A stretch of 64,000 nucleotides of DNA from an uncultured Gammaproteobacteria bacterium. GTDB taxonomy: Bacteria > Patescibacteriota > Patescibacteriia > Magasanikbacterales > UBA922. This document shows, piece after piece, positions 1 through 64,000 of the stretch. Both the position numbers and the translations under genes were made by a program. How positions within the stretch are numbered: the stretch's first letter is position 1; each line of letters opens with the position of its first letter. The stretch lies in assembly GCA_965231005.1 (NCBI GenBank), contig OZ246405.1, positions 674,709 to 738,708 on the forward strand. Direction: 5' to 3'. The notes beneath the pieces are model-generated. The model ran no database searches. It saw nothing but the letters and a program-made list of their open reading frames with translations, and was not told the DNA's origin.

Positions 1-1
1 T

Positions 2-583
2 GATTCTGATGAATTTTTAAACGTTGGTCTGTCAGATGAGGTAAGAAATGTTTTGAATAGTCCTAGACTTGATCCTATGAGTATTTATCATGTTGAAAAA
101 AAATATTCAATCAATGAAAAAAGAATTGATTTTTCATTTAACTATCCAAATTATTATCCCAGACTTCACAATCGTAAAAGTGGTGCGGGGTTTAAAAAAG
201 GAAAAATAGTTCATGAGCAAATATATATTCCTCCAAATCTTAAGCAGTATTTCATGAAGAATTGGGTATACAGTGAAGTCTCTCCGACCTATAGGGCCTG
301 TGTAGAAAAAGATGTATTTCAGTTATCATTAATGAAAAAGAGTACGTTTAGCGAAGGATCTTTTAAGAATCGTCCACATAGTCTTAAAATTAGTATGTTA
401 TATTTTCTTAGGTCAATAAATATTTTGTATAAATCATTAAAGGTTTATCTAAAACATGGGTATAAACGTTCTCTTCCAATTGGACAGGTGTTACGTCACG
501 TTCGAGTTCATTTTATCATGAGTTGGTGGAGACTGATTCAAGTTTTTTTGGGTAAAAAAAGTAGTATATGGATGCACAAGTAA
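2..583 (+). CDS. hypothetical protein, 5'-truncated by the window edge (frame open back to position 2; listed start at 53 is TTG)
   Basis: No in-frame stop between position 2 and 53. No recognisable motifs. Confidence 0.3.
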   Translation, partial: DSDEFLNVGLSDEVRNVLNSPRLDPMSIYHVEKKYSINEKRIDFSFNYPNYYPRLHNRKSGAGFKKGKIVHEQIYIPPNLKQYFMKNWVYSEVSPTYRACVEKDVFQLSLMKKSTFSEGSFKNRPHSLKISMLYFLRSINILYKSLKVYLKHGYKRSLPIGQVLRHVRVHFIMSWWRLIQVFLGKKSSIWMHK

Positions 584-1191
584 AAAAAGGACACTACAGA
601 TTTGAAAAATATTGTGACCAAGATAGGTTTTCAAGTTATTGGTGTCAAATTAAAGAGACACTGGCTCTTAATCCTAGATCAGTGCTTGAGGTTGGTGTTG
701 GTGATAAAGTTTTTTCCTCTTATTTAAAAAATAATACAAATATATTATACAAAAGTTTTGATCTTGCAGAAGATCTTGCTCCGGACATTGTAGGGAATGT
801 GACAGATATGAAAGTTGACTCCAATAGTTTTGATGTTGTTTGTGCATTTGAAATTTTAGAGCATATTCCTTTTGAAGATTTTTCTAAGGCGATTCGTGAG
901 CTAGAAAGAGTTTCAGAAAAATATGTAGTGTTGAGTCTTCCTCATTGGGGACGTCATTTTTCGTTTAAAATTCGTCTTCCTTTTTTTAAAAAAATTTCAT
1001 TTCAGTATAAGCTTGGTTTTTTGCCGATAAAACATGTATTTTTGGGAGAGCATTATTGGGAAATTGGAAAGAAAGGGTATAGTATTAAAAAGATCCGAAA
1101 GGTGATTGAAAAAAGTGGGTTGAAGATCATAAAGGACTATGTTGCTTTTGAGTCTCCATATCATCATTTTTTTGTTTTGAAGAGTAATTGA
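568..1191 (+). CDS. class I SAM-dependent methyltransferase
   Basis: Motif I 'VLEVGVGDKVFSSYL' (E/DxGxGxG) and post-I acidic 'FDVVCAFEILEHIP' block. Confidence 0.55.
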   Translation: MDAQVKKGHYRFEKYCDQDRFSSYWCQIKETLALNPRSVLEVGVGDKVFSSYLKNNTNILYKSFDLAEDLAPDIVGNVTDMKVDSNSFDVVCAFEILEHIPFEDFSKAIRELERVSEKYVVLSLPHWGRHFSFKIRLPFFKKISFQYKLGFLPIKHVFLGEHYWEIGKKGYSIKKIRKVIEKSGLKIIKDYVAFESPYHHFFVLKSN

Positions 1192-1207
1192 ATAAGGTGT
1201 AAATAAT

Positions 1208-2164
1208 ATGCAAAGAGAAGAAATAAAAAATAATTGGCTTTGTGAGTATAGGGATAGTATAACCTCTCAAAACGGAGAGGACGGAGTTATTAGAAAAATT
1301 TTTGAAGTAATAGGAAAAGAAAATAGTTGGTGTGTAGAATTTGGTGCTGGAAGTGGAAAAAAAGGAAATAATACATGGAGTTTAATAACAGAAAGAAAAT
1401 GGTCAGGAGTTCTTATTGAAGCAGAACGGGCGCTATATAGTGATCTTGTAAAGCGATATGCTGATAAAGATAATGTTGTATGTATAAACAAGGCGGTAGG
1501 CTTTCACGGTTCAAATAGGCTTGATGTTCTTTTAAAGAATACTGATATTCCAAAGAATTTTGATTTTTTGTCTATTGATATAGATGGGTATGACTATCAG
1601 GTATGGGAGGCACTGAAAGACTATAATCCTCGCTGTGTCATGATTGAAATAAATCCAAATATTCCTTTGACAATAGATTTTGTGCAACCAGCAGATATAA
1701 CGGCTTGCGGTGGATCATCTCTTCTTGCTATGGTTCGACTTGGAAAAGAAAAGGGATATGAACTTGTCTATGCATATGCAACAAATGCAGTGTTTGTAAA
1801 GAAAAGTCTATTTGAAAAGTTTGGTATAAAAGATAATTCAATTGAGCAGATGGTGTGTCCTCCTGGGCTCAATAAAGAAAAAGATTCACCTACTTTTTTT
1901 CAGCTGTATGATGGTTCTCTTGTGCTTCTAAATGTAAAAAAAGAAAATATGCTTGGATATAGAAAAAAAATAAGAGAAGTTCCTGTGTGGGTTTTTGAGG
2001 ATGATAATCTATATCCAGTCAGATTTTCATATGACAACAAAATAGCTAGAATGTTTAAGAATGTGATAAAGAAGACTGCACTATACTCAATGTTCTATTT
2101 TTTGGTTAAGGAAGTTTATGGTTGGTTAGATTTGAGGAAGAAAAAAAAGATTAAAAAAATGTAG
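1208..2164 (+). CDS. FkbM-family methyltransferase (putative)
   Basis: 'CVEFGAGSG...GVLIEAER...FLSIDIDGYDYQVW...CVMIEIN' layout matches the FkbM-family block order (DxGAxxG / IEPxP / KIDxEGxE). Confidence 0.4.
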   Translation: MQREEIKNNWLCEYRDSITSQNGEDGVIRKIFEVIGKENSWCVEFGAGSGKKGNNTWSLITERKWSGVLIEAERALYSDLVKRYADKDNVVCINKAVGFHGSNRLDVLLKNTDIPKNFDFLSIDIDGYDYQVWEALKDYNPRCVMIEINPNIPLTIDFVQPADITACGGSSLLAMVRLGKEKGYELVYAYATNAVFVKKSLFEKFGIKDNSIEQMVCPPGLNKEKDSPTFFQLYDGSLVLLNVKKENMLGYRKKIREVPVWVFEDDNLYPVRFSYDNKIARMFKNVIKKTALYSMFYFLVKEVYGWLDLRKKKKIKKM

Positions 2165-2166
2165 GT

Positions 2167-3312
2167 ATGGAGTTATTTTATATTGCAAATGCGCGGATTC
2201 CTACGGAAAAGGCTCATGGGCTACACATTGCAAAAATGTGTGAGGCTTTTGGAAATGCAGGAGCAAAGGTAACATTAGTTTTGCCTAAAAGACACAATGA
2301 TATTGTTGAGGATATATTTTCATACTACAATATTGAAAAAAATTTTGCTGTACGGTATATCCCCGTGATGGATTTAGTAGGAAAAGGTTTTATTGGTTAC
2401 TGGCTTACTCAGTTTTTTTTCTCTTGGAAATTATTTTGGGAGCCATTTAACAAAAATAAATCTTTTGTCATTACTCGTGATGAGTTGTCAGGATTCATCC
2501 TGAGGCTAAAAAATATTTTTGTGTATTATGATATGCATGGTTTCCCAGAAACTTGGGTACTGTTGTGGAGAATAGCTATGAAAAAGATGAATGGAATTAT
2601 TTGTACAAATGAATGGAAAATGAAGCGAGTCCATGAGCAGTTTAATGTCCCAATGAATAAGATGATCCTTGCTCGTAATGCATTTGATCCATCGATATTT
2701 TCAATCGACATGGAAAAAAATGAGATAAGAGAGGAGCTTGGTTTGCCAGTCGATAAAACACTTGCTGTCTACGCGGGTCATTTGTATGATTGGAAAGGAG
2801 CTGGTGTACTTGCTAAAGCTGCAAACTATTTGGATGACGTAGAGGTGATCTTTATAGGTGGGACAAAAAAGGATGTAAAGGATTTTTCAGAAAAATACAG
2901 CGCTGCTCGCAATATTACCATGCTTGGTCATAAAAAACATGACGAGGTGCCAAAGTATTTGAAGGCGGCTGATATATTGGTCCTTCCAAATTCAAAAGAA
3001 TCCAAAAATCCGCGTGCGATTCCTTACTCAATTTTTGATACCTCACCCATTAAATTGTTTGAATATATGGCAAGCGGATCACCGATTGTCGCGAGTGACT
3101 TGCCATCTATTCGTGAGATATTAAATAATGAAACTGCAGTTTTTTTTGAGCCTGATAATCCAAAGGATCTTGCTCGTTCAATTAAGAATATCGTGTCTAA
3201 CAAAGAAGAGGCAAAAAGACGTACACAGCTTGCACTAGAAACATCGCAACAGTTTACCTGGAAAAAACGCGCAGAGAAAATTTTAAGTTTCATGAATTAT
3301 TTTCAAGTATAA
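2167..3312 (+). CDS. glycosyltransferase, GT4 family (GT-B fold)
   Basis: C-terminal EX7E-type block 'PIKLFEYMASGSPIVASDLPSIREIL'. Confidence 0.75.
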   Translation: MELFYIANARIPTEKAHGLHIAKMCEAFGNAGAKVTLVLPKRHNDIVEDIFSYYNIEKNFAVRYIPVMDLVGKGFIGYWLTQFFFSWKLFWEPFNKNKSFVITRDELSGFILRLKNIFVYYDMHGFPETWVLLWRIAMKKMNGIICTNEWKMKRVHEQFNVPMNKMILARNAFDPSIFSIDMEKNEIREELGLPVDKTLAVYAGHLYDWKGAGVLAKAANYLDDVEVIFIGGTKKDVKDFSEKYSAARNITMLGHKKHDEVPKYLKAADILVLPNSKESKNPRAIPYSIFDTSPIKLFEYMASGSPIVASDLPSIREILNNETAVFFEPDNPKDLARSIKNIVSNKEEAKRRTQLALETSQQFTWKKRAEKILSFMNYFQV

Positions 3313-3323
3313 TAAATTTGTAA

Positions 3324-4427
3324 ATGAAAGTTGGTATTGTCACAAGTTATGCAGTAAAGCAGCCAGCAGGCCTGGAGCGTTTTTTGTTAGATTTATTGAG
3401 AGAACTAGATAGTCTGAAAGATAACGAGTATGTGGTTTACACAAAAAAAGGATCAGGTTTTGCATCAGTCCTGGACGATGAAGGTGTTTCAAACATTTCT
3501 GTCATTGAAGTCGGTTTTGGAAAGTTGTGGAAAGATATTGGTCTATTTTTTTCTCCTAAAGTAGACGCCTACTTGTTTAATGGTCCAATTGTTCCTTTTT
3601 TGTTTGCTCCAAAGAATTATTTTTTGATACTACATGATTTTGCATACAAGTCTATAAAGCCAAATACAATTAAAGAAAAAATAAATAGGATTGTAATTGA
3701 TGTATTGACTCGTAAAGCAGTCCAGAGGGCAAAAAAAATTATTACTGTCTCAAATACCACAAAAAAAGAATTATCAGGGTTATACGGTGTAGAAGATAGC
3801 AAGGTTACTACTATTTATCCTGGTTTTAAACATGTATGCAGTGGTGAGAGTCAAACACTGGAAGGAATTGAAATGCCGTATTTTCTTAGCATTGGGACAT
3901 TGAAGGAAAGAAAAAATATTCTTTCAATTATTTCAGCGTTTGCAAAATATGTTGAGATGAAACAAGACTCAAGAAAATTAGTGATTGTAGGAAAGTGTAG
4001 TAAAACAAACCCCTATGTTCAAAAACTTTTTAGTTTAGTAGAGAAAGAAGGTTTACAAGAAAAGGTAATTTTTACAGATCATGTTTCAGATCAACAAGTT
4101 TCATACTTATACAAGCATGCAGATGCACTCATTTTTCCTTCATTGATCGAAGGTTTTGGATTTCCTGCGCTAGAAGCAATGAGTTGTGAGGTCCCTGTAA
4201 TAACATCAAATCATGGTGCCCTCGCAGAAATTAGCCAAGATGCTGCTATACAAGTTCCCTCAAAAGATATCAATGCTTTGGCAAATGCAATGAAACATAT
4301 TACTGAAGATGATGCATTGCGAACATCTCTTATACAGAAAGGTTTGAATCGATCAAAAGATTTTTCTTGGAAAAAAGCTGCACATGCATTTGAAAAGGTT
4401 CTCATCAATAATACGATCACTAAATAA
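3324..4427 (+). CDS. glycosyltransferase, GT4 family (GT-B fold)
   Basis: 'EGFGFPALEAMSCEVPVITSNHGALAEI' EX7E block. Confidence 0.75.
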   Translation: MKVGIVTSYAVKQPAGLERFLLDLLRELDSLKDNEYVVYTKKGSGFASVLDDEGVSNISVIEVGFGKLWKDIGLFFSPKVDAYLFNGPIVPFLFAPKNYFLILHDFAYKSIKPNTIKEKINRIVIDVLTRKAVQRAKKIITVSNTTKKELSGLYGVEDSKVTTIYPGFKHVCSGESQTLEGIEMPYFLSIGTLKERKNILSIISAFAKYVEMKQDSRKLVIVGKCSKTNPYVQKLFSLVEKEGLQEKVIFTDHVSDQQVSYLYKHADALIFPSLIEGFGFPALEAMSCEVPVITSNHGALAEISQDAAIQVPSKDINALANAMKHITEDDALRTSLIQKGLNRSKDFSWKKAAHAFEKVLINNTITK

Positions 4428-4431
4428 TAAT

Positions 4432-5076
4432 ATGGCATATATGAATATTTTTGAAAAAATATACAAAAAGAATAAGTGGAATGTTGGATCTGGAGAAGGA
4501 TCACGAGAGAGATATACTAGAAAATATAGAATATTTTTAGAGAATTTTTTAAAGCAGCATGATATAAAATCTGTTTTGGATTTTGGTTGTGGTGATTGGC
4601 AATTCTCAAAGCATGTTCGTTGGGGAGATATTCAGTATCAGGGTGTGGATGTAGTAAGATCTGTCATTGATCAAAACAAAGATAAGTATGAGAAAGATAA
4701 CATAACTTTTTCATTGATTGATCAAGAACAAAGTTCTGGGCTTCCATCTGCAGATTTGTTCATAGCAAAAGATGTATTGCAGCATTGGAGTACTGAGAGA
4801 ATTAAAAAATTTCTCCCAAAGTTAAAAAATTATAAATACGTCCTCGTTACAAATTGTAGTGATTTACCAAAAACGAGGAATTCTGACATTGAAGATGGGG
4901 GATTTCGTACCTTGGACTTGACAGCTGCCCCATTTTATCTTAACGGGAAGTACATTTTTTCTTTTTCTACAAGAGAACCTTCATTTAAAAATATTATTAA
5001 ATGGATGCTTCCTCATCAATTGAGAGGTTTAGATTACAACAACAAAAAAGTTTTATTTATTGATAATTCAGAATAA
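4432..5076 (+). CDS. class I SAM-dependent methyltransferase
   Basis: 'VLDFGCGDWQF' glycine-rich motif I. Start taken at the ATG at 4432; the track start at 4384 overlaps the upstream gene. Confidence 0.5.
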   Translation: MAYMNIFEKIYKKNKWNVGSGEGSRERYTRKYRIFLENFLKQHDIKSVLDFGCGDWQFSKHVRWGDIQYQGVDVVRSVIDQNKDKYEKDNITFSLIDQEQSSGLPSADLFIAKDVLQHWSTERIKKFLPKLKNYKYVLVTNCSDLPKTRNSDIEDGGFRTLDLTAAPFYLNGKYIFSFSTREPSFKNIIKWMLPHQLRGLDYNNKKVLFIDNSE

Positions 5077-5102
5077 ATAGAGATTTATTTGATATTGAAG
5101 AT

Positions 5103-5477
5103 ATGAACTTAAGTAATGATAATTTCAATGTCGGGGTAGACATTGAAACGATTGCACGTTTCCAAGATTTGGATGCTGTAGAGGATCTTGATTTTTTGAG
5201 GAAAATTTTCACATCAAAAGAAATGAAATTTTGTTTTGCAAAAGAAAATCCAGCACCACATCTTGCAGCAAGATATACTGCAAAAGAAGCCATATTTAAG
5301 GCTTTGAGTTCATTAGTAAAAAAGAGTGTGACATTGAACAAGATTGAGATTTTGAATCAAGAGGGAGGTATGCCAGAAGCATATATTGAATCATTTGAAG
5401 ATACTGTGCATATTAAGTTAAGTATGTCTCATTGTGAGGACAAGGCCATTTCATTTGCTATTGTTTCGAAAGTATGA
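5103..5477 (+). CDS. acpS: holo-ACP synthase / 4'-phosphopantetheinyl transferase (AcpS type)
   Basis: 124 aa. 'GVDIETIARF' and 'KEMKFCF...AARYTAKEAIFKAL' are hallmark AcpS blocks. Confidence 0.7.
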   Translation: MNLSNDNFNVGVDIETIARFQDLDAVEDLDFLRKIFTSKEMKFCFAKENPAPHLAARYTAKEAIFKALSSLVKKSVTLNKIEILNQEGGMPEAYIESFEDTVHIKLSMSHCEDKAISFAIVSKV

Positions 5478-7279
5478 ATATTTTTGAAAAAAATAATATA
5501 CAACAAGTACTCAACACTGCAGATTATTTTAAGTTTTACAAAAGAATAGCAATGATTTCAGATGGAGAGAAAGATAATTTTAAAAAAAAGATCAGGATTG
5601 CGTTTCTCTCAAGTTTTACGTCAAATGGTTTTAAGGAAATTTTGTCTGTAAAATGTTTACAGAACAATATATTTCCAGAATTTTATAATTGCGATTATAA
5701 GCAATATAGTCAGGATATTATAGATGGTGATAGTAATTTTTATGCATTTAATCCTGACATAACTATTCTTTTTATAGATGCAAAGACATTATTGGGTGAA
5801 TATTACTTTAATCCATATGATTTGAATAAAAGTCAGAGGAAAGATTTTGCAAACGAAAAGATCAGTGAGATATGTCGTTTAGTGGAAACAATAAAAGGGC
5901 ATTCGAATACAAAGATATTGTTACATAATATCATGGTACCTTCTTATTCTCCACATGGGATCGTTGAAAATAAACATGAATTTGGTTTTCTTCAATCAGT
6001 AGCACATATAAATCATGAACTTGCCTGCACATATAGGAATGATGAACAAATTTTTGTATTTGATTATGAATCCTTTTGCTCGACTGTTGGAAAAAATAAT
6101 ATAACAGATACTAAAATGTACTATCTTGCGGACATGAAAGTGGATATGCAGATGGTTCCTGCATTATGTAACGAGTATATGTCATATATAAAACCAGCAA
6201 CCTCAAGCACTAAGAAGTGCATTGTCTTGGATTTAGATGACACATTGTGGGGTGGTGTGATTGGCGAAGATGGTCTTGAAGGAATAAAGTTAGGACCGAC
6301 TCCTGAAGGGAGAGCTTTTTGGGAATTTCAAAAATATCTTTTTTCATTATTCAAGAGAGGTGTTATTTTAGCCATTAATAGCAAGAATAATATTGATGAT
6401 GTACTCGAAGTCTTTGAAAAACATCCTCATATGGTCTTAAAGGAAAATCATTTTGCAGCAATGCAGATTAACTGGAATGACAAGGCAACAAATATGAGAT
6501 TGTTGTCAGAAGAATTAAATATTGGGGTTGATAGTTTTGTTTTCTTTGATAATGATAAGTTAAATAGAGAAATTGTTTCAAGTACCTATCCAGAGATTAC
6601 CGTTGTTGATTTGCCGAGTGACTCTTCTTTATATTGTGAAACACTTCAAAAGGTAAATGACTTTAATAGTTTTTATATTACAGATGAAGATATGAAGAAG
6701 GGGCAGATGTATGTGGACCAGAGAAAGAGAAAAGAATTCAAAAGTAAAGTGGTAGATTTGTCCGATTATCTGAAAAGTCTGGAAATGAAAGTTGAAATAC
6801 AAAAGATAAATGATTTTAACAAGCCAAGAATTGCCCAATTGACACAGAAAACAAATCAGTTTAATGTAACTACGCGAAGGTATACAGATATTGATCTAGA
6901 TACATTTTCGAAGAGAGGTGATTTAATTGTTTCTATCCGAGTTGAAGATAAATTTGGAGATAATGGTATTACTGGAGCGGCAATTGTTCAAAAGGAAGAT
7001 GATGTATGGAAGATAGACACTTTTCTTCTAAGCTGCAGAGTTATTGGTAGGAAGGTAGAGGAGGTCCTCTTGGGTCATATAATAGATCAGGCTAAGAATG
7101 ATGGAGTGACTCGAGTTATTGGGGAATTCATTCAGACGAAAAAAAATATTCCTTCTAAAGATTTTTTTGGTTCAAATAAATTTAAACTAGTAAAAGATGA
7201 TGGTGAAAGACAAGTTTGGGAATACGATGTCACAGTTGAGTATAACCATCCAGATTTTATTGATGTAATCATTTTATAG
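5474..7279 (+). CDS. FkbH-like HAD-superfamily (IIIC) acyl-ACP loading enzyme with C-terminal GNAT-like domain
   Basis: HAD motif I in the FkbH-domain context 'CIVLDLDDTLWGGVIGEDGLEGIKLG'. C-terminal 'ITGAAIV...FLLSCRVIGRKVEE' is acyltransferase-like. ATGA overlap with acpS. Confidence 0.7.
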   Translation: MNIFEKNNIQQVLNTADYFKFYKRIAMISDGEKDNFKKKIRIAFLSSFTSNGFKEILSVKCLQNNIFPEFYNCDYKQYSQDIIDGDSNFYAFNPDITILFIDAKTLLGEYYFNPYDLNKSQRKDFANEKISEICRLVETIKGHSNTKILLHNIMVPSYSPHGIVENKHEFGFLQSVAHINHELACTYRNDEQIFVFDYESFCSTVGKNNITDTKMYYLADMKVDMQMVPALCNEYMSYIKPATSSTKKCIVLDLDDTLWGGVIGEDGLEGIKLGPTPEGRAFWEFQKYLFSLFKRGVILAINSKNNIDDVLEVFEKHPHMVLKENHFAAMQINWNDKATNMRLLSEELNIGVDSFVFFDNDKLNREIVSSTYPEITVVDLPSDSSLYCETLQKVNDFNSFYITDEDMKKGQMYVDQRKRKEFKSKVVDLSDYLKSLEMKVEIQKINDFNKPRIAQLTQKTNQFNVTTRRYTDIDLDTFSKRGDLIVSIRVEDKFGDNGITGAAIVQKEDDVWKIDTFLLSCRVIGRKVEEVLLGHIIDQAKNDGVTRVIGEFIQTKKNIPSKDFFGSNKFKLVKDDGERQVWEYDVTVEYNHPDFIDVIIL

Positions 7280-7281
7280 AT

Positions 7282-7518
7282 ATGAAGAGGCTTAGGAAAA
7301 TTTTAGTTAACGTACTAGACATCGGTGAGAATGATATTAACGATGGGACATCTCCTGATACTGTAGAAAGTTGGGATTCATTTAATGGTCTAATGTTGGT
7401 TTCAGAACTTGAAAATGAGTTTGATGTTAAGTTTACAATGGACGAAGTAATTAGTGTAAAATGTGTTGGGGATATTAAGCGTGCACTTCGTAGTCATGGC
7501 GTCCTTTTAGAAGAATAA
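7282..7518 (+). CDS. acyl carrier protein (DltC/ACP-like, 78 aa)
   Basis: Phosphopantetheine-attachment serine context 'ESWDSFNGLMLVSELENEF' (DSL-type). Confidence 0.7.
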   Translation: MKRLRKILVNVLDIGENDINDGTSPDTVESWDSFNGLMLVSELENEFDVKFTMDEVISVKCVGDIKRALRSHGVLLEE

Positions 7519-7523
7519 TTTTT

Positions 7524-7925
7524 ATGGAATACAATGAAATAAAGATTGGCTCTGCCTATTCTTTCAAAACAACGATTACGAGACAACATGTTCTTGAATT
7601 TGCAGAAATGACGGGTGACAAAAATAAAATTCATATTGACGAAGAGTTTGGAAAGACTACAGTGTTTAAAAGAAATATAGCTCATGGGATGTTAGTAGGG
7701 AGTTTTTTTTCAACGTTGGTTGGTATGCACTGTCCTGGGGAAAATAGTTTATACTTAAGTCAGACGCTTAATTTCAAAAAACCAATCTTTTTTGATGATG
7801 CTATTGTTGTTAGGGGAACAGTTTTGGAAAAAAATGATAGTATTCAGATAATAACTTTGAAAACAGAAATTTTAAAAGAGGGAATAGTTTGTATTAGTGG
7901 GGATGCAAAAGTTAAAGTACTATAA
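7524..7925 (+). CDS. MaoC-like (hotdog-fold) dehydratase
   Basis: 'GDKNKIHIDEEF...IAHGMLVGSFFSTLVG' is a MaoC dehydratase signature. Confidence 0.65.
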   Translation: MEYNEIKIGSAYSFKTTITRQHVLEFAEMTGDKNKIHIDEEFGKTTVFKRNIAHGMLVGSFFSTLVGMHCPGENSLYLSQTLNFKKPIFFDDAIVVRGTVLEKNDSIQIITLKTEILKEGIVCISGDAKVKVL

Positions 7926-7926
7926 T

Positions 7927-8664
7927 ATGAAAAAGAATATTGGAGTTGTGTTTGGAGCAACAGGCGGAATCGGTTCTCAAATCGTAAAAAAAATGTTAGA
8001 GAAGGGAATGCATGTTTGTGCAATACACAATAGAGATTCAAAAATTAAAGGATTTAAAGAGGAGTTTTCTCAGAAAGACGTTTCTTTATTCAATATCGAT
8101 CTTATGGATAAAAAATCGATTCAAAAAGGCATGTCTAGTATTATTGAAGCACATGGGGCCATCTCAAGTATTGTATTTTCAGTTTCTCTTCCAATAAAAA
8201 ATAAATCAATATTGCTCTCATCAGAAGAGGATATCGAGGATCATATCAAATTACAAGTTCTTGGAATGTTCCATATCATTAAGAGTCTAAAGGATTTTAT
8301 AAAAAGTGTCGGCGGGATACGGTTCGTCGTTCTTCTTACAGAGGCATGTATAGGAAAGCCACCAGCTGGTATGTCTGCATATGTCACAGCAAAGTATGCA
8401 TTGATGGGGTTTGCAAAATCAATGGCTGTGGAGTTGTCAAAGTATAGTTGCACTGTGAATATGATATCTCCAGGAATGGTTGATACTGAACTCATAGCAG
8501 GATTTCCATCAAAATTAATAGAAATTACAGCAACCAAGAATCCACTTCAACGAATTGCAAAACCAGATGATGTTGCAAATGCTGTTTTATTTCTTATCAG
8601 TGATGAATCTCGCTATCTGAATGGTACAAATATAACAGTCAACGGTGGGGGAATCATGGTGTAG
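7927..8664 (+). CDS. short-chain dehydrogenase/reductase (3-oxoacyl-ACP reductase-like)
   Basis: 'VFGATGGIGSQIV' (TGxxxGIG) and 'YVTAKYAL' (YxxxK). ATG at 7927 immediately follows the upstream stop. Confidence 0.75.
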   Translation: MKKNIGVVFGATGGIGSQIVKKMLEKGMHVCAIHNRDSKIKGFKEEFSQKDVSLFNIDLMDKKSIQKGMSSIIEAHGAISSIVFSVSLPIKNKSILLSSEEDIEDHIKLQVLGMFHIIKSLKDFIKSVGGIRFVVLLTEACIGKPPAGMSAYVTAKYALMGFAKSMAVELSKYSCTVNMISPGMVDTELIAGFPSKLIEITATKNPLQRIAKPDDVANAVLFLISDESRYLNGTNITVNGGGIMV

Positions 8665-8685
8665 TTGAATTGAGAGCAGTTTTTT

Positions 8686-10146
8686 ATGTTATTTAATTCC
8701 ATACATTTTCTTATATTTTTTCCAGTGGTAATAGCACTGTATTTTTTAATTAGTCACAAATACAGATGGATTCTCTTATTGATTGCTAGCTACTACTTTT
8801 ACATGAGTTGGAAGCCTGAATATGTTGTTTTGATAGTGCTTTCTACATTGGTAGATTATGTCATGGCACTTGCAATGGAAAAGACTGAGAATAAGAGAAA
8901 AAGAAAATTATATTTATCCATTAGTCTATTGACCAATCTTGGTTTACTTTTTGCGTTTAAATATTTTAATTTTGTAAGTAATTCAATTGCTGATGTATTA
9001 GATATTTTTAGCATTCAATTTTCTCAACCAACATTAAATGTTCTACTTCCTGTTGGTATTTCATTTTATACATTCCAAACACTAAGTTATACAATAGATG
9101 TGTATAAAAGAAAGATCACAGCAGAAAGACATTTTGGTATTTTTGCAGTGTATGTTTCCTTTTTTCCACAGTTAGTGGCAGGACCAATTGAAAGGGCAAA
9201 AAATTTACTTCCCCAATTTTTTGTAAAGCAATCATTTAATTATGAAAGAGTAGTGAGTGGATTGAGATTGATGTTGTGGGGCTTTTTTAAAAAAATTGTT
9301 ATTGCAGATGGATTAGCGGTTTTTGTAGATAGGATATTTGGAAATGTTACGAGTTATTCTGGCATTTCGTTGATTCTTGCAACAGTGTTCTTTTCATTTC
9401 AAATCTATTGTGATTTTTCTGGATATTCAGACATTGCTATTGGAGCAGCAAGAGTAATGGGCTTTAAACTTATGGATAATTTTAAGGCTCCCTATTTGGC
9501 AAAATCTATTGCAGATTTTTGGCGCCGCTGGCACATATCTTTGTCTACCTGGTTTCAGGATTATTTATTTACACCACTTTATTTTAAAGCTTCTAAAATC
9601 AAAAGGCTCAAAAATTTTTCAACAAAAAAGCGGCATCTTATTGCCTTTGCTATTTCTATGATAATAGGTGAGGCCTTATTGGGGCTGTGGCATGGTGCAA
9701 ACTGGACGTTCCTCTTTTTTGGTTTGTGGCATGGATTATTTATTATTATATATTATATTGTTCGAAAAACATGGGACAGACTATATACGTCAATACAAAT
9801 CCTACTCACGTTTTCCATTTCTACTTTTGGTTGGATTTTTTTCAGATCAAATAGTATAGCTGATGCACTTTATATTATTGAACATATGTTTAAAAATTCA
9901 CAGTTTGGTTTTTTTCATGACCTGAAAGGTTTTTTTCTTCACAATGAATATGAGTTTGCTGTCATGATTCTTCCTTTACTTATTGTATTTTTTGCTCACT
10001 TTATACAGAAAAGATATCATGACTTTGTTCAATTTTTAGAGACACGAAGCACAACACTCCGGTGGTCGCTATATTATTTTTTGATTATGGCAATTCTATT
10101 GTTTGGAACCTTTGGGTCCCGTGAATTTATTTATTTTAACTTTTAA
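8686..10146 (+). CDS. MBOAT-family membrane O-acyltransferase (DltB/AlgI-like)
   Basis: 'FFPQLVAGPIERAKN' and the catalytic-His block 'FWRRWHISLSTWFQDYLFTPLY'. Multi-pass hydrophobic protein. Confidence 0.85.
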   Translation: MLFNSIHFLIFFPVVIALYFLISHKYRWILLLIASYYFYMSWKPEYVVLIVLSTLVDYVMALAMEKTENKRKRKLYLSISLLTNLGLLFAFKYFNFVSNSIADVLDIFSIQFSQPTLNVLLPVGISFYTFQTLSYTIDVYKRKITAERHFGIFAVYVSFFPQLVAGPIERAKNLLPQFFVKQSFNYERVVSGLRLMLWGFFKKIVIADGLAVFVDRIFGNVTSYSGISLILATVFFSFQIYCDFSGYSDIAIGAARVMGFKLMDNFKAPYLAKSIADFWRRWHISLSTWFQDYLFTPLYFKASKIKRLKNFSTKKRHLIAFAISMIIGEALLGLWHGANWTFLFFGLWHGLFIIIYYIVRKTWDRLYTSIQILLTFSISTFGWIFFRSNSIADALYIIEHMFKNSQFGFFHDLKGFFLHNEYEFAVMILPLLIVFFAHFIQKRYHDFVQFLETRSTTLRWSLYYFLIMAILLFGTFGSREFIYFNF

Positions 10147-10157
10147 AGAAACGTTAA

Positions 10158-11237
10158 ATGAAGAAGTTGTTGTTAAAGGGGTTATTATTGGTTACTATTA
10201 CAGTCGTTCCTCTGCTTGTTGTGAACTATATTATTGATCCTTTACAGTGTTTTAGAACTGCAACATGGTACACCCCGTTATACGATCCAAATGAAAGGGT
10301 TCAAAGTCCTTGTCTCGTTAGGACTCATGATTTTGATACAATAATTGTAGGAGCCTCACATGTAGAGAACTTTGATCCAGTTTATGTGGACAATGCTTTG
10401 GACGCAGCAACATTAAAAACTGCTATTGCAGCATCTACCTTGTATGAACAGAATAAGCTTATGAATTTAGCAGTTGATTCAGGGAAACTTAAACATGTTG
10501 TTTGGGGACTTGATACGAACATTCTTTTTGATGAACCTGACAGAGTAAGAGATGATATTGTTCCATTTCCTTTTCATATATACGAACCAGCTATGTACAA
10601 CAATATTCTTTTTCTTTTAGATCCATACATATATAAGCACTATGTAAAGATGGTTATCCATCATTTCACAGGCATCTATGATGATTTTACTCAATTGCGT
10701 TATTTAAATTATTGGGAAGATAAGTTTACGTTTTCAAGAGAGAGGATGCTTGAATTTTATGACATGGTTCAAAAAGAAGATGTCCGTGCAATTGAGAACA
10801 CAAACAACGATTTAATTGCGGCTGCTCCTGAAGATGCATCAACAGAAAATATTGATAATAATGTTGTTCGTTTAGTAGAGCAAAATCCAGATGTTACATT
10901 TAACATTTTTTTCCCACCATATAGCATTCTTCGTTTTGTAGATCTCTATGAAAAGGACCGAAATTTGTTTGAAATTGAGCTCAAGCTTAAGCAGCATCTA
11001 ATTGATAGACTACTCACTTTTGAGCATGTGCATCTGTATGATTTTCAGCATGAAGATAAAATTACCTTTGATTTGAATAATTACAAGGATTTATCTCATT
11101 TTTCAAGCAATATAAATCAGCACATTATTGATGCATTAAAGAAAAAAGAATCTGTTTTACAGAAAGAGCAGTCTTCGTCAACAATTTCTTCACTGAGGAG
11201 GCAAGTTGAGAATTTTGATTTTTCACAAACATTTTGA
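10158..11237 (+). CDS. membrane-anchored DltD-like / SGNH-fold accessory protein (putative)
   Basis: N-terminal TM anchor. Position directly after the MBOAT, as for DltD or AlgJ. Weak block 'IIVGASHVENF'. Confidence 0.3.
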   Translation: MKKLLLKGLLLVTITVVPLLVVNYIIDPLQCFRTATWYTPLYDPNERVQSPCLVRTHDFDTIIVGASHVENFDPVYVDNALDAATLKTAIAASTLYEQNKLMNLAVDSGKLKHVVWGLDTNILFDEPDRVRDDIVPFPFHIYEPAMYNNILFLLDPYIYKHYVKMVIHHFTGIYDDFTQLRYLNYWEDKFTFSRERMLEFYDMVQKEDVRAIENTNNDLIAAAPEDASTENIDNNVVRLVEQNPDVTFNIFFPPYSILRFVDLYEKDRNLFEIELKLKQHLIDRLLTFEHVHLYDFQHEDKITFDLNNYKDLSHFSSNINQHIIDALKKKESVLQKEQSSSTISSLRRQVENFDFSQTF

Positions 11238-11302
11238 TTGTTGTGAAACGGATTGAATATGAATTTTCTTTGTGTTACCATTAAGTTAGTAATTTTATTA
11301 TA

Positions 11303-12475
11303 ATGAAACAGATAAATCGAGAAAAAGTAGTTTCGATGCTTATTAAAGCATTTCTTTTTGTTTTTAGTATTACTGTGTCCCTTATTTTTTTGGAAATAGG
11401 AGTGAGGTATTTTATGAAACAGGGGAATACAACGACTATAGAGGATCCTCATATTGTTTGGAGGTATAAGCCAAATATAAATACTATTATTGAAGCAGAA
11501 GGTGGAGGGTCTGTGCGAATGGAGACAAATAGCCATGGATTTATTGGTGAAGATTTTAAAAAAAATAAAAAAGATGGTGTATACAGAATTGCAAATTTAG
11601 GTGATTCATTTACAGCAGCACTTGCTGTCCCTTATAAAGAAAATTATGTTCATCAGGTTGGCGTCCTTCTTTCAGACAAACTAGATAAAGATGTTCAGAG
11701 TATAAATTTTGGAGTTAGTGGTCAAGGAAGTGGAGAGGCAAAGGATACATATTATCATTATGCCCGCGAGTTCAGTCCAGATCTTGTTATTATTTGGTTT
11801 TATCTTGGGAATGATTTTGAGGATAATTTAGTGTATGAAGAAAGGATACGTCAAGAAAGTAGTACATCTTTTTTCCACAAAATAAAACGAATGGCAAGAA
11901 AATCAGAGCTAGCTTATCTTGTTGTAAATCGGCTAGCGCAAGTTCCTTTTTTTGCAGATATGATGAACAAAACCGTACTCACGAGGGTGGGGGAGGATGA
12001 GCTTAGTAATGAAAATAATCTACCGCTGAGTCTTCGTTTGATGTTTACAAAAGATAAAGAAAATGAATCTGCAAAAAATAGAACAAAAAAATATCTAGAG
12101 TCTTTGAGGCATCTGACAAGTGAAGATGGCACTAAGCTCTTCGTGGCTATGGTCCCTGCCCATTTTCAGGTTGAAGAGGACAAAAGGTTACGATTAATTG
12201 AACAATATCCACAACTTTCCGAGGTTGAGTTTAATGATGAAAGTCCAAATGATGCACTCTCAAGCATACTTGAAGAACTTTCCATTCCATATCTTGATAT
12301 GACCCATTCCTTTAAAGAGCAATGCAGAGATATTTGCTCACTTTATGTTTGCCCGTATTGTCATCTTTCGTCTTCTGGACATATTGCTGCTTCTACAATT
12401 GTGACGGAAAAGATCATTGAAGATATATTTTTAATCAAAGAAGGTAAGGAAGATAGCGTCTCAGAGAAGGAATAA
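11303..12475 (+). CDS. SGNH/GDSL-fold hydrolase or acyltransferase, N-terminal TM anchor (AlgX/AlgJ-like)
   Basis: Block I 'IANLGDSFTAA', block III 'IIWFYLGNDFEDN', C-terminal 'CPYCHLSSSGHIA'. Confidence 0.55.
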   Translation: MKQINREKVVSMLIKAFLFVFSITVSLIFLEIGVRYFMKQGNTTTIEDPHIVWRYKPNINTIIEAEGGGSVRMETNSHGFIGEDFKKNKKDGVYRIANLGDSFTAALAVPYKENYVHQVGVLLSDKLDKDVQSINFGVSGQGSGEAKDTYYHYAREFSPDLVIIWFYLGNDFEDNLVYEERIRQESSTSFFHKIKRMARKSELAYLVVNRLAQVPFFADMMNKTVLTRVGEDELSNENNLPLSLRLMFTKDKENESAKNRTKKYLESLRHLTSEDGTKLFVAMVPAHFQVEEDKRLRLIEQYPQLSEVEFNDESPNDALSSILEELSIPYLDMTHSFKEQCRDICSLYVCPYCHLSSSGHIAASTIVTEKIIEDIFLIKEGKEDSVSEKE

Positions 12476-12486
12476 TACATAAACAG

Positions 12487-13632
12487 ATGAAGGATTTTTT
12501 TATAAAACTATTAGTCGTATTTATAAGCATTTTTCTTGTCATTATATTTTTGGAATTTTCACTGGCATTCATTCCAGAAAAAGGAGAGAAAAGTATAGCA
12601 GAATCTGATCCACATATTCGGAGCATATACAAGAAAAACTTTGATGGAAATGTCGCAGGGGAGGTGCTTGGCACAGAAGTAAGATTTAAAACAAATAGTC
12701 ATGGTTTTGTGGGTGATGAATGGGGGAGTGAAAAACCATTTTTACGAATTGCAAATTTTGGTGATTCCTTTACTGCAGGCTCAGGAGTATCATATGAAAA
12801 AAATTATGTGTCACTGCTTGGAAGTAGTTTGACAAATCTTCTCAGCAAAAATGTAGAAAGTTTGAATTTTGGTGTTGCAGGCCACAGCACTGCTGATGCA
12901 TATAACACGTACATACAATACGGCAGACAATCAAGTTCGGATGTTGTCATATTGTGGTTTTATCTTGGGAATGATTTTAGTGATAATCTTTCTCTATATG
13001 AGTCTGATTTGGCAATTGATAAGGCAGTATCATCATATGAAGAAAAAGACATTGAGAAAAAAACTGTCAAAGATATTATTAAAAAATCTAACTTGTACAA
13101 CATCATAAGTCAGGCAGCAATAAAGTCAAATTTTTTGCGTTCAGTTGCTTCGAGCATTCCTGGTCTAAAGACTTTTTTCTATAGTTTTTCTCTCCACGAG
13201 TTGCCAACTCAGCTAGCCATCTTATTTACAGAAGATAGTAGGAATGATTCTTCTCTACAAATAACAGAAGAATATATAAAAAAGTTTCATGATCAGATTG
13301 TAGAGGATGGCAAAGAGTTTTTTGTTGTACTTATACCACCTCATTTTCAGGTTGATCAAAAGGCAAGGGATAAACTGCTTGAACAGTATCCAAAGCTTGA
13401 TGGCTTAGGTTTTGATCCAGAGAGACCAAGGCAGAGGATTGTTCAACTTTTGGACCAGTTGGAAATCACACATTTTGGAGCATTTGAAGAATTACGTACT
13501 GCAAGTAAAAATGGTAAAATGCTTTACAATTGTTCTTTTTGCCATTTTTCTCCAGAAGGACATGCTATCGTTGCAAATGCAGTTGCGCAGAGTTTGTCAG
13601 AGCCTCTTAGGGAGTTAAAGTATGATTTATAG
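12487..13632 (+). CDS. SGNH/GDSL-fold hydrolase or acyltransferase (tandem paralogue of 11303..12475)
   Basis: 'IANFGDSFTAG', 'VILWFYLGNDFSDN', 'CSFCHFSPEGHAI'. Same architecture as its neighbour. Confidence 0.55.
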   Translation: MKDFFIKLLVVFISIFLVIIFLEFSLAFIPEKGEKSIAESDPHIRSIYKKNFDGNVAGEVLGTEVRFKTNSHGFVGDEWGSEKPFLRIANFGDSFTAGSGVSYEKNYVSLLGSSLTNLLSKNVESLNFGVAGHSTADAYNTYIQYGRQSSSDVVILWFYLGNDFSDNLSLYESDLAIDKAVSSYEEKDIEKKTVKDIIKKSNLYNIISQAAIKSNFLRSVASSIPGLKTFFYSFSLHELPTQLAILFTEDSRNDSSLQITEEYIKKFHDQIVEDGKEFFVVLIPPHFQVDQKARDKLLEQYPKLDGLGFDPERPRQRIVQLLDQLEITHFGAFEELRTASKNGKMLYNCSFCHFSPEGHAIVANAVAQSLSEPLRELKYDL

Positions 13633-13740
13633 ATTTTGGATTTTTTGAGTTGAATTGGTAAACATACTCACATGGTTATAGTTGAAAAAATTGCTTAAAT
13701 AAGGAATTTTTTTTAGATATTTTATTAATTTTGCATCTAT

Positions 13741-13769
13741 TTGACACAATTTGACACTTTTAGTATACT
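13741..13769 (+). promoter_or_regulatory. sigma70-like promoter TTGACA-N17-TATACT upstream of the HTH gene
   Basis: TTGACA at 13741-13746, 17-nt spacer, TATACT at 13764-13769. Lies in a 165-bp intergenic gap. Confidence 0.45.
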
Positions 13770-13797
13770 TGTATCAAGTACAATTATTAGCTAAAAT

Positions 13798-14046
13798 ATG
13801 GCAAAAGAAATAAAGGAAAATGCAGTATATACAACAAAAGAAGCGCAAGCTCTACTCAAAGTCAGTGAAAGCACAATCAAGCGTCTTTTGAAAAAGGGGA
13901 TATTAAAGGCAAATAAGGTCGGAGGTCAATATAGGATTATGGGTAAGGAGATTTTAAGACTCATTTCTCCAGATATGGAGAAAAAGGCTGAAAAAGCCTA
14001 TATGAAGGTAAAGAAAAAGGCTGTTGATGTTATAAATAAATGGTAA
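13798..14046 (+). CDS. helix-turn-helix DNA-binding protein (excisionase/MerR-like HTH family)
   Basis: 'YTTKEAQALLKVSESTIKRLLKKGILKANKVGGQYRI' matches the excisionase-family HTH domain. Confidence 0.55.
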   Translation: MAKEIKENAVYTTKEAQALLKVSESTIKRLLKKGILKANKVGGQYRIMGKEILRLISPDMEKKAEKAYMKVKKKAVDVINKW

Positions 14047-14080
14047 CGTTTTCAGTCAGAATGAAGATCATTTTTGTGTT

Positions 14081-15061
14081 ATGAAGATACTTATTGCTCA
14101 ACCAATTCCAAAAGTAGGTGTTGAACTGCTTAAGAAGCATTTTAGTGTTGAAGAGGCAGATCATATGTTATCGAAGGAAGAAATGATTAATGCAATTTCA
14201 GATAAAGATGCCTTGGTTTGTGCAATGCATAATGTTGATGCCGAGATTATCAATGCAGGGAAAAATCTTAAAGTTATATCTCAACTAGGATCAGGATTTA
14301 ATAATATTGATATAAAGCTTGCTGGTGAAAAGGGTATAAAAGTTACAAATGCCCCAGGTGTTATGATGCAAACTGTGGCTGAATTTGCTTTTGCACATAT
14401 GCTAGCCCTCACTCGTAAAGTCGCAGAATCTGATCGGTATATTCGTTCAGGAAAATTTAGGACATGGGATTTTTCATTAATGGTTGGAAATGAGTTGAAA
14501 GGAAAGATTCTGGGTGTTATTGGATTTGGAGCAATAGCTAAACATCTCGTCCCAATTGCAAAAGGATTTGGGATGGAGATGTTATACAATAATCAGCAAG
14601 GAGAAGTAGAAGATTACAAGCATGATTCATCTGTGCAGTTTTCTAGCAAAGAAAATTTATTGCAGAATTCAGATTTTGTTCTTCTTCTTGTTCCATTAAA
14701 TGAAACAACAAGACATTTGATGAAGTACGAACAATTTTGCATGATGAAACCGACAGCCTTCTTTGTGAATTTGGCAAGGGGAAAAGTTGTTAAAGAGCAA
14801 GATTTAATCCGAGCGTTGAAGGAGAAAAAAATAGCAGGGGCTGGTTTAGATGTATATGAATTTGAGCCAGAGATTTCCAAGGAATTATTATTATTTTCAA
14901 ATACAGTATTGACTCCACATGTTGGTGGAGCAACAGAAGAGTCAAGAGCAAATCTCTCATTGATTGTTGCTCAAAATGTTATTTCTGTTCTCTCAGGAGA
15001 GACATGTAACAACATTGTAAATACAGAATTTTTGGAGAAAGTTCATAACGAACATATATGA
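14081..15061 (+). CDS. D-isomer-specific 2-hydroxyacid dehydrogenase (glycerate dehydrogenase / hydroxypyruvate reductase family)
   Basis: NAD fold 'GVIGFGAIAKHLV'; 'LARGKVVKEQDLIRALKEKKIAGAGLDVYEFEP'; 'TPHVGGAT'. Confidence 0.8.
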   Translation: MKILIAQPIPKVGVELLKKHFSVEEADHMLSKEEMINAISDKDALVCAMHNVDAEIINAGKNLKVISQLGSGFNNIDIKLAGEKGIKVTNAPGVMMQTVAEFAFAHMLALTRKVAESDRYIRSGKFRTWDFSLMVGNELKGKILGVIGFGAIAKHLVPIAKGFGMEMLYNNQQGEVEDYKHDSSVQFSSKENLLQNSDFVLLLVPLNETTRHLMKYEQFCMMKPTAFFVNLARGKVVKEQDLIRALKEKKIAGAGLDVYEFEPEISKELLLFSNTVLTPHVGGATEESRANLSLIVAQNVISVLSGETCNNIVNTEFLEKVHNEHI

Positions 15062-15816
15062 CGCAACAAGATTCAAAAAAATATACCACACTTATATGTG
15101 CAGCAGGTCAAGGCAAGCGTCTTATGCCAATGACAGCAGATAGACCGAAGACATTGGTAGAAGTCAATAGAAAACCAATAATAGAGTATATGTTAGATAA
15201 TTGTTCTGAAATTGGGCTTACAGATGTTATTATTCTAGTTGGATATAAGGGTGATGCAATAGAAGAAAAGTACGGGGATGTGTATAAGAACTGTAACCTT
15301 CGTTACATATACAATAAAGATTACGAAACAACCGACAATTTTTATTCTATTTTTTTAGCGAAAGAACATGTTCACGAAGGAATGATCTTTATGAATGCGG
15401 ATATTATCTTTCATAAACACGTTCTCGAATCATTGTTATCCAATGATTACCAAAGTGGTCTTGCTGTAGTTGATGTTGACAGTCCAGGGGCAGGGAAAAA
15501 TCCTGTACGAGTAAAGCTTGATGCACAAGGAAAAATAATTGATATTGGTCATAACATTGGCGATGAAAATAAAAAAATGGTCTTTGGAATTTACAAACTT
15601 TCAAAAAATGCTACAGCAAAATATTTTGAAGATGCAGAAAAATACTTTAGGAGTGGTCCTCAAAAAGGTGGTTTTTGGCTTCCTATAAGAAATGTTGTCT
15701 CTAATGAAAATTTTTATTCTATCCCTGTGTCAAATAAAAGTTGGGTTTCAATCAATAACATTGAAGAGCATAAGACTGCTTCGGCATTGGTGGATTCCAT
15801 TTTACATAATATTTAA
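15058..15816 (+). CDS. LicC-family cytidylyltransferase (CTP:phospho-alcohol / phospho-acid nucleotidyltransferase)
   Basis: 'LICAAGQGKRLMPMTADRPKTLVEVNRKPIIEY...NFYSIFLAKE' closely resembles LicC-type (phosphocholine / 2-phosphoglycerol) cytidylyltransferases. ATGA overlap with the upstream gene. Confidence 0.65.
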   Translation: MTQQDSKKYTTLICAAGQGKRLMPMTADRPKTLVEVNRKPIIEYMLDNCSEIGLTDVIILVGYKGDAIEEKYGDVYKNCNLRYIYNKDYETTDNFYSIFLAKEHVHEGMIFMNADIIFHKHVLESLLSNDYQSGLAVVDVDSPGAGKNPVRVKLDAQGKIIDIGHNIGDENKKMVFGIYKLSKNATAKYFEDAEKYFRSGPQKGGFWLPIRNVVSNENFYSIPVSNKSWVSINNIEEHKTASALVDSILHNI

Positions 15817-15825
15817 TTTTCTTAT

Positions 15826-16899
15826 ATGAAGAATATTCAAAAGAATGATTTGCAAGAAATGGTCCAGCGTATTTTTGAATTAGCTGGGTCTTCAACAGAA
15901 GAGGCAAGCGCTATAGCTGAATATTTAGTTGAAGCAAATTTAGTTGGTCATGATTCCCATGGAGTTATTCGCGTTGCTCATTATGTAAATTGGATTAGAG
16001 AAAAACGGGTGTTTGTAAATCAACATGTTGAAGAGGTAATAAAAGGAGATACGTTTGCTGTTTTTGATGGACATTTTGGTTTTGGCCAAGTACTTGGCAG
16101 AGAAGCAGTTCAGGTTGGAATTGATATGGCAAAAGATAGTGGAGTTTCTGTAGTTGGTCTTCGAAATTCAGGTCATTTGGGTCGAATTGGTGATTGGGCC
16201 ATCATGGCAGCCGAAGCTGGACTTGTTTCTATCCATTTTGTAAATGGGAACGGTTTTTCTATGTTAGCAGTTCCATTTGGAGGTTCTGATAAGAGACTTT
16301 CATCAAATCCTATATGTGTAGGCATCCCTCGCGGTGAAACATCTCCAATTATTCTTGATATTGCAACATGCCAAGCTTCTCACGGAAAAATAATGGTTGC
16401 AAAGAACAAGGGTGAGAGATTACCATTAGGAATGATTGTTGACGACAACGGACAACCTTCATGTGATCCTAATGTTATGTTTGGTCAAAAGATGGGTGCA
16501 ATCCTCCCCATGTCTCCTGGGCATAAAGGGTTTGGCCTTGCCCTTATTTGTGAATTATTGGCAGGTGCTCTTACCGGAAGTGATACGAGTCATCCAAACA
16601 GTCCGACTGTTCATCATGTTGGAAATGGAATGTTATCAATCTATATTGACAGGAAGCAGTTTAGAGAAGAGACTGGATATCTGTCTGAAATCGATAAGCT
16701 TGTAGATTGGGTGAAAGGATCACCGTTGTCTACTCCTGATGGTGAAATTCTTCTCCCGGGTGAACCAGAAGAAAGAACAAAAAACGATCGTCTTGAGAAA
16801 GGAATTCCTCTCGATGACGACACAATATCTCAAATTGCAGACACAGCTAAATCTGTAGGTGTGCCTGTTGAGGACATTAATTCATTATTTAAGATTTAG
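15826..16899 (+). CDS. Ldh_2-family (malate / L-lactate / sulfolactate type 2) dehydrogenase
   Basis: 'ANLVGHDSHGVIRVAHY' is a hallmark Ldh_2 motif. Confidence 0.6.
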   Translation: MKNIQKNDLQEMVQRIFELAGSSTEEASAIAEYLVEANLVGHDSHGVIRVAHYVNWIREKRVFVNQHVEEVIKGDTFAVFDGHFGFGQVLGREAVQVGIDMAKDSGVSVVGLRNSGHLGRIGDWAIMAAEAGLVSIHFVNGNGFSMLAVPFGGSDKRLSSNPICVGIPRGETSPIILDIATCQASHGKIMVAKNKGERLPLGMIVDDNGQPSCDPNVMFGQKMGAILPMSPGHKGFGLALICELLAGALTGSDTSHPNSPTVHHVGNGMLSIYIDRKQFREETGYLSEIDKLVDWVKGSPLSTPDGEILLPGEPEERTKNDRLEKGIPLDDDTISQIADTAKSVGVPVEDINSLFKI

Positions 16900-16907
16900 T
16901 CTTTTAT

Positions 16908-17738
16908 ATGTTGAAGAAAAAATTAAAGAAAATTTTACGCAAAAGTAAATTTATTGTGAGTCTATATTATCGTTTGAAACGAATTGTTGTATTTCCACTA
17001 AAATTTACACCTTTAAAACCATTTGCAAATACTACTTTTCCTTTAAAAGAATTATTTAAACCATCAAAATTGGCCTTGCTTATAAAGGTTGCCCCATTTT
17101 CGTTAGATAGCTATGGTGCATTGGGAAATGTCTATGATTTGGCAAAGGATGTTGAAGAAAGAAAAATTAATGGTGCATATGTAGAGTGCGGAACATGGAA
17201 AGGTGGTTGTGCTGCTATTATGGGCGCTATGACAAAGAGGTATGGCAGCGAAAGAACGACTTGGTACTTTGATTCTTTCGAAGGAATGCCTGAGCCAACT
17301 GAAAAGGATGCAAGAGGCAGAGGAAAAAGTGGTACAGTTCAAGATATCATGGGTGATGCACTAAAAGCAGATGTTGCTGATGTTGAAGAGGTTGCATTCA
17401 ATGTTTTACATCTTGAGAGAGACAAAAATATTATTGTAAAAGGATGGTTTGAAGATACATTGCCAGTAAAGAAAAAAGAAATAGGTCCAATAGCGATTCT
17501 CCGTCTCGACGGTGATTGGTATGAATCTACCATGACTACGCTAAATGAATTATATGACCAGGTTGTGCCAGGTGGATACGTTATTATTGATGACTATGGT
17601 TCATGGGAAGGTTGTCGGACTGCTGTTCATGAATTTCAAGAAAAGCGAGGCATAACTATGAATTTAGAATTTATGGGAGCTCACGATCCAGAGGCATTTG
17701 CTATTGTGCCTCCAGCATATTTTAAAAAAATTGACTAA
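16908..17738 (+). CDS. TylF/macrocin-O-methyltransferase-family SAM O-methyltransferase
   Basis: 'YVECGTWKGGCAAIM', 'WYFDSFEGMPEP', 'LRLDGDWYESTMTTLNELYDQVVPGGYVIIDDY'. Confidence 0.7.
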   Translation: MLKKKLKKILRKSKFIVSLYYRLKRIVVFPLKFTPLKPFANTTFPLKELFKPSKLALLIKVAPFSLDSYGALGNVYDLAKDVEERKINGAYVECGTWKGGCAAIMGAMTKRYGSERTTWYFDSFEGMPEPTEKDARGRGKSGTVQDIMGDALKADVADVEEVAFNVLHLERDKNIIVKGWFEDTLPVKKKEIGPIAILRLDGDWYESTMTTLNELYDQVVPGGYVIIDDYGSWEGCRTAVHEFQEKRGITMNLEFMGAHDPEAFAIVPPAYFKKID

Positions 17739-17745
17739 AAGTTTT

Positions 17746-19668
17746 ATGTGTGGAATCATTGGGGTCTTAGGAAAGGATATACCCAAACAACAAGACGTGA
17801 TTGAAGCTCGTGATACCATGAGTTATCGAGGTCCTGATGATGCAGGCATATATTATGATTCAAAAGAGTGTATTGCTTTGGGTCATAGACGTCTTTCAAT
17901 CATTGATCTGTCAGATGCTGGACATCAACCTTTTTTTAGTAATGATGAAAGATTTGTTTTAGTCTTTAATGGTGAAATCTATAATTACCTAGAAATAAAG
18001 GATGAATTAAAAAAATATTACAATTTTAAGACCAAAACAGACAGTGAAGTATTGCTTGCTGCATATATGAAATGGGGAGAAGCATGTCTAGAAAAATTTA
18101 ATGGAATGTTTGCCTTTGCCATTTGGGATAGAAAAGAGAAAAAACTCTTTCTTGCACGAGATCGTTTTGGTATTAAGCCACTTTACTATTACACAGATGA
18201 GAAAAATATTTATTTTTCCTCTGAAATAAAAGGAATAATACATTTTAACGAGGTTCCAAGAATATTAAATATAAAAGGTGTTTCAGATTACCTAAGTTAT
18301 CGCTATGTATTAGGGAAAGATACATTGTTCGAAGGAATTTATTCAGTGCTTCCCGGACATTATGCAGTTGTTGAAGTCGGTTCTCCTGTAAAACAACAGT
18401 GTTATTGGACACTTCCTGTTGTTTCAGAAAAGAAAGACCTAGGTGAGCAAGAAGTCCTTGAAAAAACTACAGCACTTTTAACAGATTCTGTTCGACTTAG
18501 ATTGCGGAGTGATGTTCCTACTGGTGCATATCTTAGTGGTGGGCTAGATTCCAGTGTCCTTGTAGGACTCATGTCATCATTATCTCATAGTCCCATTAAA
18601 ACATTTTCTACTGGTTTTTCTGAGGACGGATTCAATGAATTGGCATATGCAAAAGTAGTATCAGATCATTTTGAGACTGATCATCATGAATTTCTTTTGG
18701 ATGGCAAAGATTATTTTAGTTCTCTCCGTAAAGTGATTATGTTCAAAGATTATCCACTTTTATCACCAAACGAAGTTCCTTGGTACATTCTGTCAACCAA
18801 ATTAAAGAAAGATATTACCGTCGTCCTGTCTGGTGGAGGTGCTGACGAATTATTTGGAGGTTATGGAAGAATATTTCGAAGCGGGTATGATTTAGAACGC
18901 ATGTCTCAGTTGGATCAATTTTCAGAGGAAGAAAAGGAAATTCTTGTTCGAAATTTGAAAAAGAAGTATGGTGTGTCTTCTTTTAAGTCACCAATCGATC
19001 ATTTTTTGAGTCAATATCCATACATGAAACGTCCTCAAAAAGAGAAACTCCTGAATCAGGAAGTTTTTGATTCAGAAGAAGATCTATTGAACAAAAAATA
19101 TTTTGAAGAATTTTTTTCAAAACTCAATATGCTAAGTCCAACAGATCAGTATTTATATGTATTTCAGAATGTCCATCTGCTTGGTACACTGAATCATCTT
19201 GATAATGTAACAATGCCAACATCAGTTGAGGCAAGAGTCCCATTTGTAGATCATCATTTGGTTGAATATGTTTCTTCTCTACCTCTTAAATACAAAATGG
19301 CTTGGAAATCTAACGAAGATAGCCAAAAGGCAGCACTTTTGAACAGTAATGACATAAGTGAAATACACGATATTCCAAAATATATACTACGCAAGATTGG
19401 TTCCCAGTTTCTTCCTGAAGAGATTATACATAGAAAAAAACTTGGTTTTCCTGTGCCGTTAAATTCTTGGTTTGATGGTAAGTTCAAAAAAATTGCGAGA
19501 GATATGTTGCTTTCTCCGGATGCAAAATCGCGAGATCTTTATGACGAGCATGCCCTTTCTGACTTGCTTAACACCAATGATATATCTTTGACAAGAAATT
19601 ATGGGTTGCACATTTGGATGTTGATGAATATGGAGATTTGGCTTCAGGAATATAATGTACATGTGTAG
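17746..19668 (+). CDS. asparagine synthase-like glutamine amidotransferase (AsnB family; glycan amidotransferase)
   Basis: N-terminal nucleophile 'MCGIIGV', 'HRGPDD', PP-loop 'YLSGGLDSS'. Start at the ATG at 17746. Confidence 0.8.
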   Translation: MCGIIGVLGKDIPKQQDVIEARDTMSYRGPDDAGIYYDSKECIALGHRRLSIIDLSDAGHQPFFSNDERFVLVFNGEIYNYLEIKDELKKYYNFKTKTDSEVLLAAYMKWGEACLEKFNGMFAFAIWDRKEKKLFLARDRFGIKPLYYYTDEKNIYFSSEIKGIIHFNEVPRILNIKGVSDYLSYRYVLGKDTLFEGIYSVLPGHYAVVEVGSPVKQQCYWTLPVVSEKKDLGEQEVLEKTTALLTDSVRLRLRSDVPTGAYLSGGLDSSVLVGLMSSLSHSPIKTFSTGFSEDGFNELAYAKVVSDHFETDHHEFLLDGKDYFSSLRKVIMFKDYPLLSPNEVPWYILSTKLKKDITVVLSGGGADELFGGYGRIFRSGYDLERMSQLDQFSEEEKEILVRNLKKKYGVSSFKSPIDHFLSQYPYMKRPQKEKLLNQEVFDSEEDLLNKKYFEEFFSKLNMLSPTDQYLYVFQNVHLLGTLNHLDNVTMPTSVEARVPFVDHHLVEYVSSLPLKYKMAWKSNEDSQKAALLNSNDISEIHDIPKYILRKIGSQFLPEEIIHRKKLGFPVPLNSWFDGKFKKIARDMLLSPDAKSRDLYDEHALSDLLNTNDISLTRNYGLHIWMLMNMEIWLQEYNVHV

Positions 19669-19673
19669 TGTTT

Positions 19674-20543
19674 ATGGTTAGGCTAAAAAGAGTATTGACA
19701 AAGAATAAATTGGCTGTTGGTCTTTATCAACATTTGAAACGGGCTGTGCTTTTTCCAATAAGAAACACAAAATATAGAACAATATTAGATAATCAATTAT
19801 CAGTGAGAGATCTATTTAATTTTAAAAAAGGTATGTTACTTGGTAAGGTCCAACCGTATACAATGTCAGATTATGAGAGATTATCATACACGTACGATTT
19901 AGCACGCAAAGCTCCAGAAGGTGCATTTGTCGAGTGCGGGACATGGAAAGGAGGTAATGCCGCAATTATGGGAGATATTGCACGTGATAGCGACAGAACT
20001 ACATGGTATTTTGATTCCTTTCAAGGAATGCGAGAACCTACCGAAAAAGACATCGCATTTACAAGAAAAGGTAAAATACATGCAAAGGATCATTCGCTCG
20101 GGAACACAGATATGGCAGAAGCCTCAGTAGAAGATGTGGAAGAGATAATTACTATTCTAAACCTTCCAAAAGAAAGAAACATAATTGTCAAAGGCTGGTT
20201 TGAAGATACACTCCCCAAAAAGAAAGAAGCAATAGGAAACATTGCCCTTTTGCGTCTTGATGGTGATTGGTATGAATCCACAAAAACTATTTTGAATGAA
20301 CTTTACGATCAAGTTGTAGACGGAGGATATATCATCATAGATGATTACAAAGGATGGCAAGGATGCAGAAGAGCAGTTCATGATTTTTTACAAGAGCGAA
20401 ATATTATTCCCAATTTTCATTTTATGGGTGAGTTTGATAGAAAAAAAATACCTAAAGTTCCATCTGTCTATTTTGTAAAAGGTGAAAAATGTGAGGATCA
20501 AGGTTTATTCAATGAATTGGAAGAATTAGCTTTACTATCATAA
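19674..20543 (+). CDS. TylF/macrocin-O-methyltransferase-family SAM O-methyltransferase (paralogue of 16908..17738)
   Basis: 'FVECGTWKGGNAAIMG', 'WYFDSFQGMREP', 'LRLDGDWYESTKTILNELYDQVVDGGYIIIDDY'. The track start at 19668 is GTG; first ATG is at 19674. Confidence 0.7.
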   Translation: MVRLKRVLTKNKLAVGLYQHLKRAVLFPIRNTKYRTILDNQLSVRDLFNFKKGMLLGKVQPYTMSDYERLSYTYDLARKAPEGAFVECGTWKGGNAAIMGDIARDSDRTTWYFDSFQGMREPTEKDIAFTRKGKIHAKDHSLGNTDMAEASVEDVEEIITILNLPKERNIIVKGWFEDTLPKKKEAIGNIALLRLDGDWYESTKTILNELYDQVVDGGYIIIDDYKGWQGCRRAVHDFLQERNIIPNFHFMGEFDRKKIPKVPSVYFVKGEKCEDQGLFNELEELALLS

Positions 20544-20561
20544 AAAATAACTTCAAAACAT

Positions 20562-21398
20562 ATGCAAGATAATAAAAAAAATTCTGTACAAATTAATCTA
20601 GAAGGAAAGGTGGCTTTGGTCACTGGTGCAAATAAAGGTCTTGGTTTTTACATTAGTAAGACACTTGCTGAAGCTGGCGCTCACGTGTTCGCTGGTTGTC
20701 GTGATCTTGAACAAGGAAAACACGCTATGCAAGAATGTATTGACAGTGGTTTGTCAATTGAATTAGTCGCACTTGATGTCACTGACCAACAATCTGTGGA
20801 TGTTGCAGTAGACAAAATTTTAGATAAACAAGGGAAGATTGATATATTAGTGAATAATGCTGGCGTACTTGGTGGACAAGGTTGGGAAGAACGTCTAGAA
20901 GAAAATGCAGAAGACTGGGAGATGAATTATGAAGTAAATTTGAGAGGTGTTGCAAGAATGACAGATGCTGTGGTTAAAGGAATGAAGGAAAAACAATATG
21001 GAAAGATAATTAATATTGCGTCAAATGCAGGAAGAGGTGGGAATGGAAAACACATTCCATCATCTTACGGGGCTACAAAAGCCGCAGTCATCAATCTGAC
21101 TCAGACAAACGCACTAAGCTATGCGGCAGATAATATTAATGTAAACTGTGTTTGTCCGGGGATTATATGGACTCCAATGTTGGCAACAATTGGTGAGCGG
21201 TTAGGTAATCTAAATGAAGACACAAAGGGCTTAACTCCTGAAGAAGTGTTTGCGTGGCAAGCAAAAACTCGTGTTCCTCTAAAGAGAGGACAAACAGGTG
21301 AAGACATTGGTTATATGACTGCATTTCTTGCCTCTGAATTATCTAGAAATATTACAGGACAAAGTATTAATGTAAATGGTGGTATTCGAATGAATTAA
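20562..21398 (+). CDS. short-chain dehydrogenase/reductase
   Basis: 'VALVTGANKGLGFYI' and 'YGATKAAV' (YxxxK). Confidence 0.75.
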   Translation: MQDNKKNSVQINLEGKVALVTGANKGLGFYISKTLAEAGAHVFAGCRDLEQGKHAMQECIDSGLSIELVALDVTDQQSVDVAVDKILDKQGKIDILVNNAGVLGGQGWEERLEENAEDWEMNYEVNLRGVARMTDAVVKGMKEKQYGKIINIASNAGRGGNGKHIPSSYGATKAAVINLTQTNALSYAADNINVNCVCPGIIWTPMLATIGERLGNLNEDTKGLTPEEVFAWQAKTRVPLKRGQTGEDIGYMTAFLASELSRNITGQSINVNGGIRMN

Positions 21399-21408
21399 TT
21401 ATTTCTCT

Positions 21409-22743
21409 ATGTTTATTCCAGATTCAAAACAAGCTATCGATCTTCCAGTAAGAAAGAAATTACTTAAGATTTTGAATACTGCAATTCGTTGTGTCCAACC
21501 ACAACAGTTTATTGGAAAGTCTGTCAGGTTTGAACATGAAACACTGTATGTAAAAAATGATAAGTTTTCAACAGAGAACAAGAGGATATTTGTTATTGGT
21601 TCTGGAAAGGCGTCTGCAGAAATGGCTGAAGAGATCGAACGGATTCTTGCACCCGAAAGGATTACAGCAGGAATAATTATTACTCATAGAACTGATGTGA
21701 CCTTGAAAAAAATTCATGTGCGTTCTGCAGGGCATCCCATTCCTTCAGAAGAAGGTTTACTTGCAACAAAAGAGATATTTGATCTTAAAAGTAAATATGG
21801 TATTTCTGCTAATGATATTATTATTGCTCTTGTCTCAGGTGGAGCATCTGCTCTGATGCCATATCCTGTTTTTGGGATTTCTCTTGAAGATAAAAAAATA
21901 TTGTATGACATATTTATAGAACGTGCAATTCCTGGCTTTGAAAGTACAAAAATAAAAGCAAACGTTTCACAAGTGAAAAGTGGAGGACTTGCAAAGCATT
22001 TTTTCCCTACACCAATTATTTCTCTTATTCTTTCCGATGACAATGGAAAATCAGGACATGAAAATACTGGCTCTGGTCCATTTACAAATAATGATTTTAC
22101 ATGCTTGGATGCATTAAAGATTATAGATAAATATGATTTAAAAAATGTAATACCAGATTCAATTTATTCTCACTTGAAAGATGGTGAAGAAAGGAATACA
22201 AGCCAGCTTAATCATGAATCCATTTATCAGTATGTACTTGCGACAAATAAAGACTTAGTAGAGGAAATTGGAAAAATTGCAGAGAATGAAGGAATAGATG
22301 TTTCCACTAAAATTCATGTTGATGGTGAGGCCTCAGAGACTGCTCTGGAATTTTGCAATGAAATTACTAAACGAAAAAAAGATAGTGCAAATATGCTATT
22401 ATATGGCGGTGAAACTACAGTGCATTTGCCAAAAACGCATGGAATTGGTGGAAGAAATCAAGAGTTTGCCGTGGCTTGTTTAAAATATTTAGATAGCATG
22501 GGTTCAAACGATTGGTGTGTTGCAGCAATTGCAACTGATGGTGTTGATTTTATAAAAGAATCGGCCGGTGGAATCATTGATAGTAGTTCACAAGATGTTA
22601 TAAAAGAAAAAAAATATGATATTGATGAATTCCTTGAGAAACATGATTCTCATAATTTGCTTAAGTCTATTGGATCAAATGTAGTCACTGAAAAAGGAAC
22701 TGGTACGAATGTTGGAGATATAATGGTTTATTTACAAATATAA
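21409..22743 (+). CDS. glycerate 2-kinase (MOFRL family, GckA/TtuD-like)
   Basis: 'LLYGGETTVHLPKTHGIGGRNQEFAVA' is the MOFRL-family catalytic block. N-terminal 'FVIGSGKAS...ALVSGGASAL'. Confidence 0.6.
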   Translation: MFIPDSKQAIDLPVRKKLLKILNTAIRCVQPQQFIGKSVRFEHETLYVKNDKFSTENKRIFVIGSGKASAEMAEEIERILAPERITAGIIITHRTDVTLKKIHVRSAGHPIPSEEGLLATKEIFDLKSKYGISANDIIIALVSGGASALMPYPVFGISLEDKKILYDIFIERAIPGFESTKIKANVSQVKSGGLAKHFFPTPIISLILSDDNGKSGHENTGSGPFTNNDFTCLDALKIIDKYDLKNVIPDSIYSHLKDGEERNTSQLNHESIYQYVLATNKDLVEEIGKIAENEGIDVSTKIHVDGEASETALEFCNEITKRKKDSANMLLYGGETTVHLPKTHGIGGRNQEFAVACLKYLDSMGSNDWCVAAIATDGVDFIKESAGGIIDSSSQDVIKEKKYDIDEFLEKHDSHNLLKSIGSNVVTEKGTGTNVGDIMVYLQI

Positions 22744-22759
22744 TTATTAATATATTCAT

Positions 22760-23329
22760 ATGTATACATGGAGCAATGAAAAGCGACTCGACACGCTTAA
22801 TGTCGAAGGTGAAGACAATAAGTTAATTTTTCAAACTGCAGAAGAACGGGCAGAAGTTTTTATTGTTGATGGAGATATCGATAAAGTAATTTTTACTGAA
22901 ACAGGAAAAGATCCTGTTACAATTACAAAAGATGAAAGATCTTACATTGTTGTTGGTGAAGGAAATTGGGAAAGAGATGTATATCATTTTCTTAAACCTG
23001 GTGGTCCAGCGCCTACAATGAGACTTGGAATCACAAGCCATAAGGGGATTGGAACATGGTCAAGTTTGCCACATGACTTTGAATTAAACACTGAAAAGGA
23101 TTTTGAAGAAGTATTTTTTTACATATTAGATGGTGGGCCTCAGCGTGCAATCCAAGTTGGTAAAGGTGTTTGGCACGACAATACACCGGTTGATGATGTG
23201 TGGAAGGTTGAACATAATTCTTTTGGAACAATACCTATGGGATATCATCCTGTTGTAGCTGAACCACATGTACATGTTTCTTATATCTGGGTGTATCTTG
23301 CAAAGAAAAAAGAATGGGAAAAAATATAA
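22760..23329 (+). CDS. hypothetical protein (possible cupin-fold sugar-modifying enzyme)
   Basis: No firm motif. Size and beta-rich composition only. Confidence 0.2.
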   Translation: MYTWSNEKRLDTLNVEGEDNKLIFQTAEERAEVFIVDGDIDKVIFTETGKDPVTITKDERSYIVVGEGNWERDVYHFLKPGGPAPTMRLGITSHKGIGTWSSLPHDFELNTEKDFEEVFFYILDGGPQRAIQVGKGVWHDNTPVDDVWKVEHNSFGTIPMGYHPVVAEPHVHVSYIWVYLAKKKEWEKI

Positions 23330-23343
23330 AAAATATATAACAT

Positions 23344-25392
23344 ATGTCTACGCTTTCAATTTACTCAATTTTTCATTTGAATCTTGCCTACTCTTCTCTT
23401 TCTAAAGAAAGAAGAAAAGATGTTATTGCACGCTGCTATTGGCCTCTTTTGAGATTGGCTGAAGATACTGATGTTGGTATAGGAATTGAAGCAACTGTCT
23501 TTACTCTTGAGAAGATACAAGAAATTGACCCTTTATTTATTGAGAAATTGAAATCACTTATCCAAGAAAAGAAATGTGAATTTATTGGAAGTGGGTGCGC
23601 TCAAGTGATAGGGCCTATTGTTCCTGTAGAAGTCAATGAACATAATCTTGGTATTGGAAATGATTTATATGAATCCATGTTAGGAATACGACCGCGCATT
23701 GCATATCTAAACGAACTTACATATTCCAAGAGTCTTGTTCAACTTTACATTGACGCAGGTTATGAAGCTATTTATATGGAATCAAATAATCCTGTAAAGT
23801 TTCATCCTGAATGGAATTTTGAAATTCAATATAATCCACAAGTCGCAGTTGATGACAAAGGGAGAAAAATAAAATTACTTTGGAATAATTCGGTAGGGTT
23901 TCAAAAATTTCAACGATATGCTTCTGCTGAGATCGACATGAATGAATATATGGAGTATTTGTTGTCACATGTTGGTGAACATCCTCGTTTTTTTTCTTAT
24001 TATGGTTCTGATGCTGAAATATTTGATTTTAGAACCGTGCGTTATGATGAAGAAGCTCCAATTGTTGATTCGGGTGAATGGCAGAGAATACGTGATCTAC
24101 TGACACATATGAAAGAGAATCCAAATCTTTCATTTATGTCTCCAAGCAGAGCCTTAGGATTAGCAAATGGACAATATTCATTTAATGAAATTCGTTTGGA
24201 ATCAGGCGATCAACCAATCCCCGTGAAGAAGAGAGAAAAATACAATCTTACACGTTGGTCGCTTACTGGACGTGACGATATTGGGATAAATACTATGTGT
24301 TATCAGATTTATAGCAATTTAATGCAATATCAGAATGAAAAAAAAGTAAGTGCAGAGACAGATTCAACAGTATATGCATATTGGAAAGATCTATGTTATT
24401 TGTGGGGGAGTGATTTTAGAACGCATATTGTAGAAGATAGATTTATTGAGCATGGGAAGAAAATACGTCAGCTACTAGATGATACAAATAAATTGTTGGA
24501 AGAAGAGAAAGGTAATTTTGTTGGCAACATTTCTATTCAAGAAAAAGATAAAACAGGTGTTGTCCCAGTAGTAAAGAAAGAAGGGAGAAAAGTTATAGTT
24601 GAAACAGCTTGTGTAAGTATAGAGCTGAATGTGCAGAAGGGTCTTGCAATCGAATCGTTAGTTTATAAAGATATTTCAGAAAAGTCATTAATTGGAACAT
24701 TACAGAATGGGTATTATAATGATGTGTCATTTGCAGAAGATTTTTTTAGCGGTCACACAGCAATAGCAATACCAATGAGACAAAAAATAACGGATTTAGA
24801 GCATGTTGACATCCTTATTTCTGAAGTTTCACCAGACAGCGAATATGTAGATCTTGAATGTGATGTCAGACTAAAATCAGGAGTTATCAAGAAAAAAATA
24901 CGGATATACAACTACGCAAACAGAATTGACATTGAGTATGATTTCAGACTCAAAGATATATTTCCATCATCGTTTCGAACATGTGTGTTAACATATAATC
25001 CTAATGCATTTGAAAAGAAAAGTTTATACTATGGATGTCACAATGGTGGTGAAGATAAGGAATATTTTGATTTGAAAAAAGATTTAAGATGTGGGCAGTT
25101 GTTATTTCATCTTATTTCCGCACAATCAGTGCTAGGAAATACAAAAGGAAGTTTTGAAATCGGTGATAAAGATAAAACTATTGAGATAGTAACTGATATG
25201 ACGAAAGTTGCGGCTCTTCCTATGATTGATTTTATAGGCATGAAAGAAGATAATTATTTTCTCAGAACATTTTATTCACTTGGTGAATTTGATGAGACTA
25301 GTTTATTGAGCAATAAAATGAGAGATGCAGAAATTACATTTTCAGCAACAATTTTTGGAAAAAGAAATTGTAGACCTGAAATACTTTCTTAA
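23344..25392 (+). CDS. large hypothetical protein, possibly GH57-like (beta/alpha)7-barrel carbohydrate-processing enzyme
   Basis: N-terminal 'FHLNLAY...CYWPLLRL...FIGSGCAQVIGPIVP' loosely resembles GH57-family N-terminal blocks. Weak. Confidence 0.25.
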   Translation: MSTLSIYSIFHLNLAYSSLSKERRKDVIARCYWPLLRLAEDTDVGIGIEATVFTLEKIQEIDPLFIEKLKSLIQEKKCEFIGSGCAQVIGPIVPVEVNEHNLGIGNDLYESMLGIRPRIAYLNELTYSKSLVQLYIDAGYEAIYMESNNPVKFHPEWNFEIQYNPQVAVDDKGRKIKLLWNNSVGFQKFQRYASAEIDMNEYMEYLLSHVGEHPRFFSYYGSDAEIFDFRTVRYDEEAPIVDSGEWQRIRDLLTHMKENPNLSFMSPSRALGLANGQYSFNEIRLESGDQPIPVKKREKYNLTRWSLTGRDDIGINTMCYQIYSNLMQYQNEKKVSAETDSTVYAYWKDLCYLWGSDFRTHIVEDRFIEHGKKIRQLLDDTNKLLEEEKGNFVGNISIQEKDKTGVVPVVKKEGRKVIVETACVSIELNVQKGLAIESLVYKDISEKSLIGTLQNGYYNDVSFAEDFFSGHTAIAIPMRQKITDLEHVDILISEVSPDSEYVDLECDVRLKSGVIKKKIRIYNYANRIDIEYDFRLKDIFPSSFRTCVLTYNPNAFEKKSLYYGCHNGGEDKEYFDLKKDLRCGQLLFHLISAQSVLGNTKGSFEIGDKDKTIEIVTDMTKVAALPMIDFIGMKEDNYFLRTFYSLGEFDETSLLSNKMRDAEITFSATIFGKRNCRPEILS

Positions 25393-25400
25393 TATTATTT

Positions 25401-26183
25401 ATGAAATACACATATAAATACATTGTAGAAAACAGATACGATCCAAATGCACACAAGGCAAGAAAGATCGGTGACAAGTATGTCCTTATGACTGCAATAT
25501 CAAAAGCACTTTCACCAGTTCCAGTGTATATCTTCCTTAATCTAGGTATTCATCCAGACACGATTACACTGATTAGCCTTCTTTTTATTCTTATTGGATC
25601 TGGAGCATTTGTTGTTGGCCTACCTCTTTTAGGAATTCTATTTTATCTTCTTTTTGCTTTGTTTGATTCAGTAGATGGAGATATGGCTCGATGCGCTGGT
25701 CCAACATCTTATGGGAGTGTTCTAGATTCATTTGGTGCCGACTTGTTTTATGCCTGTTCTCCCATTGCAGTAAGTTTTTATTTGTTTTCAAAAGAAATAG
25801 CAATCCTAAATATGGAATCTTCTTTTCTTTTACTTGTTGGGGCATTCATTTCAGCAACATTTATGGTTTATAGACTTATTAATGCAAAGGTATATAAGTT
25901 TATGAGTAATGCAAGTAATGGATCGTCAGACTATACGCAAGGAGCAAAAAAGAAGATACGCAGCGGAGTCTTAAAAAGCATTGTAAAAGTGTATAGGCAT
26001 GTGTTAGTAAGAGGTAATTTTTTTGCAGAACCAGGAATGCTATTTTGGTTTTCAATTCTTACCATATTTAAGGCCCATGAAGTGCTGGCTTGGTATTTAC
26101 TTGGAATTCTCATATACAATATCGGGTATTTATCTATGAATTTTTTTGGAACATATATATTTTTTAAAACACTAAGAAAATGA
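25401..26183 (+). CDS. CDP-alcohol phosphatidyltransferase-family membrane phosphotransferase
   Basis: 'DSVDGDMARCAGPTSYGSVLDSFGADLF' approximates DGxxAR...G...D...D. Multiple TM segments. Confidence 0.5.
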   Translation: MKYTYKYIVENRYDPNAHKARKIGDKYVLMTAISKALSPVPVYIFLNLGIHPDTITLISLLFILIGSGAFVVGLPLLGILFYLLFALFDSVDGDMARCAGPTSYGSVLDSFGADLFYACSPIAVSFYLFSKEIAILNMESSFLLLVGAFISATFMVYRLINAKVYKFMSNASNGSSDYTQGAKKKIRSGVLKSIVKVYRHVLVRGNFFAEPGMLFWFSILTIFKAHEVLAWYLLGILIYNIGYLSMNFFGTYIFFKTLRK

Positions 26184-27553
26184 AGACAATATTTGTAACA
26201 ATGAGCAAAGGTGGGTTGATAAGAAATTTTCTTCATACTGGGGTAATTGAAAAGATACTTCAAGAAGGATGTCGTGTTGTATTACTTACACCACAATATC
26301 AAGATAAAGAAATTTTTAAGCCCTTTATGCATGAAAATCTTGTGCTAGAGCCCTTACATAGATCAAAAATTCGTTTTGGAACGCTTATAGGGGAATTTTC
26401 AAAAGGTGCTGTCTTTAATAGAACAGTGAATTATCTATGGAGATTTCGTTTGCTTGGTGTTGCTCCAAGTAGACTATATTATCTTCCACGTATATTATTT
26501 TTGTCATGGTTAAGATGGATTCCTGGGTTCAAGACATGCATCCGTTGGATTGATATGATAATTAATCCACAAAAAGAACATGACTATCTATTTGAAAAAT
26601 ATAAACCCGATCTTATTTTTTCTACATCATGTAATGGATATGTTGATAGCGGTGTTATTAAAGGCGCAAAACGATTTGGTGTTAAAACAGTCGGGATGTT
26701 GCAAAGTTGGGATAATGTTTCGAAAATATTAACCAATACAAAGATGGATTATCTTTTTGTATGGAGTCCATTTATGAAACATCAAGCAATGACGCTTCAA
26801 GGATTCAAAGAATCAGAAATTGTTGTGACTGGTGTTCCGCAGTTTGATCATTACCACAAAAAAGAGAAGCTTTTAAGTAGAGAAGATTTCTGCAAAAAAT
26901 TTAATTTTGATCCACAGAAAAAAATTGTACTTTATGGATCAAGTGGTGGTGGGCCAGATCTTGAGCAAGAGTCAGATTATCCTGAAATCATCCATGGGTT
27001 TTTAGAACAAGGTCTTTTGCGTGATGTTCAAGTCATAGCAAGACCACATATCGGATACAAAAATGATGCAGACAAGTTTGACTGTTTGGCAACATATGAT
27101 GGTTTTGCAGTAGATAGGACAGACACACAAAGTCCAAAGTTTACTGATCATTGGGATCCAAGTGTGGAACATTTAAACCACTTGTACAATTCCCTTTATC
27201 ATGCAGATGTGTGTATCAATATTGCTTCAACACTCACACTTGATGCGGCTGTTTGTGGTACTCCTGTTATTAACATACGCTTTGATCGCAATGAGGTTGA
27301 TAATTATAATGATTCTTTGCGTAGACTTCATGATACAGGCTATATTCGTGCAGTTATGGCTATTGGAGCAACATGGATTGTAAATAGTAAAGATGAGTTT
27401 CTTGTTGCACTTAAGGCGGTTCTTGAAAAAAACATGCAAAAGGATTTGAATAGACTTATTAATGAATTTATATATAAAAATGATGGAAGATCTGCCGAGC
27501 GTATTGCAGATGCATTAGTAAAGATTGTCTCTAATGAGAAAATAACATCCTAA
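26180..27553 (+). CDS. GT-B-fold transferase, TagB/TagF (CDP-glycerol glycerophosphotransferase)-like or KpsC/KpsS-like; paralogue 1 of 4
   Basis: 'KKIVLYGSSGG', 'RPHIGY', C-terminal 'YHADVCINIASTLTLDAAVCGTPVI' shared with 33288..34709. ATGA overlap with the upstream gene. Confidence 0.4.
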   Translation: MKTIFVTMSKGGLIRNFLHTGVIEKILQEGCRVVLLTPQYQDKEIFKPFMHENLVLEPLHRSKIRFGTLIGEFSKGAVFNRTVNYLWRFRLLGVAPSRLYYLPRILFLSWLRWIPGFKTCIRWIDMIINPQKEHDYLFEKYKPDLIFSTSCNGYVDSGVIKGAKRFGVKTVGMLQSWDNVSKILTNTKMDYLFVWSPFMKHQAMTLQGFKESEIVVTGVPQFDHYHKKEKLLSREDFCKKFNFDPQKKIVLYGSSGGGPDLEQESDYPEIIHGFLEQGLLRDVQVIARPHIGYKNDADKFDCLATYDGFAVDRTDTQSPKFTDHWDPSVEHLNHLYNSLYHADVCINIASTLTLDAAVCGTPVINIRFDRNEVDNYNDSLRRLHDTGYIRAVMAIGATWIVNSKDEFLVALKAVLEKNMQKDLNRLINEFIYKNDGRSAERIADALVKIVSNEKITS

Positions 27554-27555
27554 GT

Positions 27556-29319
27556 ATGTGTGGAATCATTGGTGTTGCAGGAAACATTCCTGAGAAAAAA
27601 ATAATAGAGGAAGCGCGTGACTCCATACGTCATCGCGGTCCTGATGATGCTGGAATATATTATGCTCCAGAAGAAGGTGTTTCATTTGGACATCGTCGTC
27701 TTTCAATTATTGATTTGACTTCTGCTGGACATCAGCCATTTCATAGTAATAATGATCAATATATAGTTACATTTAATGGGGAGATATATAATTATTTAGA
27801 GTTGAAACAAGAATTAAAAGACGTCTATGAATTCAAGACTAATACAGACACAGAAGTTCTTTTAGCCGCATACCAACATTGGGGAGAAGCATGTTTAAAT
27901 AAATTTAACGGAATGTTTTCATTTGCCATCTGGGACAGAGAAAAAAAGAAATTATTTTGTGCACGAGATCGAGTAGGAATCAAACCATTTTATTATACTT
28001 ACAACAATGATACAATAGCCTTTGCATCAGAAATAAAAGCTCTCATTGCAATGGGCGTTGAGAAAAAAATCAATGAGGGAATTTTGTTTGACTATTTGCG
28101 ATATGGTTTATATGACCATACAGATGAAACTTTTTTTGAAGGTGTGCGCGTATTACCACCTGGACATTATCTAATTTTTAGTGGTGGTAAATTAGAAATA
28201 AAAAAATATTGGGATTTAGCAGATGTTAAAATTCAAAAAGATATATCAGAGGAAGAGGTCGAAAAGACATTCCGTGAACTTCTTCAAAATGCTATTGAAC
28301 TGCGTTTTCGTAGCGATGTAAAGGTAGGATTAAATTTGTCTAGTGGGCTTGATTCAAACAGTCTTTATCACTATGCACTTGCAGTGACAAATGAGGATCT
28401 TCATACATTTTCTATGTGTCTGCAGAGTGAGGAATATAATGAGTGCTCTCTTATTGACGAAACACTTTCAGAAGACAAAAAGAAGTTTTGGCACACATGT
28501 TTTCTTAGTCGCGATAGTGTATTGGCTGGTGCAGAGGATATGAATGAGATACAGGATCAGCCGTTTGGCGGAATTCCTACTATTTCATATAAATTTTTGA
28601 TCGAATTAGCACGTGATAATGGTGTAACTGTTCTACTAGAGGGACAAGGAGTGGATGAAATTCTTGCTGGTTATCCATATTATGCAATGGAACATAAAAA
28701 AGATCTCTTGAATGATACAAAAAGTGGTGGGAGTGTTGGTTTAGGACAAGATGGCACTCGTCTTATTAATGAAGAAATATTGTCAGAAGATTTTGTAAAT
28801 CGTAATGCAGGACGCACATTATCATTTTTTAAACCATTTACATCTCATCTTTTGAATGCACAGTACAGAGATATTCGGTATACAAAATTGCCACGTGTCT
28901 TGCGTTTTAATGATCATGTCACAATGCATCTTGGTAGGGAACTGCGTGTACCATTTTTAGATCATAGACTTATAGAATTTTGTTTTTCTCTTTCTGAGAA
29001 ATACAAAATCCATAATGGAACACATAAGGTTTTGCTTCGCAATATTATGGACAGTGTAATTCCAAAAAAAATTCAGAAAAAAAAGAAAAAAGTATTTGGT
29101 GCGATTCAGACAGAGTGGTTTAAAGGTTCAATGAAAGAAAAAATATATGCATTATTAGATTCATCATCTTTTAAAAGAAGAGATTATTGGAATCATGATC
29201 AATTAAAGAAAGAAGTAGACAAGTTTTTTGCTGGTGAACGTAATAATTCATTTTTTATCTGGCAATGCTTAAATTTGGAAATGTGGTTACAAAAATATAT
29301 CGACAAAGCAGAAATATGA
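27556..29319 (+). CDS. asparagine synthase-like glutamine amidotransferase (AsnB family), second copy
   Basis: 'MCGIIGVAGN', 'HRGPDDAGIYY', 'HRRLSIIDL', 'GLNLSSGLDS'. Confidence 0.8.
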   Translation: MCGIIGVAGNIPEKKIIEEARDSIRHRGPDDAGIYYAPEEGVSFGHRRLSIIDLTSAGHQPFHSNNDQYIVTFNGEIYNYLELKQELKDVYEFKTNTDTEVLLAAYQHWGEACLNKFNGMFSFAIWDREKKKLFCARDRVGIKPFYYTYNNDTIAFASEIKALIAMGVEKKINEGILFDYLRYGLYDHTDETFFEGVRVLPPGHYLIFSGGKLEIKKYWDLADVKIQKDISEEEVEKTFRELLQNAIELRFRSDVKVGLNLSSGLDSNSLYHYALAVTNEDLHTFSMCLQSEEYNECSLIDETLSEDKKKFWHTCFLSRDSVLAGAEDMNEIQDQPFGGIPTISYKFLIELARDNGVTVLLEGQGVDEILAGYPYYAMEHKKDLLNDTKSGGSVGLGQDGTRLINEEILSEDFVNRNAGRTLSFFKPFTSHLLNAQYRDIRYTKLPRVLRFNDHVTMHLGRELRVPFLDHRLIEFCFSLSEKYKIHNGTHKVLLRNIMDSVIPKKIQKKKKKVFGAIQTEWFKGSMKEKIYALLDSSSFKRRDYWNHDQLKKEVDKFFAGERNNSFFIWQCLNLEMWLQKYIDKAEI

Positions 29320-30443
29320 TTCAAATAGATCACAATACAATTTGGGAAAAAATGACGACTGGAGTTTTTGTTATTGCCGAGGCAGGGAAAGCATTTATTC
29401 AGACAAAAGAACGTCAGCCAGTCAAAGTTTATCTTGAGAATGCAAAGCAGCTTGTTGATAAAGCAGTTTGGGCAGGTGCTGATGCAATAAAATGGCAGAC
29501 TCATTTTGCAGAAGATGAACAGTTGCAAAGGGAAATTGAATCTCCACATTTTGTCGGTGCAGACAGGTATCAGTGGATTTTAAGAAATGAGCAGGATACT
29601 CCATACGAAACATTTTGGAAACCATTGAAAGAATATTCTGATTCCAAAAATATTGTGTTTATGACAACTCCTATGAGCAGAGGTGCAGCATTACGCGTCA
29701 AAGATTTGAAACCAAGTCTTTGGAAGATTGGCTCTGGTGATATTTTAGATTTTGTTTGTATGGATTTTTTACGTGACACAGGTGTACCTATTATTATGTC
29801 ATCTGGAATGAGTTCGCTTGAAGAGGTCAAGGCTGGAATTGAGTTTCTCTTGGAAAAAAATGATCGTGTTATGCTCATGCATGCACTTAGTAAATATCCA
29901 GGAGAGGCAGAAGAAGCAAACCTTGCGACAATACAATTATATAGAGAAATATTTCCAGAGGTTCCAATAGGATTTTCTGAAAATTCTGTAGGAATTGATC
30001 CAACATGTATAGCAGTTGCACTTGGTGTTACAGCTGTTGAAAAGCATTTTACCATTAGTCGAGATGTTTGGGGGGCAGATCACAAAGTGTCTTCCACACC
30101 AGAAGAGTTTAAAGAAATGGTTGAGACGATTAAAAAGATTACATCAGATCCATCTGAAAGAGAAAAGTGGTTAACACATCCCAAATTTGAAGATATCGTG
30201 GGTGTCAAGGAAAAAATAGTGCAAGAAGATGAAAAAGTATTTCGTCCGTTGTTTAGGAAATCACTTATGGCAGGCGATGATATCCCTGTTGGGACAGTTA
30301 TAACTGAAGAAATGATTTATGCTATGCGCCCACAACAGTTTGCAGGAGGTTTACCATCTGAAGCATATCCAAATATTCTTGGAAAAAGAGTCATTAAGAA
30401 ATTAAAAAAATTTGATCCAATTACCAATGATGTAATTGAATAA
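29316..30443 (+). CDS. NeuB-family nonulosonic acid synthase (PEP-condensing) with C-terminal SAF domain
   Basis: 'VFVIAEAGKAF...AGADAIKWQTH'. C-terminal SAF-like 'GDDIPVGTVITEEMIYAMRP'. ATGA overlap with asnB-like. Confidence 0.8.
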   Translation: MIQIDHNTIWEKMTTGVFVIAEAGKAFIQTKERQPVKVYLENAKQLVDKAVWAGADAIKWQTHFAEDEQLQREIESPHFVGADRYQWILRNEQDTPYETFWKPLKEYSDSKNIVFMTTPMSRGAALRVKDLKPSLWKIGSGDILDFVCMDFLRDTGVPIIMSSGMSSLEEVKAGIEFLLEKNDRVMLMHALSKYPGEAEEANLATIQLYREIFPEVPIGFSENSVGIDPTCIAVALGVTAVEKHFTISRDVWGADHKVSSTPEEFKEMVETIKKITSDPSEREKWLTHPKFEDIVGVKEKIVQEDEKVFRPLFRKSLMAGDDIPVGTVITEEMIYAMRPQQFAGGLPSEAYPNILGKRVIKKLKKFDPITNDVIE

Positions 30444-30453
30444 AAAGAGCATT

Positions 30454-31617
30454 ATGAATACTGAACGAAAAAGAAAAATTTGTTTTGTCATCACCTCCAA
30501 GATTCATTATGGAAGAAGTAAATTAATCCTAGAGGAATTGAGAAGAAGAGAAGATATTGAGTTACAGATTGTTGTCGGTGCATCAGCAATTCTTCCAAAC
30601 TATGGAGATGTCTTAAGTCTTTTGGAGCAGGATGGTTTTTCATGTGATGCAAAGATAACGATGACGGTTGAGGGTGGTACTTCTGTTTCAATGGCAAAAA
30701 CTGCAGGCCTAGGTATTGTTGAATTTGCAACTGCATTTGATAATTTACAGCCAGATATTGTGGTTCTTCGTGCTGATAGATATGAAGTACTTGCTGCTGC
30801 AATTGCTGCTGCATATCTCAATATAACAGTTGCACATATCGAGGGTGGAGATATATCAGGGACAATTGATGAAAGTGTGAGACATGCTATTACAAAGATT
30901 TCCCATATACATTTTCCTACAAATGAAGCGGCATTAAATCGCATTATCAAGATGGGGGAGAACCCGGCATATGTACATAATTTTGGTTGTCCAGGTGTGG
31001 AATTTGCAGTAGAAAATATGAATAATATTTCTAGTGACATAATTAATGCCATGGGAGTTGGTGATATTGTTGATATAGAAAAGCCATTCTTAGTTGTTAT
31101 GCAGCATCCTGTGACCACAGAAATACAAAATAATAGGAAAAATACAAGAGAAACCCTTAAAGCAATTCAGTATGTAGATATCCCTACAATTTGGTTTTGG
31201 CCAAACGTAGATGCAGGGACAGATGAGGTAAGTAAAGCGATTCGTGTGTTTAGAGAAATTGAAAATCCAAAAAATATTAGATTTCTTAAATACATCCGTG
31301 CTGAGGATTTCAATGCACTCATTGACAAATCTGTATGTCTTATCGGAAATTCGTCTGCTGGAATTAAAGAAGCTTCATATCTCGGAACTCCAGTAGTAAA
31401 TGTCGGTACAAGACAAAATGGGCGAATGCGTGGACACAATGTACTGGATGTTAACTATGATCAAGATGAAATAAAAAAAGCCATTGACATCCAAATTAAA
31501 CATGGTAAATTTTCATCAAGCGACATGTATTACAAGCCAGGTACGAGTAAAAACATTGTTGATATGCTAGCATCAGCACAGTTATATACGCAAAAGTTTT
31601 TCTTTGAAAAAGAATAA
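30454..31617 (+). CDS. UDP-N-acetylglucosamine 2-epimerase (hydrolysing), NeuC/LegG type
   Basis: 'HIEGGDISGTIDESVRHAITKISHIHFPT'. Track start at 30436 is TTG; first ATG is at 30454. Confidence 0.8.
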   Translation: MNTERKRKICFVITSKIHYGRSKLILEELRRREDIELQIVVGASAILPNYGDVLSLLEQDGFSCDAKITMTVEGGTSVSMAKTAGLGIVEFATAFDNLQPDIVVLRADRYEVLAAAIAAAYLNITVAHIEGGDISGTIDESVRHAITKISHIHFPTNEAALNRIIKMGENPAYVHNFGCPGVEFAVENMNNISSDIINAMGVGDIVDIEKPFLVVMQHPVTTEIQNNRKNTRETLKAIQYVDIPTIWFWPNVDAGTDEVSKAIRVFREIENPKNIRFLKYIRAEDFNALIDKSVCLIGNSSAGIKEASYLGTPVVNVGTRQNGRMRGHNVLDVNYDQDEIKKAIDIQIKHGKFSSSDMYYKPGTSKNIVDMLASAQLYTQKFFFEKE

Positions 31618-31627
31618 GTATTATTTT

Positions 31628-32332
31628 ATGTATAAAAATAAAAAAATTCTAGGTATTATAACTGCTCGTGGTGGTTCAAAAGGTATCCCAAAAAAGAATA
31701 TCAAGTTGTTGGCAGGGAAACCTCTTGTTGCATACACAATTAAAGCAGCAGCAAAGAGTGAGTATTTGACACGAACAATTGTTTCAACTGACAATCAGGA
31801 AATTGCTGATATTGCGGCCGAATATGACGCCGATGTACCATTTATGCGTCCTGCGGAATACGCAACAGATAACGCAACTTCACTTGATGTGGTAAAGCAT
31901 GCAGTATCTACACTAGAAAAAAAAGGCGAAAATTATGATTATGTTATGATTCTGCAACCAACATCTCCACTGCGTACACCACGTGATATAGATTCATGTA
32001 TTGAAAAAATTGTTGATACAAATGCAGACTCAGTAATGAGTATGATGGAGCTGCAGGATTTTTCCATAAAAAAATTGAAAAAAATCAAAGATGATCAAAT
32101 ATTTCCTTTTTTAGAAGAAGAAGGCGCTCAATCTAGTATGCGACAAGATTTGCCAAAAGTATTCAAAAGAAATTGTGCAATTTATTTGTCAAAAGTATCC
32201 AATGTTAAAAATAATGATTTATTTGGAAATGTCTCTCGACCATATATGATGCCTTATGAAAGATCTATTGACATAAACGAACAAATCGATTTTGATTTGG
32301 CTGAATTTTTTATTATCAAGAATGGTTTATGA
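31628..32332 (+). CDS. acylneuraminate cytidylyltransferase family (CMP-ulosonic acid synthetase, NeuA-like)
   Basis: 'ILGIITARGGSKGIPKKNIKLLAGKPLVAYTI'. ATG at 31628; the track start is TTG. Confidence 0.8.
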   Translation: MYKNKKILGIITARGGSKGIPKKNIKLLAGKPLVAYTIKAAAKSEYLTRTIVSTDNQEIADIAAEYDADVPFMRPAEYATDNATSLDVVKHAVSTLEKKGENYDYVMILQPTSPLRTPRDIDSCIEKIVDTNADSVMSMMELQDFSIKKLKKIKDDQIFPFLEEEGAQSSMRQDLPKVFKRNCAIYLSKVSNVKNNDLFGNVSRPYMMPYERSIDINEQIDFDLAEFFIIKNGL

Positions 32333-33291
32333 ATTACAAAATATTAAATACAATTGGAAACACATTTACCTTTGAGGCAAAAGAAATTCTTGAGCGTATT
32401 GGGAGTATTGAATATTGCAATATAGAACAAGAACAATTGAAGGAAAAAATTGTAGATGTTGATATAGCAGTAATTGGTCTTGGACTAACTTTTGATAAAG
32501 AAGTCTTAGCGTTAGCTAATAATTTGAAAGTAATAGCTACAGCGACAACAGGGCTTGATCATATTGATTGTGAGTATGCAGAAGAGAAGGGTATTCAAGT
32601 ATTAAGTCTTCGGGATGAAACGTCATTTTTAAACACTATAACTGGTACTGCTGAACTTACTTTCGGTCTTATGATTGATCTAATGAGAGGAATTTCTTCT
32701 AGCTTTGAATCTGTGAAAGAATATCATTGGGATAGAGAACAATTTCGAGGTTTTGAGGCAAAAGGAAAGAATCTTGGTATTGTTGGTTTTGGAAGACTTG
32801 GCAAAATGATGGCCCAGTATGGGAAAGCATTTGGAATGAATGTGCTAGTATCTGATCCAAATATAGATTTATCCGAATCTGAACAGGCAAGAGTGTCCGT
32901 TGTGTCCTTTGACGATTTGGTGGAAAAAAGCGATGTTATTTCAATTCATGTGCATTTTAATGAAGATACTAAAGATATGTTTCATTCAGATGTGTTTAAA
33001 AAAATGAAAAGATCAGCCTATATAATAAATACGTCGAGAGGAAAAATTGTAAATGAATCTGACCTACTTTTTGCTCTCCAAGAAAAGGAAATTGCTGGGT
33101 ATGGTTCAGATGTTCTTGCAGATGAACTTGAATTTTCGTCAGGGTTTTCAAATCATCCATTAGTTGAATATGCTAAGATAAATACAAATTGCATTATCCT
33201 TCCTCATATAGGTGGTATGACTGAAGAGTCAAGAGCAGCAACAGATATATTTATTGCTAAAAAATTGAAGAAATTTATCCTTTCATCATGA
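32329..33291 (+). CDS. D-isomer-specific 2-hydroxyacid dehydrogenase, second copy, embedded in an ulosonic-acid module
   Basis: 'GIVGFGRLGKMMAQYG', 'NTSRGKIVNESDLLFALQEKEIAGYGSDV', 'LPHIGGMT'. ATGA overlaps at both ends. Confidence 0.75.
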   Translation: MNYKILNTIGNTFTFEAKEILERIGSIEYCNIEQEQLKEKIVDVDIAVIGLGLTFDKEVLALANNLKVIATATTGLDHIDCEYAEEKGIQVLSLRDETSFLNTITGTAELTFGLMIDLMRGISSSFESVKEYHWDREQFRGFEAKGKNLGIVGFGRLGKMMAQYGKAFGMNVLVSDPNIDLSESEQARVSVVSFDDLVEKSDVISIHVHFNEDTKDMFHSDVFKKMKRSAYIINTSRGKIVNESDLLFALQEKEIAGYGSDVLADELEFSSGFSNHPLVEYAKINTNCIILPHIGGMTEESRAATDIFIAKKLKKFILSS

Positions 33292-34709
33292 ATATGACTA
33301 AATCAAAAGATAAAAAAACAATCTTTATCGTAGTCGGTCGAAGTTTTATTATTCGCAATGTTTTGCGTAGCGGTGTATTGACTGAATTGAAAAATGCAGG
33401 TCATAAGATAGTGATATTTCTTTCATTGAAAAAAGGAAAAGATATTCCTGAATACCTTATAAAAGAATTTTGTGATGAACAAGTATCTATTGAATCAGCT
33501 GCCCCTCCTTTGAAAAAAACATTCTATAGCAGGCTTTATAACTTTTTTGGAAGAAAGGCATCTCTACTTGTGTACACTGATGCAACCTGGTCATATAGTC
33601 AAGCAGGTAATATACATAATAGACAGAGAATGTTTCTGTGGAAGTATGTGGAGAAATATATTTTTTCAGTTCTTACACACATTCACGTTCTTAAATCAAT
33701 TGTTCGTTTTTTGGAAAAAAGTCTTTTCAAGACAGATGTATACGCAACATATTTTGATAAACATAATCCAGACATTGTATTTACAACATCTGTCATAGGG
33801 ACTGTTGATATCGCCTTTATGAAAGAAGCTGCAGATAGAGGAATAAAAACTATAAGCATGACTAAGGGGTGGGATCATGCGGCAAGAGTTCTGTATAAAT
33901 TTGTCCCAGATAAGATTATTGTTCAAAATACTACAATGATTGATCATCTAGTCAAATACCAAAGAATAGACCGTGATCGTATTGTTGCATCTGGATTTCC
34001 ACAATTTGATTGGTATGCCCATAATGATTTACTCATGAGCAGACAGGAATATTTAACCTCACTCGGGCTTGATCCAAATAAAAAACTTGTCTTTTTTGGA
34101 TCAGAAGGAGCCTGGGCACCAAAAGATGATGTTATTGCCGAGATGTTGTCTAAATACATTAACAATGGTTCATTAGTAACACCTTGTTCACTAGTAATAC
34201 GTCCACATTTCTCAGATATACAAGGGGGTCGATTTAACAGATTTAAACAAGAGAATAATGTTCATGTCGACACAATGGTTACATATACAGATGCTTTTTA
34301 TTGTAGTTGGGATCCTGGATATGATGAAATAAAACATTTTGTCAATTTAATGTATCACAGCGATGTTGTTGTAAATATTGCCTCAACCCTTACATTGGAT
34401 GCCTGTTGCTTTAATAAGCCGATCGTTTGTGTAGCATTTGGTGTGTTGCATAATTTGAGGAATCACAAAGATGTTACTAAGATTTATTATGAAATGAATC
34501 ACTATCTAGATGTTTTGGAAACGGATGCAATTGATCTTGTAAAAAATGAAGATGAATTATTAAAGAGTATAAATAACTATTTGGAATATCCAGAACATAA
34601 GAATGAACAAAGGAAAGTTTTACTAGATACATTGTGTTATAAAGTTGACGGAAATTCTTCAAGAAGAATTGCAAATGAAATTTTATCCATGATGGATTCT
34701 AAAAAATAA
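33288..34709 (+). CDS. GT-B-fold TagB/TagF- or KpsC/KpsS-like transferase; paralogue 2 of 4
   Basis: 'KKLVFFGSEGAWAP', 'VIRPHFSD', 'YHSDVVVNIASTLTLDACCFNKPIV'. Confidence 0.4.
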   Translation: MNMTKSKDKKTIFIVVGRSFIIRNVLRSGVLTELKNAGHKIVIFLSLKKGKDIPEYLIKEFCDEQVSIESAAPPLKKTFYSRLYNFFGRKASLLVYTDATWSYSQAGNIHNRQRMFLWKYVEKYIFSVLTHIHVLKSIVRFLEKSLFKTDVYATYFDKHNPDIVFTTSVIGTVDIAFMKEAADRGIKTISMTKGWDHAARVLYKFVPDKIIVQNTTMIDHLVKYQRIDRDRIVASGFPQFDWYAHNDLLMSRQEYLTSLGLDPNKKLVFFGSEGAWAPKDDVIAEMLSKYINNGSLVTPCSLVIRPHFSDIQGGRFNRFKQENNVHVDTMVTYTDAFYCSWDPGYDEIKHFVNLMYHSDVVVNIASTLTLDACCFNKPIVCVAFGVLHNLRNHKDVTKIYYEMNHYLDVLETDAIDLVKNEDELLKSINNYLEYPEHKNEQRKVLLDTLCYKVDGNSSRRIANEILSMMDSKK

Positions 34710-34718
34710 CCTAAATAA

Positions 34719-35447
34719 ATGTATATGACTGCACACAAGGTATTAGCCTATATTCCTGCCCGAGCAGGTTCAAAACGACTTCCTGGAAAAAACATAAAAG
34801 ATTTTATGGGAAAGCCGTTGATTGCGTATGCAATTGAGCAAGCACTTGCAATGCCTTTTATTGATCGTGTTATTGTTGATACTGAGTCAGAAGAAATTGC
34901 AGCGATTGCAAAGCAATATGGTGCAGATGTTCCTTTTTTGCGACCAAATGAGCTTGCACAAGATGATTCAAATGTGATTGATACGATTATCTATACACTT
35001 GATCGTTTGAAAGAGGATGAAGGATATGTTCCAACACATTTACTCATTTTGCAGACAACATCACCACTACGAGAACCAGAGGACATTGAACGTTCTTGGA
35101 AAAAAATATTAGAGACAGATGCAACAGCAGTCATAACGGTATGCCAAATACATCCAAAATTGTATAATGTGGACGATGAAGATACGTTGCATTTGGTAAA
35201 TAATTCAGACAATACGTCAACAAATGCACAGGCATGGGATGATGGATTTATTCCAAATGGTGGAGTCTTCATTACAGCAGTTCCAGAACTGTACAGTGAA
35301 CGGACAGTAATGACAAAAAACACAAAGGCAGTTGTATGTCCAAATTGGCGCTCAGTTGATGTTGATATTCCAGAAGAATGGGCAATGGCAGAGGTACTGT
35401 ATAAACATAGAGATGACATTAAAAAACATATTCTAGAATTAGATTAA
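34719..35447 (+). CDS. acylneuraminate cytidylyltransferase family (CMP-ulosonic acid synthetase), copy 2
   Basis: '[31 protein letters not shown]'. Confidence 0.8.
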
Positions 35448-36493
35448 TGCATATGAGAAATACTATTGAAATAGCTGGAAGAAAAATTGGATCTGAGTTT
35501 CCACCTTTTGTGATAGCTGATATTGGGATTAATCATGAAGGGAATTTACAAACAGCGTTTGAAATTGTTGATGCTGCTCACAGTGCAGGAGCAGAAGTGA
35601 TTAAACATCAAACTCATGTGATTGAAGATGAAATGACACAGGAAGCAAAAAAAGTTATTCCTGGAAATTCTGATGATTCAATATACGACATTATGGAACG
35701 ATGTGCGCTTTCTGAAGAAGATGAAATCGCATTACAAAGATATGTTGAAACAAAGGGAATGATATTTATTAGTACACCGTTTTCAAGAGCTGCCGCAGAT
35801 AGATTAGAAAGAATGAATGTCCCAGCTTATAAAATTGGCTCTGGAGAATGTAATAATTATCCATTGATTGATCATATTGCCTCTTTTGGAAAGCCAATGA
35901 TTATAAGTACAGGCATGAATACTATTGAAAGTGTAAGAAAAGCTGTTGAAATTGTTAAAAGACATAAGACTCCATTTGCACTATTGCATACAACAAATTT
36001 ATATCCTACACCTTCTCATCTTGTAAGACTCGGTGGCATGCAGGCACTCCAAACTGAATTTCCAGATGCTGTTATTGGTCTTTCAGATCATACAATTTCA
36101 AACTTGGCATGTTTTGCAGCCACCGCGCTTGGTGCAGATATTCTTGAACGACATTTTACTGATTCAATGGATAGACCTGGGCCAGATATTGTCAATTCAA
36201 TGGATCCTGATGCATTAAAAGAATTAATGCATGGATCAAAAGAAATAGCAAAAATGCGTGGTGGGAAAAAAGAAGCAGCACAAGAAGAACAGGTTACTAT
36301 TGATTTTGCATTTGCTACGGTTGTTACTGTAAAAGAAATAAAAAAAGGAGAATTATTTTCCAAAGACAATATTTGGGTAAAGCGACCTGGTACAGGAGAA
36401 ATTTTAGCAGAAGAGTATGAGCAAATCATTGGTAAAGTTGCTGCTGATGATATTGAATTTGATGTTCATCTTAAAAGAATTCATATTAGTTAG
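35447..36493 (+). CDS. NeuB-family nonulosonic acid synthase with SAF domain, copy 2
   Basis: '[37 protein letters not shown]'. C-terminal SAF region. TAATG overlap. Confidence 0.8.
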
Positions 36494-36498
36494 ATTGT

Positions 36499-37650
36499 AT
36501 GCAAAAACGCAAAATATTATTTGTTACAGAACGTCGTGCTGATTATAGCAGACTCAAACCAATTATGAAGGCCGTACAAGAAAGTCCGTTGCTTGAGCTT
36601 CAGCTACTAATAACAGGGGCACATTTATTGAAAAATTTTGGAGAAACTGAACAAGTAGTAAAAAGAGATGGTTTTTCTGTGGATGCCACTCTTCCAATTT
36701 TCAATGAAGATGATGCAGACGATGGCGTATCAATGGTAAAAGCGATGGGACGTGCACTCGATGGTATGGCTGATATGTTTCCAAAATTAAGTCCAGATAT
36801 TGTTTTTTGTGGTTTTGACCTTGGTGCCCATCTTGCGGCCGCTATCACAGGGATGCATTTAAATATGCATGTTGCTCATATTCAAGGAGGAGAGGTAAGT
36901 GGTACTATCGATGAAATTTTGCGTCATGCATGTACGAAATTTGCTCACCTTCATTTTGTTGCGACAGAAGAAAGTAGAGAGCGAGTTATCAAACTTGGTG
37001 AAAATCCAGAATATGTTTTCCTCGTTGGAAGCCCAAGTCTTGATACTATTAAACACATTGATTATCCTGATAAAGAAATCATGTGTGAAAAATTTAATTT
37101 AGATTCAAACAAAAAACTATTAATTTTTCTTCAGCATCCTGTAACGACAGAGGTTGATGACGTTGAAGGACAGATTGCTGCCAGTATTCAGGCAATTAAA
37201 ACAGTGAAAGAAAAACATGATACAGAAGTTCTCGCAATATACTCAAATCATGATGCAGGAGGAAGACGCATTGTTGAAGCACTTACTGAAGCAAACATGC
37301 ATGTTGTTCCGCATATTGTATACGAAGATTTCTTACGTTTACTATCTGTTGCCGATGTTTTAGTAGGTAACTCAAGTACAGGAATTCACGAGGCTCCTTC
37401 GTTTGGATTGCCAACTGTAAATATTGGTACACGACAACAGCATCGTGAACGTGGAGTTAATGTTATTGATGTTGAAAATAACACACAAGATATTGTTTCT
37501 GCAATAGAAAAGTCATTAACTGATGTTGAATTTATTGAAACAGTAAAGACCGGAGAAAATCCTTATGAAAATGGTGATACAGCAAAGCAGGTAGTACATA
37601 TTCTTGAAACGGTTAATCTCCCTCCTATTCAAAAAGTAATTAACTATTAA
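36499..37650 (+). CDS. UDP-sugar 2-epimerase (hydrolysing), NeuC/LegG type, copy 2
   Basis: 'HIQGGEVSGTIDEILRHACTKFAHLHFVATEE'. Confidence 0.8.
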   Translation: MQKRKILFVTERRADYSRLKPIMKAVQESPLLELQLLITGAHLLKNFGETEQVVKRDGFSVDATLPIFNEDDADDGVSMVKAMGRALDGMADMFPKLSPDIVFCGFDLGAHLAAAITGMHLNMHVAHIQGGEVSGTIDEILRHACTKFAHLHFVATEESRERVIKLGENPEYVFLVGSPSLDTIKHIDYPDKEIMCEKFNLDSNKKLLIFLQHPVTTEVDDVEGQIAASIQAIKTVKEKHDTEVLAIYSNHDAGGRRIVEALTEANMHVVPHIVYEDFLRLLSVADVLVGNSSTGIHEAPSFGLPTVNIGTRQQHRERGVNVIDVENNTQDIVSAIEKSLTDVEFIETVKTGENPYENGDTAKQVVHILETVNLPPIQKVINY

Positions 37651-37651
37651 T

Positions 37652-38509
37652 ATGAAGATTCTTGTAATTGGTGGCACAGGTTTTGTTGGAGAGCATGTAT
37701 GTAACCAGCTTGTTAAGGCTGGTGATAGTGTTATTGCAATTCACAATTCTGGACTTACTAATAGAATTTTAGGAGTTGAATACAAACAAATAAATCTTGA
37801 TCAAGATACACAAGGATTCGAACAAATACTAAACGAAATTGAGGTTGTTGTATTTTCAATACAACCAGATATAGAGAGAATGAAGAAGATGATAGATGTT
37901 TTGTCTAGACAACATCATTTGAAAAAAATTGTCTATCTTTCATCTGTATTGGTGTATGGTGACTCAGATGATAAGCAGGATGAAGAAGCAATACCGCAGC
38001 CATCTACAGAATATGAGCAGAAAAAATTTGAAGAAGAGCAACTCCTTAGCCATGCTTTACAAAATCGGGAAGATGTGGTACTCTCTATTGTTCGTCTGGG
38101 CAATGTATATGGTGACGTAAAAAACAAAGGAATTATGCATTACATCATCAAATCACTTATAATTGACGGAATATTTACAATCAATGGAGATGGAAGTGCT
38201 GTTCGTGATTATGTTTTTGTAGATGATGTAGGCGCTTCTGTTAAAGATATTGTCCATATGAAACAAGAAAAACAAACAGAAATTGTAAATATATGTACTG
38301 GTGTTGGAACAACAATCCTTGAATTGATTGCATATGCAGAACATGCAGCAGACAAAAAATTGGATTTTAAAAAAGGATCGCCAGTTGATGAAAAACATTC
38401 AGTAATTGGAGATAATCAAAAATTGAAAATGATGGTTGGTCGTGGCCCAGAGATTCAAATACAAGAAGGAATTAATAAAATGTATCAGAGATATATTGAT
38501 AAAAAATAA
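37652..38509 (+). CDS. NAD(P)-dependent epimerase/dehydratase (extended SDR)
   Basis: 'MKILVIGGTGFVGEHV' Rossmann start. Catalytic motifs not confidently located. Confidence 0.55.
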   Translation: MKILVIGGTGFVGEHVCNQLVKAGDSVIAIHNSGLTNRILGVEYKQINLDQDTQGFEQILNEIEVVVFSIQPDIERMKKMIDVLSRQHHLKKIVYLSSVLVYGDSDDKQDEEAIPQPSTEYEQKKFEEEQLLSHALQNREDVVLSIVRLGNVYGDVKNKGIMHYIIKSLIIDGIFTINGDGSAVRDYVFVDDVGASVKDIVHMKQEKQTEIVNICTGVGTTILELIAYAEHAADKKLDFKKGSPVDEKHSVIGDNQKLKMMVGRGPEIQIQEGINKMYQRYIDKK

Positions 38510-38519
38510 AATAAGTAAT

Positions 38520-39560
38520 ATGGAAAATCAGTTTAAAGATAAAGTAGTGCTTGTCACAGGAGGAACCGGTTCAATCGGATCTGTTATTGTTTCAGAGCTA
38601 TTAAAATTGGATGTAAAACATGTCCGCGTTTTTAGTCGTGATGAAAGCAAGCAATTTGAATTGGGTCATAGATTAAAAGGTGACAAGCGTCTCCGCTTTT
38701 TAATTGGAAATGTTCGAGATAAAGAACGACTTATGATGGCAATGGAAAATGTTGACATTGTATTTCATGCTGCAGCACTTAAACATGTTGTTTCTTGCGA
38801 ACAAAATCCATTCGAAGCAGTACGGACAAATGTTGCAGGAACACAAAATATTATTTCTTGCGCATTTACAAACAATGTTGAAAAAGTCATTAGTGTTTCA
38901 ACCGATAAAGCAGCGGATCCTACCAATGTTATGGGGTGTACAAAATTACTTGCAGAGCGCCTTATTCTTTCTTCTTTCTTTTATAGAGGAAATAAAAGAA
39001 CAAAGTTTTGCTCTGTTCGTTTTGGAAATGTACTAGGTTCACGAGGTTCTGTCATCCCATTATTTATAAAACAATTTAAACAAGGTGGCCCACTCACTGT
39101 GACAGATCCAGATATGACAAGATTTTTCATGTCAACACAGGAAGCCGTTCAATTGATGCTTGAAGCAAGTAAGTTGATGAGAGGAGAAGAAATTTTTGTT
39201 TTGAAAATGCCAGTTGCCAGTATTGGTGATCTTGCACGTGGAGTCATAGAAATCATGAAAGAAAGAAATAACATCACAGAAGATGTCGCTATCAACATTA
39301 TAGGAAAGCGACCAGGTGAAAGGCAACATGAAAAATTGTTAACATTAGATGAATCAGCAGGTGCGCTTGAGCGTGATGACATGTTTATTATTCGACCGAA
39401 TGTTGGCTTTGAAATGTTCCATAACTTTACTCCAGAGACATATCCTAATTCAAAACCAGCAGAAATAAAAGCATTTTCATCTGAACAGGAAACATTGATG
39501 ACACTCGATCGAGTAAAGGAAATGATTTTATCTATTCCAGAATTAGATTTTAATATGTAA
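38520..39560 (+). CDS. UDP-GlcNAc 4,6-dehydratase (PseB/FlaA1/CapD-like)
   Basis: 'KVVLVTGGTGSIGS', 'RVFSRDESKQ', 'FHAAALKHVVSCEQNPFEAVRTNVAGTQNI' match the PseB/FlaA1 pattern. ATG at 38520. Confidence 0.7.
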   Translation: MENQFKDKVVLVTGGTGSIGSVIVSELLKLDVKHVRVFSRDESKQFELGHRLKGDKRLRFLIGNVRDKERLMMAMENVDIVFHAAALKHVVSCEQNPFEAVRTNVAGTQNIISCAFTNNVEKVISVSTDKAADPTNVMGCTKLLAERLILSSFFYRGNKRTKFCSVRFGNVLGSRGSVIPLFIKQFKQGGPLTVTDPDMTRFFMSTQEAVQLMLEASKLMRGEEIFVLKMPVASIGDLARGVIEIMKERNNITEDVAINIIGKRPGERQHEKLLTLDESAGALERDDMFIIRPNVGFEMFHNFTPETYPNSKPAEIKAFSSEQETLMTLDRVKEMILSIPELDFNM

Positions 39561-39566
39561 GCTCTT

Positions 39567-41357
39567 ATGAGTGAAGGTATCATAAAAAATTTGTCAAAGC
39601 TCTTGGGTATTTTTAAAGGAGCATACAAAAATTATAAAAAGGGCTTGGTAACCTTAACGTTTTTAGGGATTTTAGAATCTCTTCTGGAGGCTGTTGGAGT
39701 CACAATGCTTATTCCAATTTTCGCCTTAATAACTGATAGTGATACAACTGAAAATGATTTTATATCCAAGGCTATTCAAGATTTTTTTTCTGCTTTCAAT
39801 TTTAATTTTACTATTGAAAATTTATTGCTTCTTGTTTTATTTTTATTCATAGTAAAATTTATCATTATTTCTTTTGCTCATTATGCAAAGGCAGATGTGA
39901 TGACAAAATATCAAGAAAACACCATGAAAGAACTATTCAATCGAATGGCAGATGCATCATGGTACTATTTAGTCAAACAAAGGATTGGTCATCTCGAAAA
40001 TGCGTTGTTTGTCGAAGTTGAATATGGTAGAAAAATTCTTATAATTGTTAGTAGCTCAGTTGTATTTGCAACTAGTGTACTTATATATGCAATCGTTGCG
40101 TTTACGATTTCTCCTGCAATAACAATTTCAACTCTATTGTTTGGATTGGTTGTTCTTCTTCTGTTTAAACGTTCAGTATTTAAAATAAAAAAGGATTCAT
40201 CCGAGGTCAATGCTTACAACAAAAAAGTTGCCCACTATGTAACAGAACGAATTATTGGTATGAAAACGATAAAAGCAATTGATGTTGCCGAAAAAATAAA
40301 GAAGGATGCTGGATTATTTTTTCATAAATTACGTATTTTTAGAAAGAGAGTAATCTTTAGAAAAAAATTTACTGGTGCTATATATGAACCACTTTCTGTC
40401 CTTTATATACTTATTGTTTTTTATATCTTTCAATTACAACCGGATTTTAATATCGCGTCATTTGCGGTTATTATATTCTTGATTCAAAGAATTTTTCAAT
40501 ATACAAGACAGGTTCAAGGAATGATTTACAATATTGGAGAATCAGTTCCATTTTTAAAAAACATGCTTAGCCAGATTAATAATGCAATTGAGCATAAAGA
40601 AGCTAACCTTGGTAAAGAAGAATTTTCATTTCAGAGAGAATTACGTTTTGACCAGGTATCTTTTTCATATACCCCAGAAAAAATTGCGTTGGAAGATATT
40701 AATTTTACTGTCTCAAAGGGGAGTATGTTGGGAATCATAGGTCCGTCAGGAGCTGGGAAGACATCGGTGACCGATCTCATACTTCGTCTCTTGTCGCCAA
40801 CATCAGGAAGCATAACCATTGATGGTGAGGATATAAACAACATTAATTTGAGAGATTGGAGAAAGAATGTCGGATATGTTTCTCAAGATATTTTTTTAAT
40901 CGATGGTACATTTGCTGAAAACATTCGCTTTTATGACAAAAATATAACTGATGAAGAAGTAGAGGAGGCAGCAAAGATGGCTAATATTTATCAGTTTATC
41001 TCTGAAAAAAAGGATGGTTTTGCAAGTCATGTTGGTGAAAGAGGTCTTGCACTTTCTGTTGGTCAAAGGCAACGCATAGCAATTGCTCGAGTATTAGCCA
41101 GAAAGCCGCAACTACTTGTTATGGATGAAGCAACTAGTGCACTTGACAACGAATCTGCAGAAAGCATACGAACTGTCATAAAAAATTTAAAGGGAAAAGT
41201 TACTATTATTTCAATCGCTCATAAGTTATCTAGTATTATTGATTGTGACGTTATTCTTGCTCTTCAGGATGGTAAAGTTTTAGAGGTAGATAAGCCAGAG
41301 AATCTTATGAAAGAGCAAGATTCTTATTTCAGTAGACTTCAAAGTTTGGAAGGATAA
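39567..41357 (+). CDS. ABC exporter, fused permease plus ATPase (MsbA/PglK-like)
   Basis: About 6 N-terminal TM helices. Walker A 'GPSGAGKTS', signature 'LSVGQRQRIAIAR', Walker B 'LLVMDEATSALD'. Confidence 0.85.
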   Translation: MSEGIIKNLSKLLGIFKGAYKNYKKGLVTLTFLGILESLLEAVGVTMLIPIFALITDSDTTENDFISKAIQDFFSAFNFNFTIENLLLLVLFLFIVKFIIISFAHYAKADVMTKYQENTMKELFNRMADASWYYLVKQRIGHLENALFVEVEYGRKILIIVSSSVVFATSVLIYAIVAFTISPAITISTLLFGLVVLLLFKRSVFKIKKDSSEVNAYNKKVAHYVTERIIGMKTIKAIDVAEKIKKDAGLFFHKLRIFRKRVIFRKKFTGAIYEPLSVLYILIVFYIFQLQPDFNIASFAVIIFLIQRIFQYTRQVQGMIYNIGESVPFLKNMLSQINNAIEHKEANLGKEEFSFQRELRFDQVSFSYTPEKIALEDINFTVSKGSMLGIIGPSGAGKTSVTDLILRLLSPTSGSITIDGEDINNINLRDWRKNVGYVSQDIFLIDGTFAENIRFYDKNITDEEVEEAAKMANIYQFISEKKDGFASHVGERGLALSVGQRQRIAIARVLARKPQLLVMDEATSALDNESAESIRTVIKNLKGKVTIISIAHKLSSIIDCDVILALQDGKVLEVDKPENLMKEQDSYFSRLQSLEG

Positions 41358-41395
41358 AACATTATTTTTATGATTATAAATGGTAGCATATTAAG

Positions 41396-41424
41396 TTGAC
41401 GAACAGGCAATCATGCGGTACAAT
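41396..41424 (+). promoter_or_regulatory. sigma70-like promoter TTGACG-N17-TACAAT
   Basis: TTGACG at 41396-41401, 17-nt spacer, TACAAT at 41419-41424. Lies in a 113-bp gap before 41471. Confidence 0.4.
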
Positions 41425-41470
41425 ATTTTGGTATTTATCGCTTAATAGAGCTATTTTAACTCAATGAAAC

Positions 41471-42997
41471 ATGAAAGTACTCGTCAGTGGTTTTTCATCT
41501 CCAAAGCATTGTGAAATAATTCTCGGTTTAACTGAGAGATCTTTTGATGTAATATATTGGGTTGCAAAGAAAAGGGTGAAAAAATTTATAGATGAACACG
41601 ATAATATATTTAAAAAGACACTCTTCCATGATTATACTGATGCCCTGGCTGCAATCCCGCCAGAAGGTCTGGACGTATCGGATTTTGATCCGGTTGGTAC
41701 TGATATTATTGAGGCACTTGTCAAACATGAGCCACAGGTGCTCTCTCTTATGACACGGATAGACTTTGGTGACATACCATTTTTAGAAAAGCATCATCGG
41801 TATTATCAGTATGTTTCATATTGGTATGGTGTATTGTCAAAAATGAAGCCCGACGTGGTTGTGTTTCATGACATACCACATATTGTATTTGATACGGTGC
41901 TATACCATGTAGCTAAATTTCTTGGTATTAAAACAGTAATTAAGAGATCGCTTACATCTATGAGAGATTATGTTGCATTTTTTGGTGACATGTATGACTA
42001 TAAAGAAGTAAGAGAAGAATATGCACGATTAAAAGAAACAGTCTCCTCTGTAGATCAGATTGAAACAGGTGTTCAAGAATTGTATGATGGATTGAGTAAG
42101 ATGAGTAAAAAAAATCTTCCCAAATTCTACAAAGCATACTTTGGTGAAAGTGGAAAAGAAAAAGAAGTTGAAGTTATTCCAGCGTTTTCAAGAATTATTC
42201 ATAACATTAAAAAATTTCGTTTTACAAAAACAGCAATTGAATATATTAAGTTGCTTTTCAAGCGCCGTCAAATGTGCAGCATTACAAAACGATCAGAACT
42301 CGGAATTGTCACTAGATGGCACAATATTCGATACAAAAAAATGCGCAAACAGTTTAAGGAAGAATATGTGTCACTTCAGAATGAAGAGCCAGATTTTTCT
42401 ATCCCGTACGTCTATTTTCCACTTCATGCACAACCCGAAGCAACCACAAATCCAATGGGTGGTATTTATACCGATCAAATATTGGCTACAGACTTGCTCG
42501 CAAAGGCTTTACCCGAAGGCTGGAAGCTCTACATAAAAGAGCATAAAGATCAGTGGGTATTGCCTAGAGTACACACTGGCAGATATCCAGGATATTATAA
42601 AACAATGAGTCGACACAAAAATGTTGAGCTTGTGAGCGCTGAAATATCTGGTTTTGATATGATCAATAATGCAAAGGCTGTGGCAACAATTGCTGGTTCA
42701 ACTGCAATAGAAGCTGTTGCTCGTGGAAAGAATGCATTTATCTTTGGGTACCCTATGTATGTTGAATGTGATGGCATGTTTCATATTACAACTTTTGATT
42801 CGTGTAAAGCAGCAGTACAAAAAGTCCAAGAAGGGTATGTTCCAACTTCTTTGAATGTACTTCGTTTTTTTCAAGCACTAAAAAATTGTTCGGTTGGTGC
42901 ATATATCCATAGGCGTCATGGTATAGGTTCAAAATATTCTCGTGAAGAAAGTATTAAAAATATGATGGAAGGGCTATATACTGCCTGTATGAAATAA
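41471..42997 (+). CDS. GT-B-fold transferase, KpsC/KpsS (Capsule_synth) or TagF-like; paralogue 3 of 4
   Basis: 'PYVYFPLHAQPEATTNP' resembles the KpsC/KpsS 'fPLQvxxD' block. C-terminal GT-B-like layout. Confidence 0.35.
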   Translation: MKVLVSGFSSPKHCEIILGLTERSFDVIYWVAKKRVKKFIDEHDNIFKKTLFHDYTDALAAIPPEGLDVSDFDPVGTDIIEALVKHEPQVLSLMTRIDFGDIPFLEKHHRYYQYVSYWYGVLSKMKPDVVVFHDIPHIVFDTVLYHVAKFLGIKTVIKRSLTSMRDYVAFFGDMYDYKEVREEYARLKETVSSVDQIETGVQELYDGLSKMSKKNLPKFYKAYFGESGKEKEVEVIPAFSRIIHNIKKFRFTKTAIEYIKLLFKRRQMCSITKRSELGIVTRWHNIRYKKMRKQFKEEYVSLQNEEPDFSIPYVYFPLHAQPEATTNPMGGIYTDQILATDLLAKALPEGWKLYIKEHKDQWVLPRVHTGRYPGYYKTMSRHKNVELVSAEISGFDMINNAKAVATIAGSTAIEAVARGKNAFIFGYPMYVECDGMFHITTFDSCKAAVQKVQEGYVPTSLNVLRFFQALKNCSVGAYIHRRHGIGSKYSREESIKNMMEGLYTACMK

Positions 42998-43001
42998 CTA
43001 T

Positions 43002-43730
43002 ATGTATACTATAAAATATATACGCAAGGCGATCGTCAGAAGGATTCGAGGATTACTAGAATTATTGGCTAAGAGGAAGATCAAAAAAAATGTTCGATTG
43101 TGGACTGAAATAGATTCTTATATAAAGAAGAGTACTTCCACAAGGTGTTCTTATAGTGATTATTTAGAACTTTATTTATATATAAAGAAAAATAAGCCTG
43201 TTGAAGTTTTAGAATGCTCAACGGGAGTATCTACTATTGTCATGGCATATGCAATGATGGAGAATGAAAAAGAATCTGGTATAGTTGGTAGAATTACCTC
43301 AATGGAAGAATCTCCTAAATACTATGATATTGCTTGTCAACTTTTACCTCCTTACTTGGAAAAGTATATTGAAATAATAAGGAGTCAAAAAGTAGATGCT
43401 TACTATTATTTTTTTAGGGGGGTGAAATATGAGAATATTCCAGAAAGAGAGTATAGCTTTGTCTTTATTGATGGTCCTACTACGCGATCAATTTCTGATA
43501 ATCAAAAAACATTTGATTTTGATTTTATTGAGGTAGTTTCAAGGTCTGTGAAACCGATTGATGCTATTATAGATTTTAGATTAAGTACATGTTATGTATT
43601 ACGCAAAGTTTTTGGTAAAGAAAAATTTAAATTTGATAAATACAGAAGCTTGGGTTTTTTGTATTCATGTAGTAAGAATGATTTGAAGGTAACAAATGAA
43701 ATTGTCGGCTCATATCATGATTTAATATAG
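43002..43730 (+). CDS. hypothetical protein (possible methyltransferase-like fold)
   Basis: 'VLECSTGVSTIVMAYAM' is weakly motif-I-like only. Confidence 0.2.
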   Translation: MYTIKYIRKAIVRRIRGLLELLAKRKIKKNVRLWTEIDSYIKKSTSTRCSYSDYLELYLYIKKNKPVEVLECSTGVSTIVMAYAMMENEKESGIVGRITSMEESPKYYDIACQLLPPYLEKYIEIIRSQKVDAYYYFFRGVKYENIPEREYSFVFIDGPTTRSISDNQKTFDFDFIEVVSRSVKPIDAIIDFRLSTCYVLRKVFGKEKFKFDKYRSLGFLYSCSKNDLKVTNEIVGSYHDLI

Positions 43731-43768
43731 CAGATCTGTTATTATAAGTGGTTAATACAGTTAATATT

Positions 43769-44449
43769 ATGAATATTATTGCAATCATCCCTGCTCGTGG
43801 GGGATCAAAGCGGATTGAATCAAAAAATCTTATTGTTGTTGGTGGAAAACCTCTTATTGCGCATAGTATTGAACATGGGATTCAGTCTGCGTTTGTTGAT
43901 AGAGTAATTGTCTCTACAGAAGATGCAGAAATTGCTCGTGTGTCAAAAGAGTATGGTGCAGACGTTATTGATCGTCCTATTGAATTAGCAAATGACATGG
44001 CAAGCAGTGAATCAGCATTAGTTCATGTTCTTGATGAAATTGAAAAACGTGGTGAGCAAATGCCAGATCTTGTTGTATTTATGCAATGTACATCACCAGT
44101 AAGAAAGGCAGATGACATAGACAATGCAGTAAAAACTCTTATAGACGAAGATGCAGACTCTCTTTTATCAGCAGCGAGAAATTTTGGTCTTATTTGGTCA
44201 AAAGGTGAACAAGGGGTACGATCATTAACCTATGACCATAAGACTCGCAAACGCGAGCAAGATATGGATGAACAATATAGAGAAAATGGATCAATTTATG
44301 TTTTCAAACCAGAAATACTTCGTGAACACAATAATCGACTTGGAAAAAAGATTGCAATATATGAAATGGATATGTGGTCTTCTTTTCAAGTAGATGCTCC
44401 AGAAGATGTAGTATTGATTAATTGGATTTTAAAAAATAAAGAAATATAA
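43769..44449 (+). CDS. acylneuraminate cytidylyltransferase family (CMP-ulosonic acid synthetase), copy 3
   Basis: 'IIAIIPARGGSKRIESKNLIVVGGKPLIAHSI'. ATG at 43769; the track start is GTG. Confidence 0.75.
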   Translation: MNIIAIIPARGGSKRIESKNLIVVGGKPLIAHSIEHGIQSAFVDRVIVSTEDAEIARVSKEYGADVIDRPIELANDMASSESALVHVLDEIEKRGEQMPDLVVFMQCTSPVRKADDIDNAVKTLIDEDADSLLSAARNFGLIWSKGEQGVRSLTYDHKTRKREQDMDEQYRENGSIYVFKPEILREHNNRLGKKIAIYEMDMWSSFQVDAPEDVVLINWILKNKEI

Positions 44450-44451
44450 CT

Positions 44452-45285
44452 ATGTCTGCATTAGATACTATTTTTAATATAAAAGGGAAAACAATCTTGA
44501 TTACAGGTGCTACTGGTTTTTTTGGTAAATACATGACCAAGACGTATTTAGATGTTGGTGCAGATGTGATTCTTATGGGGCGTAAAGAAGCACTTGCTGA
44601 GCAAGTCGCATCATACAATAGCGAGTATGGATCTGATCGTGCCTTTGGATATGTTGTTGATTTTTATGATAAAGATATACTTGAAAAAACATTAGAAGAA
44701 ATTGTTTCTAAGCATGATATTGATGTTGTGGTAAACAATGCATATGATTTGAGTGAAAAAACAGGATTTAATACTACAGAGGGAACACTTGAAAAGACAT
44801 CATATGAAATGTGGTCTCATGCATTTGAGTCAGGTATTTATTGGGCAGTTCTCATAACACAAATTGTTGGTGAACATTTTAGAAAAAAGGGAAGTGGAAA
44901 TATTATCAATTTGAGTTCAATGTATGGAATTGTTTCACCACATCCAAATTTATACGAAGGAAAGAAATTTTTTAATCCGCCAACTTATAGCGTGCAAAAA
45001 GCTGGTATAGGTGCGTTAACAAAATACACAGCATCATTTTGGGGGAAACATGGTATTCGATGTAATGCAATCGCTCCTGGTCCTTTTTCCAATACTGAAA
45101 CACAAACAAGTAATAGTGTTGATAAGAATGATCCATTTTTAGATCGATTAAAACAAAAAACAGTTTTACAAAAATTAGGTCATCCAAATGATCTTTCAGG
45201 TGCACTCATCTATCTTGCAAGTGATGCATCAAGCTATGTCACAGGACATACGCTTGTCATAGATGGAGGTTGGACCATAACATAA
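44452..45285 (+). CDS. short-chain dehydrogenase/reductase
   Basis: 'KTILITGATGFFGKYM'; 'YSVQKAGIGALTKY' (YxxxK). Confidence 0.7.
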   Translation: MSALDTIFNIKGKTILITGATGFFGKYMTKTYLDVGADVILMGRKEALAEQVASYNSEYGSDRAFGYVVDFYDKDILEKTLEEIVSKHDIDVVVNNAYDLSEKTGFNTTEGTLEKTSYEMWSHAFESGIYWAVLITQIVGEHFRKKGSGNIINLSSMYGIVSPHPNLYEGKKFFNPPTYSVQKAGIGALTKYTASFWGKHGIRCNAIAPGPFSNTETQTSNSVDKNDPFLDRLKQKTVLQKLGHPNDLSGALIYLASDASSYVTGHTLVIDGGWTIT

Positions 45286-45290
45286 TTACT

Positions 45291-46115
45291 ATGATAGGAA
45301 TTATACAAGGAAGACTAACACAGCCTATTGATGGAAAAATTCAATGTTTTCCATGGGGATTTTGGGAAAAAGAATTTGAAACAGCAAAGGAAATTGGAAT
45401 AGATGCAATTGGCTGGATTTTTGAAGAAGATCGCTGGCAGGAAAATCCACTTTGGACAGAAGATGGAAGGAAAAAATTAAAAGAAATTATAGATCAGACT
45501 GGAGTTATTATTGAATATCTTTGCGCTGATTATTTTATGGAACATCCATTTATTCGTGTAAGTGAAGAAGAATATAAGACCACATGTACAATGCTTTCAG
45601 ATGTTATCGAACGAGCTGCTGATTTGGGTATAAAAGGAATTGAACTTCCAATGGTGGATAATTCAAAGATTGATAATGAACAAGAAAAAGAAAAAGTGAT
45701 TGAAACACTGAGAACATACATTCCACTTATGGAAAAGTACAATATGGAAATAAGTATTGAATCTTCTTTGCCACCACACGATCTTAAAGATTTATTAGAA
45801 CGCTTAGATCATCCATTGTTCTGCATTACATATGATTCAGGAAACAGTTCTTCAATGGGATATGACACAACAGAAGAAATTGAAGCGTTTGGAACATGGA
45901 TCCACAATGTACACATAAAAGATAGATTGTTACATGGAACAACTGTTCAACTTGGAACAGGAGATGCAGATTTTGACAAAACATTTTCAGCACTACAAGC
46001 GATTGGGTATAAAGGTTCATTTACTTTGCAAGCTGCCCGAGATGGTGAAGCAGTAGAAAATACAAAAAATCAATTAGCATTTTTACACAAATACATAGAA
46101 AAGTATATTCAATAG
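45291..46115 (+). CDS. sugar-phosphate isomerase/epimerase (xylose-isomerase-like TIM barrel), putative
   Basis: Composition and size. Acidic metal-site-like residues 'IELPMVD...ISIESS...HNVHIKD'. Weak. Confidence 0.35.
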   Translation: MIGIIQGRLTQPIDGKIQCFPWGFWEKEFETAKEIGIDAIGWIFEEDRWQENPLWTEDGRKKLKEIIDQTGVIIEYLCADYFMEHPFIRVSEEEYKTTCTMLSDVIERAADLGIKGIELPMVDNSKIDNEQEKEKVIETLRTYIPLMEKYNMEISIESSLPPHDLKDLLERLDHPLFCITYDSGNSSSMGYDTTEEIEAFGTWIHNVHIKDRLLHGTTVQLGTGDADFDKTFSALQAIGYKGSFTLQAARDGEAVENTKNQLAFLHKYIEKYIQ

Positions 46116-46116
46116 T

Positions 46117-46890
46117 ATGGAATTAGGTTTGCAAGACAAAGTAGCATTAATAAGTGGTTCTTCACGAGGTATTGGATATGCTGTTGCTACATCAATGTTA
46201 GAACATGGTGCACGGGTTATTATTAATGGGAGAAATAAAGAACAGCTTGATACAGCATATGACGCATTAGTGGCAGCACATGGAAGTGACAATGTTTTTT
46301 CTTTTCTTGGTGACCTTACAAAAGAAGATGATATCAACCGCTGTGTGCAGTTCATTCAGCAGCAGTGTTCAGGACTTGATATCCTTGTTTCCAATATTGG
46401 TTCTGGAAAATCACAGCCTGGTGCTGAAGTAGCATTGGAAGAATGGAAACGGATGTTTGATGTTAATTTTTTTGGTAGTGTTTCTCTTATTCAGGCAATG
46501 ATTTCTATGATGAAAGAAAAGGCGCAAGGATCGATTGTTTGCATTAGTTCAATTGCAGGTCTTGAAACAATTGGAGCACCACTTCCATATGAGGCAGCAA
46601 AAGCAGCACTCATTTCATATGTTCAAGCACTTGCAAAACAGCTCGCGCCAAATATTAGAGTAAATAGTGTTGCCCCTGGAAATATTTTCTTTGCTGGAGG
46701 AAGATGGGAAGAGTTAGTCAACCAAGATTCGTCTGGTGTTCAAAACATGTTAGACAGCAAGGTTCCTATGAAACGATTTGGAACACCAGAAGAAATTGCA
46801 TCAGTTGTTTCGTTTCTTTCATCTCAGCAAGCATCATTTGTAACAGGTGCTACCTGGGTTGCTGATGGGGGACAAACCATAAGTAGATAA
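46117..46890 (+). CDS. short-chain dehydrogenase/reductase
   Basis: 'VALISGSSRGIGYAVA'; 'YEAAKAAL'. Confidence 0.75.
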   Translation: MELGLQDKVALISGSSRGIGYAVATSMLEHGARVIINGRNKEQLDTAYDALVAAHGSDNVFSFLGDLTKEDDINRCVQFIQQQCSGLDILVSNIGSGKSQPGAEVALEEWKRMFDVNFFGSVSLIQAMISMMKEKAQGSIVCISSIAGLETIGAPLPYEAAKAALISYVQALAKQLAPNIRVNSVAPGNIFFAGGRWEELVNQDSSGVQNMLDSKVPMKRFGTPEEIASVVSFLSSQQASFVTGATWVADGGQTISR

Positions 46891-46900
46891 TATAAATACT

Positions 46901-47734
46901 ATGAAACAAGTTCATGATATGTTCAATCTCTCAGGTAAAGTTGCTGTTATTACAGGAGGTGCAGGACTGTTAGGAGTGAAACATGCAGAAGCAATTGCAG
47001 AATATGGTGGAATACCAGTGCTCTTTGACATCAATGAAACACAAGCAAAAGAACGAGCAAAAGAAATTGCTGAGAAATATCAAGTCCAAGCAATTGGTAT
47101 TGGTGGTGACATCACAGATAAACAAGATATTGAACGAGTACGTGATGAATTATTAAAAGAGTTTTCTCACATTGATATTCTCATCAATAATGCAGCAAAT
47201 GATCCAAAAGTAAAAGAAGAAGAAAACCAAATGCCTTGGTCACGATTTGAACAGTTTTCACGAGATGTATGGGATGGTGATATTGCCGTTGGATTGACTG
47301 GAGCATTTCTCTGTGCACAGATCTTTGGAAATGAAATGGCAAAACAGAAAAAGGGTGTGATTCTAAATATTGCCTCTGATTTAGGTGTGATAGCGCCAGA
47401 CCAACGAATTTACAGAAAAGAAAATACTGCTGATGATATGCAACCAGTAAAGCCAGTCACATACTCAGTTGTAAAACATGGACTTATTGGTTTAACAAAA
47501 TATTTAGCAACATATTGGGCAGACAATGGAATTCGGGTAAATGCTATTTCACCCGGGGGAGTGTATAATGGACAACCAGATGCATTTGTTGAAAAATTGG
47601 CACAATTGATCCCACTTGGGAGGATGGCAGATAAGGATGAGTATAAAGCAGCCATTATTTTCCTTGTTTCTGATGCATCAAGCTATATGACAGGTGCAAA
47701 TTTGAATATTGATGGAGGGCGCACTTGTTGGTAA
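46901..47734 (+). CDS. short-chain dehydrogenase/reductase
   Basis: 'VAVITGGAGLLGVKHA'; 'YSVVKHGLIGLTKY'. Confidence 0.75.
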   Translation: MKQVHDMFNLSGKVAVITGGAGLLGVKHAEAIAEYGGIPVLFDINETQAKERAKEIAEKYQVQAIGIGGDITDKQDIERVRDELLKEFSHIDILINNAANDPKVKEEENQMPWSRFEQFSRDVWDGDIAVGLTGAFLCAQIFGNEMAKQKKGVILNIASDLGVIAPDQRIYRKENTADDMQPVKPVTYSVVKHGLIGLTKYLATYWADNGIRVNAISPGGVYNGQPDAFVEKLAQLIPLGRMADKDEYKAAIIFLVSDASSYMTGANLNIDGGRTCW

Positions 47735-47766
47735 TATTAATTATATTTGAACCTTTTTGATACTTA

Positions 47767-47795
47767 TTGACACCTTTTGTAGTGGATGATACTAT
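47767..47795 (+). promoter_or_regulatory. sigma70-like promoter TTGACA-N17-TACTAT
   Basis: TTGACA at 47767-47772, 17-nt spacer, TACTAT at 47790-47795. Lies in a 100-bp gap before 47835. Confidence 0.4.
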
Positions 47796-47834
47796 ATTAA
47801 TTAGTAAATAAACTATCACAGAATATTAGATTTT

Positions 47835-48494
47835 ATGAGCAAAATTCACCCAATTCACGAGCATCTTTTAGACCGATACCCACATCTTGATCGATGTAAA
47901 GATGATATTTTAAATGCATTTCACCTTATCCTTGATTGCTTCAACAACGGAGGAAAACTTTTGGTAATGGGAAATGGTGGATCAAGTGCAGATGCAGAAC
48001 ACATTTGTGCTGAATTAACAAAAGGATGTGTGTTGCAAAGACAACTAAAAGAGAGTGAGCGAGATTTATTTGGAGGTGACGTCGGTATTCTTCCTCAAAT
48101 GTTGCAAAATGGTTTACCAGCATTTTCGCTTGGAGTGTCTCATTCACTCATTAGCGCGTTTATGAATGACGTCCACCCTGAATTTATTTTTGCACAACAG
48201 ATTTGGGTGCATGCAAAAGAAAACGATGTTGTATTGGCATTGTCTACCTCAGGAAATTCACGAAACGTTGTTGCAGGAATTCATACTGCAAAAGCAAGAA
48301 ATATTAAATCAATTGTACTTACTGGTGGAAATCAAAATAATAGATCATCACAATTAGCAGATGTTAGCATTTGTGTTCCAGAATATGAGGTGCATAAAAT
48401 TCAAGAGCTACATCTTCCAGTTTATCATTATTTATGTATGGCAATTGAACATGAGTTTTTTCATGAACATAAAGGATCACATTATCAACAATAA
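47835..48494 (+). CDS. SIS-domain sugar-phosphate isomerase (GmhA-like)
   Basis: 'LLVMGNGGSSADAEHICAEL' and 'VVLALSTSGNSRNVV'. Confidence 0.7.
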   Translation: MSKIHPIHEHLLDRYPHLDRCKDDILNAFHLILDCFNNGGKLLVMGNGGSSADAEHICAELTKGCVLQRQLKESERDLFGGDVGILPQMLQNGLPAFSLGVSHSLISAFMNDVHPEFIFAQQIWVHAKENDVVLALSTSGNSRNVVAGIHTAKARNIKSIVLTGGNQNNRSSQLADVSICVPEYEVHKIQELHLPVYHYLCMAIEHEFFHEHKGSHYQQ

Positions 48495-48519
48495 TTTTTT
48501 TATATTTTAATAAAAACAT

Positions 48520-49359
48520 ATGTCAGCATTTATCATCGCGGAAATAGGAATCAATCATAATGGAAGTTTAGATATTGCAAAGCAGCTTATTGATGGAGCA
48601 AAGCTTGCAGGTTGTGATGCAGTAAAGTTTCAAAAACGAACATTGGAAACAGTATATTCAAAAGAAGATTTAGATAGAGAAAGACAATCACCTTGGGGAA
48701 CAACAAATCGCGAGCAAAAACAAGGATTAGAATTTTCAATTGAGGATTACAAAGAAATTGATAAATACTGTAAAGAAAAAAAGATTGAATGGTTTTTTTC
48801 AGCTTGGGATGTACAAAGTCAAAAAGACATGAGAGTGTTTGATCTAAAATACAATAAAGTTGCATCTCCAATGTTAGGACATACTGAACTTCTTAAAGAA
48901 ATTGCTTCAGAAGGAAAACACACATTTATATCAACAGGCATGTCTTCGCTCGAGGAAATAGATAAGGCAGTTGAAATCTTCAAAAATGCAAACTGTCCAT
49001 TTGAACTTATGCATTGCAACAGTACATATCCTATGAAGAATGAAGATGCAAATCTTCGTGTGATGGACGTTTTGAAGGAACGGTATGGTTGCGATGTTGG
49101 GTATAGTGGTCATGAAGGTGGAAGGATTGTTTCTTTCATGGCATGCGTACTTGGTGCAACATCTCTTGAAAGACATATTACATTAAACAAAGCAATGTAT
49201 GGTTCAGATCAAGCAGCATCTATTTTGATTTACGATTTGTGTAAGTTGGTAAATGATGTTCGTGGTATTGATGCTATTATGGGTGACGGAAAAAAAGAGA
49301 TTCTTGAATCTGAAATGCCGGCAAGAAAAAAACTTCGTTATTACGAACAACAATCATAA
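48520..49359 (+). CDS. NeuB-family ulosonic acid (phosphate) synthase, short form without SAF domain
   Basis: 'FIIAEIGINHNGSLDIAKQLIDGAKLAGCDAVKFQKRT'. Only 279 aa (TIM barrel only). Confidence 0.7.
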   Translation: MSAFIIAEIGINHNGSLDIAKQLIDGAKLAGCDAVKFQKRTLETVYSKEDLDRERQSPWGTTNREQKQGLEFSIEDYKEIDKYCKEKKIEWFFSAWDVQSQKDMRVFDLKYNKVASPMLGHTELLKEIASEGKHTFISTGMSSLEEIDKAVEIFKNANCPFELMHCNSTYPMKNEDANLRVMDVLKERYGCDVGYSGHEGGRIVSFMACVLGATSLERHITLNKAMYGSDQAASILIYDLCKLVNDVRGIDAIMGDGKKEILESEMPARKKLRYYEQQS

Positions 49360-49367
49360 GTAGATAT

Positions 49368-49886
49368 ATGTCTCAAAAAGATATTGTAGAAAAATTAAAA
49401 TTGGTTCAGCTACTTGTTTTAGATTTTGATGGTGTTTTTACAGATGGCTGTGTGTATGTAAATCAAGATGGTGTTGAATCAGTAAAATGTAGCCGAAAGG
49501 ATGGTCTTGGTATTAATCTTTTACACAAGCATGGCCTTGAAGCATTCGTTATCTCAAAAGAAATAAATCCAGTTGTTGCAGCACGTTGCAAAAAATTAGG
49601 GATTCCATGTGTTCAGGGAGTCCACGATAGTGATGGTAAACTAGAAATATTAAAACGAATATTAGATGAAAAGGGTCTTTCTTCAGATCAAATTGCGTAT
49701 ATGGGTGACGATATTAATGACTATGCGTGCATTGAATATGCTGGAGTAGGAATCACAACAAAGGATGGACATGAGTCGCTGCGAGAAATTGCATTATATA
49801 CTACAAATGCGTGTGGAGGAGATCATGCAGTGCGCGAAGTTTGTGAGAAAATATTAAAAGCCAAGGGTATCGTATTGGAATTTTAA
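49368..49886 (+). CDS. HAD-family ulosonate-phosphate phosphatase (KdsC/YrbI-like)
   Basis: 'LLVLDFDGVFTDGCVYV', 'YMGDDINDYAC', 'GGDHAVREVCEKIL' are KdsC-type blocks. Confidence 0.75.
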   Translation: MSQKDIVEKLKLVQLLVLDFDGVFTDGCVYVNQDGVESVKCSRKDGLGINLLHKHGLEAFVISKEINPVVAARCKKLGIPCVQGVHDSDGKLEILKRILDEKGLSSDQIAYMGDDINDYACIEYAGVGITTKDGHESLREIALYTTNACGGDHAVREVCEKILKAKGIVLEF

Positions 49887-49958
49887 TTTTCGTTCTGCGG
49901 TGTAAATAATGCTGCTCATTTTCTTAGATGGAGGATAGGAGGACTGATTGTAATCTTT

Positions 49959-51203
49959 ATGAAGAAGCAAAAGATTTTCTTTATTCCAACATATATAGGT
50001 CCGATTAAACACTACGAGCGTTTGATTCCTTATCTTCAAGATACATATGATGTTGAATTTTTGATTGTACGTCCAGAGAGTTCTCAACGGAAGGAATCCG
50101 TGGAATATTGCAAAGAAAAAAAATACACATACCATATTATTGACAAAGGAATTACAAGAGATATTGGTATTCGAATCCCCTTTTTCACACCGATTAAAAA
50201 GAGATACGAACATGCTATAGCTTGTCGTAATTTTTTAAAAACACATGAGGCCGCAAAAATTATTTCCCACAAGTCATCATCTCCATATGACTCTCTTTTT
50301 AGAGAGGCAAATAGACTTGGAATAGAAACGATTGTGCTTCAATGGTCATCGGCTGCGAGTATAATAGAACAAGACAAGCGTGTAAATTCTTTCGTTCAGA
50401 AGACGTACTTGTTCTTTTTAAAGGTAATTTTTGCTTTACTGGATCTTTTTTACAAAGAATCTCGTTTTGGATATAAAACAGCCATTCCTAAAAAAATTGG
50501 GGTTTTCGACAAAATAAAAAAAGAGTATTATATCGGAGAAGGGTTTGATCCCAAAATCATAGATATTGTTGGGTCTATTGATTTTCAATTATTGTATGAA
50601 TTAAGAAAAAGAATAGACACAGATTCACGTTTGAGAGAGTCATTGCTCGAAAAATATGGACTTTCTAAAAATAAGATTAATATTGTCGTCATTCTGTATC
50701 GTTTTTATATGGCGCCAGACAAAAAATACAAGATGACAATTGATGAGCATGTCTCACATTATTATGATTTGTTTAAGAGTATCCGAGAAGTTTTTTCGGA
50801 GGAGGAAGCAAACGTTTTGCTGAAGATGCATCCAACAGAAAATAGAATGCCCGAGCTGTATCATTCGTATAAAGAGCTTGGTGTACAATTATTTTATGGT
50901 GATGCAAAAACAGATGAGCTTGTATGTTTGTCTGATCTCTATATTTCTGAGCCTGCATCAAGTGTAAACTATATGGTACTCGGAAGTAATACACCATCAA
51001 TTTTTGTTAATCTTTCCGAATTTGAATTTCTCAATAATCGAGCACAATATTTTAACATTACCCATATAGCAACTAGTCGAGAAGGATTTATCAGAAAATT
51101 AAAAGAGTTTAAGAATGGAACACTTGAAAGACAATACAACACAGACGATATTGAACTAAGATCCATTGATAAGACAGTATCTTTTATCAAAAAGAATATA
51201 TGA
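49959..51203 (+). CDS. GT-B-fold TagF/KpsC-like transferase; paralogue 4 of 4 (putative)
   Basis: 'NIVVILYRFYMAPDKK' resembles the TagF 'ILYAPT' block. Similar size and context. Confidence 0.3.
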   Translation: MKKQKIFFIPTYIGPIKHYERLIPYLQDTYDVEFLIVRPESSQRKESVEYCKEKKYTYHIIDKGITRDIGIRIPFFTPIKKRYEHAIACRNFLKTHEAAKIISHKSSSPYDSLFREANRLGIETIVLQWSSAASIIEQDKRVNSFVQKTYLFFLKVIFALLDLFYKESRFGYKTAIPKKIGVFDKIKKEYYIGEGFDPKIIDIVGSIDFQLLYELRKRIDTDSRLRESLLEKYGLSKNKINIVVILYRFYMAPDKKYKMTIDEHVSHYYDLFKSIREVFSEEEANVLLKMHPTENRMPELYHSYKELGVQLFYGDAKTDELVCLSDLYISEPASSVNYMVLGSNTPSIFVNLSEFEFLNNRAQYFNITHIATSREGFIRKLKEFKNGTLERQYNTDDIELRSIDKTVSFIKKNI

Positions 51204-51892
51204 ATATCATGGCAGTTATTCCCGCAAGGAGTGGTTCAAAGGGAGTAAAGGACAAAAATATAAGAAAAATTCTTGGAAAAGAATTGCTTGGATATGCAAT
51301 TGATTTTGCAAAAAAACTCGAGGTTGATTCTATCTTTTGTTCAACTGATTCGCCTGTGTATGCAGATATAGCAAAGAGTCATGGTGCAGATGTACCTTTT
51401 TTGCGTTCAAAAGAAGCTGCAAGAGACACAGCAATGGAACAAGATATTCTTGAAGATTTATATAACAAATTTGATGAACACAGTATTGCGTATCCAGATT
51501 TATTTGTTTGGCTCCGTCCTACATTTTTGTTTAGAGATATTGCTGCAGTAAAGGAGTGTATCAAAAAAATGGTTGATGATCCTTCTTTAACAGCATGCAG
51601 AGTTGTTACAGAGACAGAATCTCGTTTATATACTGGTGATAATGGAATGCTCAAACCAGATTTTAATGATAATGGAGCATCGATGGCAAGACGACAAGAT
51701 GTTCCGACAAAGTATAAGGTGTATAACACAGATGTATTTCGGGGGAATCCAAAAAATTGTGGTCCAAATTTTTTAGGAAATGCTGTCGGATATGTTGTCG
51801 CAGGGAAATTATCTGGGATTGATATTGATGATGAAACTGATTTTTTAATTGCATCTCATTTATTAAAAGGATTAGGTCATGAGTATTTGTAA
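51200..51892 (+). CDS. acylneuraminate cytidylyltransferase family (CMP-ulosonic acid synthetase), copy 4
   Basis: 'MAVIPARSGSKGVKDKNIRKILGKELLGYAI'. ATGA overlap. Confidence 0.75.
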   Translation: MNIMAVIPARSGSKGVKDKNIRKILGKELLGYAIDFAKKLEVDSIFCSTDSPVYADIAKSHGADVPFLRSKEAARDTAMEQDILEDLYNKFDEHSIAYPDLFVWLRPTFLFRDIAAVKECIKKMVDDPSLTACRVVTETESRLYTGDNGMLKPDFNDNGASMARRQDVPTKYKVYNTDVFRGNPKNCGPNFLGNAVGYVVAGKLSGIDIDDETDFLIASHLLKGLGHEYL

Positions 51893-52553
51893 AGATATAC
51901 AACAAAAGATAGAAGCCCAGTTGGAAAATATTTTGTCACTTCGCGCAGATAGAGATCTTAAAGATGACAAAAGTTTTGTAACAAAAGGTGACTTACTGTG
52001 CCAAGATATTATTGTTGAACATATACAGTCTCTTGAAACACCTTTTGAAATAATTTCTGAAGAGATTGATCTTGGGACATTTGCATACGACAAAGAAAAA
52101 AACTATGTTATAGTAGATCCTATTGATGGAACAGAGAATTTCACTTCTGGATTGCGAGAGTGGGGGATTTCAATAGCTATTTATGAAAAAGGAACACATG
52201 TAGAATCAATGCTTGGTTTACCAGAGCTTAATGTATGGCTTCATACTGGTGATACTATTCAAAAGTACGAATCTCGGATTTTAGGACTTTCTTCGTCTCT
52301 TTCAAAAGACGATATGAATAATATCCCAAGGGGGCCAGAGTACAGAATAATTGGCTGTTGCGTTTATAACGTGTATAATGCTATAACCGGTTCTTTTGCC
52401 TCATTTGAGAATGTAAAAGGGGCGAATACATGGGATATTCTTGCAGGGTGTAATCTTGCTCTGGAGCATGGGAGAAAGGTGACTGTAGATGGAAAACCCT
52501 ATGCAGGAGAATTTCTTTCACCAAACAAAAAATATTTATTTAAGATAGGATAA
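51879..52553 (+). CDS. inositol-monophosphatase-family (IMPase/SuhB/CysQ) sugar-phosphate phosphatase
   Basis: 'IISEEID', 'VIVDPIDGTENF', 'TWDILAGCNLALEHG' (WDxAAG). Confidence 0.65.
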   Translation: MSICKDIQQKIEAQLENILSLRADRDLKDDKSFVTKGDLLCQDIIVEHIQSLETPFEIISEEIDLGTFAYDKEKNYVIVDPIDGTENFTSGLREWGISIAIYEKGTHVESMLGLPELNVWLHTGDTIQKYESRILGLSSSLSKDDMNNIPRGPEYRIIGCCVYNVYNAITGSFASFENVKGANTWDILAGCNLALEHGRKVTVDGKPYAGEFLSPNKKYLFKIG

Positions 52554-52561
52554 TAACCAAT

Positions 52562-53413
52562 ATGGAAGATAAAGTTATTATTGTTGCAGAGATAACAACA
52601 AATCATTTGGGGGACATAGAGAGACTCAAAAAAATGGTTCGTCTTTCAAAAGAAGCAGGCGCAGATTTGGTAAAAATACAAAGACGAACTGTTGAAACAT
52701 TTTATCCACCAGGACAGTTGGATAAGCCATATGATTCTCCATTTGGAAGTACGTATAGAGATTTTAGACATGGACTAGAACTTTCTATGGAAGATATGCA
52801 TGCGTTTGACCAAGAATGCAAACGGTTAGATATTGATTGGTTTTCTACGATTTTAGATTTTGAATCTTATGAATTGTTAGAACCATTTCAAAAACGCATA
52901 TTAAAAATTCCATCAACCATTTCTAAACATACAGCATTTCATAAAAAGATTGCTGAAAAACACAAAGGTCCTATTGTTGTTTCTACTGGATTTACTGATC
53001 AAGCATATGAAGATTATGTCATGGAAACATTTAAAGATAATGAAAAGATTTATCTACTTCAGACTACATCAGCATATCCAACTCCACCAGAAGATTGTCT
53101 TATTTCAGTGATAAGACATTATAGTAAGCTTAGTGAAAAGAATCCAAAAATTGTTCCAGGATATTCGGGTCATGATATCGGATCACTTGGATTTATGCTT
53201 GCTGTTGCAGCTGGTGCAAAAATGATTGAAAAGCATGTAAAGCTTGGTGATACTGAATGGATGCATTTCCAAGATGTTGCTGTTGATTTGGAAAATGGAG
53301 ATTTTGCAAAGTTTGTTCAAGACGTGCGTAAAGCTGAAAAAATGTGTGGAAGCGAAAAAAAGGAAATCAAATCTACAGAACATCATAAGTATGATTATAT
53401 TCCAGAAGTTTAA
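52562..53413 (+). CDS. NeuB-family ulosonic acid (phosphate) synthase, short form without SAF domain, copy 4
   Basis: 'IIVAEITTNHLGDIERLKKMVRLSKEAGADLVKIQRRT'. Only 283 aa. Confidence 0.65.
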   Translation: MEDKVIIVAEITTNHLGDIERLKKMVRLSKEAGADLVKIQRRTVETFYPPGQLDKPYDSPFGSTYRDFRHGLELSMEDMHAFDQECKRLDIDWFSTILDFESYELLEPFQKRILKIPSTISKHTAFHKKIAEKHKGPIVVSTGFTDQAYEDYVMETFKDNEKIYLLQTTSAYPTPPEDCLISVIRHYSKLSEKNPKIVPGYSGHDIGSLGFMLAVAAGAKMIEKHVKLGDTEWMHFQDVAVDLENGDFAKFVQDVRKAEKMCGSEKKEIKSTEHHKYDYIPEV

Positions 53414-53431
53414 TGTTGCTTGACAAAAATA

Positions 53432-53459
53432 AAATCCAGCATATGCTGGGTTTTTTGTT
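53432..53459 (+). terminator. rho-independent terminator ending the 53-kb + strand array
   Basis: AAAAUCCAGCAU/AUGCUGGGUUUUUU: palindrome CCAGCATATGCTGG followed by T6. Lies 19 nt after the stop at 53413. Confidence 0.55.
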
Positions 53460-53471
53460 TATATAGGTTGT

Positions 53472-53510
53472 GGACCAGCTCGCTTCGACAATGTCGGGCG
53501 AGCTGGTCCT
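53472..53510. repeat. GC-rich perfect 12-bp-stem hairpin at the low-GC/high-GC junction
   Basis: GGACCAGCTCGC-N15-GCGAGCTGGTCC. The loop contains CGACA.TGTCG. Sits 10 nt 3' of the minus-strand stop at 53520. No flanking U-tract on either strand. Confidence 0.5.
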
Positions 53511-53519
53511 GGTTGCTGA

Positions 53520-54458
53520 TTAGAGCAGGGTTTTCTTGGTCTTGTTTTGGTTTGCCATCTTCACTACGCCTTCCCACGTGGACTGGTCCGTGAGTGTGAA
53601 CGCGATCAAGAATCCTGGGAGTGAGAGAACTTTTCCGATTGTGAGCGGTTCGTTGTAGATGATTACACCGAGCATTGTTGCAGCACCGATGTACACGCTC
53701 CACATCACCAGTTTTTTTGCCGCAATTGAACTACCGTCTTTGTAGCTAAGGAGCTTGAACGGAATCATCACGACCACAACAAGGCTAATCAGGATGGCCG
53801 CTGTCCAAAAGCCTGTTGACAGTGAGCCAACGTATGCCCAGCCTCCGAGGACGCTGAGGGACAGTACGCAGCAGAGTATTGTTGAAGATCCGACCCAAAA
53901 GTTATTCACAAAAGGATCGGCCTTTCTAATCTTGCGCGTAATTGCCTCGTTGAGTACTGCGAAGAAGGGGAGACTGATTGCCAGCCAAACCCAGGTTGAG
54001 AGGTTCAGAAATTCTGCGAGCGATGGAAAGTTCAGTATTGCATATCCTGCAATCAGGAAGACTGCAATCCCACACCACTGACGGATTCTCAATTTGTCTC
54101 CAAAGAAAATCCAGTCAACAAAAGCGCCAGGAATAATGGACATCCCACCGATGAATGTGACAACACCGATGTCTGCCCCTTCGTACGTGAATGTCATGAA
54201 GCTGATGACTGTCATGATTGTGGCAACAGCACCAAAGGCCATTGAGCCAGCAATCTGAGTCGCCGGAGCGCGAAGCTGCTTTTTTCTGACAGAAGAACCA
54301 ACAACGCCGCTGAGCATCTGTATGATTCCAATGACAAGTGTTGCTAAAAATGTACCAGGAAGGTTTTTTGAAGCTACTCCAATTATCTTGATGAGCAACT
54401 TGCTGATGGTCTTGGAAATACCTTCGCCAACTGCCCACTTGATCCACGAGTTGTTCAT
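53520..54458 (-). CDS. multi-pass membrane protein (possible DMT/EamA-like transporter), in GC-rich island
   Basis: 312 aa with about 10 hydrophobic segments. GC-rich codon usage unlike the rest of the window. Confidence 0.45.
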   Translation of the reverse strand: MNNSWIKWAVGEGISKTISKLLIKIIGVASKNLPGTFLATLVIGIIQMLSGVVGSSVRKKQLRAPATQIAGSMAFGAVATIMTVISFMTFTYEGADIGVVTFIGGMSIIPGAFVDWIFFGDKLRIRQWCGIAVFLIAGYAILNFPSLAEFLNLSTWVWLAISLPFFAVLNEAITRKIRKADPFVNNFWVGSSTILCCVLSLSVLGGWAYVGSLSTGFWTAAILISLVVVVMIPFKLLSYKDGSSIAAKKLVMWSVYIGAATMLGVIIYNEPLTIGKVLSLPGFLIAFTLTDQSTWEGVVKMANQNKTKKTLL

Positions 54459-54602
54459 AGGATCCTCCGTGCTTTAGCATCCAAAATGGAAATGCTCTTC
54501 ATAATTTTCCATGGTTGAAAAACTATGAAGACAAGGCTACCGGCAGCACACAAGTGTGTACCGGTAGCCTGTTGCTGCAAGCAGCAGTCCTCCTTGGGGC
54601 CG

Positions 54603-55610
54603 TCAGTCAGCCTTCATCTCCTCGAGCAGTCGGCGGGCCACGGCCATGGGAGCGCCACCATCGCGGCCGTCCCAGTCGCGCACCTGCTCCAGGCACTTGA
54701 TCGCCTTGGCGCGCATACCCTTCTGGTCGAGGGCGCCGGCCTTCAGCAGCAGGCAGGTGAGAAGGGTGTTGGCGATCGAGCTCGACTTGGTGTCACCGAA
54801 CTCGGCAAGACCAGCGTCGGCCTGTTCGATCACACCGTTCCAGTCGTCGGCCTTCATAAGCGGGATGAGTTTGCCAACGCTCGACCAGTGGTTGTCCACG
54901 TGGAGCATGTAGGCCTCGTCCACATCCTTGCCGTCGTAGTCATCTCCGCCGGCGAGCATGTTGGCCCACAGGTTGTGCAGCGAGGCATTGCCCTTCATCC
55001 AGCCGGTGTAGCCGCCGTGCAGCGCTTGGATCTGCCGGCAGACGCCGAGCTGGTGTTCGAAGGCAGCCAGGATCTGGTCGTGGTCGTCCGTCACCAGCGC
55101 AGCAGTCGTACGTTCGACAGCAGCGATGTACATGGCAGTCATCACCTTCTCGGCAGCACCACCTGCCTGCGTCGCGTACAGCGCACTCATCTCCTGCGCA
55201 TGCGCAGCACCCAGGTAGTTGCGCTGACCGCGCCGGATCAGGCCGATGTTGTACCAGACCAGGCTGATGGCCAGGAGCTGCTTGGGCGTGACATCGAGCT
55301 CGTCGTGCATGCGGCTCAGGAGGCCGCTGAGGTCTTCCATTGCCTGCGTCAGATCGATGTCCGGATCGCGGCGCGCTGCACTGATCTGCTTTTCGATGCA
55401 GACCAGCTCGAGCGCAGTGTTGCCAGCGAGGCCGAACTGCACGCGCGCGTAGGCGTAGCTCTTCGCGACCTTGTCCGGATCCTTCATGAGCAGATCGTAG
55501 AGGCCAGAGGTTCGCTCGTCCAGGAAGTCAGGCTGCTCTGTGCCCATGGTGAAAAGCTGCTGACCGAGATCTTCTGCGGTCTGCGTGGTATCAAGTTGCG
55601 GCGTCGTCAT
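54603..55610 (-). CDS. hypothetical cytoplasmic protein in GC-rich island
   Basis: Balanced, protein-like composition. The overlapping + strand ORF is V/L/R/H-rich antisense. Strong RBS GGGGGT 5 nt before the ATG at 55610; the track start at 55700 is GTG in AT-rich DNA. Confidence 0.45.
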   Translation of the reverse strand: MTTPQLDTTQTAEDLGQQLFTMGTEQPDFLDERTSGLYDLLMKDPDKVAKSYAYARVQFGLAGNTALELVCIEKQISAARRDPDIDLTQAMEDLSGLLSRMHDELDVTPKQLLAISLVWYNIGLIRRGQRNYLGAAHAQEMSALYATQAGGAAEKVMTAMYIAAVERTTAALVTDDHDQILAAFEHQLGVCRQIQALHGGYTGWMKGNASLHNLWANMLAGGDDYDGKDVDEAYMLHVDNHWSSVGKLIPLMKADDWNGVIEQADAGLAEFGDTKSSSIANTLLTCLLLKAGALDQKGMRAKAIKCLEQVRDWDGRDGGAPMAVARRLLEEMKAD

Positions 55611-55897
55611 GACTACCCCCTTGTTTTTTTGCTGAGGCATACCCGTATACAGCCTTTTTTGAAATGAACAGACAGCATGCGGGAATCTGTCTCCTGACAC
55701 TAATTCGTCAGTTGGGTATACTACAATACTTTTTTCCTTTTGTCAATATTACTATTTTGTGTATTTTTAGCCAAAAAAATGGCTTTTTTACCCTTTTTTT
55801 CAGAATATCAGCCAAATAGGAGATTTTTATTAATTTTTCCTCATATTCTTTTTTTGAAATAAGATGTTTTTTTGTTCATTTTTACTTTAAATTTACC

Positions 55898-55926
55898 TTG
55901 CAAAAATATGGAAAATAGTCTAAAAT
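55898..55926 (+). promoter_or_regulatory. sigma70-like promoter TTGCAA-N17-TAAAAT
   Basis: TTGCAA at 55898-55903, 17-nt spacer, TAAAAT at 55921-55926. Lies 28 nt before the ATG at 55954. Confidence 0.4.
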
Positions 55927-55953
55927 AAGCCATGACTTTTAAAAAAATTAGCT

Positions 55954-57336
55954 ATGAATATTCTCTATATTGGAGGGGGATTTGTTGGAGCATGCTCAGC
56001 TGCAGTTTCTGCAAACAGTGGTCATAAGACCCTTGTTTTTGATATTGATGAAAATAAGGTTAGGATGCTTGGTTCAGAAGATAGAGATACTATTGAATCT
56101 TGTTTATTTGAAAAAGGACTCGGGGACTTACTTGTACGGCATAAAGAGCATGTTCGTTTTACACATGATTACAAAGAGGTCATAGCATTTCTCGAAGAGT
56201 GTGATGCCGTGTTCATGTGTTTACCAACTCCAGAAATTGATGAAACAGGAGAGAGCGATCTTTCATATTACACAAGTGCAGCCGAGCAATTAGCAGAAGC
56301 GTTAGTCAAAAGAAACAATAGTGCACAAGAAAAGTATGTTGTTATTGTAAATAAGAGTACTGTCCCAATTGAAATGGTTGATCAAACAAAACACATTATG
56401 GACAACGTTGGTGTGGAAAATTATGGTGTTGTCTCAAATCCAGAATTTCTTGTTGAAGGAAAAGCTGTTGAAGGGTCACTAAAACCAGATCGTATTGTTG
56501 TTGGTGCAGAATCAGAAAAAGATTTCGAAGTTATGCGTCGTGTGTATCAACGTTTTTATGAAGCACCAGATGTAAAATATCTTGAAGTATCTCAACGAGA
56601 AGCAGCAGCTGGAAAATTACTTGCAAATTTTTATCTGTTCAATAAATTAATGATTTGTTTTGATATTATTGGAAGAACATGTGAGGCATTTGATGATATT
56701 AAGTTTGAACAAGTCAGAAATATTCTTGTATCAGACAAAAGAATTGGAAAGTGGGGATTTTATGATTCTATCTATGCTGGTGGAAGTTGTCTCATCAAAG
56801 ATGCGCGTTCACTTTCACATCAATTACAGACAGCAGGACAGAGTGCAAATTTAGTGAATGAAGTATATCTTGCAAATAAAAGACAACTAGAATTATTTAT
56901 GAGTCGTGCAGAAACACAGGCCGCGTTTGATTGGTCTGAAAAAAAAGTTGCACTTCTTGGAACTGCATTTAAGCGAGATACAAATGATATCCGAAATACT
57001 CCAAGTATTCACATTGTAGATTTCTTACTTGAAAAACAAGTCTCTGAAATTCGTGCATATGATCCGGCAGCTCTGCCTTGGTTTAAAAAACACTTTTCTG
57101 CTGTTGATATCATTCAATATCCTGTCAACGAAGTAGAGGCTGTTGAAAATGCTGATGTCGTGATTATTGCAACAGACTGGCCTCAGTTTAGAGGAATTGC
57201 AGATATTCTTATTGAAAAAGATAGAGACGTTCTTATTTTAGATGGACGTCGCATGTTACAACATCGATATGATGATTTGCAAAAGAATGGATTTAGTATC
57301 ATCGCTGTCGGGAGTCCATTTTTAAAAGGAAAATAA
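55954..57336 (+). CDS. nucleotide-sugar 6-dehydrogenase (UDP-glucose/GDP-mannose dehydrogenase family)
   Basis: 'MNILYIGGGFVGACSA', catalytic 'IYAGGSCLIKDARSL', 'LGTAFKRDTNDIRNTPSI'. Confidence 0.8.
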   Translation: MNILYIGGGFVGACSAAVSANSGHKTLVFDIDENKVRMLGSEDRDTIESCLFEKGLGDLLVRHKEHVRFTHDYKEVIAFLEECDAVFMCLPTPEIDETGESDLSYYTSAAEQLAEALVKRNNSAQEKYVVIVNKSTVPIEMVDQTKHIMDNVGVENYGVVSNPEFLVEGKAVEGSLKPDRIVVGAESEKDFEVMRRVYQRFYEAPDVKYLEVSQREAAAGKLLANFYLFNKLMICFDIIGRTCEAFDDIKFEQVRNILVSDKRIGKWGFYDSIYAGGSCLIKDARSLSHQLQTAGQSANLVNEVYLANKRQLELFMSRAETQAAFDWSEKKVALLGTAFKRDTNDIRNTPSIHIVDFLLEKQVSEIRAYDPAALPWFKKHFSAVDIIQYPVNEVEAVENADVVIIATDWPQFRGIADILIEKDRDVLILDGRRMLQHRYDDLQKNGFSIIAVGSPFLKGK

Positions 57337-57337
57337 T

Positions 57338-58639
57338 ATGCAGGAAAATGATCAGCAAAAAGAAAAAATCGTTGTTGTTGGGCTTGGATATGTTGGTCTT
57401 CCGCTTGCTGTTCTTCTTGCTAAGCATTTTTCACTTGTAGGTTTTGATATCAATGAAAAGCGCATCAAAGAATTGCAGTCTGGAATTGATCACACCAGAG
57501 AGGTAAGTTCAGAAGAATTAAAAAGCTCAAGTATTAATTTTTCTTCCAACCCAGAAGTTATCAAAGATGCTTCATTTGTGATTGTTGCTGTACCAACACC
57601 AGTGGACTCAAACAGAGTCCCAGATTTAACGATTCTCGAAAAAGCTACAGAGACTGTCGGAAATCATATTTCAAAAGGTGCTGTTGTTGTGTATGAGTCG
57701 ACTGTGTATCCCGGCGCAACAGAAGAGGTCTGCATTCCCATTTTAGAGCAAACATCTGGACTTTCTGCGGGAATAGATTTTAAAGTTGGATATTCTCCTG
57801 AGCGAGTAAATCCAGGCGATAAAAAACATACAATTGATAAAGTAACAAAAGTTGTTTCTGGAATGGATGGCGAGTCTTTAGAACGCATCGACAATGTCTA
57901 TGGTTCAATTACAAATACATATAGAGCCACTTCAATTAAAGTTGCTGAGGCTGCTAAAGTTATTGAGAATACACAACGCGATTTAAATATTGCACTTATG
58001 AATGAATTAGCAATTCTTTTTCATAAGATTGGCATAAGTGTGTATGATGTTCTAGATGCTGCAGGAACAAAGTGGAATTTTCTTCCATTTAAGCCAGGAC
58101 TTGTTGGTGGGCATTGTATTGGAGTAGATCCATATTATCTTACATATAAAGCACAATCAGTTGGTCATAATCCAGAAGTTATTTTGGCAGGAAGAGGAAT
58201 CAATGATAGTATGCATAAGTTCCTTGCTCATCAAGTAGTGAAGGAAGTAAATCAATTATATAAAGAAAAAGAATTGAGTGAACTTCAAGTTGTAATATTA
58301 GGACTAACATTTAAAGAAAATATTTCAGATATTCGAAATTCAAAAGTTGCAGGATTATATAAAGAGTTAAAAGATTTTGGTTTATCACCAGTAGTATATG
58401 ATCCAATGGCTGACCATGAGGAAGTACAGAAGGAATATGATATTGTATTGACGAAAAAAGAAGAACTTCCAAAGGCAGATGTTCTTATTGTTGCAGTAGC
58501 CCATGATGAATTTGTCCGTTTGTCAGCAGATCAAATCAAGAATATGATGAACGGACAGCGTCTGCTATTGTTTGATATCAAGCATTTATACGATAGACAA
58601 AAAATTGAAGAAAAGGGTATACTGTATTGGACACTATAG
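57338..58639 (+). CDS. nucleotide-sugar dehydrogenase (UDP-ManNAc/UDP-GlcNAc 6-dehydrogenase-like, WecC/TviB-type)
   Basis: 'KIVVVGLGYVGLPLAV', catalytic 'GGHCIGVDPYYL', 'LGLTFKENISDIRNSKV'. Confidence 0.8.
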   Translation: MQENDQQKEKIVVVGLGYVGLPLAVLLAKHFSLVGFDINEKRIKELQSGIDHTREVSSEELKSSSINFSSNPEVIKDASFVIVAVPTPVDSNRVPDLTILEKATETVGNHISKGAVVVYESTVYPGATEEVCIPILEQTSGLSAGIDFKVGYSPERVNPGDKKHTIDKVTKVVSGMDGESLERIDNVYGSITNTYRATSIKVAEAAKVIENTQRDLNIALMNELAILFHKIGISVYDVLDAAGTKWNFLPFKPGLVGGHCIGVDPYYLTYKAQSVGHNPEVILAGRGINDSMHKFLAHQVVKEVNQLYKEKELSELQVVILGLTFKENISDIRNSKVAGLYKELKDFGLSPVVYDPMADHEEVQKEYDIVLTKKEELPKADVLIVAVAHDEFVRLSADQIKNMMNGQRLLLFDIKHLYDRQKIEEKGILYWTL

Positions 58640-58656
58640 AAAAAGCTAAAAAGCCT

Positions 58657-58690
58657 TAAAGGCTAAAAAGGCTGAGTTTGGCAGCCTTTT
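58657..58690 (+). terminator. intrinsic terminator embedded in a GCCTT/AAGGC palindrome-rich spacer
   Basis: Stem GGCTG (58670-74), loop AGTTTGG, stem CAGCC (58682-86), then TTTT. Flanked by AGCCTTAAAGGCT and GCCTTTAAGGC palindromes. Confidence 0.45.
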
Positions 58691-58756
58691 GGGCCTTTAC
58701 GGCGTTTAAAGCCTATTAAGCCTTTAAGGCATTTATAGCATTTTAAGCTTTTTATT

Positions 58757-59668
58757 ATGTCACATTATCTCGTTACTGGTGGAGCAGGATTCATCGGCAC
58801 AAATATTATCAAACAATTACTTGAGCAAGGACATCAAGTGCGTGTTATTGATAATTATAGTGGGGGGAAAAAGGAAGAAAGGATGCAGCCAGGTGTTGAA
58901 TATCTTGAGGGAGATATTCGAAATATGGATGATTTAAAAAAAGCAATGGAGGGTATTGACGGTGTGTTTCATACTGCTGCAATTCCTCGCATGCCATACT
59001 CAGTAGAACATCCTCAAGAAACAAATGAAAACAATGCAACAGGAACGTTGAATGTCCTTGTTGCTGCACGTGATGCAGGTGTAAAGCGACTTGTATATAG
59101 TGCTTCATCATCAGCCTATGGGGATCAACCTGTTATGCCTCTTGTAGAAACCATGAAAACACAACCACTTAGTCCATATGGTTTGCAAAAGTACATTGGT
59201 GAAGAATATTGTCGACTATTTTCAGAATTATACAATTTTGAAACAGTTTCTCTGCGTTACTTCAATGTGTATGGTCCATATATGGATCCAGAAGGAGCAT
59301 ATGCCTTGGTGATTGGAAAATTTTTGAAGCAAAAAAAAGCTGGAGAACCAATGACTGTCTGTGGTGACGGAGAATATTACAGAGATTATACAAACGTGTT
59401 TGATATTGCTCGTGCAAATCTTTTAGCAATGACATCTGAAAAGGCGGGGAATGGTGAAGTGATAAATGTAGGAAATGGTTCACCACATTCAGTAAATCAA
59501 CTTGTAGAACTAATTGGCGGTGATTTTATAAATATCGATGCCAGAGCAGGGGATCCACGACGTACTGAAGCTGATAATAGAAAAGCGAAAGAATTTCTTG
59601 GGTGGGAACCGACTATTTCATTGAAAGAAGGAATTGATATGTTGAAAAAAGAGTGGGGAGTGGATTAG
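58757..59668 (+). CDS. NAD-dependent nucleotide-sugar epimerase/dehydratase (GalE/WbpP/TviC-like)
   Basis: 'YLVTGGAGFIGTNII'. The 'YxxxK' equivalent sits in 'PYGLQKYIGEEY'. Confidence 0.75.
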   Translation: MSHYLVTGGAGFIGTNIIKQLLEQGHQVRVIDNYSGGKKEERMQPGVEYLEGDIRNMDDLKKAMEGIDGVFHTAAIPRMPYSVEHPQETNENNATGTLNVLVAARDAGVKRLVYSASSSAYGDQPVMPLVETMKTQPLSPYGLQKYIGEEYCRLFSELYNFETVSLRYFNVYGPYMDPEGAYALVIGKFLKQKKAGEPMTVCGDGEYYRDYTNVFDIARANLLAMTSEKAGNGEVINVGNGSPHSVNQLVELIGGDFINIDARAGDPRRTEADNRKAKEFLGWEPTISLKEGIDMLKKEWGVD

Positions 59669-59684
59669 TCTACATTATTTAAAT

Positions 59685-59712
59685 ATAAAAAAAATGCCCG
59701 TAGGGCATTTTT
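59685..59712. terminator. bidirectional rho-independent terminator between convergent genes
   Basis: AAAAAATGCCC-GTA-GGGCATTTTTT: a 6-bp GC-containing stem with A-run and T-run flanks. Confidence 0.55.
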
Positions 59713-59734
59713 TCTTTGAATGATGAAAGTACCT

Positions 59735-61126
59735 TTACTGACCTTTCAATCGTATCACAACATTAACTGTTCTAAGCAATATTGATATGTCTAACAAAAG
59801 TGATTTATTTTTTATATAAAACAAGTCATATTGCAGTTTTTGTAATGATGTTTCAAGCGTATCAGTATAATGTTGGTTTACTACTGCCCATCCAGTGAGT
59901 CCTGGTTTGATAATATGTCGGAGTCCGTAATATGGCATTTTTGCTTCAAGCTGCTCAACAATTTCAGGACGTTCAGGTCGTGGACCAACCAATGTTACAT
60001 CTCCTTTGATGAGATTAATGGCTTGAGGAAGTTCATCAAGTCGAGTTTTGCGAAGAATTTTTCCTATTTTTGTGATTCTCTTATCATTTTTTTTTGCGAA
60101 TTGTACACCATCAATTTCAGCACTTCCGTCTGGTGAAAGCGAATACATTGATCTAAATTTAAACAATGTGAATGGTTTTCCATTTTTTCCTATTCTTTTT
60201 TGTTTAATAAATATTGGCCCTGGAGAGGTGAGTTTGATGAGTCCTGCAATGAATGGTAGTACAGCTAGAAAAATGATATTTAGGACAATACTGCTAAGAT
60301 AGTCAACAAGGGCTTTTGTAGCTGAATAAACTGGTTGTTGTTTGTTTTTCAAATGATCCAAAAACCATCCTTCTGAAAATGTTGATGGAGGGATCCTTCC
60401 AGTAATAATTTGATAAAAAGAAGAAAGATCAGTAATTTGGATTTTCCAAAATAGAAGTTCATATAGTTCTCTTAGTGCTTCTGGATTTTGTCGAAGGTGA
60501 GGAGCAATAACAGCGAGTCTTGCTTTATGTGTTGAAATAGCAGGACGGATTGTTTTAATACTGTGGTACACTTCTACTCCATCAATATCTTTTGAAAGAA
60601 TATGTTTTTCCGGGTCAATGATTGCAACACAACTATAGCTCTTTTCTGGATGATGTTTCATCATATCAACCAGTTCTTTTGTTTCTTTGGTATATCCAAT
60701 AAAAAGAATTTTTGTTTGCAGGGCATTTTTTCCAATGGTGTGTATATAAATCAGTCTCCAGCATAATCCAATTCCATATCCGATGAGCACGGTGAGAATA
60801 AGAACAGTTTTTGGTGTAATATCAGTAGTAGGTACTACATAGAAGAAAATAACACCAATCATAAATGATACCACTGTAGTCTCTCCAAATAGTCGGTAAG
60901 AATGGAGTGTTGCTGTGACTTTTTCTAAATCATATAGACCGCTGATAAAATTTGTTATGATCCATATGAAAAATAATGCCGAAAAAATTGGCATGTGTGC
61001 TGTAAACACGTCGTGTTCTGGAATTGCAAAATTTCGAATTGCTAGTGCAGCCCAAAGACCGACATACATTCCCAAGAGATCACCGGTTAAAAGAATCAGT
61101 TGTCTTGTTCTATAAATAAGTCGCAT
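59735..61126 (-). CDS. polyprenyl-phosphate sugar-1-phosphate transferase (WbaP/PglC-type priming phosphoglycosyltransferase, long form)
   Basis: C-terminal Bac_transf block 'LDELPQAINLIKGDVTLVGPRPERPE' and 'KPGLTGWAVVNQ'. Four or five N-terminal TM helices. Confidence 0.85.
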   Translation of the reverse strand: MRLIYRTRQLILLTGDLLGMYVGLWAALAIRNFAIPEHDVFTAHMPIFSALFFIWIITNFISGLYDLEKVTATLHSYRLFGETTVVSFMIGVIFFYVVPTTDITPKTVLILTVLIGYGIGLCWRLIYIHTIGKNALQTKILFIGYTKETKELVDMMKHHPEKSYSCVAIIDPEKHILSKDIDGVEVYHSIKTIRPAISTHKARLAVIAPHLRQNPEALRELYELLFWKIQITDLSSFYQIITGRIPPSTFSEGWFLDHLKNKQQPVYSATKALVDYLSSIVLNIIFLAVLPFIAGLIKLTSPGPIFIKQKRIGKNGKPFTLFKFRSMYSLSPDGSAEIDGVQFAKKNDKRITKIGKILRKTRLDELPQAINLIKGDVTLVGPRPERPEIVEQLEAKMPYYGLRHIIKPGLTGWAVVNQHYTDTLETSLQKLQYDLFYIKNKSLLLDISILLRTVNVVIRLKGQ

Positions 61127-61184
61127 GATTGCCCGTAAATATGTAATATAGTATACTATACATTGAATAGTTTATAGCATAGCT

Positions 61185-62588
61185 ATGAGAAAAAATCAAC
61201 TTTTGTTTGTCTCTGTCTTGAGCCTGTGTTTGCTTACGGGATTCTTTTTCTTTGGAAAACATATTGGTGCAGCAGAAGATGTTTGGATTACAATTAACAA
61301 AAATAGCACCAAAACACAGCATAGAAAAGTAAAGCTTTACATAAAAGGAATCCCAGATGCACAAGAAATGATGATTTCAAATGATTCAGGGTTCAAAGGG
61401 GCAAATTGGGAAAAATATGCTGAGACAAAAGACTGGCATTTAACATATGGAAATGGTGTAAAGCATGTATATGTAAAGTTTCTTAATAAACATGGAAATG
61501 CAACAAAGCGGTATTCAGATCAAATCCAATTAGATGTTCCTGCAAGCATGGATGTAGGTGTTAAGGTTAATAATGACACATCAGATACACAATCGCGCTA
61601 TGTAACATTGAATTTGTCGTATTCAACCGGTGTTGAGCTTATGGCAATAAGTAATGATGAAGACTTGTATGGAGTTGAATACAAACCAGTGCAGGATAAA
61701 ATTCAATGGGTCCTTAGTCCAGGTTCTGGAGAAAAAACCGTTTATGTGGAGTTCAAGGATGGAAAAGGTGCCACCAAAATTGTATATGATGCAATAAAAT
61801 TCGAAGAACAAGATCAGCATATATCAGAAGGTAGTCTTGTTCGTTCAGATAGAACGGCGATATATTATTTGGGCTATGATGGAAAATTACACCCATTCTT
61901 AAATACAGCGACCTATCATTCTTGGTTTGATGGCTTTGCAGATGTTACGACCATAAGTCCAACAGTATTGCAACAGTTTCAAATCGGTACGCCAATTTGC
62001 GTGCGACCTGCTTCGTGGCTATTGCGTTTTAGTGGTTCAGATCGCGTATATGCAGTAGAACCTGCATGTCAGCTTCGTCCACTTAGATCAGATGTTGAGG
62101 CCCAAGTGTTATATGGAAAAGATTGGTCAAATAGAGTACTTGATTTAGATTTTTTTGAAAGTAATTTTTATACAGTACATGGACTCAGTGTTGCGGATTC
62201 TGCAAATGATGTTATTGACAGTGATCATGATGGGGTACCTTGGAAAACTGAAAAAGCACAAGGTTCATCAGACGCAACACAGGATTCAGATGGTGATACG
62301 CTTTCTGATTATGAAGAAATATATTACTGGTTGAGTAATCCAAATAATCCTGACACAGATGGTGATACCTATCGAGATGGCGATGAAGTAAAAGGAGGAT
62401 ACTCACCAGTTGGAACAGGAGATTTAACAATAAGAAGTAATACATACAAGTATCCTGCAGGATCAGGATATCTTTTAGAACTTTTTGGCATTCAAGGACC
62501 ATATAGTCTTCCAATTGATTCTTCATATGATCCATATGACTCTAAAGTACCAAATACTCTTTTGAATGGAAAAATAATACGACTTTGA
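61185..62588 (+). CDS. secreted protein with C-terminal thrombospondin-type-3-like Ca-binding repeats
   Basis: Signal peptide 'MRKNQLLFVSVLSLCLLTGFFFFG'. 'DSDHDG', 'DSDGDTLSDYEE' and 'DTDGDTYRDGDE' are DxDxDG repeats. Confidence 0.45.
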   Translation: MRKNQLLFVSVLSLCLLTGFFFFGKHIGAAEDVWITINKNSTKTQHRKVKLYIKGIPDAQEMMISNDSGFKGANWEKYAETKDWHLTYGNGVKHVYVKFLNKHGNATKRYSDQIQLDVPASMDVGVKVNNDTSDTQSRYVTLNLSYSTGVELMAISNDEDLYGVEYKPVQDKIQWVLSPGSGEKTVYVEFKDGKGATKIVYDAIKFEEQDQHISEGSLVRSDRTAIYYLGYDGKLHPFLNTATYHSWFDGFADVTTISPTVLQQFQIGTPICVRPASWLLRFSGSDRVYAVEPACQLRPLRSDVEAQVLYGKDWSNRVLDLDFFESNFYTVHGLSVADSANDVIDSDHDGVPWKTEKAQGSSDATQDSDGDTLSDYEEIYYWLSNPNNPDTDGDTYRDGDEVKGGYSPVGTGDLTIRSNTYKYPAGSGYLLELFGIQGPYSLPIDSSYDPYDSKVPNTLLNGKIIRL

Positions 62589-62591
62589 TTA

Positions 62592-64000
62592 TGAAAAAAT
62601 ATATTATTGTACTCCTTATTTTTTTTGTCCCTACGATCACGTTTGGGAAAATTCCAGACGATCCACATGTTCAGCAATGGGCCTATGAGGATATTGGATT
62701 GTATGATGCATGGGATCTTGCAACTGGCTCTCACGATGTTATTGTTGCAGTTATAGACAATGGTTTTGATACATTTCATCCAGATTTTTCTGATAATATT
62801 TGGATCAACGAAGATGAAATTCGAGATAATGGAATTGATGATGACAATAATGGATATATTGATGATGTTTGGGGTTGGAATTTTATTCCCACTGACACAA
62901 ATAATGACGGAACTTTGAGTGAACAAGAATTAAAAGGAAATAATGATCCAAGACCAAATGTTGACAATTTGAGTGATGCACTAAGAAAAAATAATATTGT
63001 TCATCATGGAACCTCTGTTGCTGGTATTATTGGCGCTCGCGGTGGAAATGGATTAGATGGGGCAGGGGTAAATTGGAATGTTCGACTCATGAACCTAAAG
63101 ATTATTGAGAACGCTGGTGTTGGTAGTACGTTATATCTTGGTCCAGCAATTCGTTATGCAGTAGACAATGGTGCTGATGTTATTAATATTAGTTTAGTTG
63201 GACCAAGAACAAGGTCAGCAATTATTGATGCAATAAATTATGCATATGAACATGATGTCATGATTGTGTCTGCAGCAGGAAATGAAATGGTAAATTTGAA
63301 TCTTTCACCACGATATCCAATTTGTTCAGATATAGGACAAGAGGAAAAAGTGCTTGGTGTGAGTGCGATAGATCAAAAACATACAAGCGCAATATTTTCC
63401 AATGTTGGTTCGAATTGTGTAAATATTACTGCTCCAGGAGTAGACCTTTCAAGCACAGCACGATTTTCACCAACAAATGGATTAACAAAGCGTTTTATAA
63501 ATGGATTGTCAGGAACATCGGTTGCAACACCGCTTGTGAGCGGAGCAGCAGCACTTATTAAAAGCATTCAACCCACATGGGGACCTTCTGAAATATATTC
63601 CGCAATATTAAGTACTGTTCACAAAACGCCGCCAAAGGATGAAATACTTTATACAAATTATTTTGGCTCTGGATTGATTCAAATTGATAAAGCTGTGGCG
63701 TATGCATTGTCTCAGGCACCCAAAATAAATATTCTAAGTCGAATGACAGTGATCAATCCAGCAGATGGCTCAACCGAAACAAATACTATTAGAGAGCATT
63801 CATCTCCATTGCCATCTTCAGATGTATTAGCATCAATAGATGATATTTCTTCATTTATTCATGAAGGAAAAAGAAAGTATGTTTCTGTAAAGAAGATATC
63901 ACGGCGTACTTCACGAGTTGAACTATATGATAGTAGTTGGACAAAGGAACACGGATGGGATATTTCATCATCTGGCAAATTGCGTGTCGTTGCAGGAGAT
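62592..64000 (+). CDS. subtilisin-like serine protease (peptidase S8), 3'-truncated by the window edge
   Basis: Signal peptide 'MKKYIIVLLIFFVPTITFG'. Catalytic Asp 'VIVAVIDNG', His 'HGTSVAGIIG', Ser 'LSGTSVATPLVSGAAALI'. No stop before position 64000. Confidence 0.75.

Follow-up and report, generated by a model that had tools for sequence, protein, structure and literature searches.

A probable carrier-protein-dependent MBOAT-SGNH system for surface-polymer acylation with features of both Dlt and Pat/AlgI

Nine genes at 5103-13632 of the 64-kb stretch of DNA analyzed here (the window) probably encode a carrier-protein-dependent MBOAT-SGNH system for the acylation of a surface polymer, a hybrid of the Dlt and Pat(AlgI) systems. 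Comparative data divide the nine genes into two modules, a PPTase-FkbH-ACP-MaoC-SDR cassette and a pair formed by an MBOAT and a membrane-anchored SGNH protein. All nine open reading frames (9/9) lie on the plus strand and were found at the coordinates given beforehand, with intergenic spacing of -29 to 65 bp, and searches with Pfam and NCBIfam profiles, from which the family calls below were made, bore out the gene identities (PPTase, FkbH, ACP, MaoC, SDR, MBOAT and SGNH proteins) proposed in an initial annotation of the window.

4384..5076, plus strand: SAM methyltransferase, a possible accessory gene outside the core, directly upstream of the PPTase gene (Pfam Methyltransf_25/11)
5103..5477, plus strand: AcpS-type phosphopantetheinyl transferase (PPTase), dedicated to the cassette ACP (PF01648, 65 bits; TIGR00556, 71 bits)
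5474..7279, plus strand: three-domain FkbH-like loader (TIGR01686, 295 bits; FkbH_N and HAD-IIIC matched)
7282..7518, plus strand: discrete ACP, 78 aa (PP-binding, 24.7 bits; Ser33 in a WDSF motif)
7524..7925, plus strand: MaoC-type hot-dog dehydratase (PF01575, 64.5 bits)
7897..8664, plus strand: FabG-like short-chain dehydrogenase/reductase, SDR (adh_short_C2, 135 bits)
8686..10146, plus strand: MBOAT of a non-canonical subtype, 486 aa (PF03062; conserved His283 and His336)
9571..9636, plus strand: Lys/Arg-rich segment of the MBOAT, residues 296-317, TPLYFKASKIKRLKNFSTKKRH, in place of the canonical IPLGGNR loop
10126..10143, plus strand: C-terminal FIYFNF of the MBOAT, an FXYXXF acyl-shuttle motif with Tyr483 (F481, Y483, F484 and F486 invariant)
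10158..11237, plus strand: membrane-anchored SGNH-fold transferase with a DltD-like fold, partner family A (predicted triad Ser67, Asp311, His314)
11303..12475, plus strand: GDSL/SGNH protein 1 (GDS motif), membrane-anchored (Lipase_GDSL_2, weak ALGX match)
12487..13632, plus strand: GDSL/SGNH protein 2, membrane-anchored paralogue of protein 1 (Lipase_GDSL, 33 bits)

The FkbH-like protein, for which the curated TIGR01686 cutoff is 146.65 bits, is built of an SGNH-like FkbH_N domain, a phosphatase domain of the HAD-IIIC type and, at the C-terminus, a Cys acyltransferase domain. It contains the motifs DLDDTLWGG and FLLSCRVIGR, and residues D253, D255, S520, C521 and R522 are invariant across 20 homologues. 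The initial annotation had made its proposal depend on the catalytic Cys and HAD residues of this protein, and D253, D255 and C521 are all retained, the last of these being presumably the catalytic Cys, by analogy with OzmB. The ACP gene begins 2 bp 3' of the FkbH gene, an adjacency found in nearly all of 80 FkbH loci, and 29 of 82 clustered FkbH loci carry a PPTase homologue upstream of the FkbH gene. The same ACP motif, WDSFNGLMLVSELE, is common to MBOAT-linked and unlinked cassettes, and thus the cassette ACP is not visibly specialized. MaoC is present in 5/5 MBOAT-linked cassettes and the SDR in 4/5, the latter being short (158 aa) in locus L170 and missing from L164. The pairing of MaoC with a reductase matches the DH and KR logic of the FkbH loading modules that act as trans-AT polyketide synthase (PKS) starters.

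In its TIGR01686 FkbH domain and dedicated ACP, with a dehydratase and a reductase placed to tailor the loaded unit, the cassette resembles FkbH/OzmB-type loaders. It differs from polyketide FkbH systems in having no PKS, KAS III or FkbI/FkbK-type oxidoreductases, in the extra N-terminal SGNH-like domain of its FkbH protein, and in the fate of the unit, which would end as an ester of a cell-surface polymer and not in a polyketide. Compared with the methoxymalonyl-ACP pathway (FkbG/H/I/J/K), the cassette holds only the MaoC dehydratase and the FabG-like SDR, and Pfam/NCBIfam detected acyl-CoA dehydrogenase or 3-hydroxyacyl-CoA dehydrogenase domains (FkbI/FkbK-type) in none of the nine genes. 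Cassettes of glycan loci (C. jejuni cj1302, Thaumarchaeota, Asgard) share the PPTase-FkbH-ACP(-MaoC) content and lie in surface-glycan islands, but their partners are cytoplasmic Hexapep, GNAT/FemAB or DUF4910 proteins, not an MBOAT.

In the mechanism we propose, the AcpS-type PPTase would convert the ACP to its holo form, as its family membership suggests. On the basis of family membership and conserved residues, the FkbH-like enzyme would dephosphorylate a C3 unit from glycolysis, 1,3-bisphosphoglycerate (1,3-BPG) being the likeliest, and load a glyceryl group onto the ACP via its conserved Cys; for FkbH enzymes of PKS pathways, 1,3-BPG-derived glyceryl-S-ACP is the established product (PMC7489565). 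The third step is the weakest: dehydration by MaoC to an enol-pyruvoyl group and reduction by the SDR could give lactyl-ACP, isosteric with D-alanyl, the alternative product being glyceryl or another C3 hydroxy- or keto-acyl group. By homology to DltB/DltC and PatA, the acyl-ACP may dock at the basic cytoplasmic segment 296-317 of the MBOAT and pass its Ppant arm into the tunnel, and His336 would catalyze transfer to Tyr483 of FIYFNF at the outer face. The DltD-like SGNH protein, and perhaps both GDSL paralogues, would then accept the acyl group on Ser and attach it as an ester to a surface glycan or teichoic-acid-like polymer produced by the surrounding 60-kb locus. For the transferred group we infer lactyl, glyceryl or similar, and for the acceptor a glycan.

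The initial annotation had described the MBOAT as DltB/AlgI-type, and while the protein is a member of the MBOAT family it is neither of the plain DltB nor of the plain AlgI type. The DltB model TIGR04091 scored 161.6 bits, under its cutoff of 375, and the best solved-structure match of the protein (AF2 model, pLDDT 88.8) was DltB (6bug, TM-score 0.63/0.73). H283 and H336 are invariant in homologues, the His motifs are 52 residues apart, and the position of the canonical DYxYIPLGGNR reads FTPLYFKASKIKRLKNFSTKKRH. Most of 80 canonical MBOATs carry the DYxYIPLGGNR stretch, and PLGGNR is likewise a feature of the characterized PatA and AlgI proteins. The His-to-His spacing is 39-40 residues in those 80 and 52-53 in the subtype, "canonical" (DYxYIPLGGNR, ~40-residue spacing) being an operational feature of the relatives collected here and not a published definition. 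The subtype comprises the MBOATs of the window, L163, L164, L168 and L170, all FkbH-linked, together with L165, and its segment is 12-13 residues longer than the canonical one, rich in Lys/Arg, and follows the pattern F-x-P-L-Y-(K/R-rich)-H.

DltB likewise lacks PLGGNR, with a His-to-His spacing of 47 residues, and in a phmmer pairwise alignment residues 296-317 of the window's MBOAT fall without gaps on DltB 302-323 (helix HC, K312, R317). The DltC contacts on DltB are M302, V305, I306, M309, K312 and R317 (PMC11035591). The equivalent of K312 is K/R306 in 5/6 subtype members, Y299 is present in 6/6, and the AF2 model places helices at 284-303, 306-310 and 313-336. We propose from this correspondence in sequence that residues 296-317 may constitute a carrier-protein docking platform. 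At its other end the protein terminates in EFIYFNF, the FXYXXF invariance having been judged in sets of 22 and 40 homologues, and the function of this motif is established for PatA and DltX (PMC12148441). A fused FXYXXF is a trait of the acetyl-CoA-using class and counts against a carrier-dependent reading.

The initial annotation had suggested a structural check of the 10158..11237 product, which proved to have an SGNH fold with its longest structural alignments to DltD. The 11303..12475 product is predicted to be a second extracytoplasmic transferase or esterase, and members of its family lie directly 3' of canonical MBOATs in L097 and L144. The two GDSL/SGNH proteins are 34% identical to each other, and each of the three SGNH proteins has one N-terminal TM segment.

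The proposed system resembles Dlt in that the acyl group, isosteric with D-alanyl were it lactyl, would be bound to a small carrier protein through a Ppant thioester, moved over the membrane by an MBOAT and passed to the polymer by a membrane-anchored SGNH protein of DltD fold; the MBOAT itself resembles DltB in lacking PLGGNR and in having a long segment where helix HC docks DltC. Membership of the Dlt system itself nevertheless did not hold. No AMP-binding domain (DltA-type D-alanine ligase) was found in the nine genes or the other scanned open reading frames of the window, a HAD/FkbH enzyme standing in the place of the adenylating DltA as loader; the DltB model is under cutoff; and FXYXXF is fused, as in PatA/AlgI, on extra C-terminal helices of the MBOAT and is not carried by a DltX microprotein. 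Moreover, the carrier is a generic ACP, and the window adds on-carrier tailoring (MaoC, SDR) and up to three SGNH proteins.

With PatA/PatB, AlgI/AlgJ/AlgF/AlgX and WssH/WssI the window shares an MBOAT of similar size (486 aa), the fused C-terminal FXYXXF and the catalytic His. More than one separate extracytoplasmic SGNH partner at the locus is a likeness to the alginate system, and L169 and the P0021 locus, both close relatives, have ALGX-family partners. PatA/AlgI/WssH-type systems have no carrier protein and are described as using acyl-CoA as donor (PMC12148441), whereas 5/6 subtype loci, that of the window among them, have the ACP, PPTase and loader genes immediately upstream, a context that speaks against such a donor.

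The FkbH-ACP cassette adjoins the MBOAT in 5/6 subtype members of known context and in 1/60 canonical MBOATs; the lone canonical case (L027) was reached via FkbH, leaving 0/59 for the remainder. Fisher's test gave p ~5e-7 for a 6/1 count in which the window was entered twice (as L001), 5/1 being the corrected count. Ten close MBOAT contexts were inspected. The linked loci show three gene orders, colinear (the window, L163, L170), MaoC-PPT-FkbH-ACP-MT-MBOAT (L164) and divergent (L168), and the SGNH partners at these loci belong to two families unrelated to each other. In the FkbH tree the linked proteins are spread over three distant branches, so the pairing with the MBOAT was either formed anew or maintained more than once; because the subtype is a clade, the 5/6 linkage does not represent five independent events. 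The initial claim of a relay from an FkbH-made, ACP-bound acyl group to the MBOAT and SGNH proteins draws independent support from the subtype linkage (5/6 versus 0-1/60) and from the mapping of the segment onto the DltC-docking helix.

It is also conceivable, though in our view less likely, that two independent modules happen to be neighbors within a glycan island. One would be an ordinary acetyl-CoA-dependent MBOAT-SGNH O-acetyltransferase like PatA/PatB or AlgI/J/X, and the other a cassette whose glycerate-derived acyl group is used elsewhere, as for example to N-acylate an amino or nonulosonic-acid sugar through the FkbH N-terminal domain or an unrecognized transferase. The distribution of the cassette accords with such an arrangement. 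PPTase-FkbH-ACP-MaoC-SDR is a widespread mobile cassette, with at least 597 matched stretches for PPTase-FkbH-ACP(-MaoC) in a species-representative genome collection, and an MBOAT is missing from 79/80 FkbH-anchored loci, where Hexapep, GNAT/FemAB or DUF4910 partners are found instead. Most FkbH cassettes adjoin soluble acyltransferases (Hexapep or GNAT/FemAB) and amino-sugar/nonulosonic-acid genes, usually DegT, NeuB, NeuC and CMP-transferase genes. Examples are cj1302 in C. jejuni, an FkbH-domain gene within the locus for flagellar glycosylation (PMC7099621), and the FkbH-ACP cassettes that we found in glycan/nonulosonic-acid loci of Thaumarchaeota and Asgard. The window itself has 4 NeuB, 2 NeuC-like and 5 cytidylyltransferase genes. 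The co-occurrence that the initial annotation suggested checking stands from the side of the subtype MBOAT (linked in 5/6) and fails as a general property of the FkbH cassette. Conversely, the MBOAT-SGNH pair often occurs without a carrier protein, partner families A and B are both found without FkbH, and MBOATs 55-60% identical to that of the window have no carrier nearby (L165, L169, L171, L178, the P0021 locus). The fused FXYXXF is typical of acetyl-CoA users, and L027 places a canonical MBOAT beside FkbH together with a Hexapep gene.

What two independent modules leave unexplained is a subtype with a change at the DltC-docking position that sits beside FkbH-ACP in 5/6 cases versus about 0/59, and an adjacency that holds in three different gene orders, with both partner families and for FkbH proteins of three lineages. 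Nor do the window, L168 or L170 show a recognizable alternative transferase: no Hexapep, GNAT or other soluble acyltransferase for acyl-ACP was present among the Pfam-scanned open reading frames of the window, several of which have no family match, and the L168 and L170 loci, each a compact block of seven genes, offer no further candidate. Since no consumer transferase was recognizable in the closest unlinked cassettes either (L003, L004, L007, L009), this absence is weak evidence, and the FkbH N-terminal SGNH-like domain could off-load the acyl group itself.

Returning to carrier-dependent acylation, current reviews split MBOAT-SGNH systems in two, Dlt with a carrier protein and separate DltX versus all others with a fused shuttle and, as described, acyl-CoA and no carrier (PMC12148441). 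A fused-shuttle MBOAT coupled to an ACP loader would, if true, break this dichotomy and mark out residues 296-317 as what decides between a carrier and CoA as donor. Surface-glycan decorations would gain a glycolysis-derived ester that is neither acetyl nor amino-acyl, the very widespread, uncharacterized FkbH-ACP cassette would acquire a function, and carrier-fed acylation would extend to DPANN and the relatives named Patescibacteria. To our knowledge the Dlt system of Gram-positive bacteria has until now been the sole carrier-fed membrane acylation of surface polymers, and DPANN and Patescibacteria lineages are, as far as we know, mostly without fatty-acid ACP machinery. The initial annotation had supposed the FkbH-ACP-MBOAT-SGNH architecture to be undescribed, and in the literature we likewise found no published description of it. 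We hold it an evenly balanced proposition that this is the first carrier-protein-dependent MBOAT-SGNH pathway outside Dlt, one that delivers a tailored, FkbH-loaded C3 hydroxy-acid (probably lactyl/glyceryl) to a surface polymer, circulates with its own PPTase among uncultivated lineages with small genomes, DPANN archaea included, and uses an MBOAT in which a basic docking helix like that of DltB has arisen or been preserved.

It seems improbable that the carrier coupling is real and the chemistry or acceptor different from that first proposed, with FkbH loading something other than 1,3-BPG-derived glyceryl, with MaoC and the SDR giving another acyl group (such as 3-hydroxypropionyl, hydroxypyruvoyl or a C3 acid carrying an O-methyl group), or with a neutral glycan replaced as acceptor by a glycerol-phosphate polymer of teichoic-acid-like type, by a lipid or by an S-layer protein. 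The FkbH domain is far over its family cutoff with the HAD Asp pair and Cys kept, and the fit of MaoC and reductase to the logic of FkbH loading modules likewise argues for the chemistry first proposed. In favor of a difference, the N-terminal half of this long, glycan-type FkbH is homologous to 3slr (BF1531), an uncharacterized structural-genomics entry; the SDR is short or missing in two linked loci, as noted above; and among the other products of the window are two Glyphos_transf proteins resembling TagF, a CDP-alcohol transferase and a protein similar to glycerate-2-kinase. Methyltransferase genes point the same way. One lies between the ACP and MBOAT genes in L164 and is unrelated to that of the window, and L168 and L170 have no counterpart; the 4384..5076 product is 66% identical to that of the gene in the same position, directly upstream of the cassette, in L163.

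The nine genes at 5103-13632 are closely packed plus-strand ORFs with intergenic gaps of -29 to 65 bp, and Pfam and NCBIfam searches bore out the families to which the initial annotation had assigned them.

Products of the nine genes (5103-13632, plus strand), by Pfam/NCBIfam
PPTase, AcpS-type
FkbH-like protein, 601 aa; TIGR01686 at 295 bits against a cutoff of 147, with FkbH_N and HAD-IIIC also matched
ACP, 78 aa, with a WDS33F motif
MaoC dehydratase
SDR, FabG-like
MBOAT; DltB model at 161.6 bits, under its cutoff of 375
359-aa protein (10158-11237), without a family match
Two GDSL/SGNH proteins, paralogous to one another

The catalytic residues on which the proposed loading activity of the FkbH protein depends are present, the HAD Asp pair (D253, D255) and S520-C521-R522 being invariant in an alignment of 20 homologues. 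An identical FkbH protein is recorded on a 1.23-Mb NCBI contig and in metagenome ERR2281800, and the nearest relatives of each gene, ~50-68% identical, come from DPANN archaea (Woesearchaeota and others), Patescibacteria, Omnitrophota and unbinned metagenome contigs.

In the Dlt system DltB transfers D-alanyl from the carrier DltC to the Tyr in the FXYXXF motif of a separate microprotein, DltX, while in PatA, AlgI and WssH, representing all other bacterial MBOAT-SGNH systems, the motif is fused on two extra C-terminal helices, and these non-Dlt systems are explicitly said to be without carriers (2025 JBC paper, PMC12148441). The window MBOAT ends in EFIYFNF, with F481, Y483, F484 and F486 invariant among homologues. 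Given that the FXYXXF motif is fused at its C-terminus, by sequence it belongs, on the shuttle-motif criterion, to the PatA/AlgI class and not to the DltB class. The downstream 359-aa protein gave no match in a sequence search of the PDB and none in pairwise BLAST with its counterparts in the comparison loci L164 and L163b, and its identity as a membrane-anchored SGNH-fold protein was resolved by structure prediction only. Sequence and fold show what each component is and its catalytic residues, that the Tyr shuttle is fused and that the SGNH partners are extracytoplasmic.

Whether cassette and MBOAT belong together was approached from both sides. An FkbH-profile scan of one genome per species gave at least 597 stretches encoding relatives, from which 80 loci were kept; in these FkbH almost always has an ACP beside it and often a PPTase upstream, MaoC is found frequently and SDR occasionally, and an MBOAT lies within 10 kb of FkbH in a single locus, L027. 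Clustering of the neighbours placed the cassette with hexapeptide acyltransferases in 26 loci, of Thaumarchaeota and Asgard, and in Acidobacteriota with GNAT/FemAB-like proteins; frequent companions are also polysaccharide deacetylases, DegT aminotransferases and NeuB, NeuC and CMP-transferase genes, and DUF4910 (aminopeptidase-like) proteins occur in several of the closest FkbH loci. Conversely, none of FkbH, ACP, MaoC or SDR was found in 80 metagenome loci anchored on MBOAT (39-58% identity). The 359-aa family directly follows the MBOAT in L166, a glycan locus without any carrier, and forms a stand-alone pair with an MBOAT in Paenibacillus alkalitolerans (L167). Since cassettes mostly occurred without an MBOAT and MBOATs without a cassette, the first and simplest reading was of two unrelated neighbouring modules, and this was revised after the contexts of the closest MBOAT homologues had been inspected.

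PPTase-FkbH-ACP cassettes were seen in Nitrosopumilales, Asgard archaea, Acidobacteriota and CPR with lineage-specific partners (loci L003-L082), and none of these widespread cassettes appears to be characterised. In several close cassettes that lack an MBOAT no consumer enzyme was recognisable; the N-terminal SGNH-like domain of FkbH, which is homologous to PDB 3slr, might off-load the acyl group alone.

Ten close contexts were covered. Among the nearest MBOAT homologues (54-60% identity), inspected singly, four have an FkbH-ACP cassette directly beside the MBOAT, as the window does.

Homologue loci with the cassette directly beside the MBOAT
L163: gene order as in the window
L164 ('archaeon D22'): MaoC-PPT-FkbH-ACP-methyltransferase-MBOAT-360 aa
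L168: PPTase, then SDR-MaoC-ACP-FkbH on the opposite strand, divergent from MBOAT-323 aa
L170: compact block PPT-FkbH-ACP-MaoC-SDR-MBOAT-319 aa

At five homologues of similar identity (L165, L169, the P0021 locus, L171 and L178) the cassette is absent. A search of the alignment for columns that separate linked from unlinked MBOATs returned columns clustered between the two conserved His motifs. In canonical MBOATs (n=80) the WHISLS-to-GLWHG spacing is 39-40 residues and most read WHISLSxWFxDYxYIPLGGNR, whereas the five linked MBOATs and that of L165 read WHISLSxWFQDYxFxPLY, followed by ~17 Lys/Arg-rich residues and H, with a spacing of 52-53. The MBOATs of L178, L169, L171 and P0021 are canonical.

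MBOAT type and adjacency to an FkbH-ACP cassette, for loci flanked by 4 kb or more
Long-spacer subtype: next to FkbH-ACP, 5; not next, 1
Canonical MBOAT: next to FkbH-ACP, 1 (L027); not next, 59

The canonical exception, L027, was ascertained through FkbH and also has a Hexapep gene. Fisher's test gave p ~5e-7, a value computed from a 6/1 subtype count in which the window is entered twice (also as L001). The co-occurrence implied when the initial annotation joined loader, carrier and MBOAT in one pathway is not a general property of the FkbH cassette (1/80), and it holds within one MBOAT subtype.

The long-spacer subtype is a clade, one member of which, L165, carries the signature but has within 10 kb neither a cassette nor an SGNH partner. 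The linked FkbH proteins are scattered among unlinked ones over three well-separated branches of the FkbH tree, which argues that the association is not one inherited arrangement. The SGNH partners also differ: two unrelated families occur in linked loci, A (the 359-aa type) in the window and L163, and B in L164, L168 and L170, both of which are also found without FkbH. A profile of the 359-aa protein matched only the window's own locus and L163 among the comparison loci. The association has been retained or re-formed while gene order changed and partners and cassettes were exchanged, a pattern that usually points to functional coupling. A neighbour-joining tree of the MBOATs split the linked ones into two groups, L178 falling among them; it was set aside because the shared insertion marks L178 as canonical. 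Neither a viral-contig scan nor a plasmid tblastn yielded further subtype members.

The segment that sets the subtype apart could be compared with DltB (6bug/8jem), the best solved-structure match to the window MBOAT. Phmmer aligned the two over residues 114-356, gapless from 232 through the His-to-His segment to window residue 316, window position x corresponding to DltB x+6 (296-317 to 302-323). DltB also lacks PLGGNR and has a long His-motif spacing, of 47 residues. By cryo-EM, DltC contacts DltB at M302, V305, I306 and M309, and K312, at the HC tip, and R317, on TMH8, form salt bridges with it (PMC11035591). The window equivalents are T296, Y299, F300, S303, K306 and F311, with more Lys/Arg at 301, 304, 307, 309 and 314-316; among subtype members Y299 is present in 6/6 and K/R306 in 5/6. 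An AF2 model of the window MBOAT (pLDDT 88.8) has helices at 284-303, 306-310 and 313-336. From the alignment we infer that the single region in which FkbH-linked MBOATs differ from their acetyl-CoA-type relatives is that at which DltB, to our knowledge the only known carrier-dependent MBOAT, binds its carrier. A long basic replacement is what would be expected for docking an acidic ACP helix II, that of the window ACP reading DSFNGLMLVSELENEFD. We looked for ACP specialisation in MBOAT-linked cassettes and found no MBOAT-specific features.

It was reasonable to consider that the two modules are independent neighbours, an acetyl-CoA-dependent O-acetylation module lying next to a cassette that serves to N-acylate amino or nonulosonic sugars. 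Such a reading agrees with how both modules are generally found and with the fused shuttle motif, but it accounts neither for the subtype-specific linkage nor for where the subtype's difference lies, and we regard it as rather unlikely. That the coupling is real and the acyl group or acceptor is other than proposed seems a good deal less probable still.

In the reading that we prefer, carrier-protein-dependent acylation of a surface polymer, family knowledge suggests that the PPTase would activate the ACP and FkbH would load a glyceryl unit derived from 1,3-BPG. In FkbH starter modules of trans-AT PKSs, DH and KR turn glyceryl to lactyl, and by that logic MaoC and SDR might convert glyceryl-ACP to lactyl-ACP, the weakest step of the scheme. 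Lactyl would be isosteric with D-alanyl, and on that ground an evolutionary connection with DltB-like recognition is appealing; the product could just as well be glyceryl, pyruvoyl or an O-methylated variant. Context and homology suggest that the acyl-ACP would then dock on MBOAT residues 296-317, that His336 would catalyse transfer to Tyr483, and that Ser67 of the 359-aa SGNH protein would hand the acyl group to the polymer. Loading of the 1,3-BPG-derived glyceryl unit has been described for FkbH-like enzymes of PKS pathways (PMC7489565), and the window loader belongs with these FkbH-family loaders but lies outside any PKS context.

The scheme of carrier, MBOAT and DltD-like SGNH-fold protein that the initial annotation called Dlt-like stands as a proposed likeness to Dlt; the window system differs in having no DltA, in a DltB-model score under cutoff and in a motif that is fused instead of on DltX. 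It shares its architecture with PatA/AlgI, but departs, at least genomically, from their carrier-free character and is without the PLGGNR stretch. Literature searches pairing FkbH with MBOAT or DltB, and MBOAT with ACP and SGNH, turned up no published description of an FkbH- or ACP-fed MBOAT-SGNH system. The subtype segment is a concrete candidate, open to testing, for what determines the donor that a bacterial MBOAT uses, and the linkage hints at what some of the very widespread but uncharacterised FkbH-ACP cassettes may do.

A methyltransferase gene lies upstream in the window and L163, and another inside the L164 block; the upstream gene, conserved only in L163, was not taken as part of the core module. 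In L097 and L144 the sole gene immediately after the canonical MBOAT belongs to the GDSL-paralogue family, and the two window paralogues may target further positions or polymers, or trim esters. At their place L163 has, on the opposite strand (8453-11033, minus), a second MBOAT with its own GDSL-like partner; this MBOAT is canonical (PLGGNR, spacing 39), so that both types occur in one locus. A Rhodobacteraceae plasmid locus (L179; CP049029.1, 3481-16884) encodes a P450, an ACP, a carbamoyltransferase, two hypotheticals and an MBOAT-SGNH pair; its MBOAT, with a short spacer, TPLASLITSR in place of PLGGNR and the ACP 5 kb away, may represent a further, distinct kind of carrier-associated MBOAT.

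The window (GC ~34%) is essentially a single surface-glycan locus of ~60 kb, with nearly all sizeable ORFs on the plus strand.

Other features of the window
Upstream of the nine genes: GT4 glycosyltransferases, methyltransferases
13798-14046: excisionase-like HTH_17 gene (L163, 11226-11474; L165, 13555-13803)
Downstream: the HTH_17 gene, a 2-hydroxyacid dehydrogenase, an NTP-transferase, an Ldh_2 protein, two TylF methyltransferases, two asparagine-synthase-like amidotransferases
29265-53413: four NeuB-type synthases (starts 29265, 35447, 48520, 52562), two NeuC-like epimerases, five CTP_transf_3 cytidylyltransferases
41471-42997: KpsC-like transferase
Also in the window: a glycerate-2-kinase-like protein, two TagF-like proteins, a CDP-alcohol transferase, an ABC transporter, two UDP-sugar dehydrogenases, a WbaP-type initiating transferase

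The nonulosonic/ulosonic acid repertoire at 29265-53413 is unusually large for a genome with a 1.2-Mb contig, and the locus could make a nonulosonic-acid-rich glycan plus a TagF-type polyol-phosphate polymer. No hexapeptide, GNAT or other soluble acyltransferase was found among the window ORFs scanned, several of which have no family match, and an Rfam search and tRNA scan of the window gave no matches.

In three subtype loci the MBOAT module is followed by the 82-aa excisionase/HTH_17 gene, which may encode a regulator or mark the boundary of a cassette. Scans for promoters and terminators gave nothing informative save for one strong site just upstream of this gene, the best sigma-70-like site of the region (13741-13769, 11/12 matches). 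The block that follows (14081-17738; 2-hydroxyacid dehydrogenase, NTP-transferase, Ldh_2 dehydrogenase, TylF methyltransferase) is syntenic with L163, and together with the glycerate-2-kinase-like gene beyond it (21409-22743) suggests a second route to a glycerate- or lactate-type substituent, possibly nucleotide-activated. Finally, a 2.2-kb island at 53500-55700 has a GC content of 0.47-0.645 against ~0.34 for the genome; it encodes an 8-TM membrane protein (53520-54458, minus strand) with a weak SMR-like match, contains a ~62% GC stretch with long ORFs on both strands that have no family match, and has the look of recently inserted foreign DNA or of an assembly chimera.

What the first reader, a model, noticed from the sequence alone, without database searches (positions are those of the whole stretch)
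13798..26183. Candidate CDP-activated hydroxy-acid (glycerate/lactate) head-group pathway: hydroxypyruvate reductase, glycerate 2-kinase, LicC-like cytidylyltransferase, CDP-alcohol phosphotransferase
A D-2-hydroxyacid dehydrogenase (hydroxypyruvate to D-glycerate), a MOFRL glycerate 2-kinase (to 2-phosphoglycerate), a LicC-family cytidylyltransferase and a CDP-alcohol phosphatidyltransferase-family membrane enzyme sit in one co-directional block with an Ldh_2 dehydrogenase. The LicC relative acts on phospho-alcohols; the S. pneumoniae CDP-2-glycerol enzyme Gtp2 is LicC-like. By analogy with CDP-choline, CDP-glycerol and CDP-2-glycerol systems, this suggests synthesis of a CDP-linked 2-phospho-hydroxyacid and its transfer as a phosphodiester substituent. 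If so, the donor would be an acidic (phosphoglycerate/phospholactate) analogue of teichoic-acid-type decorations. An HTH regulator with its own consensus promoter heads the block.
Basis: inference. Interest (0 to 1): 0.75.

Follow-up and report, generated by a model that had tools for sequence, protein, structure and literature searches.

The report
Candidate CDP-glycerate pathway in CPR bacteria
A conserved operon in tiny uncultured (CPR/Patescibacteria-type) bacteria links a glycerate-kinase-family enzyme, a LicC-type cytidylyltransferase and an unusual CDP-alcohol phosphotransferase, most likely to make CDP-glycerate and attach phosphoglycerate to a surface polymer or lipid; this chemistry was first shown in 2025, in Caulobacter sphingolipids only.

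Summary
All the named genes are present at the stated coordinates in one co-directional, tightly packed block, headed by an HTH_17 gene with an 11/12 sigma-70 promoter.

It also gains independent comparative support:
- In 16 of 16 informative related loci, the LicC-like gene co-occurs with a MOFRL kinase.
- In 12 of those the two genes are adjacent or fused, and at least three full-length fusion proteins exist.
- The CDP-OH_P_transf homologue sits beside a small-molecule cytidylyltransferase in 13 of 13 loci: 11 with LicC-like + MOFRL and 2 with a TagD-like enzyme instead.

The donor is not a new kind. CDP-glycerate, made by the LicC-family enzyme CpgD and probably used by the PgsA-like CpgA, was described in Caulobacter in 2025-26.

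New here are the lineage, the glycan/ABC-exporter context, the dedicated kinase and reductase, and a variant active-site motif (DxxDGxxAR…GxxxDxxxxD).

Unresolved:
- whether the acid is glycerate or a different or modified 2-hydroxy-acid;
- which transferase (CDP-OH or TagF-like) uses the donor;
- what Ldh_2, SDR, the KduI-like cupin and the GH57-like protein do.

Verdict: new variant of a known kind, moderately interesting.

The parts
13740..13769 (+). Promoter and putative operator: TTTGACAC-N2-TTTGACAC (13740-13757) followed by the -10 box TATACT (13764-13769). The -35 TTGACA lies at 13741-13746.
   Evidence: 11/12 match to the sigma-70 consensus, the best in 16.4 kb. The double TTTGACAC box plus TATACT is conserved upstream of the HTH_17 gene in L001, L003 and L005.
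13798..14046 (+). HTH_17 (MerR/excisionase-like) DNA-binding protein, 82 aa; heads the cassette.
   Evidence: Pfam PF12728, 3.4e-12. It is 76-83% identical in L001, L003 and L005. An 82-88 aa HTH_17 gene is also present in L019, L020, L023, L024 and L025.
14081..15061 (+). D-2-hydroxyacid dehydrogenase of the glyoxylate/hydroxypyruvate reductase (GRHPR) type. Proposed step: hydroxypyruvate to D-glycerate.
   Evidence: Pfam. Best PDB relatives are the Pyrococcus GRHPRs, 7e-76. NCBIfam glyoxylate reductase scores 296.8 bits, below the cut-off of 455.
15058..15816 (+). LicC/PntC/IMPCT/CpgD-family (COG1213) cytidylyltransferase. Proposed step: CTP + 2-phosphoglycerate to CDP-glycerate + PPi.
   Evidence: Linked or fused to a MOFRL kinase in 16 of 16 loci.
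15826..16899 (+). Ldh_2 (YbiC-type) 2-oxo/2-hydroxy-acid dehydrogenase; role in the precursor supply is inferred only.
   Evidence: Pfam 1.3e-101. NCBIfam NF007504, 369 bits against a cut-off of 336. PDB 2g8y, 1.6e-74.
16908..17738 (+). TylF-family O-methyltransferase 1; target unknown.
   Evidence: Pfam PF05711, 2.5e-49. Conserved in the cassette.
17746..19668 (+). AsnB-type glutamine amidotransferase. The ORF opens at TTG 17698, but the likely start is ATG 17746, giving MCGIIG.
   Evidence: Pfam. Homologues are 639-640 aa. It is also present in the TagD-type loci, so it is not specific to a glycerate carboxylate.
19668..20543 (+). TylF-family O-methyltransferase 2.
   Evidence: Pfam 1.6e-39. 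Present in L003 and L009, absent in L001 and L005.
20562..21398 (+). Short-chain dehydrogenase (SDR); role unknown.
   Evidence: Pfam; NCBIfam subfamily-level hits only.
21409..22743 (+). GK-II (DUF4147 + MOFRL) kinase. Proposed step: D-glycerate + ATP to 2-phospho-D-glycerate.
   Evidence: Fused to the cytidylyltransferase in L023 (708 aa) and in P0056, P0057 and P0135.
22760..23329 (+). KduI/IolB-like single-cupin protein (putative aldose-ketose isomerase); role unknown.
   Evidence: Pfam 2.9e-15. Travels with the GH57-like gene in WIN, L001, L003, L005, L017 and L022.
23344..25392 (+). GH57-like 682-aa protein; role unknown.
   Evidence: Pfam PF03065, 7.4e-15, on residues 26-207 only. No NCBIfam family and no PDB sequence match.
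25401..26183 (+). Variant CDP-alcohol phosphotransferase, polytopic membrane protein. Proposed step: transfer of phosphoglycerate from CDP-glycerate to a membrane-bound acceptor.
   Evidence: Always next to a cytidylyltransferase.
26180..27553 (+). TagF/TagB-like (Glyphos_transf) GT-B enzyme, overlapping the previous gene by 4 nt. Candidate second user of the CDP donor, or an ulosonic-acid transferase.
   Evidence: Pfam 8.2e-11. NCBIfam BFO_1060-like, 6.7e-18, below cut-off. No PDB sequence hit. The order CDPOH then Glyphos is conserved in L019, L020, L022, L023 and L024.
39567..41357 (+). MsbA/PglK/HepA-like fused ABC exporter (context: export of the lipid-linked product).
   Evidence: Pfam; NCBIfam. 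Found after CDPOH-Glyphos in L019-L025.
41471..42997 (+). 508-aa protein whose homologues carry weak Capsule_synth (KpsC/KpsS-like) hits (context).
   Evidence: No Pfam hit in the window copy. Homologues follow the ABC gene in L014, L019, L020, L021, L022, L023 and L025; weak or faint PF05159 hits are recorded for those of L019, L021, L022, L023 and L025.

Best explanation
The block is a conserved operon of CPR/Patescibacteria-type bacteria. It makes a CDP-activated 2-phospho-hydroxy-acid, most likely CDP-2-D-glycerate, and transfers the phospho-acid to a membrane-associated acceptor during assembly of an ABC-exported, ulosonic-acid-rich surface glycopolymer.

Proposed steps (all inferred from homology and gene context; none shown biochemically):
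1. A 2-oxo-acid precursor, hydroxypyruvate, is reduced to D-glycerate by the GRHPR-type dehydrogenase (14081). In sister loci an AspAT-type aminotransferase supplies the oxo-acid. In this window the Ldh_2, SDR, KduI-like and GH57-like genes take its place; their chemistry is unknown.
2. The GK-II/MOFRL kinase (21409) phosphorylates O-2.
3. The LicC/CpgD-family enzyme (15058) condenses the product with CTP.
4. The variant CDP-alcohol phosphotransferase (25401) and/or the adjacent TagF-like enzyme (26180) transfers phosphoglycerate with release of CMP. This is analogous to CpgA acting on ceramide-phosphoglycerate, or to TagB/TagF acting with CDP-glycerol.
5. The MsbA/PglK-like ABC transporter exports the product.

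The HTH_17 protein probably autoregulates the operon through the conserved double TTTGACAC box.
For: **Family assignments**

**Kinase-cytidylyltransferase coupling**
- Every related locus with a cytidylyltransferase homologue of at least 33% identity and enough DNA has a MOFRL kinase (16 of 16: WIN, L001, L003, L005, L006, L012-L017, L019, L022-L025).
- In 12 of these the two genes are adjacent or fused.
- L023 3835-5961 is a single 708-aa ORF holding both domains.
- P0056, P0057 and P0135 are further full-length fusion representatives, and P0054 (333 aa) is a truncated one; P0135 is only about 31% identical.
- More remote homologues (23-25% identity; L007, L008, L018) lack the kinase.

**Cytidylyltransferase-phosphotransferase coupling**
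- The CDP-OH homologue is accompanied by LicC-like + MOFRL in 11 loci.
- In 2 loci (L020, L021) a 148-aa CTP_transf_like protein stands in instead. Its best family is glycerol-3-phosphate cytidylyltransferase. This looks like a like-for-like swap of glycerol-phosphate and glycerate-phosphate donors.

**Precedent**
- CpgD (COG1213, the same family) makes CDP-glycerate and prefers 2-phospho-D-glycerate (PMC12275187, PMC13228409).
- Its proposed user, CpgA, has a PgsA/CDP-OH_P_transf domain (PMC9393093).

**Active-site hints**
- By position, the window enzyme and all kinase-linked homologues carry N94 and N113-(A/G)-D115. CpgD has Asn90 and Asn110-Gly-Asp112, both Asn contacting the glycerate.
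- LicC has Asp at the 110 position, and the kinase-less L007 homologue has Val (PMC13228409).

**Supply modules compatible with glycerate**
- Aminotransferase + GRHPR (L014, L015, L023, L024), which resembles the Ser → hydroxypyruvate → glycerate → 2-PG route.
- A talarate/galactarate-dehydratase-like enzyme in L017.
Against: - No enzyme assay and no glycan composition are available.
- 2-Phosphoglycerate is a glycolytic intermediate, so a dedicated supply route is not obviously needed.
- All kinase-linked MOFRL proteins checked (9 loci, window included) carry TDG(V/I)D(F/Y).. in place of the canonical GK-II TDGTDGPTD motif (motif from PMC2063504). They also score far below the NCBIfam glycerate-2-kinase equivalog cut-offs (188.9 against 670). 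The substrate could therefore differ.
- The associated aminotransferase is AspAT-type class I/II, not the class V serine-pyruvate type.
- The CDP-OH motif has x4 instead of x3 before the last Asp, and its Pfam score is marginal.
- The roles of Ldh_2, SDR, KduI-like, GH57-like, TylF and AsnB are unexplained.
- L006 has the kinase/cytidylyltransferase pair with only a TagF-like enzyme and no CDP-OH homologue within 10 kb, so the CDP-OH enzyme is not the obligatory user.
Confidence: 0.55

Rival explanations
1. The logic is the same (kinase → cytidylyltransferase → CDP-alcohol phosphotransferase), but the activated molecule is not plain glycerate. It could be another or a modified 2-hydroxy-acid or polyol acid. 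Candidates are D-malate or 2-hydroxyglutarate derived from Asp/Glu, lactate (a 2-phospholactate donor as in F420 chemistry), 3-O-methylglycerate, glyceramide or a small aldonic acid.
For: - The kinase clade has its own signature, TDG(V/I)D(F/Y).., in place of TDGTDGPTD, and scores below the equivalog cut-offs.
- The aminotransferase is AspAT-type.
- An Ldh_2 (malate/lactate/sulfolactate-type) dehydrogenase lies next to the cytidylyltransferase.
- Methyltransferases and AsnB are embedded in the cassette.
- A dedicated route makes more sense for a non-central metabolite.
Against: - All characterised MOFRL kinases are glycerate 2-kinases with narrow specificity (PMC2063504).
- The dehydrogenase is closest to GRHPRs, which act on glyoxylate and hydroxypyruvate.
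- The cytidylyltransferase shares the two Asn positions that contact glycerate in CpgD (positional inference).
- AsnB also occurs in the TagD-type loci, so it is not tied to the acid.
Confidence: 0.27
2. The 25401 protein is a lipid synthase that uses CDP-diacylglycerol (PgsA/PIPS-like) to make a membrane anchor. Only the TagF-like enzyme(s) consume the CDP-hydroxy-acid.
For: - The best sequence and fold matches are PIP synthases and PgsA1, which use CDP-DAG.
- L006 has the kinase/cytidylyltransferase pair with only a TagF-like gene.
- Relatives of the cytidylyltransferase are fused to Glyphos_transf domains (P0104, P0179).
Against: - No CdsA or other lipid-synthesis gene lies in any of the loci.
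- The protein is next to a small-molecule cytidylyltransferase in 13 of 13 loci, and that partner switches between the LicC-like and TagD-like types.
- The scores are far below the PgsA/PIPS equivalog cut-offs.
- The proposed Caulobacter counterpart, CpgA, is also PgsA-like, yet is proposed to use CDP-glycerate (PMC9393093, PMC12275187).
Confidence: 0.13
3. The genes are functionally unrelated neighbours. The dehydrogenase and kinase would be catabolic (serine or sugar-acid to 2-PG), and the LicC-like enzyme would activate phosphocholine, AEP or a sugar-1-phosphate for the glycan.
For: - GK-II enzymes normally serve catabolic routes (PMC2063504).
- The top NCBIfam hits of the cytidylyltransferase are sugar-1-phosphate nucleotidylyltransferases, all below cut-off.
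Against: - Co-occurrence holds in 16 of 16 loci, and there are repeated gene fusions of the kinase and the cytidylyltransferase.
- The window has no choline kinase or transporter and no PEP mutase genes.
- All loci are glycan-biosynthesis operons.
Confidence: 0.05

Closest known systems
CpgD/CpgA of Caulobacter crescentus (ceramide diphosphoglycerate synthesis)
   Same: - A COG1213/LicC-family cytidylyltransferase makes CDP-glycerate, preferring 2-phospho-D-glycerate.
- A PgsA/CDP-OH_P_transf-family membrane enzyme is proposed to transfer phosphoglycerate (PMC12275187, PMC13228409, PMC9393093).
- The same two families are paired here.
   Different: - The lineage is CPR/Patescibacteria-type rather than an alphaproteobacterium.
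- The genes sit in a nonulosonic-acid and ABC-exporter glycan locus, not a sphingolipid operon.
- There is a dedicated, sometimes fused, MOFRL kinase and a GRHPR-type reductase; the Caulobacter authors note that no dedicated phosphoglycerate source is known there.
- A TagF-like partner is present.
- The phosphotransferase has a DxxxxD variant motif.
Wall teichoic acid CDP-glycerol system (TagD/TarD, TagB/TagF, TagGH)
   Same: - A CDP-activated C3 unit is transferred as a phosphodiester by TagF-family enzymes.
- Export is ABC-dependent.
- Two sister loci (L020, L021) carry a TagD-like gene in place of the LicC-like + kinase pair.
   Different: - The cytidylyltransferase fold differs (COG1213, not COG0615).
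- The unit is presumably a carboxylic acid.
- There is an additional CDP-alcohol phosphotransferase.
- The exporter is MsbA/PglK-type, not TagGH.
IPCT-DIPPS (di-myo-inositol-phosphate synthesis) of hyperthermophiles
   Same: - The two-family combination is the same: a COG1213 cytidylyltransferase plus a CDP-alcohol phosphotransferase acting on a CDP-polar-head donor.
- Both window proteins hit the bifunctional NCBIfam model weakly and PDB 4mnd.
   Different: - There is no inositol-phosphate synthase in the block.
- The cytidylyltransferase is linked to a glycerate-kinase-family enzyme.
- The genes are separate rather than fused.
- The context is a glycan operon.
GK-II glycerate 2-kinases (TM1585, PH0495, T. 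tenax GarK) and the Thermotoga serine → hydroxypyruvate → glycerate → 2-PG route
   Same: - The domain architecture is the same, and the equivalents of Lys47 and Arg325 are conserved.
- Sister loci show the aminotransferase + hydroxypyruvate-reductase-type dehydrogenase + kinase gene order.
   Different: - The product appears to be channelled to a cytidylyltransferase (fusions) rather than to enolase.
- The clade-specific TDG(V/I)D(F/Y) motif replaces the canonical one.
- The aminotransferase is class I/II, not class V.
LicC/LicD (phosphocholine), PntC (AEP), Cj1416 (phosphoglutamine), pneumococcal Gtp1-3 (CDP-2-glycerol) and C. difficile CD0241-0244
   Same: Small-molecule phosphate → CDP-X → transfer onto a glycan. 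LicC and PntC are the closest solved structures.
   Different: The head group and the accompanying kinase differ. No choline, AEP or glutamine-kinase genes are present here. The family membership of Gtp2 and CD0242 is recalled from memory and was not tested.

Membership tests
COG1213 / LicC-PntC-IMPCT-CpgD small-molecule cytidylyltransferases | N-terminal (A)AGxGxR(L) signature and the PK lysine | tested here: met
   CAAGQGKR (14-21) and P30-K31 are invariant in 12 homologues and in all kinase-linked loci.
COG1213 / LicC-PntC-IMPCT-CpgD small-molecule cytidylyltransferases | Fold closest to LicC, PntC and IMPCT rather than to sugar-1-phosphate transferases | tested here: met
   AF2 model with pLDDT 91.5. 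Foldseek top hits are 6pd2 (PntC), 1jyk (LicC) and 4jd0 (IMPCT), E about 1e-17 to 1e-18 and TM 0.74-0.83. RmlA and MurU follow closely, so the margin is small.
CpgD-type CTP:phosphoglycerate cytidylyltransferase | Glycerate-contacting residues (CpgD Asn90, Asn110; Ser170 via water; Met147/Lys161 above C2) | tested here: inconclusive
   By position, N94 and N113-A-D115 match CpgD N90 and N110-G-D112 and are invariant in kinase-linked homologues. LicC has Asp at the 110 position. CpgD's sequence and structures (10WG-10WK) were not in any library, so no true alignment was made.
CpgD-type CTP:phosphoglycerate cytidylyltransferase | Catalyses CTP + 2-phosphoglycerate → CDP-glycerate | not testable with these tools
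   Needs an enzyme assay.
GK-II (MOFRL) glycerate 2-kinase | DUF4147 + MOFRL architecture over the full length | tested here: met
   Pfam 8.1e-48 and 1.2e-25. Aligns with PH0495 over residues 12-440, 1.1e-57.
GK-II (MOFRL) glycerate 2-kinase | Essential residues Lys47 and Arg325 of TM1585 (residue roles recalled from Yang et al. 2008; that paper is not held) | tested here: met
   Chain K59 aligns with window K67 (GKAS), and chain R337 with the Arg of GIGGRNQEF. PH0495 itself has Pro at the Arg position.
GK-II (MOFRL) glycerate 2-kinase | PRATT motif D-x(0,2)-G-x(0,1)-D-[GP]-x4-[APS]-[ACDGST] (PMC2063504) | tested here: not met
   The window has DGVDFIKESAG, with F at the [GP] position. All nine kinase-linked homologues checked have F or Y there.
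GK-II (MOFRL) glycerate 2-kinase | NCBIfam glycerate 2-kinase equivalog score | tested here: not met
   188.9 bits against a cut-off of 670, and 166.1 against 550. Both models are archaeal lineage-specific.
CDP-alcohol phosphotransferase (PF01066) | Motif D1xxD2GxxAR…GxxxD3xxxD4 | tested here: not met
   D89xxD92G93xxA96R97-x7-G105xxxD109 is in register, but the last Asp is at +5 (D109-SFGA-D114). This is invariant in 23 homologues down to 36% identity. It is a family-specific variant, not a decayed motif.
CDP-alcohol phosphotransferase (PF01066) | Profile score above the gathering threshold, and a polytopic helical fold like AF2299 and PIPS | tested here: met
   24.6 bits against 22. All 37 homologues carry a precomputed PF01066 hit. 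AF2 model pLDDT 88. The top 16 Foldseek PDB hits are all CDP-alcohol phosphotransferases (prob 1.00, TMq 0.41-0.61, E 5e-3 to 5e-2), followed by noise.
Ordinary PgsA/PssA/PIPS phospholipid synthase | Reaches an equivalog model; housekeeping lipid-synthesis context | tested here: not met
   The best score is 39.6 bits against a cut-off of 180 (archaetidylinositol-phosphate synthase). The gene is always inside glycan operons next to a cytidylyltransferase.
TagB/TagF CDP-glycerol glycerophosphotransferase (PF04464) - gene 26180 | Profile match; catalytic His pair of TagF | tested here: inconclusive
   Pfam 41.9 bits against 22.1, on residues 164-447. TarF equivalog scores 22 against 550. It resembles the BFO_1060-like and 'surface carbohydrate biosynthesis' families found in nonulosonic-acid loci. 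There is no PDB sequence hit, so the His residues could not be checked.
Glyoxylate/hydroxypyruvate reductase (GRHPR) subfamily of D-2-hydroxyacid dehydrogenases - gene 14081 | Two-domain architecture, Arg-Glu-His triad, closest to characterised GRHPRs | tested here: met
   Pfam. The alignment to 6bii and 5aov shows ARGKVV, FEP and TPHVG conserved. The NCBIfam equivalog cut-off is not reached (296.8 against 455), so substrate preference remains inferred.

The most novel reading that the evidence does not exclude
CPR/Patescibacteria-type bacteria build a previously unknown anionic envelope component based on phosphoglycerate. It would be either a teichoic-acid-like poly- or oligo(phosphoglycerate) chain, or a phosphatidylglycerate-type lipid anchor primed by the variant CDP-alcohol phosphotransferase. 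This would then be extended with ulosonic acids and exported by an MsbA/PglK-like ABC transporter. Sister lineages would make the glycerol-phosphate version with a TagD-like enzyme. The MOFRL clade fused to the cytidylyltransferase would then be a biosynthetic rather than catabolic glycerate (or hydroxy-acid) kinase.
Probability: 0.3. Interest if true: 0.8.

Novelty: new variant of a known kind. Interest (0 to 1): 0.6.

Why it matters
- CDP-glycerate has so far been demonstrated in one organism and for one lipid, the Caulobacter CPG2 sphingolipid. A second, phylogenetically remote system with a dedicated kinase and reductase would show that phosphoglycerate is a more general building block of bacterial envelopes.
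- The fusion proteins offer a ready-made two-step enzyme for making CDP-glycerate.
- The system would provide a candidate source of phosphoglycerate that the Caulobacter work lacks.
- It would add a concrete, testable feature to the almost unknown cell-surface chemistry of CPR bacteria, which depend on contact with host cells.
- The TagD versus LicC-like/kinase swap is a natural experiment on how donors for phosphodiester-linked polymers are exchanged.

Tried and rejected
1. **Direct comparison with CpgD and CpgA.** Their sequences and structures (10WG-10WK) are not in the PDB copies searched and could not be fetched. Only positional inference from residue numbers in PMC13228409 was possible.
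2. **AsnB amidates the glycerate carboxylate (a glyceramide-2-phosphate decoration).** Weakened, because AsnB genes are equally present in the TagD-type loci that lack the kinase/LicC pair.
3. **N-(di-O-methyl)glyceroyl modification of a nonulosonic acid, as on Campylobacter flagellin (recalled from memory).** Considered because of the two TylF genes and the neighbouring NeuB/C/A sets. Not favoured, because a 2-kinase plus a cytidylyltransferase makes a phosphodiester donor, not an acyl donor.
4. **CDP-inositol/DIP-like system.** Both proteins hit IPCT-DIPPS weakly. Rejected, because there is no inositol-phosphate synthase in the block and the enzyme is strictly linked to the MOFRL kinase.
5. 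**GH57-like protein.** Function left open.
6. **TagF-like catalytic residues.** No PDB sequence hit to align against.
7. **Naming the source organism.** The exact-sequence look-up returned no names. Only relatives are named: Wolfebacteria, Patescibacteria, Saccharibacteria and Falkowbacteria.
8. **Yang et al. 2008 (TM1585 mutagenesis).** The paper is not held, so the residue roles are cited from memory.
9. **GC-rich island.** Rfam and tRNA scans found nothing.

Full report
**What is in the window**

The 64-kb window (about 34% GC) is almost entirely one plus-strand array of glycan-biosynthesis genes. It holds:
- five NeuB, three NeuC and five CTP_transf_3 paralogues;
- glycosyltransferases and UDP-sugar dehydrogenases;
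- an FkbH-like/MBOAT/GDSL group;
- an MsbA/PglK-like ABC exporter.

The finding's interval, 13798-26183, contains twelve ORFs that overlap by 4 nt or are separated by short gaps:
- HTH_17
- a D-2-hydroxyacid dehydrogenase
- an NTP_transferase
- Ldh_2
- TylF
- AsnB
- TylF
- an SDR
- DUF4147 + MOFRL
- a KduI/IolB-like cupin
- a 682-aa GH57-like protein
- a weak CDP-OH_P_transf protein

The next gene, 26180-27553, overlaps the last by 4 nt and is TagF-like (Glyphos_transf). The only 11/12 sigma-70 match in 16.4 kb is TTGACA-17-TATACT at 13741-13769, directly upstream of the HTH gene. Terminator-like sites inside the block are no more frequent than in shuffled sequence.

**Checks on the individual enzymes**

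*Dehydrogenase (14081).* It is closest to the Pyrococcus glyoxylate/hydroxypyruvate reductases (7e-76) and keeps the Arg/Glu/His triad.

*Nucleotidyltransferase (15058).*
- Its best solved sequence relative is LicC (4.6e-20).
- Its AlphaFold model (pLDDT 91.5) is closest to PntC, LicC and the Thermotoga inositol-1-phosphate cytidylyltransferase.

*Kinase (21409).*
- It aligns end to end with the GK-II glycerate 2-kinases PH0495 and TM1585.
- It keeps the equivalents of TM1585 Lys47 and Arg325. The roles of these residues are recalled from Yang et al. 2008, which is not held.
- It deviates from the published GK-II motif at one position, F where [GP] is expected (PMC2063504).

*Membrane protein (25401).*
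- It scores marginally on Pfam and weakly against PIP synthases.
- In 23 homologues down to 36% identity, the motif DxxDGxxAR-x7-GxxxD-xxxx-D is invariant.
- The top 16 Foldseek hits of its model (pLDDT 88) are all CDP-alcohol phosphotransferases.
- It is thus a divergent member with one extra residue before the last Asp. It is not an ordinary PgsA/PssA.

**Comparative genomics**

Homologues of the nucleotidyltransferase are rare in the word-indexed search: 12 at E < 1e-10. They come from CPR-type metagenome bins. The whole cassette recurs in the following sources:
- a Candidatus Wolfebacteria assembly;
- a Patescibacteria MAG;
- Logan and JGI contigs.

The shared gene order is HTH, dehydrogenase, NTP-transferase, Ldh_2, TylF, AsnB, (TylF), SDR, MOFRL, KduI, GH57, (methyltransferase), CDP-OH.

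In more diverged loci (33-41% identity), the NTP-transferase gene is immediately followed by the MOFRL kinase gene. These loci are L006 (Saccharibacteria), L012-L017, L019, L022, L024 and L025. In L023 the two are one 708-aa ORF.

A profile search of 1.84 billion cluster representatives found further fusions:
- P0056, 695 aa;
- P0057, 708 aa;
- P0135, 665 aa and only about 31% identical;
- a truncated P0054.

In total, 16 of 16 informative loci pair the two genes. Remote homologues at 23-25% identity (Nanoarchaeia, Bacillaceae) do not.

Starting from the CDP-OH protein instead gave 37 homologues. Across the 13 loci that carry a CDP-OH homologue (seven looked up from these homologues, six already in hand):
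- 11 have the NTP-transferase + MOFRL pair a few genes upstream;
- 2 (L020, and L021 from Falkowbacteria) have a 148-aa CTP_transf_like gene directly upstream. Its best family is glycerol-3-phosphate cytidylyltransferase, below cut-off.

The gene order CDP-OH, TagF-like, ABC exporter, weak KpsC/S-like is conserved in both types. The window's ABC (39567) and unk41471 genes are the local counterparts.

**Precedent in the literature**

A full-text search showed that CDP-glycerate is already a known metabolite.
- Caulobacter CpgD (CCNA_01210) is a COG1213/LicC-family enzyme. It converts CTP and phosphoglycerate to CDP-glycerate and prefers 2-phospho-D-glycerate (PMC12275187).
- Crystal structures show the glycerate contacting Asn90 and Asn110, with Met147 and Lys161 above C2 (PMC13228409).
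- The proposed consumer, CpgA (CCNA_01217), has a PgsA domain, that is, it belongs to the CDP-OH_P_transf family (PMC9393093).

The window therefore has the same two-family pairing. By position, the window enzyme has T92-x-N94-x-x-S97 and N113-A-D115, where CpgD has T88-x-N90-x-x-T93 and N110-G-D112.
- N113 is invariant in all kinase-linked homologues, and three of them read N-G-D.
- LicC has Asp at that position, and the kinase-less L007 homologue has Val.
- This is suggestive only, because CpgD's sequence could not be obtained for a real alignment.

**Best explanation**

The operon makes a CDP-activated 2-phospho-hydroxy-acid and transfers it to a membrane-associated acceptor of an ABC-exported surface glycopolymer.

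Glycerate is the most likely acid, for four reasons:
1. It is the only known substrate of MOFRL kinases.
2. The dehydrogenase is GRHPR-type.
3. Sister loci have an aminotransferase → reductase → (cytidylyltransferase) → kinase gene order reminiscent of the Ser → hydroxypyruvate → glycerate → 2-PG route. One locus instead carries a talarate/galactarate-dehydratase-like gene.
4. In two loci the pathway is replaced by a probable CDP-glycerol synthase.

I rate this at 0.55.

The main rival, at 0.27, keeps the same logic with a different or modified hydroxy-acid. It rests on:
- the clade-specific kinase motif;
- the AspAT-type aminotransferase;
- the embedded Ldh_2, methyltransferase and AsnB genes;
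- the oddity of building a dedicated route to a glycolytic intermediate.

Which transferase uses the donor is open. The CDP-OH protein is the CpgA-like candidate. However, L006 has only a TagF-like gene next to the pair, and relatives of the cytidylyltransferase are fused to Glyphos_transf domains (P0104, P0179). Both enzymes may use the donor, one as primer and one as extender.

The idea that the genes are unrelated neighbours is essentially excluded by the fusions.

**What remains unexplained**

- The Ldh_2, SDR, KduI-like and GH57-like genes have no assigned step. As a set they alternate with the aminotransferase across loci, which suggests an alternative precursor-supply module. No aldolase or other linking step was found, and the GH57-like protein has no solved or curated relative.
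- AsnB and the methyltransferases occur in both the glycerate-type and glycerol-type loci. They probably act on another part of the polymer.
- The HTH_17 gene and a double TTTGACAC box plus TATACT are conserved upstream in four diverged loci. This suggests autoregulation but was not tested further.

**Verdict**

- Its novelty is reduced by the 2025-26 CpgD/CpgA work.
- It is best classed as a new variant of a known kind: a CDP-glycerate-type (or closely related) system in CPR bacteria. It has a dedicated, sometimes fused, kinase, a variant CDP-alcohol phosphotransferase and a teichoic-acid-like genomic setting.
- Interest is 0.6. The predictions are directly testable with four recombinant proteins.

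Noticed in passing
window 54600-55600 (and 53520-54458, minus strand): A 60-67% GC island sits in a 34% GC genome. It carries two long, mutually antisense ORFs (54525-55667 + and 54603-55700 -) with no Pfam or Rfam match. Beside it is a 46-51% GC minus-strand membrane-protein ORF. It looks like foreign DNA or an assembly chimera interrupting the glycan locus.
   Followed up: partly
window 13740-13769; L001, L003 and L005 upstream of their HTH_17 genes: A conserved non-coding element, TTTGACAC-N2-(T/A)TTGACAC-N6-TATACT, lies upstream of the HTH_17 gene in four loci whose proteins are only 50-80% identical. It is probably the promoter plus the operator of the HTH protein.
   Followed up: partly
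L023 3835-5961; P0054, P0056, P0057, P0135: These are natural fusion proteins of the LicC-like cytidylyltransferase with the DUF4147/MOFRL kinase (665-708 aa; P0054 is a 333-aa truncated copy). They would be convenient two-step enzymes for testing CDP-glycerate synthesis.
   Followed up: yes
L020 8545-8991 and L021 3646-4092: In two sister loci the LicC-like + kinase pair is replaced by a 148-aa CTP_transf_like (TagD-like) gene directly upstream of the same CDP-OH/TagF-like/ABC set. This implies interchangeable glycerol-phosphate and glycerate-phosphate donors.
   Followed up: partly
window 21409-22743 and its homologues in L001, L003, L005, L006, L014, L017, L023, L024: All cytidylyltransferase-linked MOFRL kinases checked carry TDG(V/I)D(F/Y).. 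in place of the canonical TDGTDGPTD of PH0495 and TM1585. This clade signature could mark a changed substrate.
   Followed up: partly
window 17698-19668: The AsnB ORF opens with TTG. The real start is probably ATG 17746, giving MCGIIG with the N-terminal Cys nucleophile and a 640-aa product, like its homologues.
   Followed up: yes
P0081, P0087, P0104, P0128, P0179 and others (relatives of window 15058): The wider cytidylyltransferase clade (447 cluster representatives at E < 1e-30) is fused to many partners: TagF-like domains, an AAA_33 kinase, a class V aminotransferase, a Zn-ADH, a nitroreductase and a radical-SAM/B12 domain. This hints at a large, unexplored variety of CDP-activated small head groups.
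   Followed up: partly
window 5474-13632: An FkbH-like protein (glyceryl-loading family), an SDR, an MBOAT (DltB/AlgI-like), an unknown 359-aa protein and two GDSL proteins lie just upstream of the cassette. Together they may form a separate O-acylation module, possibly for glyceryl, acting on the same polymer. MBOAT and the unknown protein recur in L003 and L005.
   Followed up: no
window 29265-53413: The density of ulosonic-acid genes is unusual for a contig of only about 1.23 Mb: five NeuB, three NeuC and five CTP_transf_3 genes, plus SIS, HAD and Inositol_P genes. A second 2-hydroxyacid dehydrogenase (32329) and a second TagF-like gene (33288) are tied to one NeuB/C/A set, an arrangement conserved in L013.
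   Followed up: no
window 41471-42997: This 508-aa protein has no Pfam hit in the window copy. Its homologues follow the ABC exporter in seven loci; five of them carry weak Capsule_synth (KpsC/KpsS-like) hits. This recalls lipid-anchored, ABC-dependent capsule assembly.
   Followed up: partly

What the first reader, a model, noticed from the sequence alone, without database searches (positions are those of the whole stretch)
16908..20543. Two TylF-family O-methyltransferases flanking an AsnB-like amidotransferase, next to glycerate enzymes
The order is TylF-like, AsnB-like, TylF-like (GTG/ATG-coupled), lying between the hydroxy-acid dehydrogenases and the glycerate kinase. AsnB homologues in ulosonic-acid loci (e.g. 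PseA) make amidino/amide derivatives. Paired O-methyltransferases beside glycerate-forming enzymes would fit a di-O-methyl-glyceroyl-type substituent. I recall such a decoration reported on Campylobacter flagellin pseudaminic acid, but I cannot verify the responsible genes from memory. A second AsnB-like gene (27556..29319) directly precedes the first NeuB module.
Basis: partly seen in the sequence, partly recalled or inferred. Interest (0 to 1): 0.6.

Follow-up and report, generated by a model that had tools for sequence, protein, structure and literature searches.

The report
Methyl- and amide-tailored CDP-glycerate surface cassette
The two methyltransferase genes and the asparagine-synthetase-like gene are real, but they belong to a gene cassette conserved in tiny Patescibacteria that most likely builds a methylated, amidated phosphoglycerate-type building block for the cell surface, and they are not tied to the neighbouring sialic-acid-like sugar genes.

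Summary
TylF-like (16908-17738), AsnB-like (true start 17746, to 19668) and TylF-like (19674-20543) genes lie between hydroxy-acid dehydrogenases and a glycerate-2-kinase-like gene. Both methyltransferases keep the SAM motif and the NovP/MycF metal triad. Both AsnB-likes keep the glutaminase site and the PP-loop but lack the glutamate that asparagine synthesis needs.

The nonulosonic-acid reading is weakly supported. In ten other contigs or lineages, all with Patescibacteria-like relatives, AsnB1 stays beside five partners:
- a LicC-like cytidylyltransferase
- a glycerate-2-kinase-like gene, fused to the cytidylyltransferase in eight protein clusters
- a methyltransferase
- a PgsA-type CDP-alcohol phosphotransferase
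- a TagF-like transferase

Seven contigs have no nonulosonic-acid gene within the 8-10 kb held. The second TylF occurs in only three sequenced loci. The second AsnB travels with the cassette, not with NeuB.

The closest characterised system is Caulobacter CpgD/CpgA, which makes and transfers CDP-glycerate. My best reading (about 0.45) is kinase, then cytidylyltransferase, giving CDP-glycerate. AsnB1 converts the carboxylate to a carboxamide, TylF O-methylates, and the unit is installed as a phosphodiester. This resembles the D-glyceramide 2-phosphate of a Providencia O-antigen. It is a new variant of a known kind and rests on inference, not experiment.

The parts
13741..13769 (+). Best sigma-70-like promoter match in 13-30 kb, lying in the 165-bp gap before the cassette
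   Evidence: TTGACA-17-TATACT, 11 of 12 matches. The total number of matches is not above the shuffle expectation, so this is weak evidence.
13798..14046 (+). HTH_17 small DNA-binding protein (82 aa), always the first gene of the cassette
   Evidence: PF12728 at 3.4e-12. It is present at the 5' end of the cassette in L005-L009, L091-L093 and L096-L098, with 66-85% identity.
14081..15061 (+). D-2-hydroxyacid dehydrogenase (glyoxylate/hydroxypyruvate reductase or PGDH-like). Found in type A cassettes, with another 2-Hacid_dh gene in L098.
   Evidence: PF02826 at 1.5e-54. The best NCBIfam match is glyoxylate reductase, below its cut-off.
15058..15816 (+). LicC-like (COG1213-type) nucleotidyl, probably cytidylyl, transferase. 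Invariant member of the cassette.
   Evidence: PF00483 and PF12804. The best solved relative is LicC CTP:phosphocholine cytidylyltransferase, 1JYK, at 4.6e-20; IMPCT 4JD0 scores 7e-6. It is fused to the kinase-like protein in L094, L096 and 8 protein clusters. The conserved AAGxGxR, PK, [TS]xNxxS and N[GAC]D motifs are shown.
15826..16899 (+). Ldh_2 (malate/L-lactate/YbiC-type) 2-hydroxyacid dehydrogenase. Type A cassettes only.
   Evidence: PF02615 at 1.3e-101. NF007504 scores 369 bits, above its cut-off of 336.
16908..17738 (+). TylF-1: TylF/MycF/NovP-family SAM- and metal-dependent O-methyltransferase, always directly upstream of AsnB1
   Evidence: PF05711 at 2.5e-49. Solved relatives 5I10/4CDZ score 1e-28 and NovP 1.7e-27. 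Motifs are VECGTWKGG at 92-100, D201/D203 and D228/D229. Orthologues of 59-83% identity lie next to AsnB1 in seven loci.
17746..19668 (+). AsnB1: class II (Ntn) glutamine amidotransferase with a PP-loop adenylating domain. It belongs to a TylF-linked subfamily that lacks the asparagine-synthetase glutamate.
   Evidence: Pfam and NCBIfam results are. It has MCGIIG, HRRLSIID, NGEIYN, TDSEV and the PP-loop LSGGLDSS. It reads LSG-G-GADE where E. coli AsnB has LSG-E348-GSDE. The best solved relative is the hydroxyamidotransferase 7YLZ.
19674..20543 (+). TylF-2: paralogue of TylF-1 (53% identity). Accessory; found only in the window, L009 and L093.
   Evidence: PF05711 at 1.6e-39. NovP scores 1.1e-24, with D196/D223/D224 aligned to conserved Asp residues. 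Paralogy and orthologues are shown. The alternative start is GTG 19668.
20562..21398 (+). Classical short-chain dehydrogenase/reductase. Present in the TylF-containing cassette types A and B.
   Evidence: PF00106 at 1.8e-52. Synteny is shown.
21409..22743 (+). Glycerate-2-kinase-like protein (DUF4147 + MOFRL). Invariant member of the cassette.
   Evidence: Pfam results are. Solved relatives are PH0495 at 1.1e-57 and the T. maritima putative glycerate kinase at 2.3e-45. It scores below the glycerate 2-kinase equivalog cut-offs. Eight clusters among its 44 closest homologues are fused to NTP_transferase.
22760..23329 (+). KduI/IolB-like cupin (putative ketol-isomerase). Type A cassettes only.
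   Evidence: PF04962 at 2.9e-15. Orthologues are present in L005, L091 and L093.
23344..25392 (+). 682-aa protein with an N-terminal GH57-like domain. Function unknown. Type A cassettes only.
   Evidence: PF03065 at 7.4e-15 over residues 26-207. It has no NCBIfam hit and no solved relative. Orthologues are present in L005 and L093.
25401..26183 (+). Membrane CDP-alcohol phosphotransferase (PgsA/PIP-synthase type). Invariant member of the cassette.
   Evidence: PF01066 at 3.7e-5. NCBIfam matches are archaetidylinositol-phosphate synthase and PIP synthase. The motif reads D89xxD92G93xxA96R97-x7-G105xxxD109xxxxD114, and the protein has several hydrophobic segments. Solved relative 6H53 scores 6.7e-5 across the motif.
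26180..27553 (+). TagF/TagB-like (Glyphos_transf) GT-B transferase. A member of this family is present in every cassette.
   Evidence: PF04464 at 8.2e-11. It has a weak match to the BFO_1060 family. Orthologues of 46-52% identity are present in L005, L007 and L092-L096.
27556..29319 (+). AsnB2: second Ntn amidotransferase with a PP-loop domain (37% identical to AsnB1). Accessory member of the cassette.
   Evidence: Pfam and NCBIfam results are. Orthologues of 53-55% identity sit beside the CDP-alcohol phosphotransferase gene, or one methyltransferase gene away, in L092, L094 and L096. LEGQGxDE (Gln at the Glu348 position) and SSG[LV]DS are conserved in all four.

Best explanation
The TylF-AsnB-TylF trio is the tailoring part of a self-contained cassette (13798-29319). 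The cassette is conserved in Patescibacteria-like genomes. It makes a cytidine-diphosphate-activated C3 hydroxy-acid unit of the phosphoglycerate type and installs it, through a phosphodiester bond, on a surface polymer or membrane lipid.

Proposed steps:
1. The dehydrogenases supply glycerate.
2. The MOFRL kinase-like enzyme phosphorylates it, by family precedent at O-2.
3. The LicC-like transferase joins it to CMP to give CDP-glycerate, the reaction shown for Caulobacter CpgD.
4. AsnB1 adenylates the carboxylate and replaces it with a primary amide, using ammonia from its own glutaminase domain. The result is a glyceramide phosphate unit.
5. TylF-1 methylates the remaining hydroxyl. TylF-2, where present, replaces the class I methyltransferase seen in other versions.
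6. The PgsA-type CDP-alcohol phosphotransferase and the TagF-like enzyme(s) transfer the phospho-unit.

What is shown here: the families, the intact catalytic motifs, the conserved synteny, the kinase-cytidylyltransferase fusion, and the loss of the asparagine-synthetase glutamate.

What is inferred: the identity of the acid, the order of the steps, the site of methylation and the acceptor.
For: **Conserved gene set.** The invariant set is AsnB1, LicC-like NTP-transferase, glycerate-2-kinase-like protein, a methyltransferase, CDP-alcohol phosphotransferase and a TagF-like protein. It is seen in ten further loci or lineages despite rearranged order and different accessory genes (tblastn map).

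**Fusion.** NTP-transferase and kinase-like protein form one polypeptide in L094 and L096 (705 and 694 aa) and in 8 clusters among the 44 closest kinase homologues. This indicates consecutive steps on one substrate.

**Cytidylyltransferase.** Its closest solved relative is LicC (4.6e-20), a small-molecule-phosphate cytidylyltransferase, not a sugar-1-phosphate enzyme.

**Published precedent.**
- CpgD is of the same COG1213 type. It makes CDP-glycerate and prefers D-2-phosphoglycerate (PMC12275187, PMC13228409).
- CpgA has a PgsA domain and adds the phosphoglycerate (PMC9393093).
- The window protein at 25401-26183 carries a near-canonical CDP-alcohol phosphotransferase motif.

**Variant with GAPDH and phosphatase.** L097 replaces the dehydrogenases with a GAPDH-like enzyme plus a HAD phosphatase, a route from a triose phosphate to a free acid.

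**AsnB1 chemistry.** It keeps Cys1, Arg, Asn-Gly-Glu, Asp and the PP-loop, so it can make ammonia and adenylate a carboxylate. It lacks Glu348/Glu364.

**Link between AsnB1 and TylF.** All nine AsnB1 relatives that share a contig with a TylF have Gly, Ser or Asn at that position. None of the 40 relatives that keep Glu at this position shares a contig length with any listed close TylF homologue. The TylF-linked proteins form one clade.

**Chemical precedent.** D-glyceramide 2-phosphate exists in the P. alcalifaciens O22 O-antigen (cited in PMC6222762).
Against: - No enzyme here has been assayed.
- The kinase-like protein scores far below the curated glycerate 2-kinase cut-offs (189 bits against 670). 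Its substrate could be another hydroxy acid, including a C4 acid: the L097 GAPDH-like protein also resembles erythrose-4-phosphate dehydrogenase.
- 2-Phosphoglycerate is a glycolytic intermediate, so a dedicated kinase is not obviously needed.
- Characterised TylF-family enzymes methylate sugar hydroxyls, not small acids.
- A 2-phosphoglyceramide has only one free hydroxyl, yet this window has two TylF genes.
- The Glu loss in TylF-linked AsnB1 is one evolutionary event, so it counts as a single observation.
- The ~640-aa AsnB family that keeps Glu also occurs in ordinary O-antigen-type loci (L095).
- TagF-like proteins can be nonulosonic-acid transferases (PMC5420450). The two here match that family weakly.
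- No CpgD or CpgA sequence was available for direct comparison. The residue match is positional only.
Confidence: 0.45

Rival explanations
1. Sugar tailoring. AsnB1 and/or AsnB2 amidate a hexuronic acid, and the TylF enzymes O-methylate a sugar of the same glycan. The product would be an O-methylated uronamide. The glycerate, cytidylyltransferase and phosphotransferase genes would be a separate neighbouring function.
For: - Characterised TylF relatives (NovP, MycF and the 4CDZ/5I10 enzyme) act on sugar hydroxyls.
- The T. forsythia O-glycan locus combines an AsnB (605 aa), two redundant methyltransferases and a 4-O-methyl-ManNAc-uronamide (PMC6120980).
- The island encodes two UDP-sugar dehydrogenases (55954-57336 and 57338-58639). 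L005 has one 10 kb upstream.
- Relatives of AsnB1 at 46% identity sit in ordinary O-antigen-type loci (L095).
Against: - TylF-1 and AsnB1 are embedded inside the kinase, cytidylyltransferase and phosphotransferase block in every locus, even when the order is rearranged (type A against type B).
- Most of those loci show no UDP-sugar dehydrogenase in the sequence held.
- The TylF-linked AsnB1 clade has a changed substrate pocket.
Confidence: 0.2
2. The genes decorate a nonulosonic acid with a di-O-methyl-glyceroyl N-acyl group and with amidino or amide groups.
For: - The cassette lies directly upstream of NeuB, NeuC and CMP-transferase modules.
- N-glyceroyl pseudaminic acid is known in T. forsythia, where the responsible gene is unidentified (PMC6120980).
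- Di-O-methylglyceric pseudaminic acid is known in C. jejuni 11168 (PMC3958885).
- TagF_a and TagF_b weakly match the BFO_1060 family named after the T. forsythia Pse transferase.
- L097 and L010 have CMP-transferase or NeuB genes nearby.
Against: - Seven cassette-bearing contigs have no nonulosonic-acid gene in the 8-10 kb held.
- The cassette contains no acyl-transfer or amide-ligase gene. Instead it has a kinase, a cytidylyltransferase and a CDP-alcohol phosphotransferase.
- The glutaminase domains are intact, which implies primary amides.
- Most cassettes have one TylF or none.
- AsnB2 orthologues accompany the phosphotransferase gene, not NeuB.
- Neither AsnB-like matches an N-acetyl-sugar amidotransferase model.
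Confidence: 0.1
3. Chain-end capping. CDP-glycerate or CDP-glyceramide units are polymerised by the TagF-like enzymes. The TylF enzymes methylate the terminal hydroxyl of the finished chain to stop growth before ABC-transporter export, and do not act on the monomer.
For: - ABC exporters lie in or beside the loci (39567-41357; L007; L098).
- Both TylF proteins have strongly basic N-termini, which suggests peripheral membrane association (sequences).
- A monomer methylated on its only free hydroxyl could not be extended into a polymer.
Against: - No direct evidence supports it.
- It does not explain why the AsnB1 pocket changed specifically in the TylF-linked clade.
- TylF is replaced by, or accompanied by, class I methyltransferases in other versions.
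Confidence: 0.12
4. Ordinary metabolism. The AsnB-likes are asparagine synthetases, and the methyltransferases are unrelated neighbours.
For: Both AsnB-likes pass the broad TIGR01536 model that NCBI uses to name 'asparagine synthase (glutamine-hydrolyzing)'. Database names of relatives say the same.
Against: - The Glu348/Glu364 equivalent is Gly in AsnB1 and Gln in AsnB2. E364A and E364Q human enzymes are inactive (PMC6748925).
- The AsnB equivalog NF006949 scores 306 and 257 bits against a cut-off of 499.
- The best solved relative is a hydroxyamidotransferase, not AsnB.
- Synteny with surface-polymer genes is strict.
Confidence: 0.02

Closest known systems
Caulobacter crescentus CpgD/CpgA (CDP-glycerate pathway for ceramide diphosphoglycerate)
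   Same: - It pairs a COG1213/LicC-type cytidylyltransferase with a PgsA-type CDP-alcohol phosphotransferase.
- CpgD makes CDP-glycerate and prefers D-2-phosphoglycerate.
- CpgA is proposed to transfer the phosphoglycerate (PMC12275187, PMC13228409, PMC9393093).
- The window has the same pair of enzyme families, plus a glycerate-2-kinase-like gene that is fused to the cytidylyltransferase in relatives.
   Different: - The window has no ceramide kinase or sphingolipid genes.
- The host is a Patescibacteria-like organism.
- The cassette adds a dedicated kinase-like gene, one or two AsnB-type amidotransferases, methyltransferases and TagF-like transferases.
- Direct sequence comparison with CpgD and CpgA was not possible.
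Wall teichoic acid and related CDP-polyol systems (TagD/TagF, TarI/J/L, LicC/LicD, IPCT/DIPPS)
   Same: The logic is the same: phosphorylated small alcohol, then a CDP-activated donor, then phosphodiester transfer by TagF-family or CDP-alcohol phosphotransferase enzymes. Export is by an ABC transporter.
   Different: The predicted donor is a hydroxy acid derivative tailored by amidation and methylation, not glycerol, ribitol, choline or inositol. The cytidylyltransferase is LicC-like, not TagD-like.
D-glyceramide 2-phosphate substituent of the Providencia alcalifaciens O22 O-antigen
   Same: This known glycan component is exactly what amidation of 2-phosphoglycerate or CDP-2-glycerate would give (Ovchinnikova et al. 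2012, cited in PMC6222762).
   Different: I know of no described biosynthetic genes for it, and none could be compared here. It carries no methyl group, and the organism is unrelated.
Tannerella forsythia protein O-glycosylation cluster
   Same: It combines an AsnB-like gene, redundant methyltransferases, a TagB-like transferase and nonulosonic-acid genes in one locus. The glycan carries an O-methylated uronamide and an N-glyceroyl pseudaminic acid (PMC6120980, PMC5420450).
   Different: It has no kinase, LicC-like cytidylyltransferase or CDP-alcohol phosphotransferase. Its TagB-like enzyme transfers a nonulosonic acid. The role of its AsnB is itself unproven.
AsnB-family enzymes that are not asparagine synthetases (the hydroxyamidotransferase of PDB 7YLZ, beta-lactam synthetase, lasso-peptide cyclases)
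   Same: They share the Ntn glutaminase plus PP-loop adenylation architecture. 7YLZ is the best solved relative of both AsnB-likes.
   Different: 7YLZ keeps the Glu (ALSGEAADE). AsnB1 has Gly and AsnB2 has Gln. The predicted substrate is a small hydroxy acid phosphate or nucleotide.

Membership tests
TylF/MycF/NovP O-methyltransferases (PF05711) | Profile match above the curated threshold | tested here: met
   TylF-1 scores 168.4 bits and TylF-2 136.2 bits, against a cut-off of 23.
TylF/MycF/NovP O-methyltransferases (PF05711) | SAM-binding glycine-rich motif (ExGxxxGG) | tested here: met
   VECGTWKGG lies at 92-100 in TylF-1 and 86-94 in TylF-2. It aligns to E(T)GVWRGG of the solved enzymes.
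TylF/MycF/NovP O-methyltransferases (PF05711) | Metal-binding Asp triad and the neighbouring Asp (NovP D196, D198, D223, D224; numbering from my knowledge of the NovP paper, with a tag offset of 20 in 2WK1) | tested here: met
   LRLD-G-D and IIDDY align to MDGD and VDDY of NovP. The residues are D201/D203/D228/D229 in TylF-1 and D196/D198/D223/D224 in TylF-2.
TylF/MycF/NovP O-methyltransferases (PF05711) | Acceptor is a hydroxyl of a (deoxy)sugar | not testable with these tools
   The acceptor is unknown. The gene context suggests a small hydroxy acid unit or a polymer end.
Asparagine synthetase B (housekeeping AsnB, NF006949) | N-terminal Cys nucleophile and glutamine-site residues (Arg49, Asn74, Gly75, Glu76, Asp98) | tested here: met
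   MCGIIG, HRRLSIID, NGEIYN and TD(S/T)EV are present in both proteins. The residue list comes from PMC5775275.
Asparagine synthetase B (housekeeping AsnB, NF006949) | PP-loop SGGxDS | tested here: met
   AsnB1 has LSGGLDSS, invariant in 122 relatives. AsnB2 has the variant LSSGLDSN, conserved in four orthologues.
Asparagine synthetase B (housekeeping AsnB, NF006949) | Glu348 (human Glu364), conserved in known asparagine synthetases and required for activity | tested here: not met
   AsnB1 reads LSG-G-GADE and AsnB2 reads LEG-Q-GVDE, against E. coli LSG-E-GSDE. E364A and E364Q variants are inactive (PMC6748925). Asp351 and Glu352 are kept.
Asparagine synthetase B (housekeeping AsnB, NF006949) | Score above the curated equivalog cut-off | tested here: not met
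   The scores are 306.4 and 256.7 bits, against a cut-off of 499. Only the broad TIGR01536 model is passed.
CDP-glycerate system (CpgD/CpgA type) | COG1213/LicC-type CTP-dependent cytidylyltransferase | tested here: inconclusive
   Membership at the family level is clear: LicC 1JYK scores 4.6e-20 and IMPCT 4JD0 scores 7e-6. Motifs at the positions of CpgD G12/R16, K26, T88/N90/T93 and N110/G111/D112 are conserved in all cassette copies. However, no CpgD sequence was available, so the match is positional only.
CDP-glycerate system (CpgD/CpgA type) | PgsA-type CDP-alcohol phosphotransferase partner | tested here: met
   The protein matches PF01066 and PIP-synthase models. It carries the motif DxxDGxxAR-x7-GxxxDxxxxD, which has one extra residue before the last Asp. 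Solved relative 6H53 scores 6.7e-5.
CDP-glycerate system (CpgD/CpgA type) | Phosphoglycerate is the activated substrate | tested here: inconclusive
   This is supported only by the adjacent or fused glycerate-2-kinase-like gene. That gene scores below the equivalog cut-offs.
CDP-glycerate system (CpgD/CpgA type) | Sphingolipid context (ceramide kinase CpgB, serine palmitoyltransferase) | tested here: not met
   Pfam scans of the window's ORFs of 150 aa or more found no such domains.
Nonulosonic-acid modification enzymes (PseA/Ptm type) | Membership of the N-acetyl-sugar amidotransferase family that forms acetamidino groups | tested here: not met
   No such model appears among the NCBIfam matches of AsnB1 or AsnB2. 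It is my recollection, not tested here, that PseA itself lacks the Ntn glutaminase domain.
Nonulosonic-acid modification enzymes (PseA/Ptm type) | Consistent genomic linkage to NeuB/PseI-type synthase genes | tested here: not met
   L005/6, L007/8, L091, L093, L094, L096 and L098 have no NeuB, NeuC or CMP-transferase in the 8-10 kb held each side; L009 and L092 are short or cut contigs that show none. Linkage is seen only in the window, in L097 and, for a more distant TylF homologue without AsnB1 or the kinase, in L010.
TagF/TagB glycerophosphotransferase family (PF04464) | Profile match above the curated threshold | tested here: met
   The scores are 41.9 and 38.6 bits, against a cut-off of 22.1.
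TagF/TagB glycerophosphotransferase family (PF04464) | Phosphotransfer from a CDP-donor, as opposed to glycosyl transfer from a CMP-sugar | not testable with these tools
   Both activities occur in this fold (PMC5420450). There is a weak BFO_1060-family match and no solved relative by sequence.

The most novel reading that the evidence does not exclude
Patescibacteria use a previously undescribed surface chemistry. CDP-glycerate is converted by a specialised AsnB subfamily into CDP-glyceramide and O-methylated by TylF-type enzymes. It is then polymerised or attached by TagF-like and CpgA-like transferases. The product would be a teichoic-acid-like poly(glyceramide phosphate) or a glyceramide-phosphate lipid or glycan cap. 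The variant cassettes (aminotransferase, GAPDH plus phosphatase, or luciferase-like enzymes) would make a family of related head groups. This would also give the first biosynthetic route to the glyceramide 2-phosphate found in some O-antigens.
Probability: 0.25. Interest if true: 0.75.

Novelty: new variant of a known kind. Interest (0 to 1): 0.55.

Why it matters
Almost nothing is known experimentally about the cell surfaces of Patescibacteria. These organisms live attached to other microbes and have genomes of about 1 Mb, yet here one devotes more than 50 kb to surface glycan genes.

The cassette gives a concrete, testable pathway built from six soluble enzymes. It extends the recently discovered CDP-glycerate chemistry beyond Caulobacter sphingolipids. 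It offers a candidate route to glyceramide phosphate decorations. It also defines AsnB-like subfamilies that are annotated everywhere as 'asparagine synthase' but almost certainly are not.

Tried and rejected
- **Genome scan.** The GTDB genome scan with TylF-1 returned 80 loci. Apart from one Patescibacteria MAG at 54% identity, they were TylF homologues of 31-47% identity, many cyanobacterial, and none showed the cassette. This shows only that the cassette is confined to close relatives.
- **Metagenome scan.** The JGI metagenome scan with AsnB1 found one unrelated locus.
- **RNA genes.** Rfam and tRNA scans of the window found nothing.
- **Solved structures.** Searches with the GH57-like protein and with TagF_a gave no significant hit.
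- **Source organism.** The assignment to Patescibacteria rests only on the names of the closest homologues.
- **Cupin fusion.** I tested whether the C-terminal cupin fused to the TylF-1 orthologue P0003 matches the window's KduI-like protein. It does not.
- **Amino-group reading of the AsnB1 glutamate.** I considered that the Glu in aminotransferase-linked cassettes binds a substrate amino group. I dropped this as over-interpretation for two reasons. Glu is the family default, also present in loci without an aminotransferase (L095). The aminotransferase is an ordinary alpha-amino-acid type.
- **PseA family.** A literature search for the family assignment of PseA found nothing usable.
- **Deoxysugar pathway.** I rejected the idea that the cassette is a classical NDP-deoxysugar pathway. 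It has no 4,6-dehydratase or DegT-type aminotransferase. Its SDR is of the classical FabG type, and its kinase is not a sugar kinase.
- **GC-rich segment.** The segment at 53450-55700 gave no family or plasmid match.

Full report
**The observation**

The window is a low-GC (about 34%) stretch in which nearly all genes are on the + strand, and it is dominated by surface-glycan genes. The three genes of the finding are real.
- 16908-17738 matches the TylF family at 2.5e-49.
- The middle gene matches Asn_synthase at 2.4e-83, plus the class II glutamine amidotransferase domain.
- 19668/19674-20543 matches TylF at 1.6e-39.

The middle gene starts at ATG 17746. This gives M-C-G-I-I-G, the obligatory Cys directly after Met, so it does not overlap TylF-1. 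Its TAG stop overlaps a GTG by one base, but an ATG six bases on is the start used by gene callers.

Upstream lie a D-2-hydroxyacid dehydrogenase, then an NTP-transferase, then an Ldh_2 dehydrogenase. Downstream lie an SDR, then a DUF4147/MOFRL glycerate-2-kinase-like gene. The second AsnB-like gene at 27556-29319 precedes a NeuB gene.

**The enzymes themselves**

TylF-1 and TylF-2 are 53% identical paralogues. Both align to the solved family members NovP, MycF and the 4CDZ/5I10 enzyme at 1e-20 to 1e-29. Both keep the ExGxxxGG SAM motif and the Asp residues that bind the metal in NovP. They are very probably active, metal-dependent O-methyltransferases.

Both AsnB-likes keep the glutaminase residues and a PP-loop (residue list from PMC5775275). 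They should therefore generate ammonia from glutamine and adenylate a carboxylate.

Several results argue against asparagine synthesis.
- E. coli AsnB has Glu348 (human Glu364). This residue is conserved in known asparagine synthetases, and E364A and E364Q variants are inactive (PMC6748925). AsnB1 has Gly and AsnB2 has Gln at this position.
- Neither protein reaches the curated AsnB equivalog score.
- The best solved relative of both is a hydroxyamidotransferase, not AsnB.

**The surroundings elsewhere**

The exact proteins come from metagenome assemblies of project PRJEB17505 and from a 1.23-Mb NCBI contig. The closest named homologues are from Wolfebacteria, Parcubacteria, Falkowbacteria and 'Patescibacteria group' bins.

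I looked up contigs that encode homologues of TylF-1 and AsnB1. This gave ten further loci or lineages, which I mapped with tblastn.

One set of genes is always present:
- a small HTH_17 gene, usually first
- AsnB1
- the LicC-like NTP-transferase
- the glycerate-kinase-like gene
- a methyltransferase
- a CDP-alcohol phosphotransferase
- a TagF-like transferase

The accessory genes define four versions.
- **Type A** (window, L005/6, L091, L093, partly L009) adds the two 2-hydroxyacid dehydrogenases, an SDR, a KduI-like cupin and a GH57-like protein.
- **Type B** (L007/8, L092) adds a NUDIX protein, an SDR and a luciferase-like oxidoreductase.
- **Type C** (L094, L096, L098) has an aspartate-aminotransferase-like gene and class I methyltransferases. 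It has no TylF.
- **Type D** (L097) has a GAPDH-like enzyme and a HAD phosphatase.

TylF-1 is always immediately upstream of AsnB1 in types A and B. TylF-2 occurs only in the window, L009 and L093. Orthologues of the second AsnB (53-55% identity) sit beside the CDP-alcohol phosphotransferase gene, or one methyltransferase gene away, in L092, L094 and L096. AsnB2 is therefore an accessory part of this cassette and not a companion of NeuB.

Seven of these contigs (L005/6, L007/8, L091, L093, L094, L096, L098) show no NeuB, NeuC or CMP-transferase gene in the 8-10 kb held on each side, and the short or cut L009 and L092 show none either.

**What the cassette does**

Three results point to a CDP-activated small acid.

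1. In L094, L096 and eight protein clusters among the 44 closest kinase homologues, the NTP-transferase and the kinase-like protein form a single polypeptide of about 700 aa. This is the classic sign of consecutive steps.
2. The NTP-transferase's closest solved relative is LicC, the CTP:phosphocholine cytidylyltransferase (4.6e-20). Sugar-1-phosphate enzymes score far lower.
3. The literature holds a direct precedent.
   - Caulobacter CpgD is of the same COG1213 type. It converts CTP and phosphoglycerate, preferably D-2-phosphoglycerate, into CDP-glycerate (PMC12275187, PMC13228409).
   - CpgA carries a PgsA domain and is needed to add the second phosphoglycerate to the sphingolipid (PMC9393093).
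   - The window protein at 25401-26183 is of that same family. It has a near-canonical DxxDGxxAR...GxxxD...D motif and a match to mycobacterial PIP synthase.

Positions corresponding to CpgD's Gly12/Arg16, Lys26, Thr88/Asn90/Thr93 and Asn110/Gly111/Asp112 are conserved in all cassette cytidylyltransferases. I had no CpgD sequence, so this match is positional only.

The type D variant would take a triose phosphate to a free acid and is consistent with glycerate. It equally allows a C4 acid.

**Where the trio fits**

An intact Ntn/PP-loop amidotransferase next to a pathway that builds a carboxylic acid unit most simply converts that carboxylate into a primary amide. The product would be a glyceramide phosphate unit.

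D-glyceramide 2-phosphate is a known O-antigen substituent in Providencia alcalifaciens O22 (cited in PMC6222762). I know of no described genes for it.

TylF-1 would then methylate the remaining hydroxyl, on the monomer or at a chain end.

One further observation ties AsnB1 to TylF.
- Among the 120 closest AsnB1 relatives, 104 keep Glu at the Glu348 position.
- All nine relatives that share a contig with a TylF have Gly, Ser or Asn there.
- None of the 40 relatives that keep Glu at this position shares a contig length with any listed close TylF homologue.
- The three Glu-type loci I inspected have the aminotransferase and no TylF.

The TylF-linked proteins form one clade in a neighbour-joining tree. 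This is therefore one evolutionary event and only modest evidence that the substrate pocket changed together with the arrival of TylF.

**Weaknesses**

- Nothing has been assayed.
- The kinase-like protein is far below the curated glycerate 2-kinase thresholds.
- 2-Phosphoglycerate is already available from glycolysis.
- Known TylF enzymes act on sugars.
- A 2-phosphoglyceramide offers one hydroxyl for two TylF enzymes.
- TagF-like proteins can transfer nonulosonic acids (PMC5420450), and the two here weakly match that family.

The main rival is sugar tailoring, giving an O-methylated uronamide as in the Tannerella forsythia O-glycan (PMC6120980). The island does encode two UDP-sugar dehydrogenases. 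I rate this rival at about 0.2. A chain-capping role for the TylF enzymes gets about 0.12. Ordinary asparagine synthesis gets about 0.02.

**Comparison with what is known, and verdict**

In logic this is a CDP-alcohol or CDP-acid phosphodiester decoration system. It is like teichoic acid synthesis and most like CpgD/CpgA.

It is not a member of the sphingolipid pathway, because no ceramide genes are present. It differs by adding a dedicated kinase, AsnB-type amidation, O-methylation and TagF-like transferases, in an organism with a genome of about 1 Mb.

I class it as a new variant of a known kind, with moderate interest (0.55). The proposed target (nonulosonic acid) and product (di-O-methylglyceroyl) are not supported by the comparative evidence.

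Noticed in passing
window 5474-13632: This block reads FkbH-like loader (TIGR01686), 78-aa carrier protein (7282-7518), MaoC dehydratase (7524-7925), SDR, MBOAT (8686-10146), an unknown 359-aa protein, and two GDSL/SGNH proteins. It looks like a Dlt-type extracellular O-acylation system fed by a glyceryl-carrier-protein loader. The same block lies next to the cassette in L091 and L098.
   Followed up: partly
window ~53450-55700: A 2.2-kb segment has 46-67% GC in a 34% GC genome. It carries ORFs on the minus strand, or on both strands, with no Pfam family and no match in the plasmid collection. It may be a foreign insertion or an assembly chimera.
   Followed up: partly
window 13798-14046 (and the first gene of the cassette in L005-L009, L091-L093, L096-L098): An 82-aa HTH_17 protein is usually the first gene of the cassette and is its most conserved protein (66-85% identity, against 40-70% for the enzymes). 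The best promoter-like site lies just upstream at 13741-13769. It may be a dedicated regulator or the remnant of a mobile module.
   Followed up: partly
window 29265-53413: This region holds four NeuB-family synthases (29265, 35447, 48520, 52562), two NeuC-type 2-epimerases and five CMP-sugar synthetase genes. It also holds SIS, KdsC-like and inositol-monophosphatase-like genes. That implies several different ulosonic acid pathways in a genome of about 1.2 Mb.
   Followed up: no
L094 11224-13341; L096 11147-13231; proteins P0260, P0263, P0267, P0268, P0272, P0273, P0275, P0279: These are natural fusions of the LicC-like NTP-transferase with the DUF4147/MOFRL kinase-like protein (about 695-705 aa).
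   Followed up: yes
protein P0003 (393 aa; metagenome contig of 5.7 kb): This TylF-1 orthologue (79% identity) carries a C-terminal cupin_2 domain. The domain is not detectably similar to the window's KduI-like cupin.
   Followed up: partly
L093 17848-20453: After the TagF-like gene come an unknown 397-aa protein, a HisF-like gene and a HisH-like gene. This trio resembles, from memory, the acetamidino-forming WbuX/Y/Z type. A true amidino-forming system would therefore look different from the AsnB-likes.
   Followed up: no
window 27556-29319; L092 14330-15892; L094 15049-16815; L096 15760-17502: The AsnB2 subfamily has a conserved LEGQGxDE, with Glu shifted two residues upstream and Gln at the Glu348 position. 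It also has a variant PP-loop, SSG[LV]DS.
   Followed up: yes
window 26180-27553 and 33288-34709: Both TagF-like proteins give their best NCBIfam match, weak at 63-65 bits against a cut-off of 200, to the BFO_1060 glycosyltransferase family. That family is named after the Tannerella locus tag of the pseudaminic-acid transferase region. The donor they use is therefore open.
   Followed up: partly
L095 (Hydrogenimonas sp. SS33 chromosome) 8001-12593: A 46%-identical AsnB1 relative that keeps the Glu lies in a Wzx/Wzz-type locus. It is followed by a CN-hydrolase, a LicC-like NTP-transferase and a TagF-like gene, with no kinase. This may be a distant cousin of the cassette outside the Patescibacteria.
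   Followed up: no
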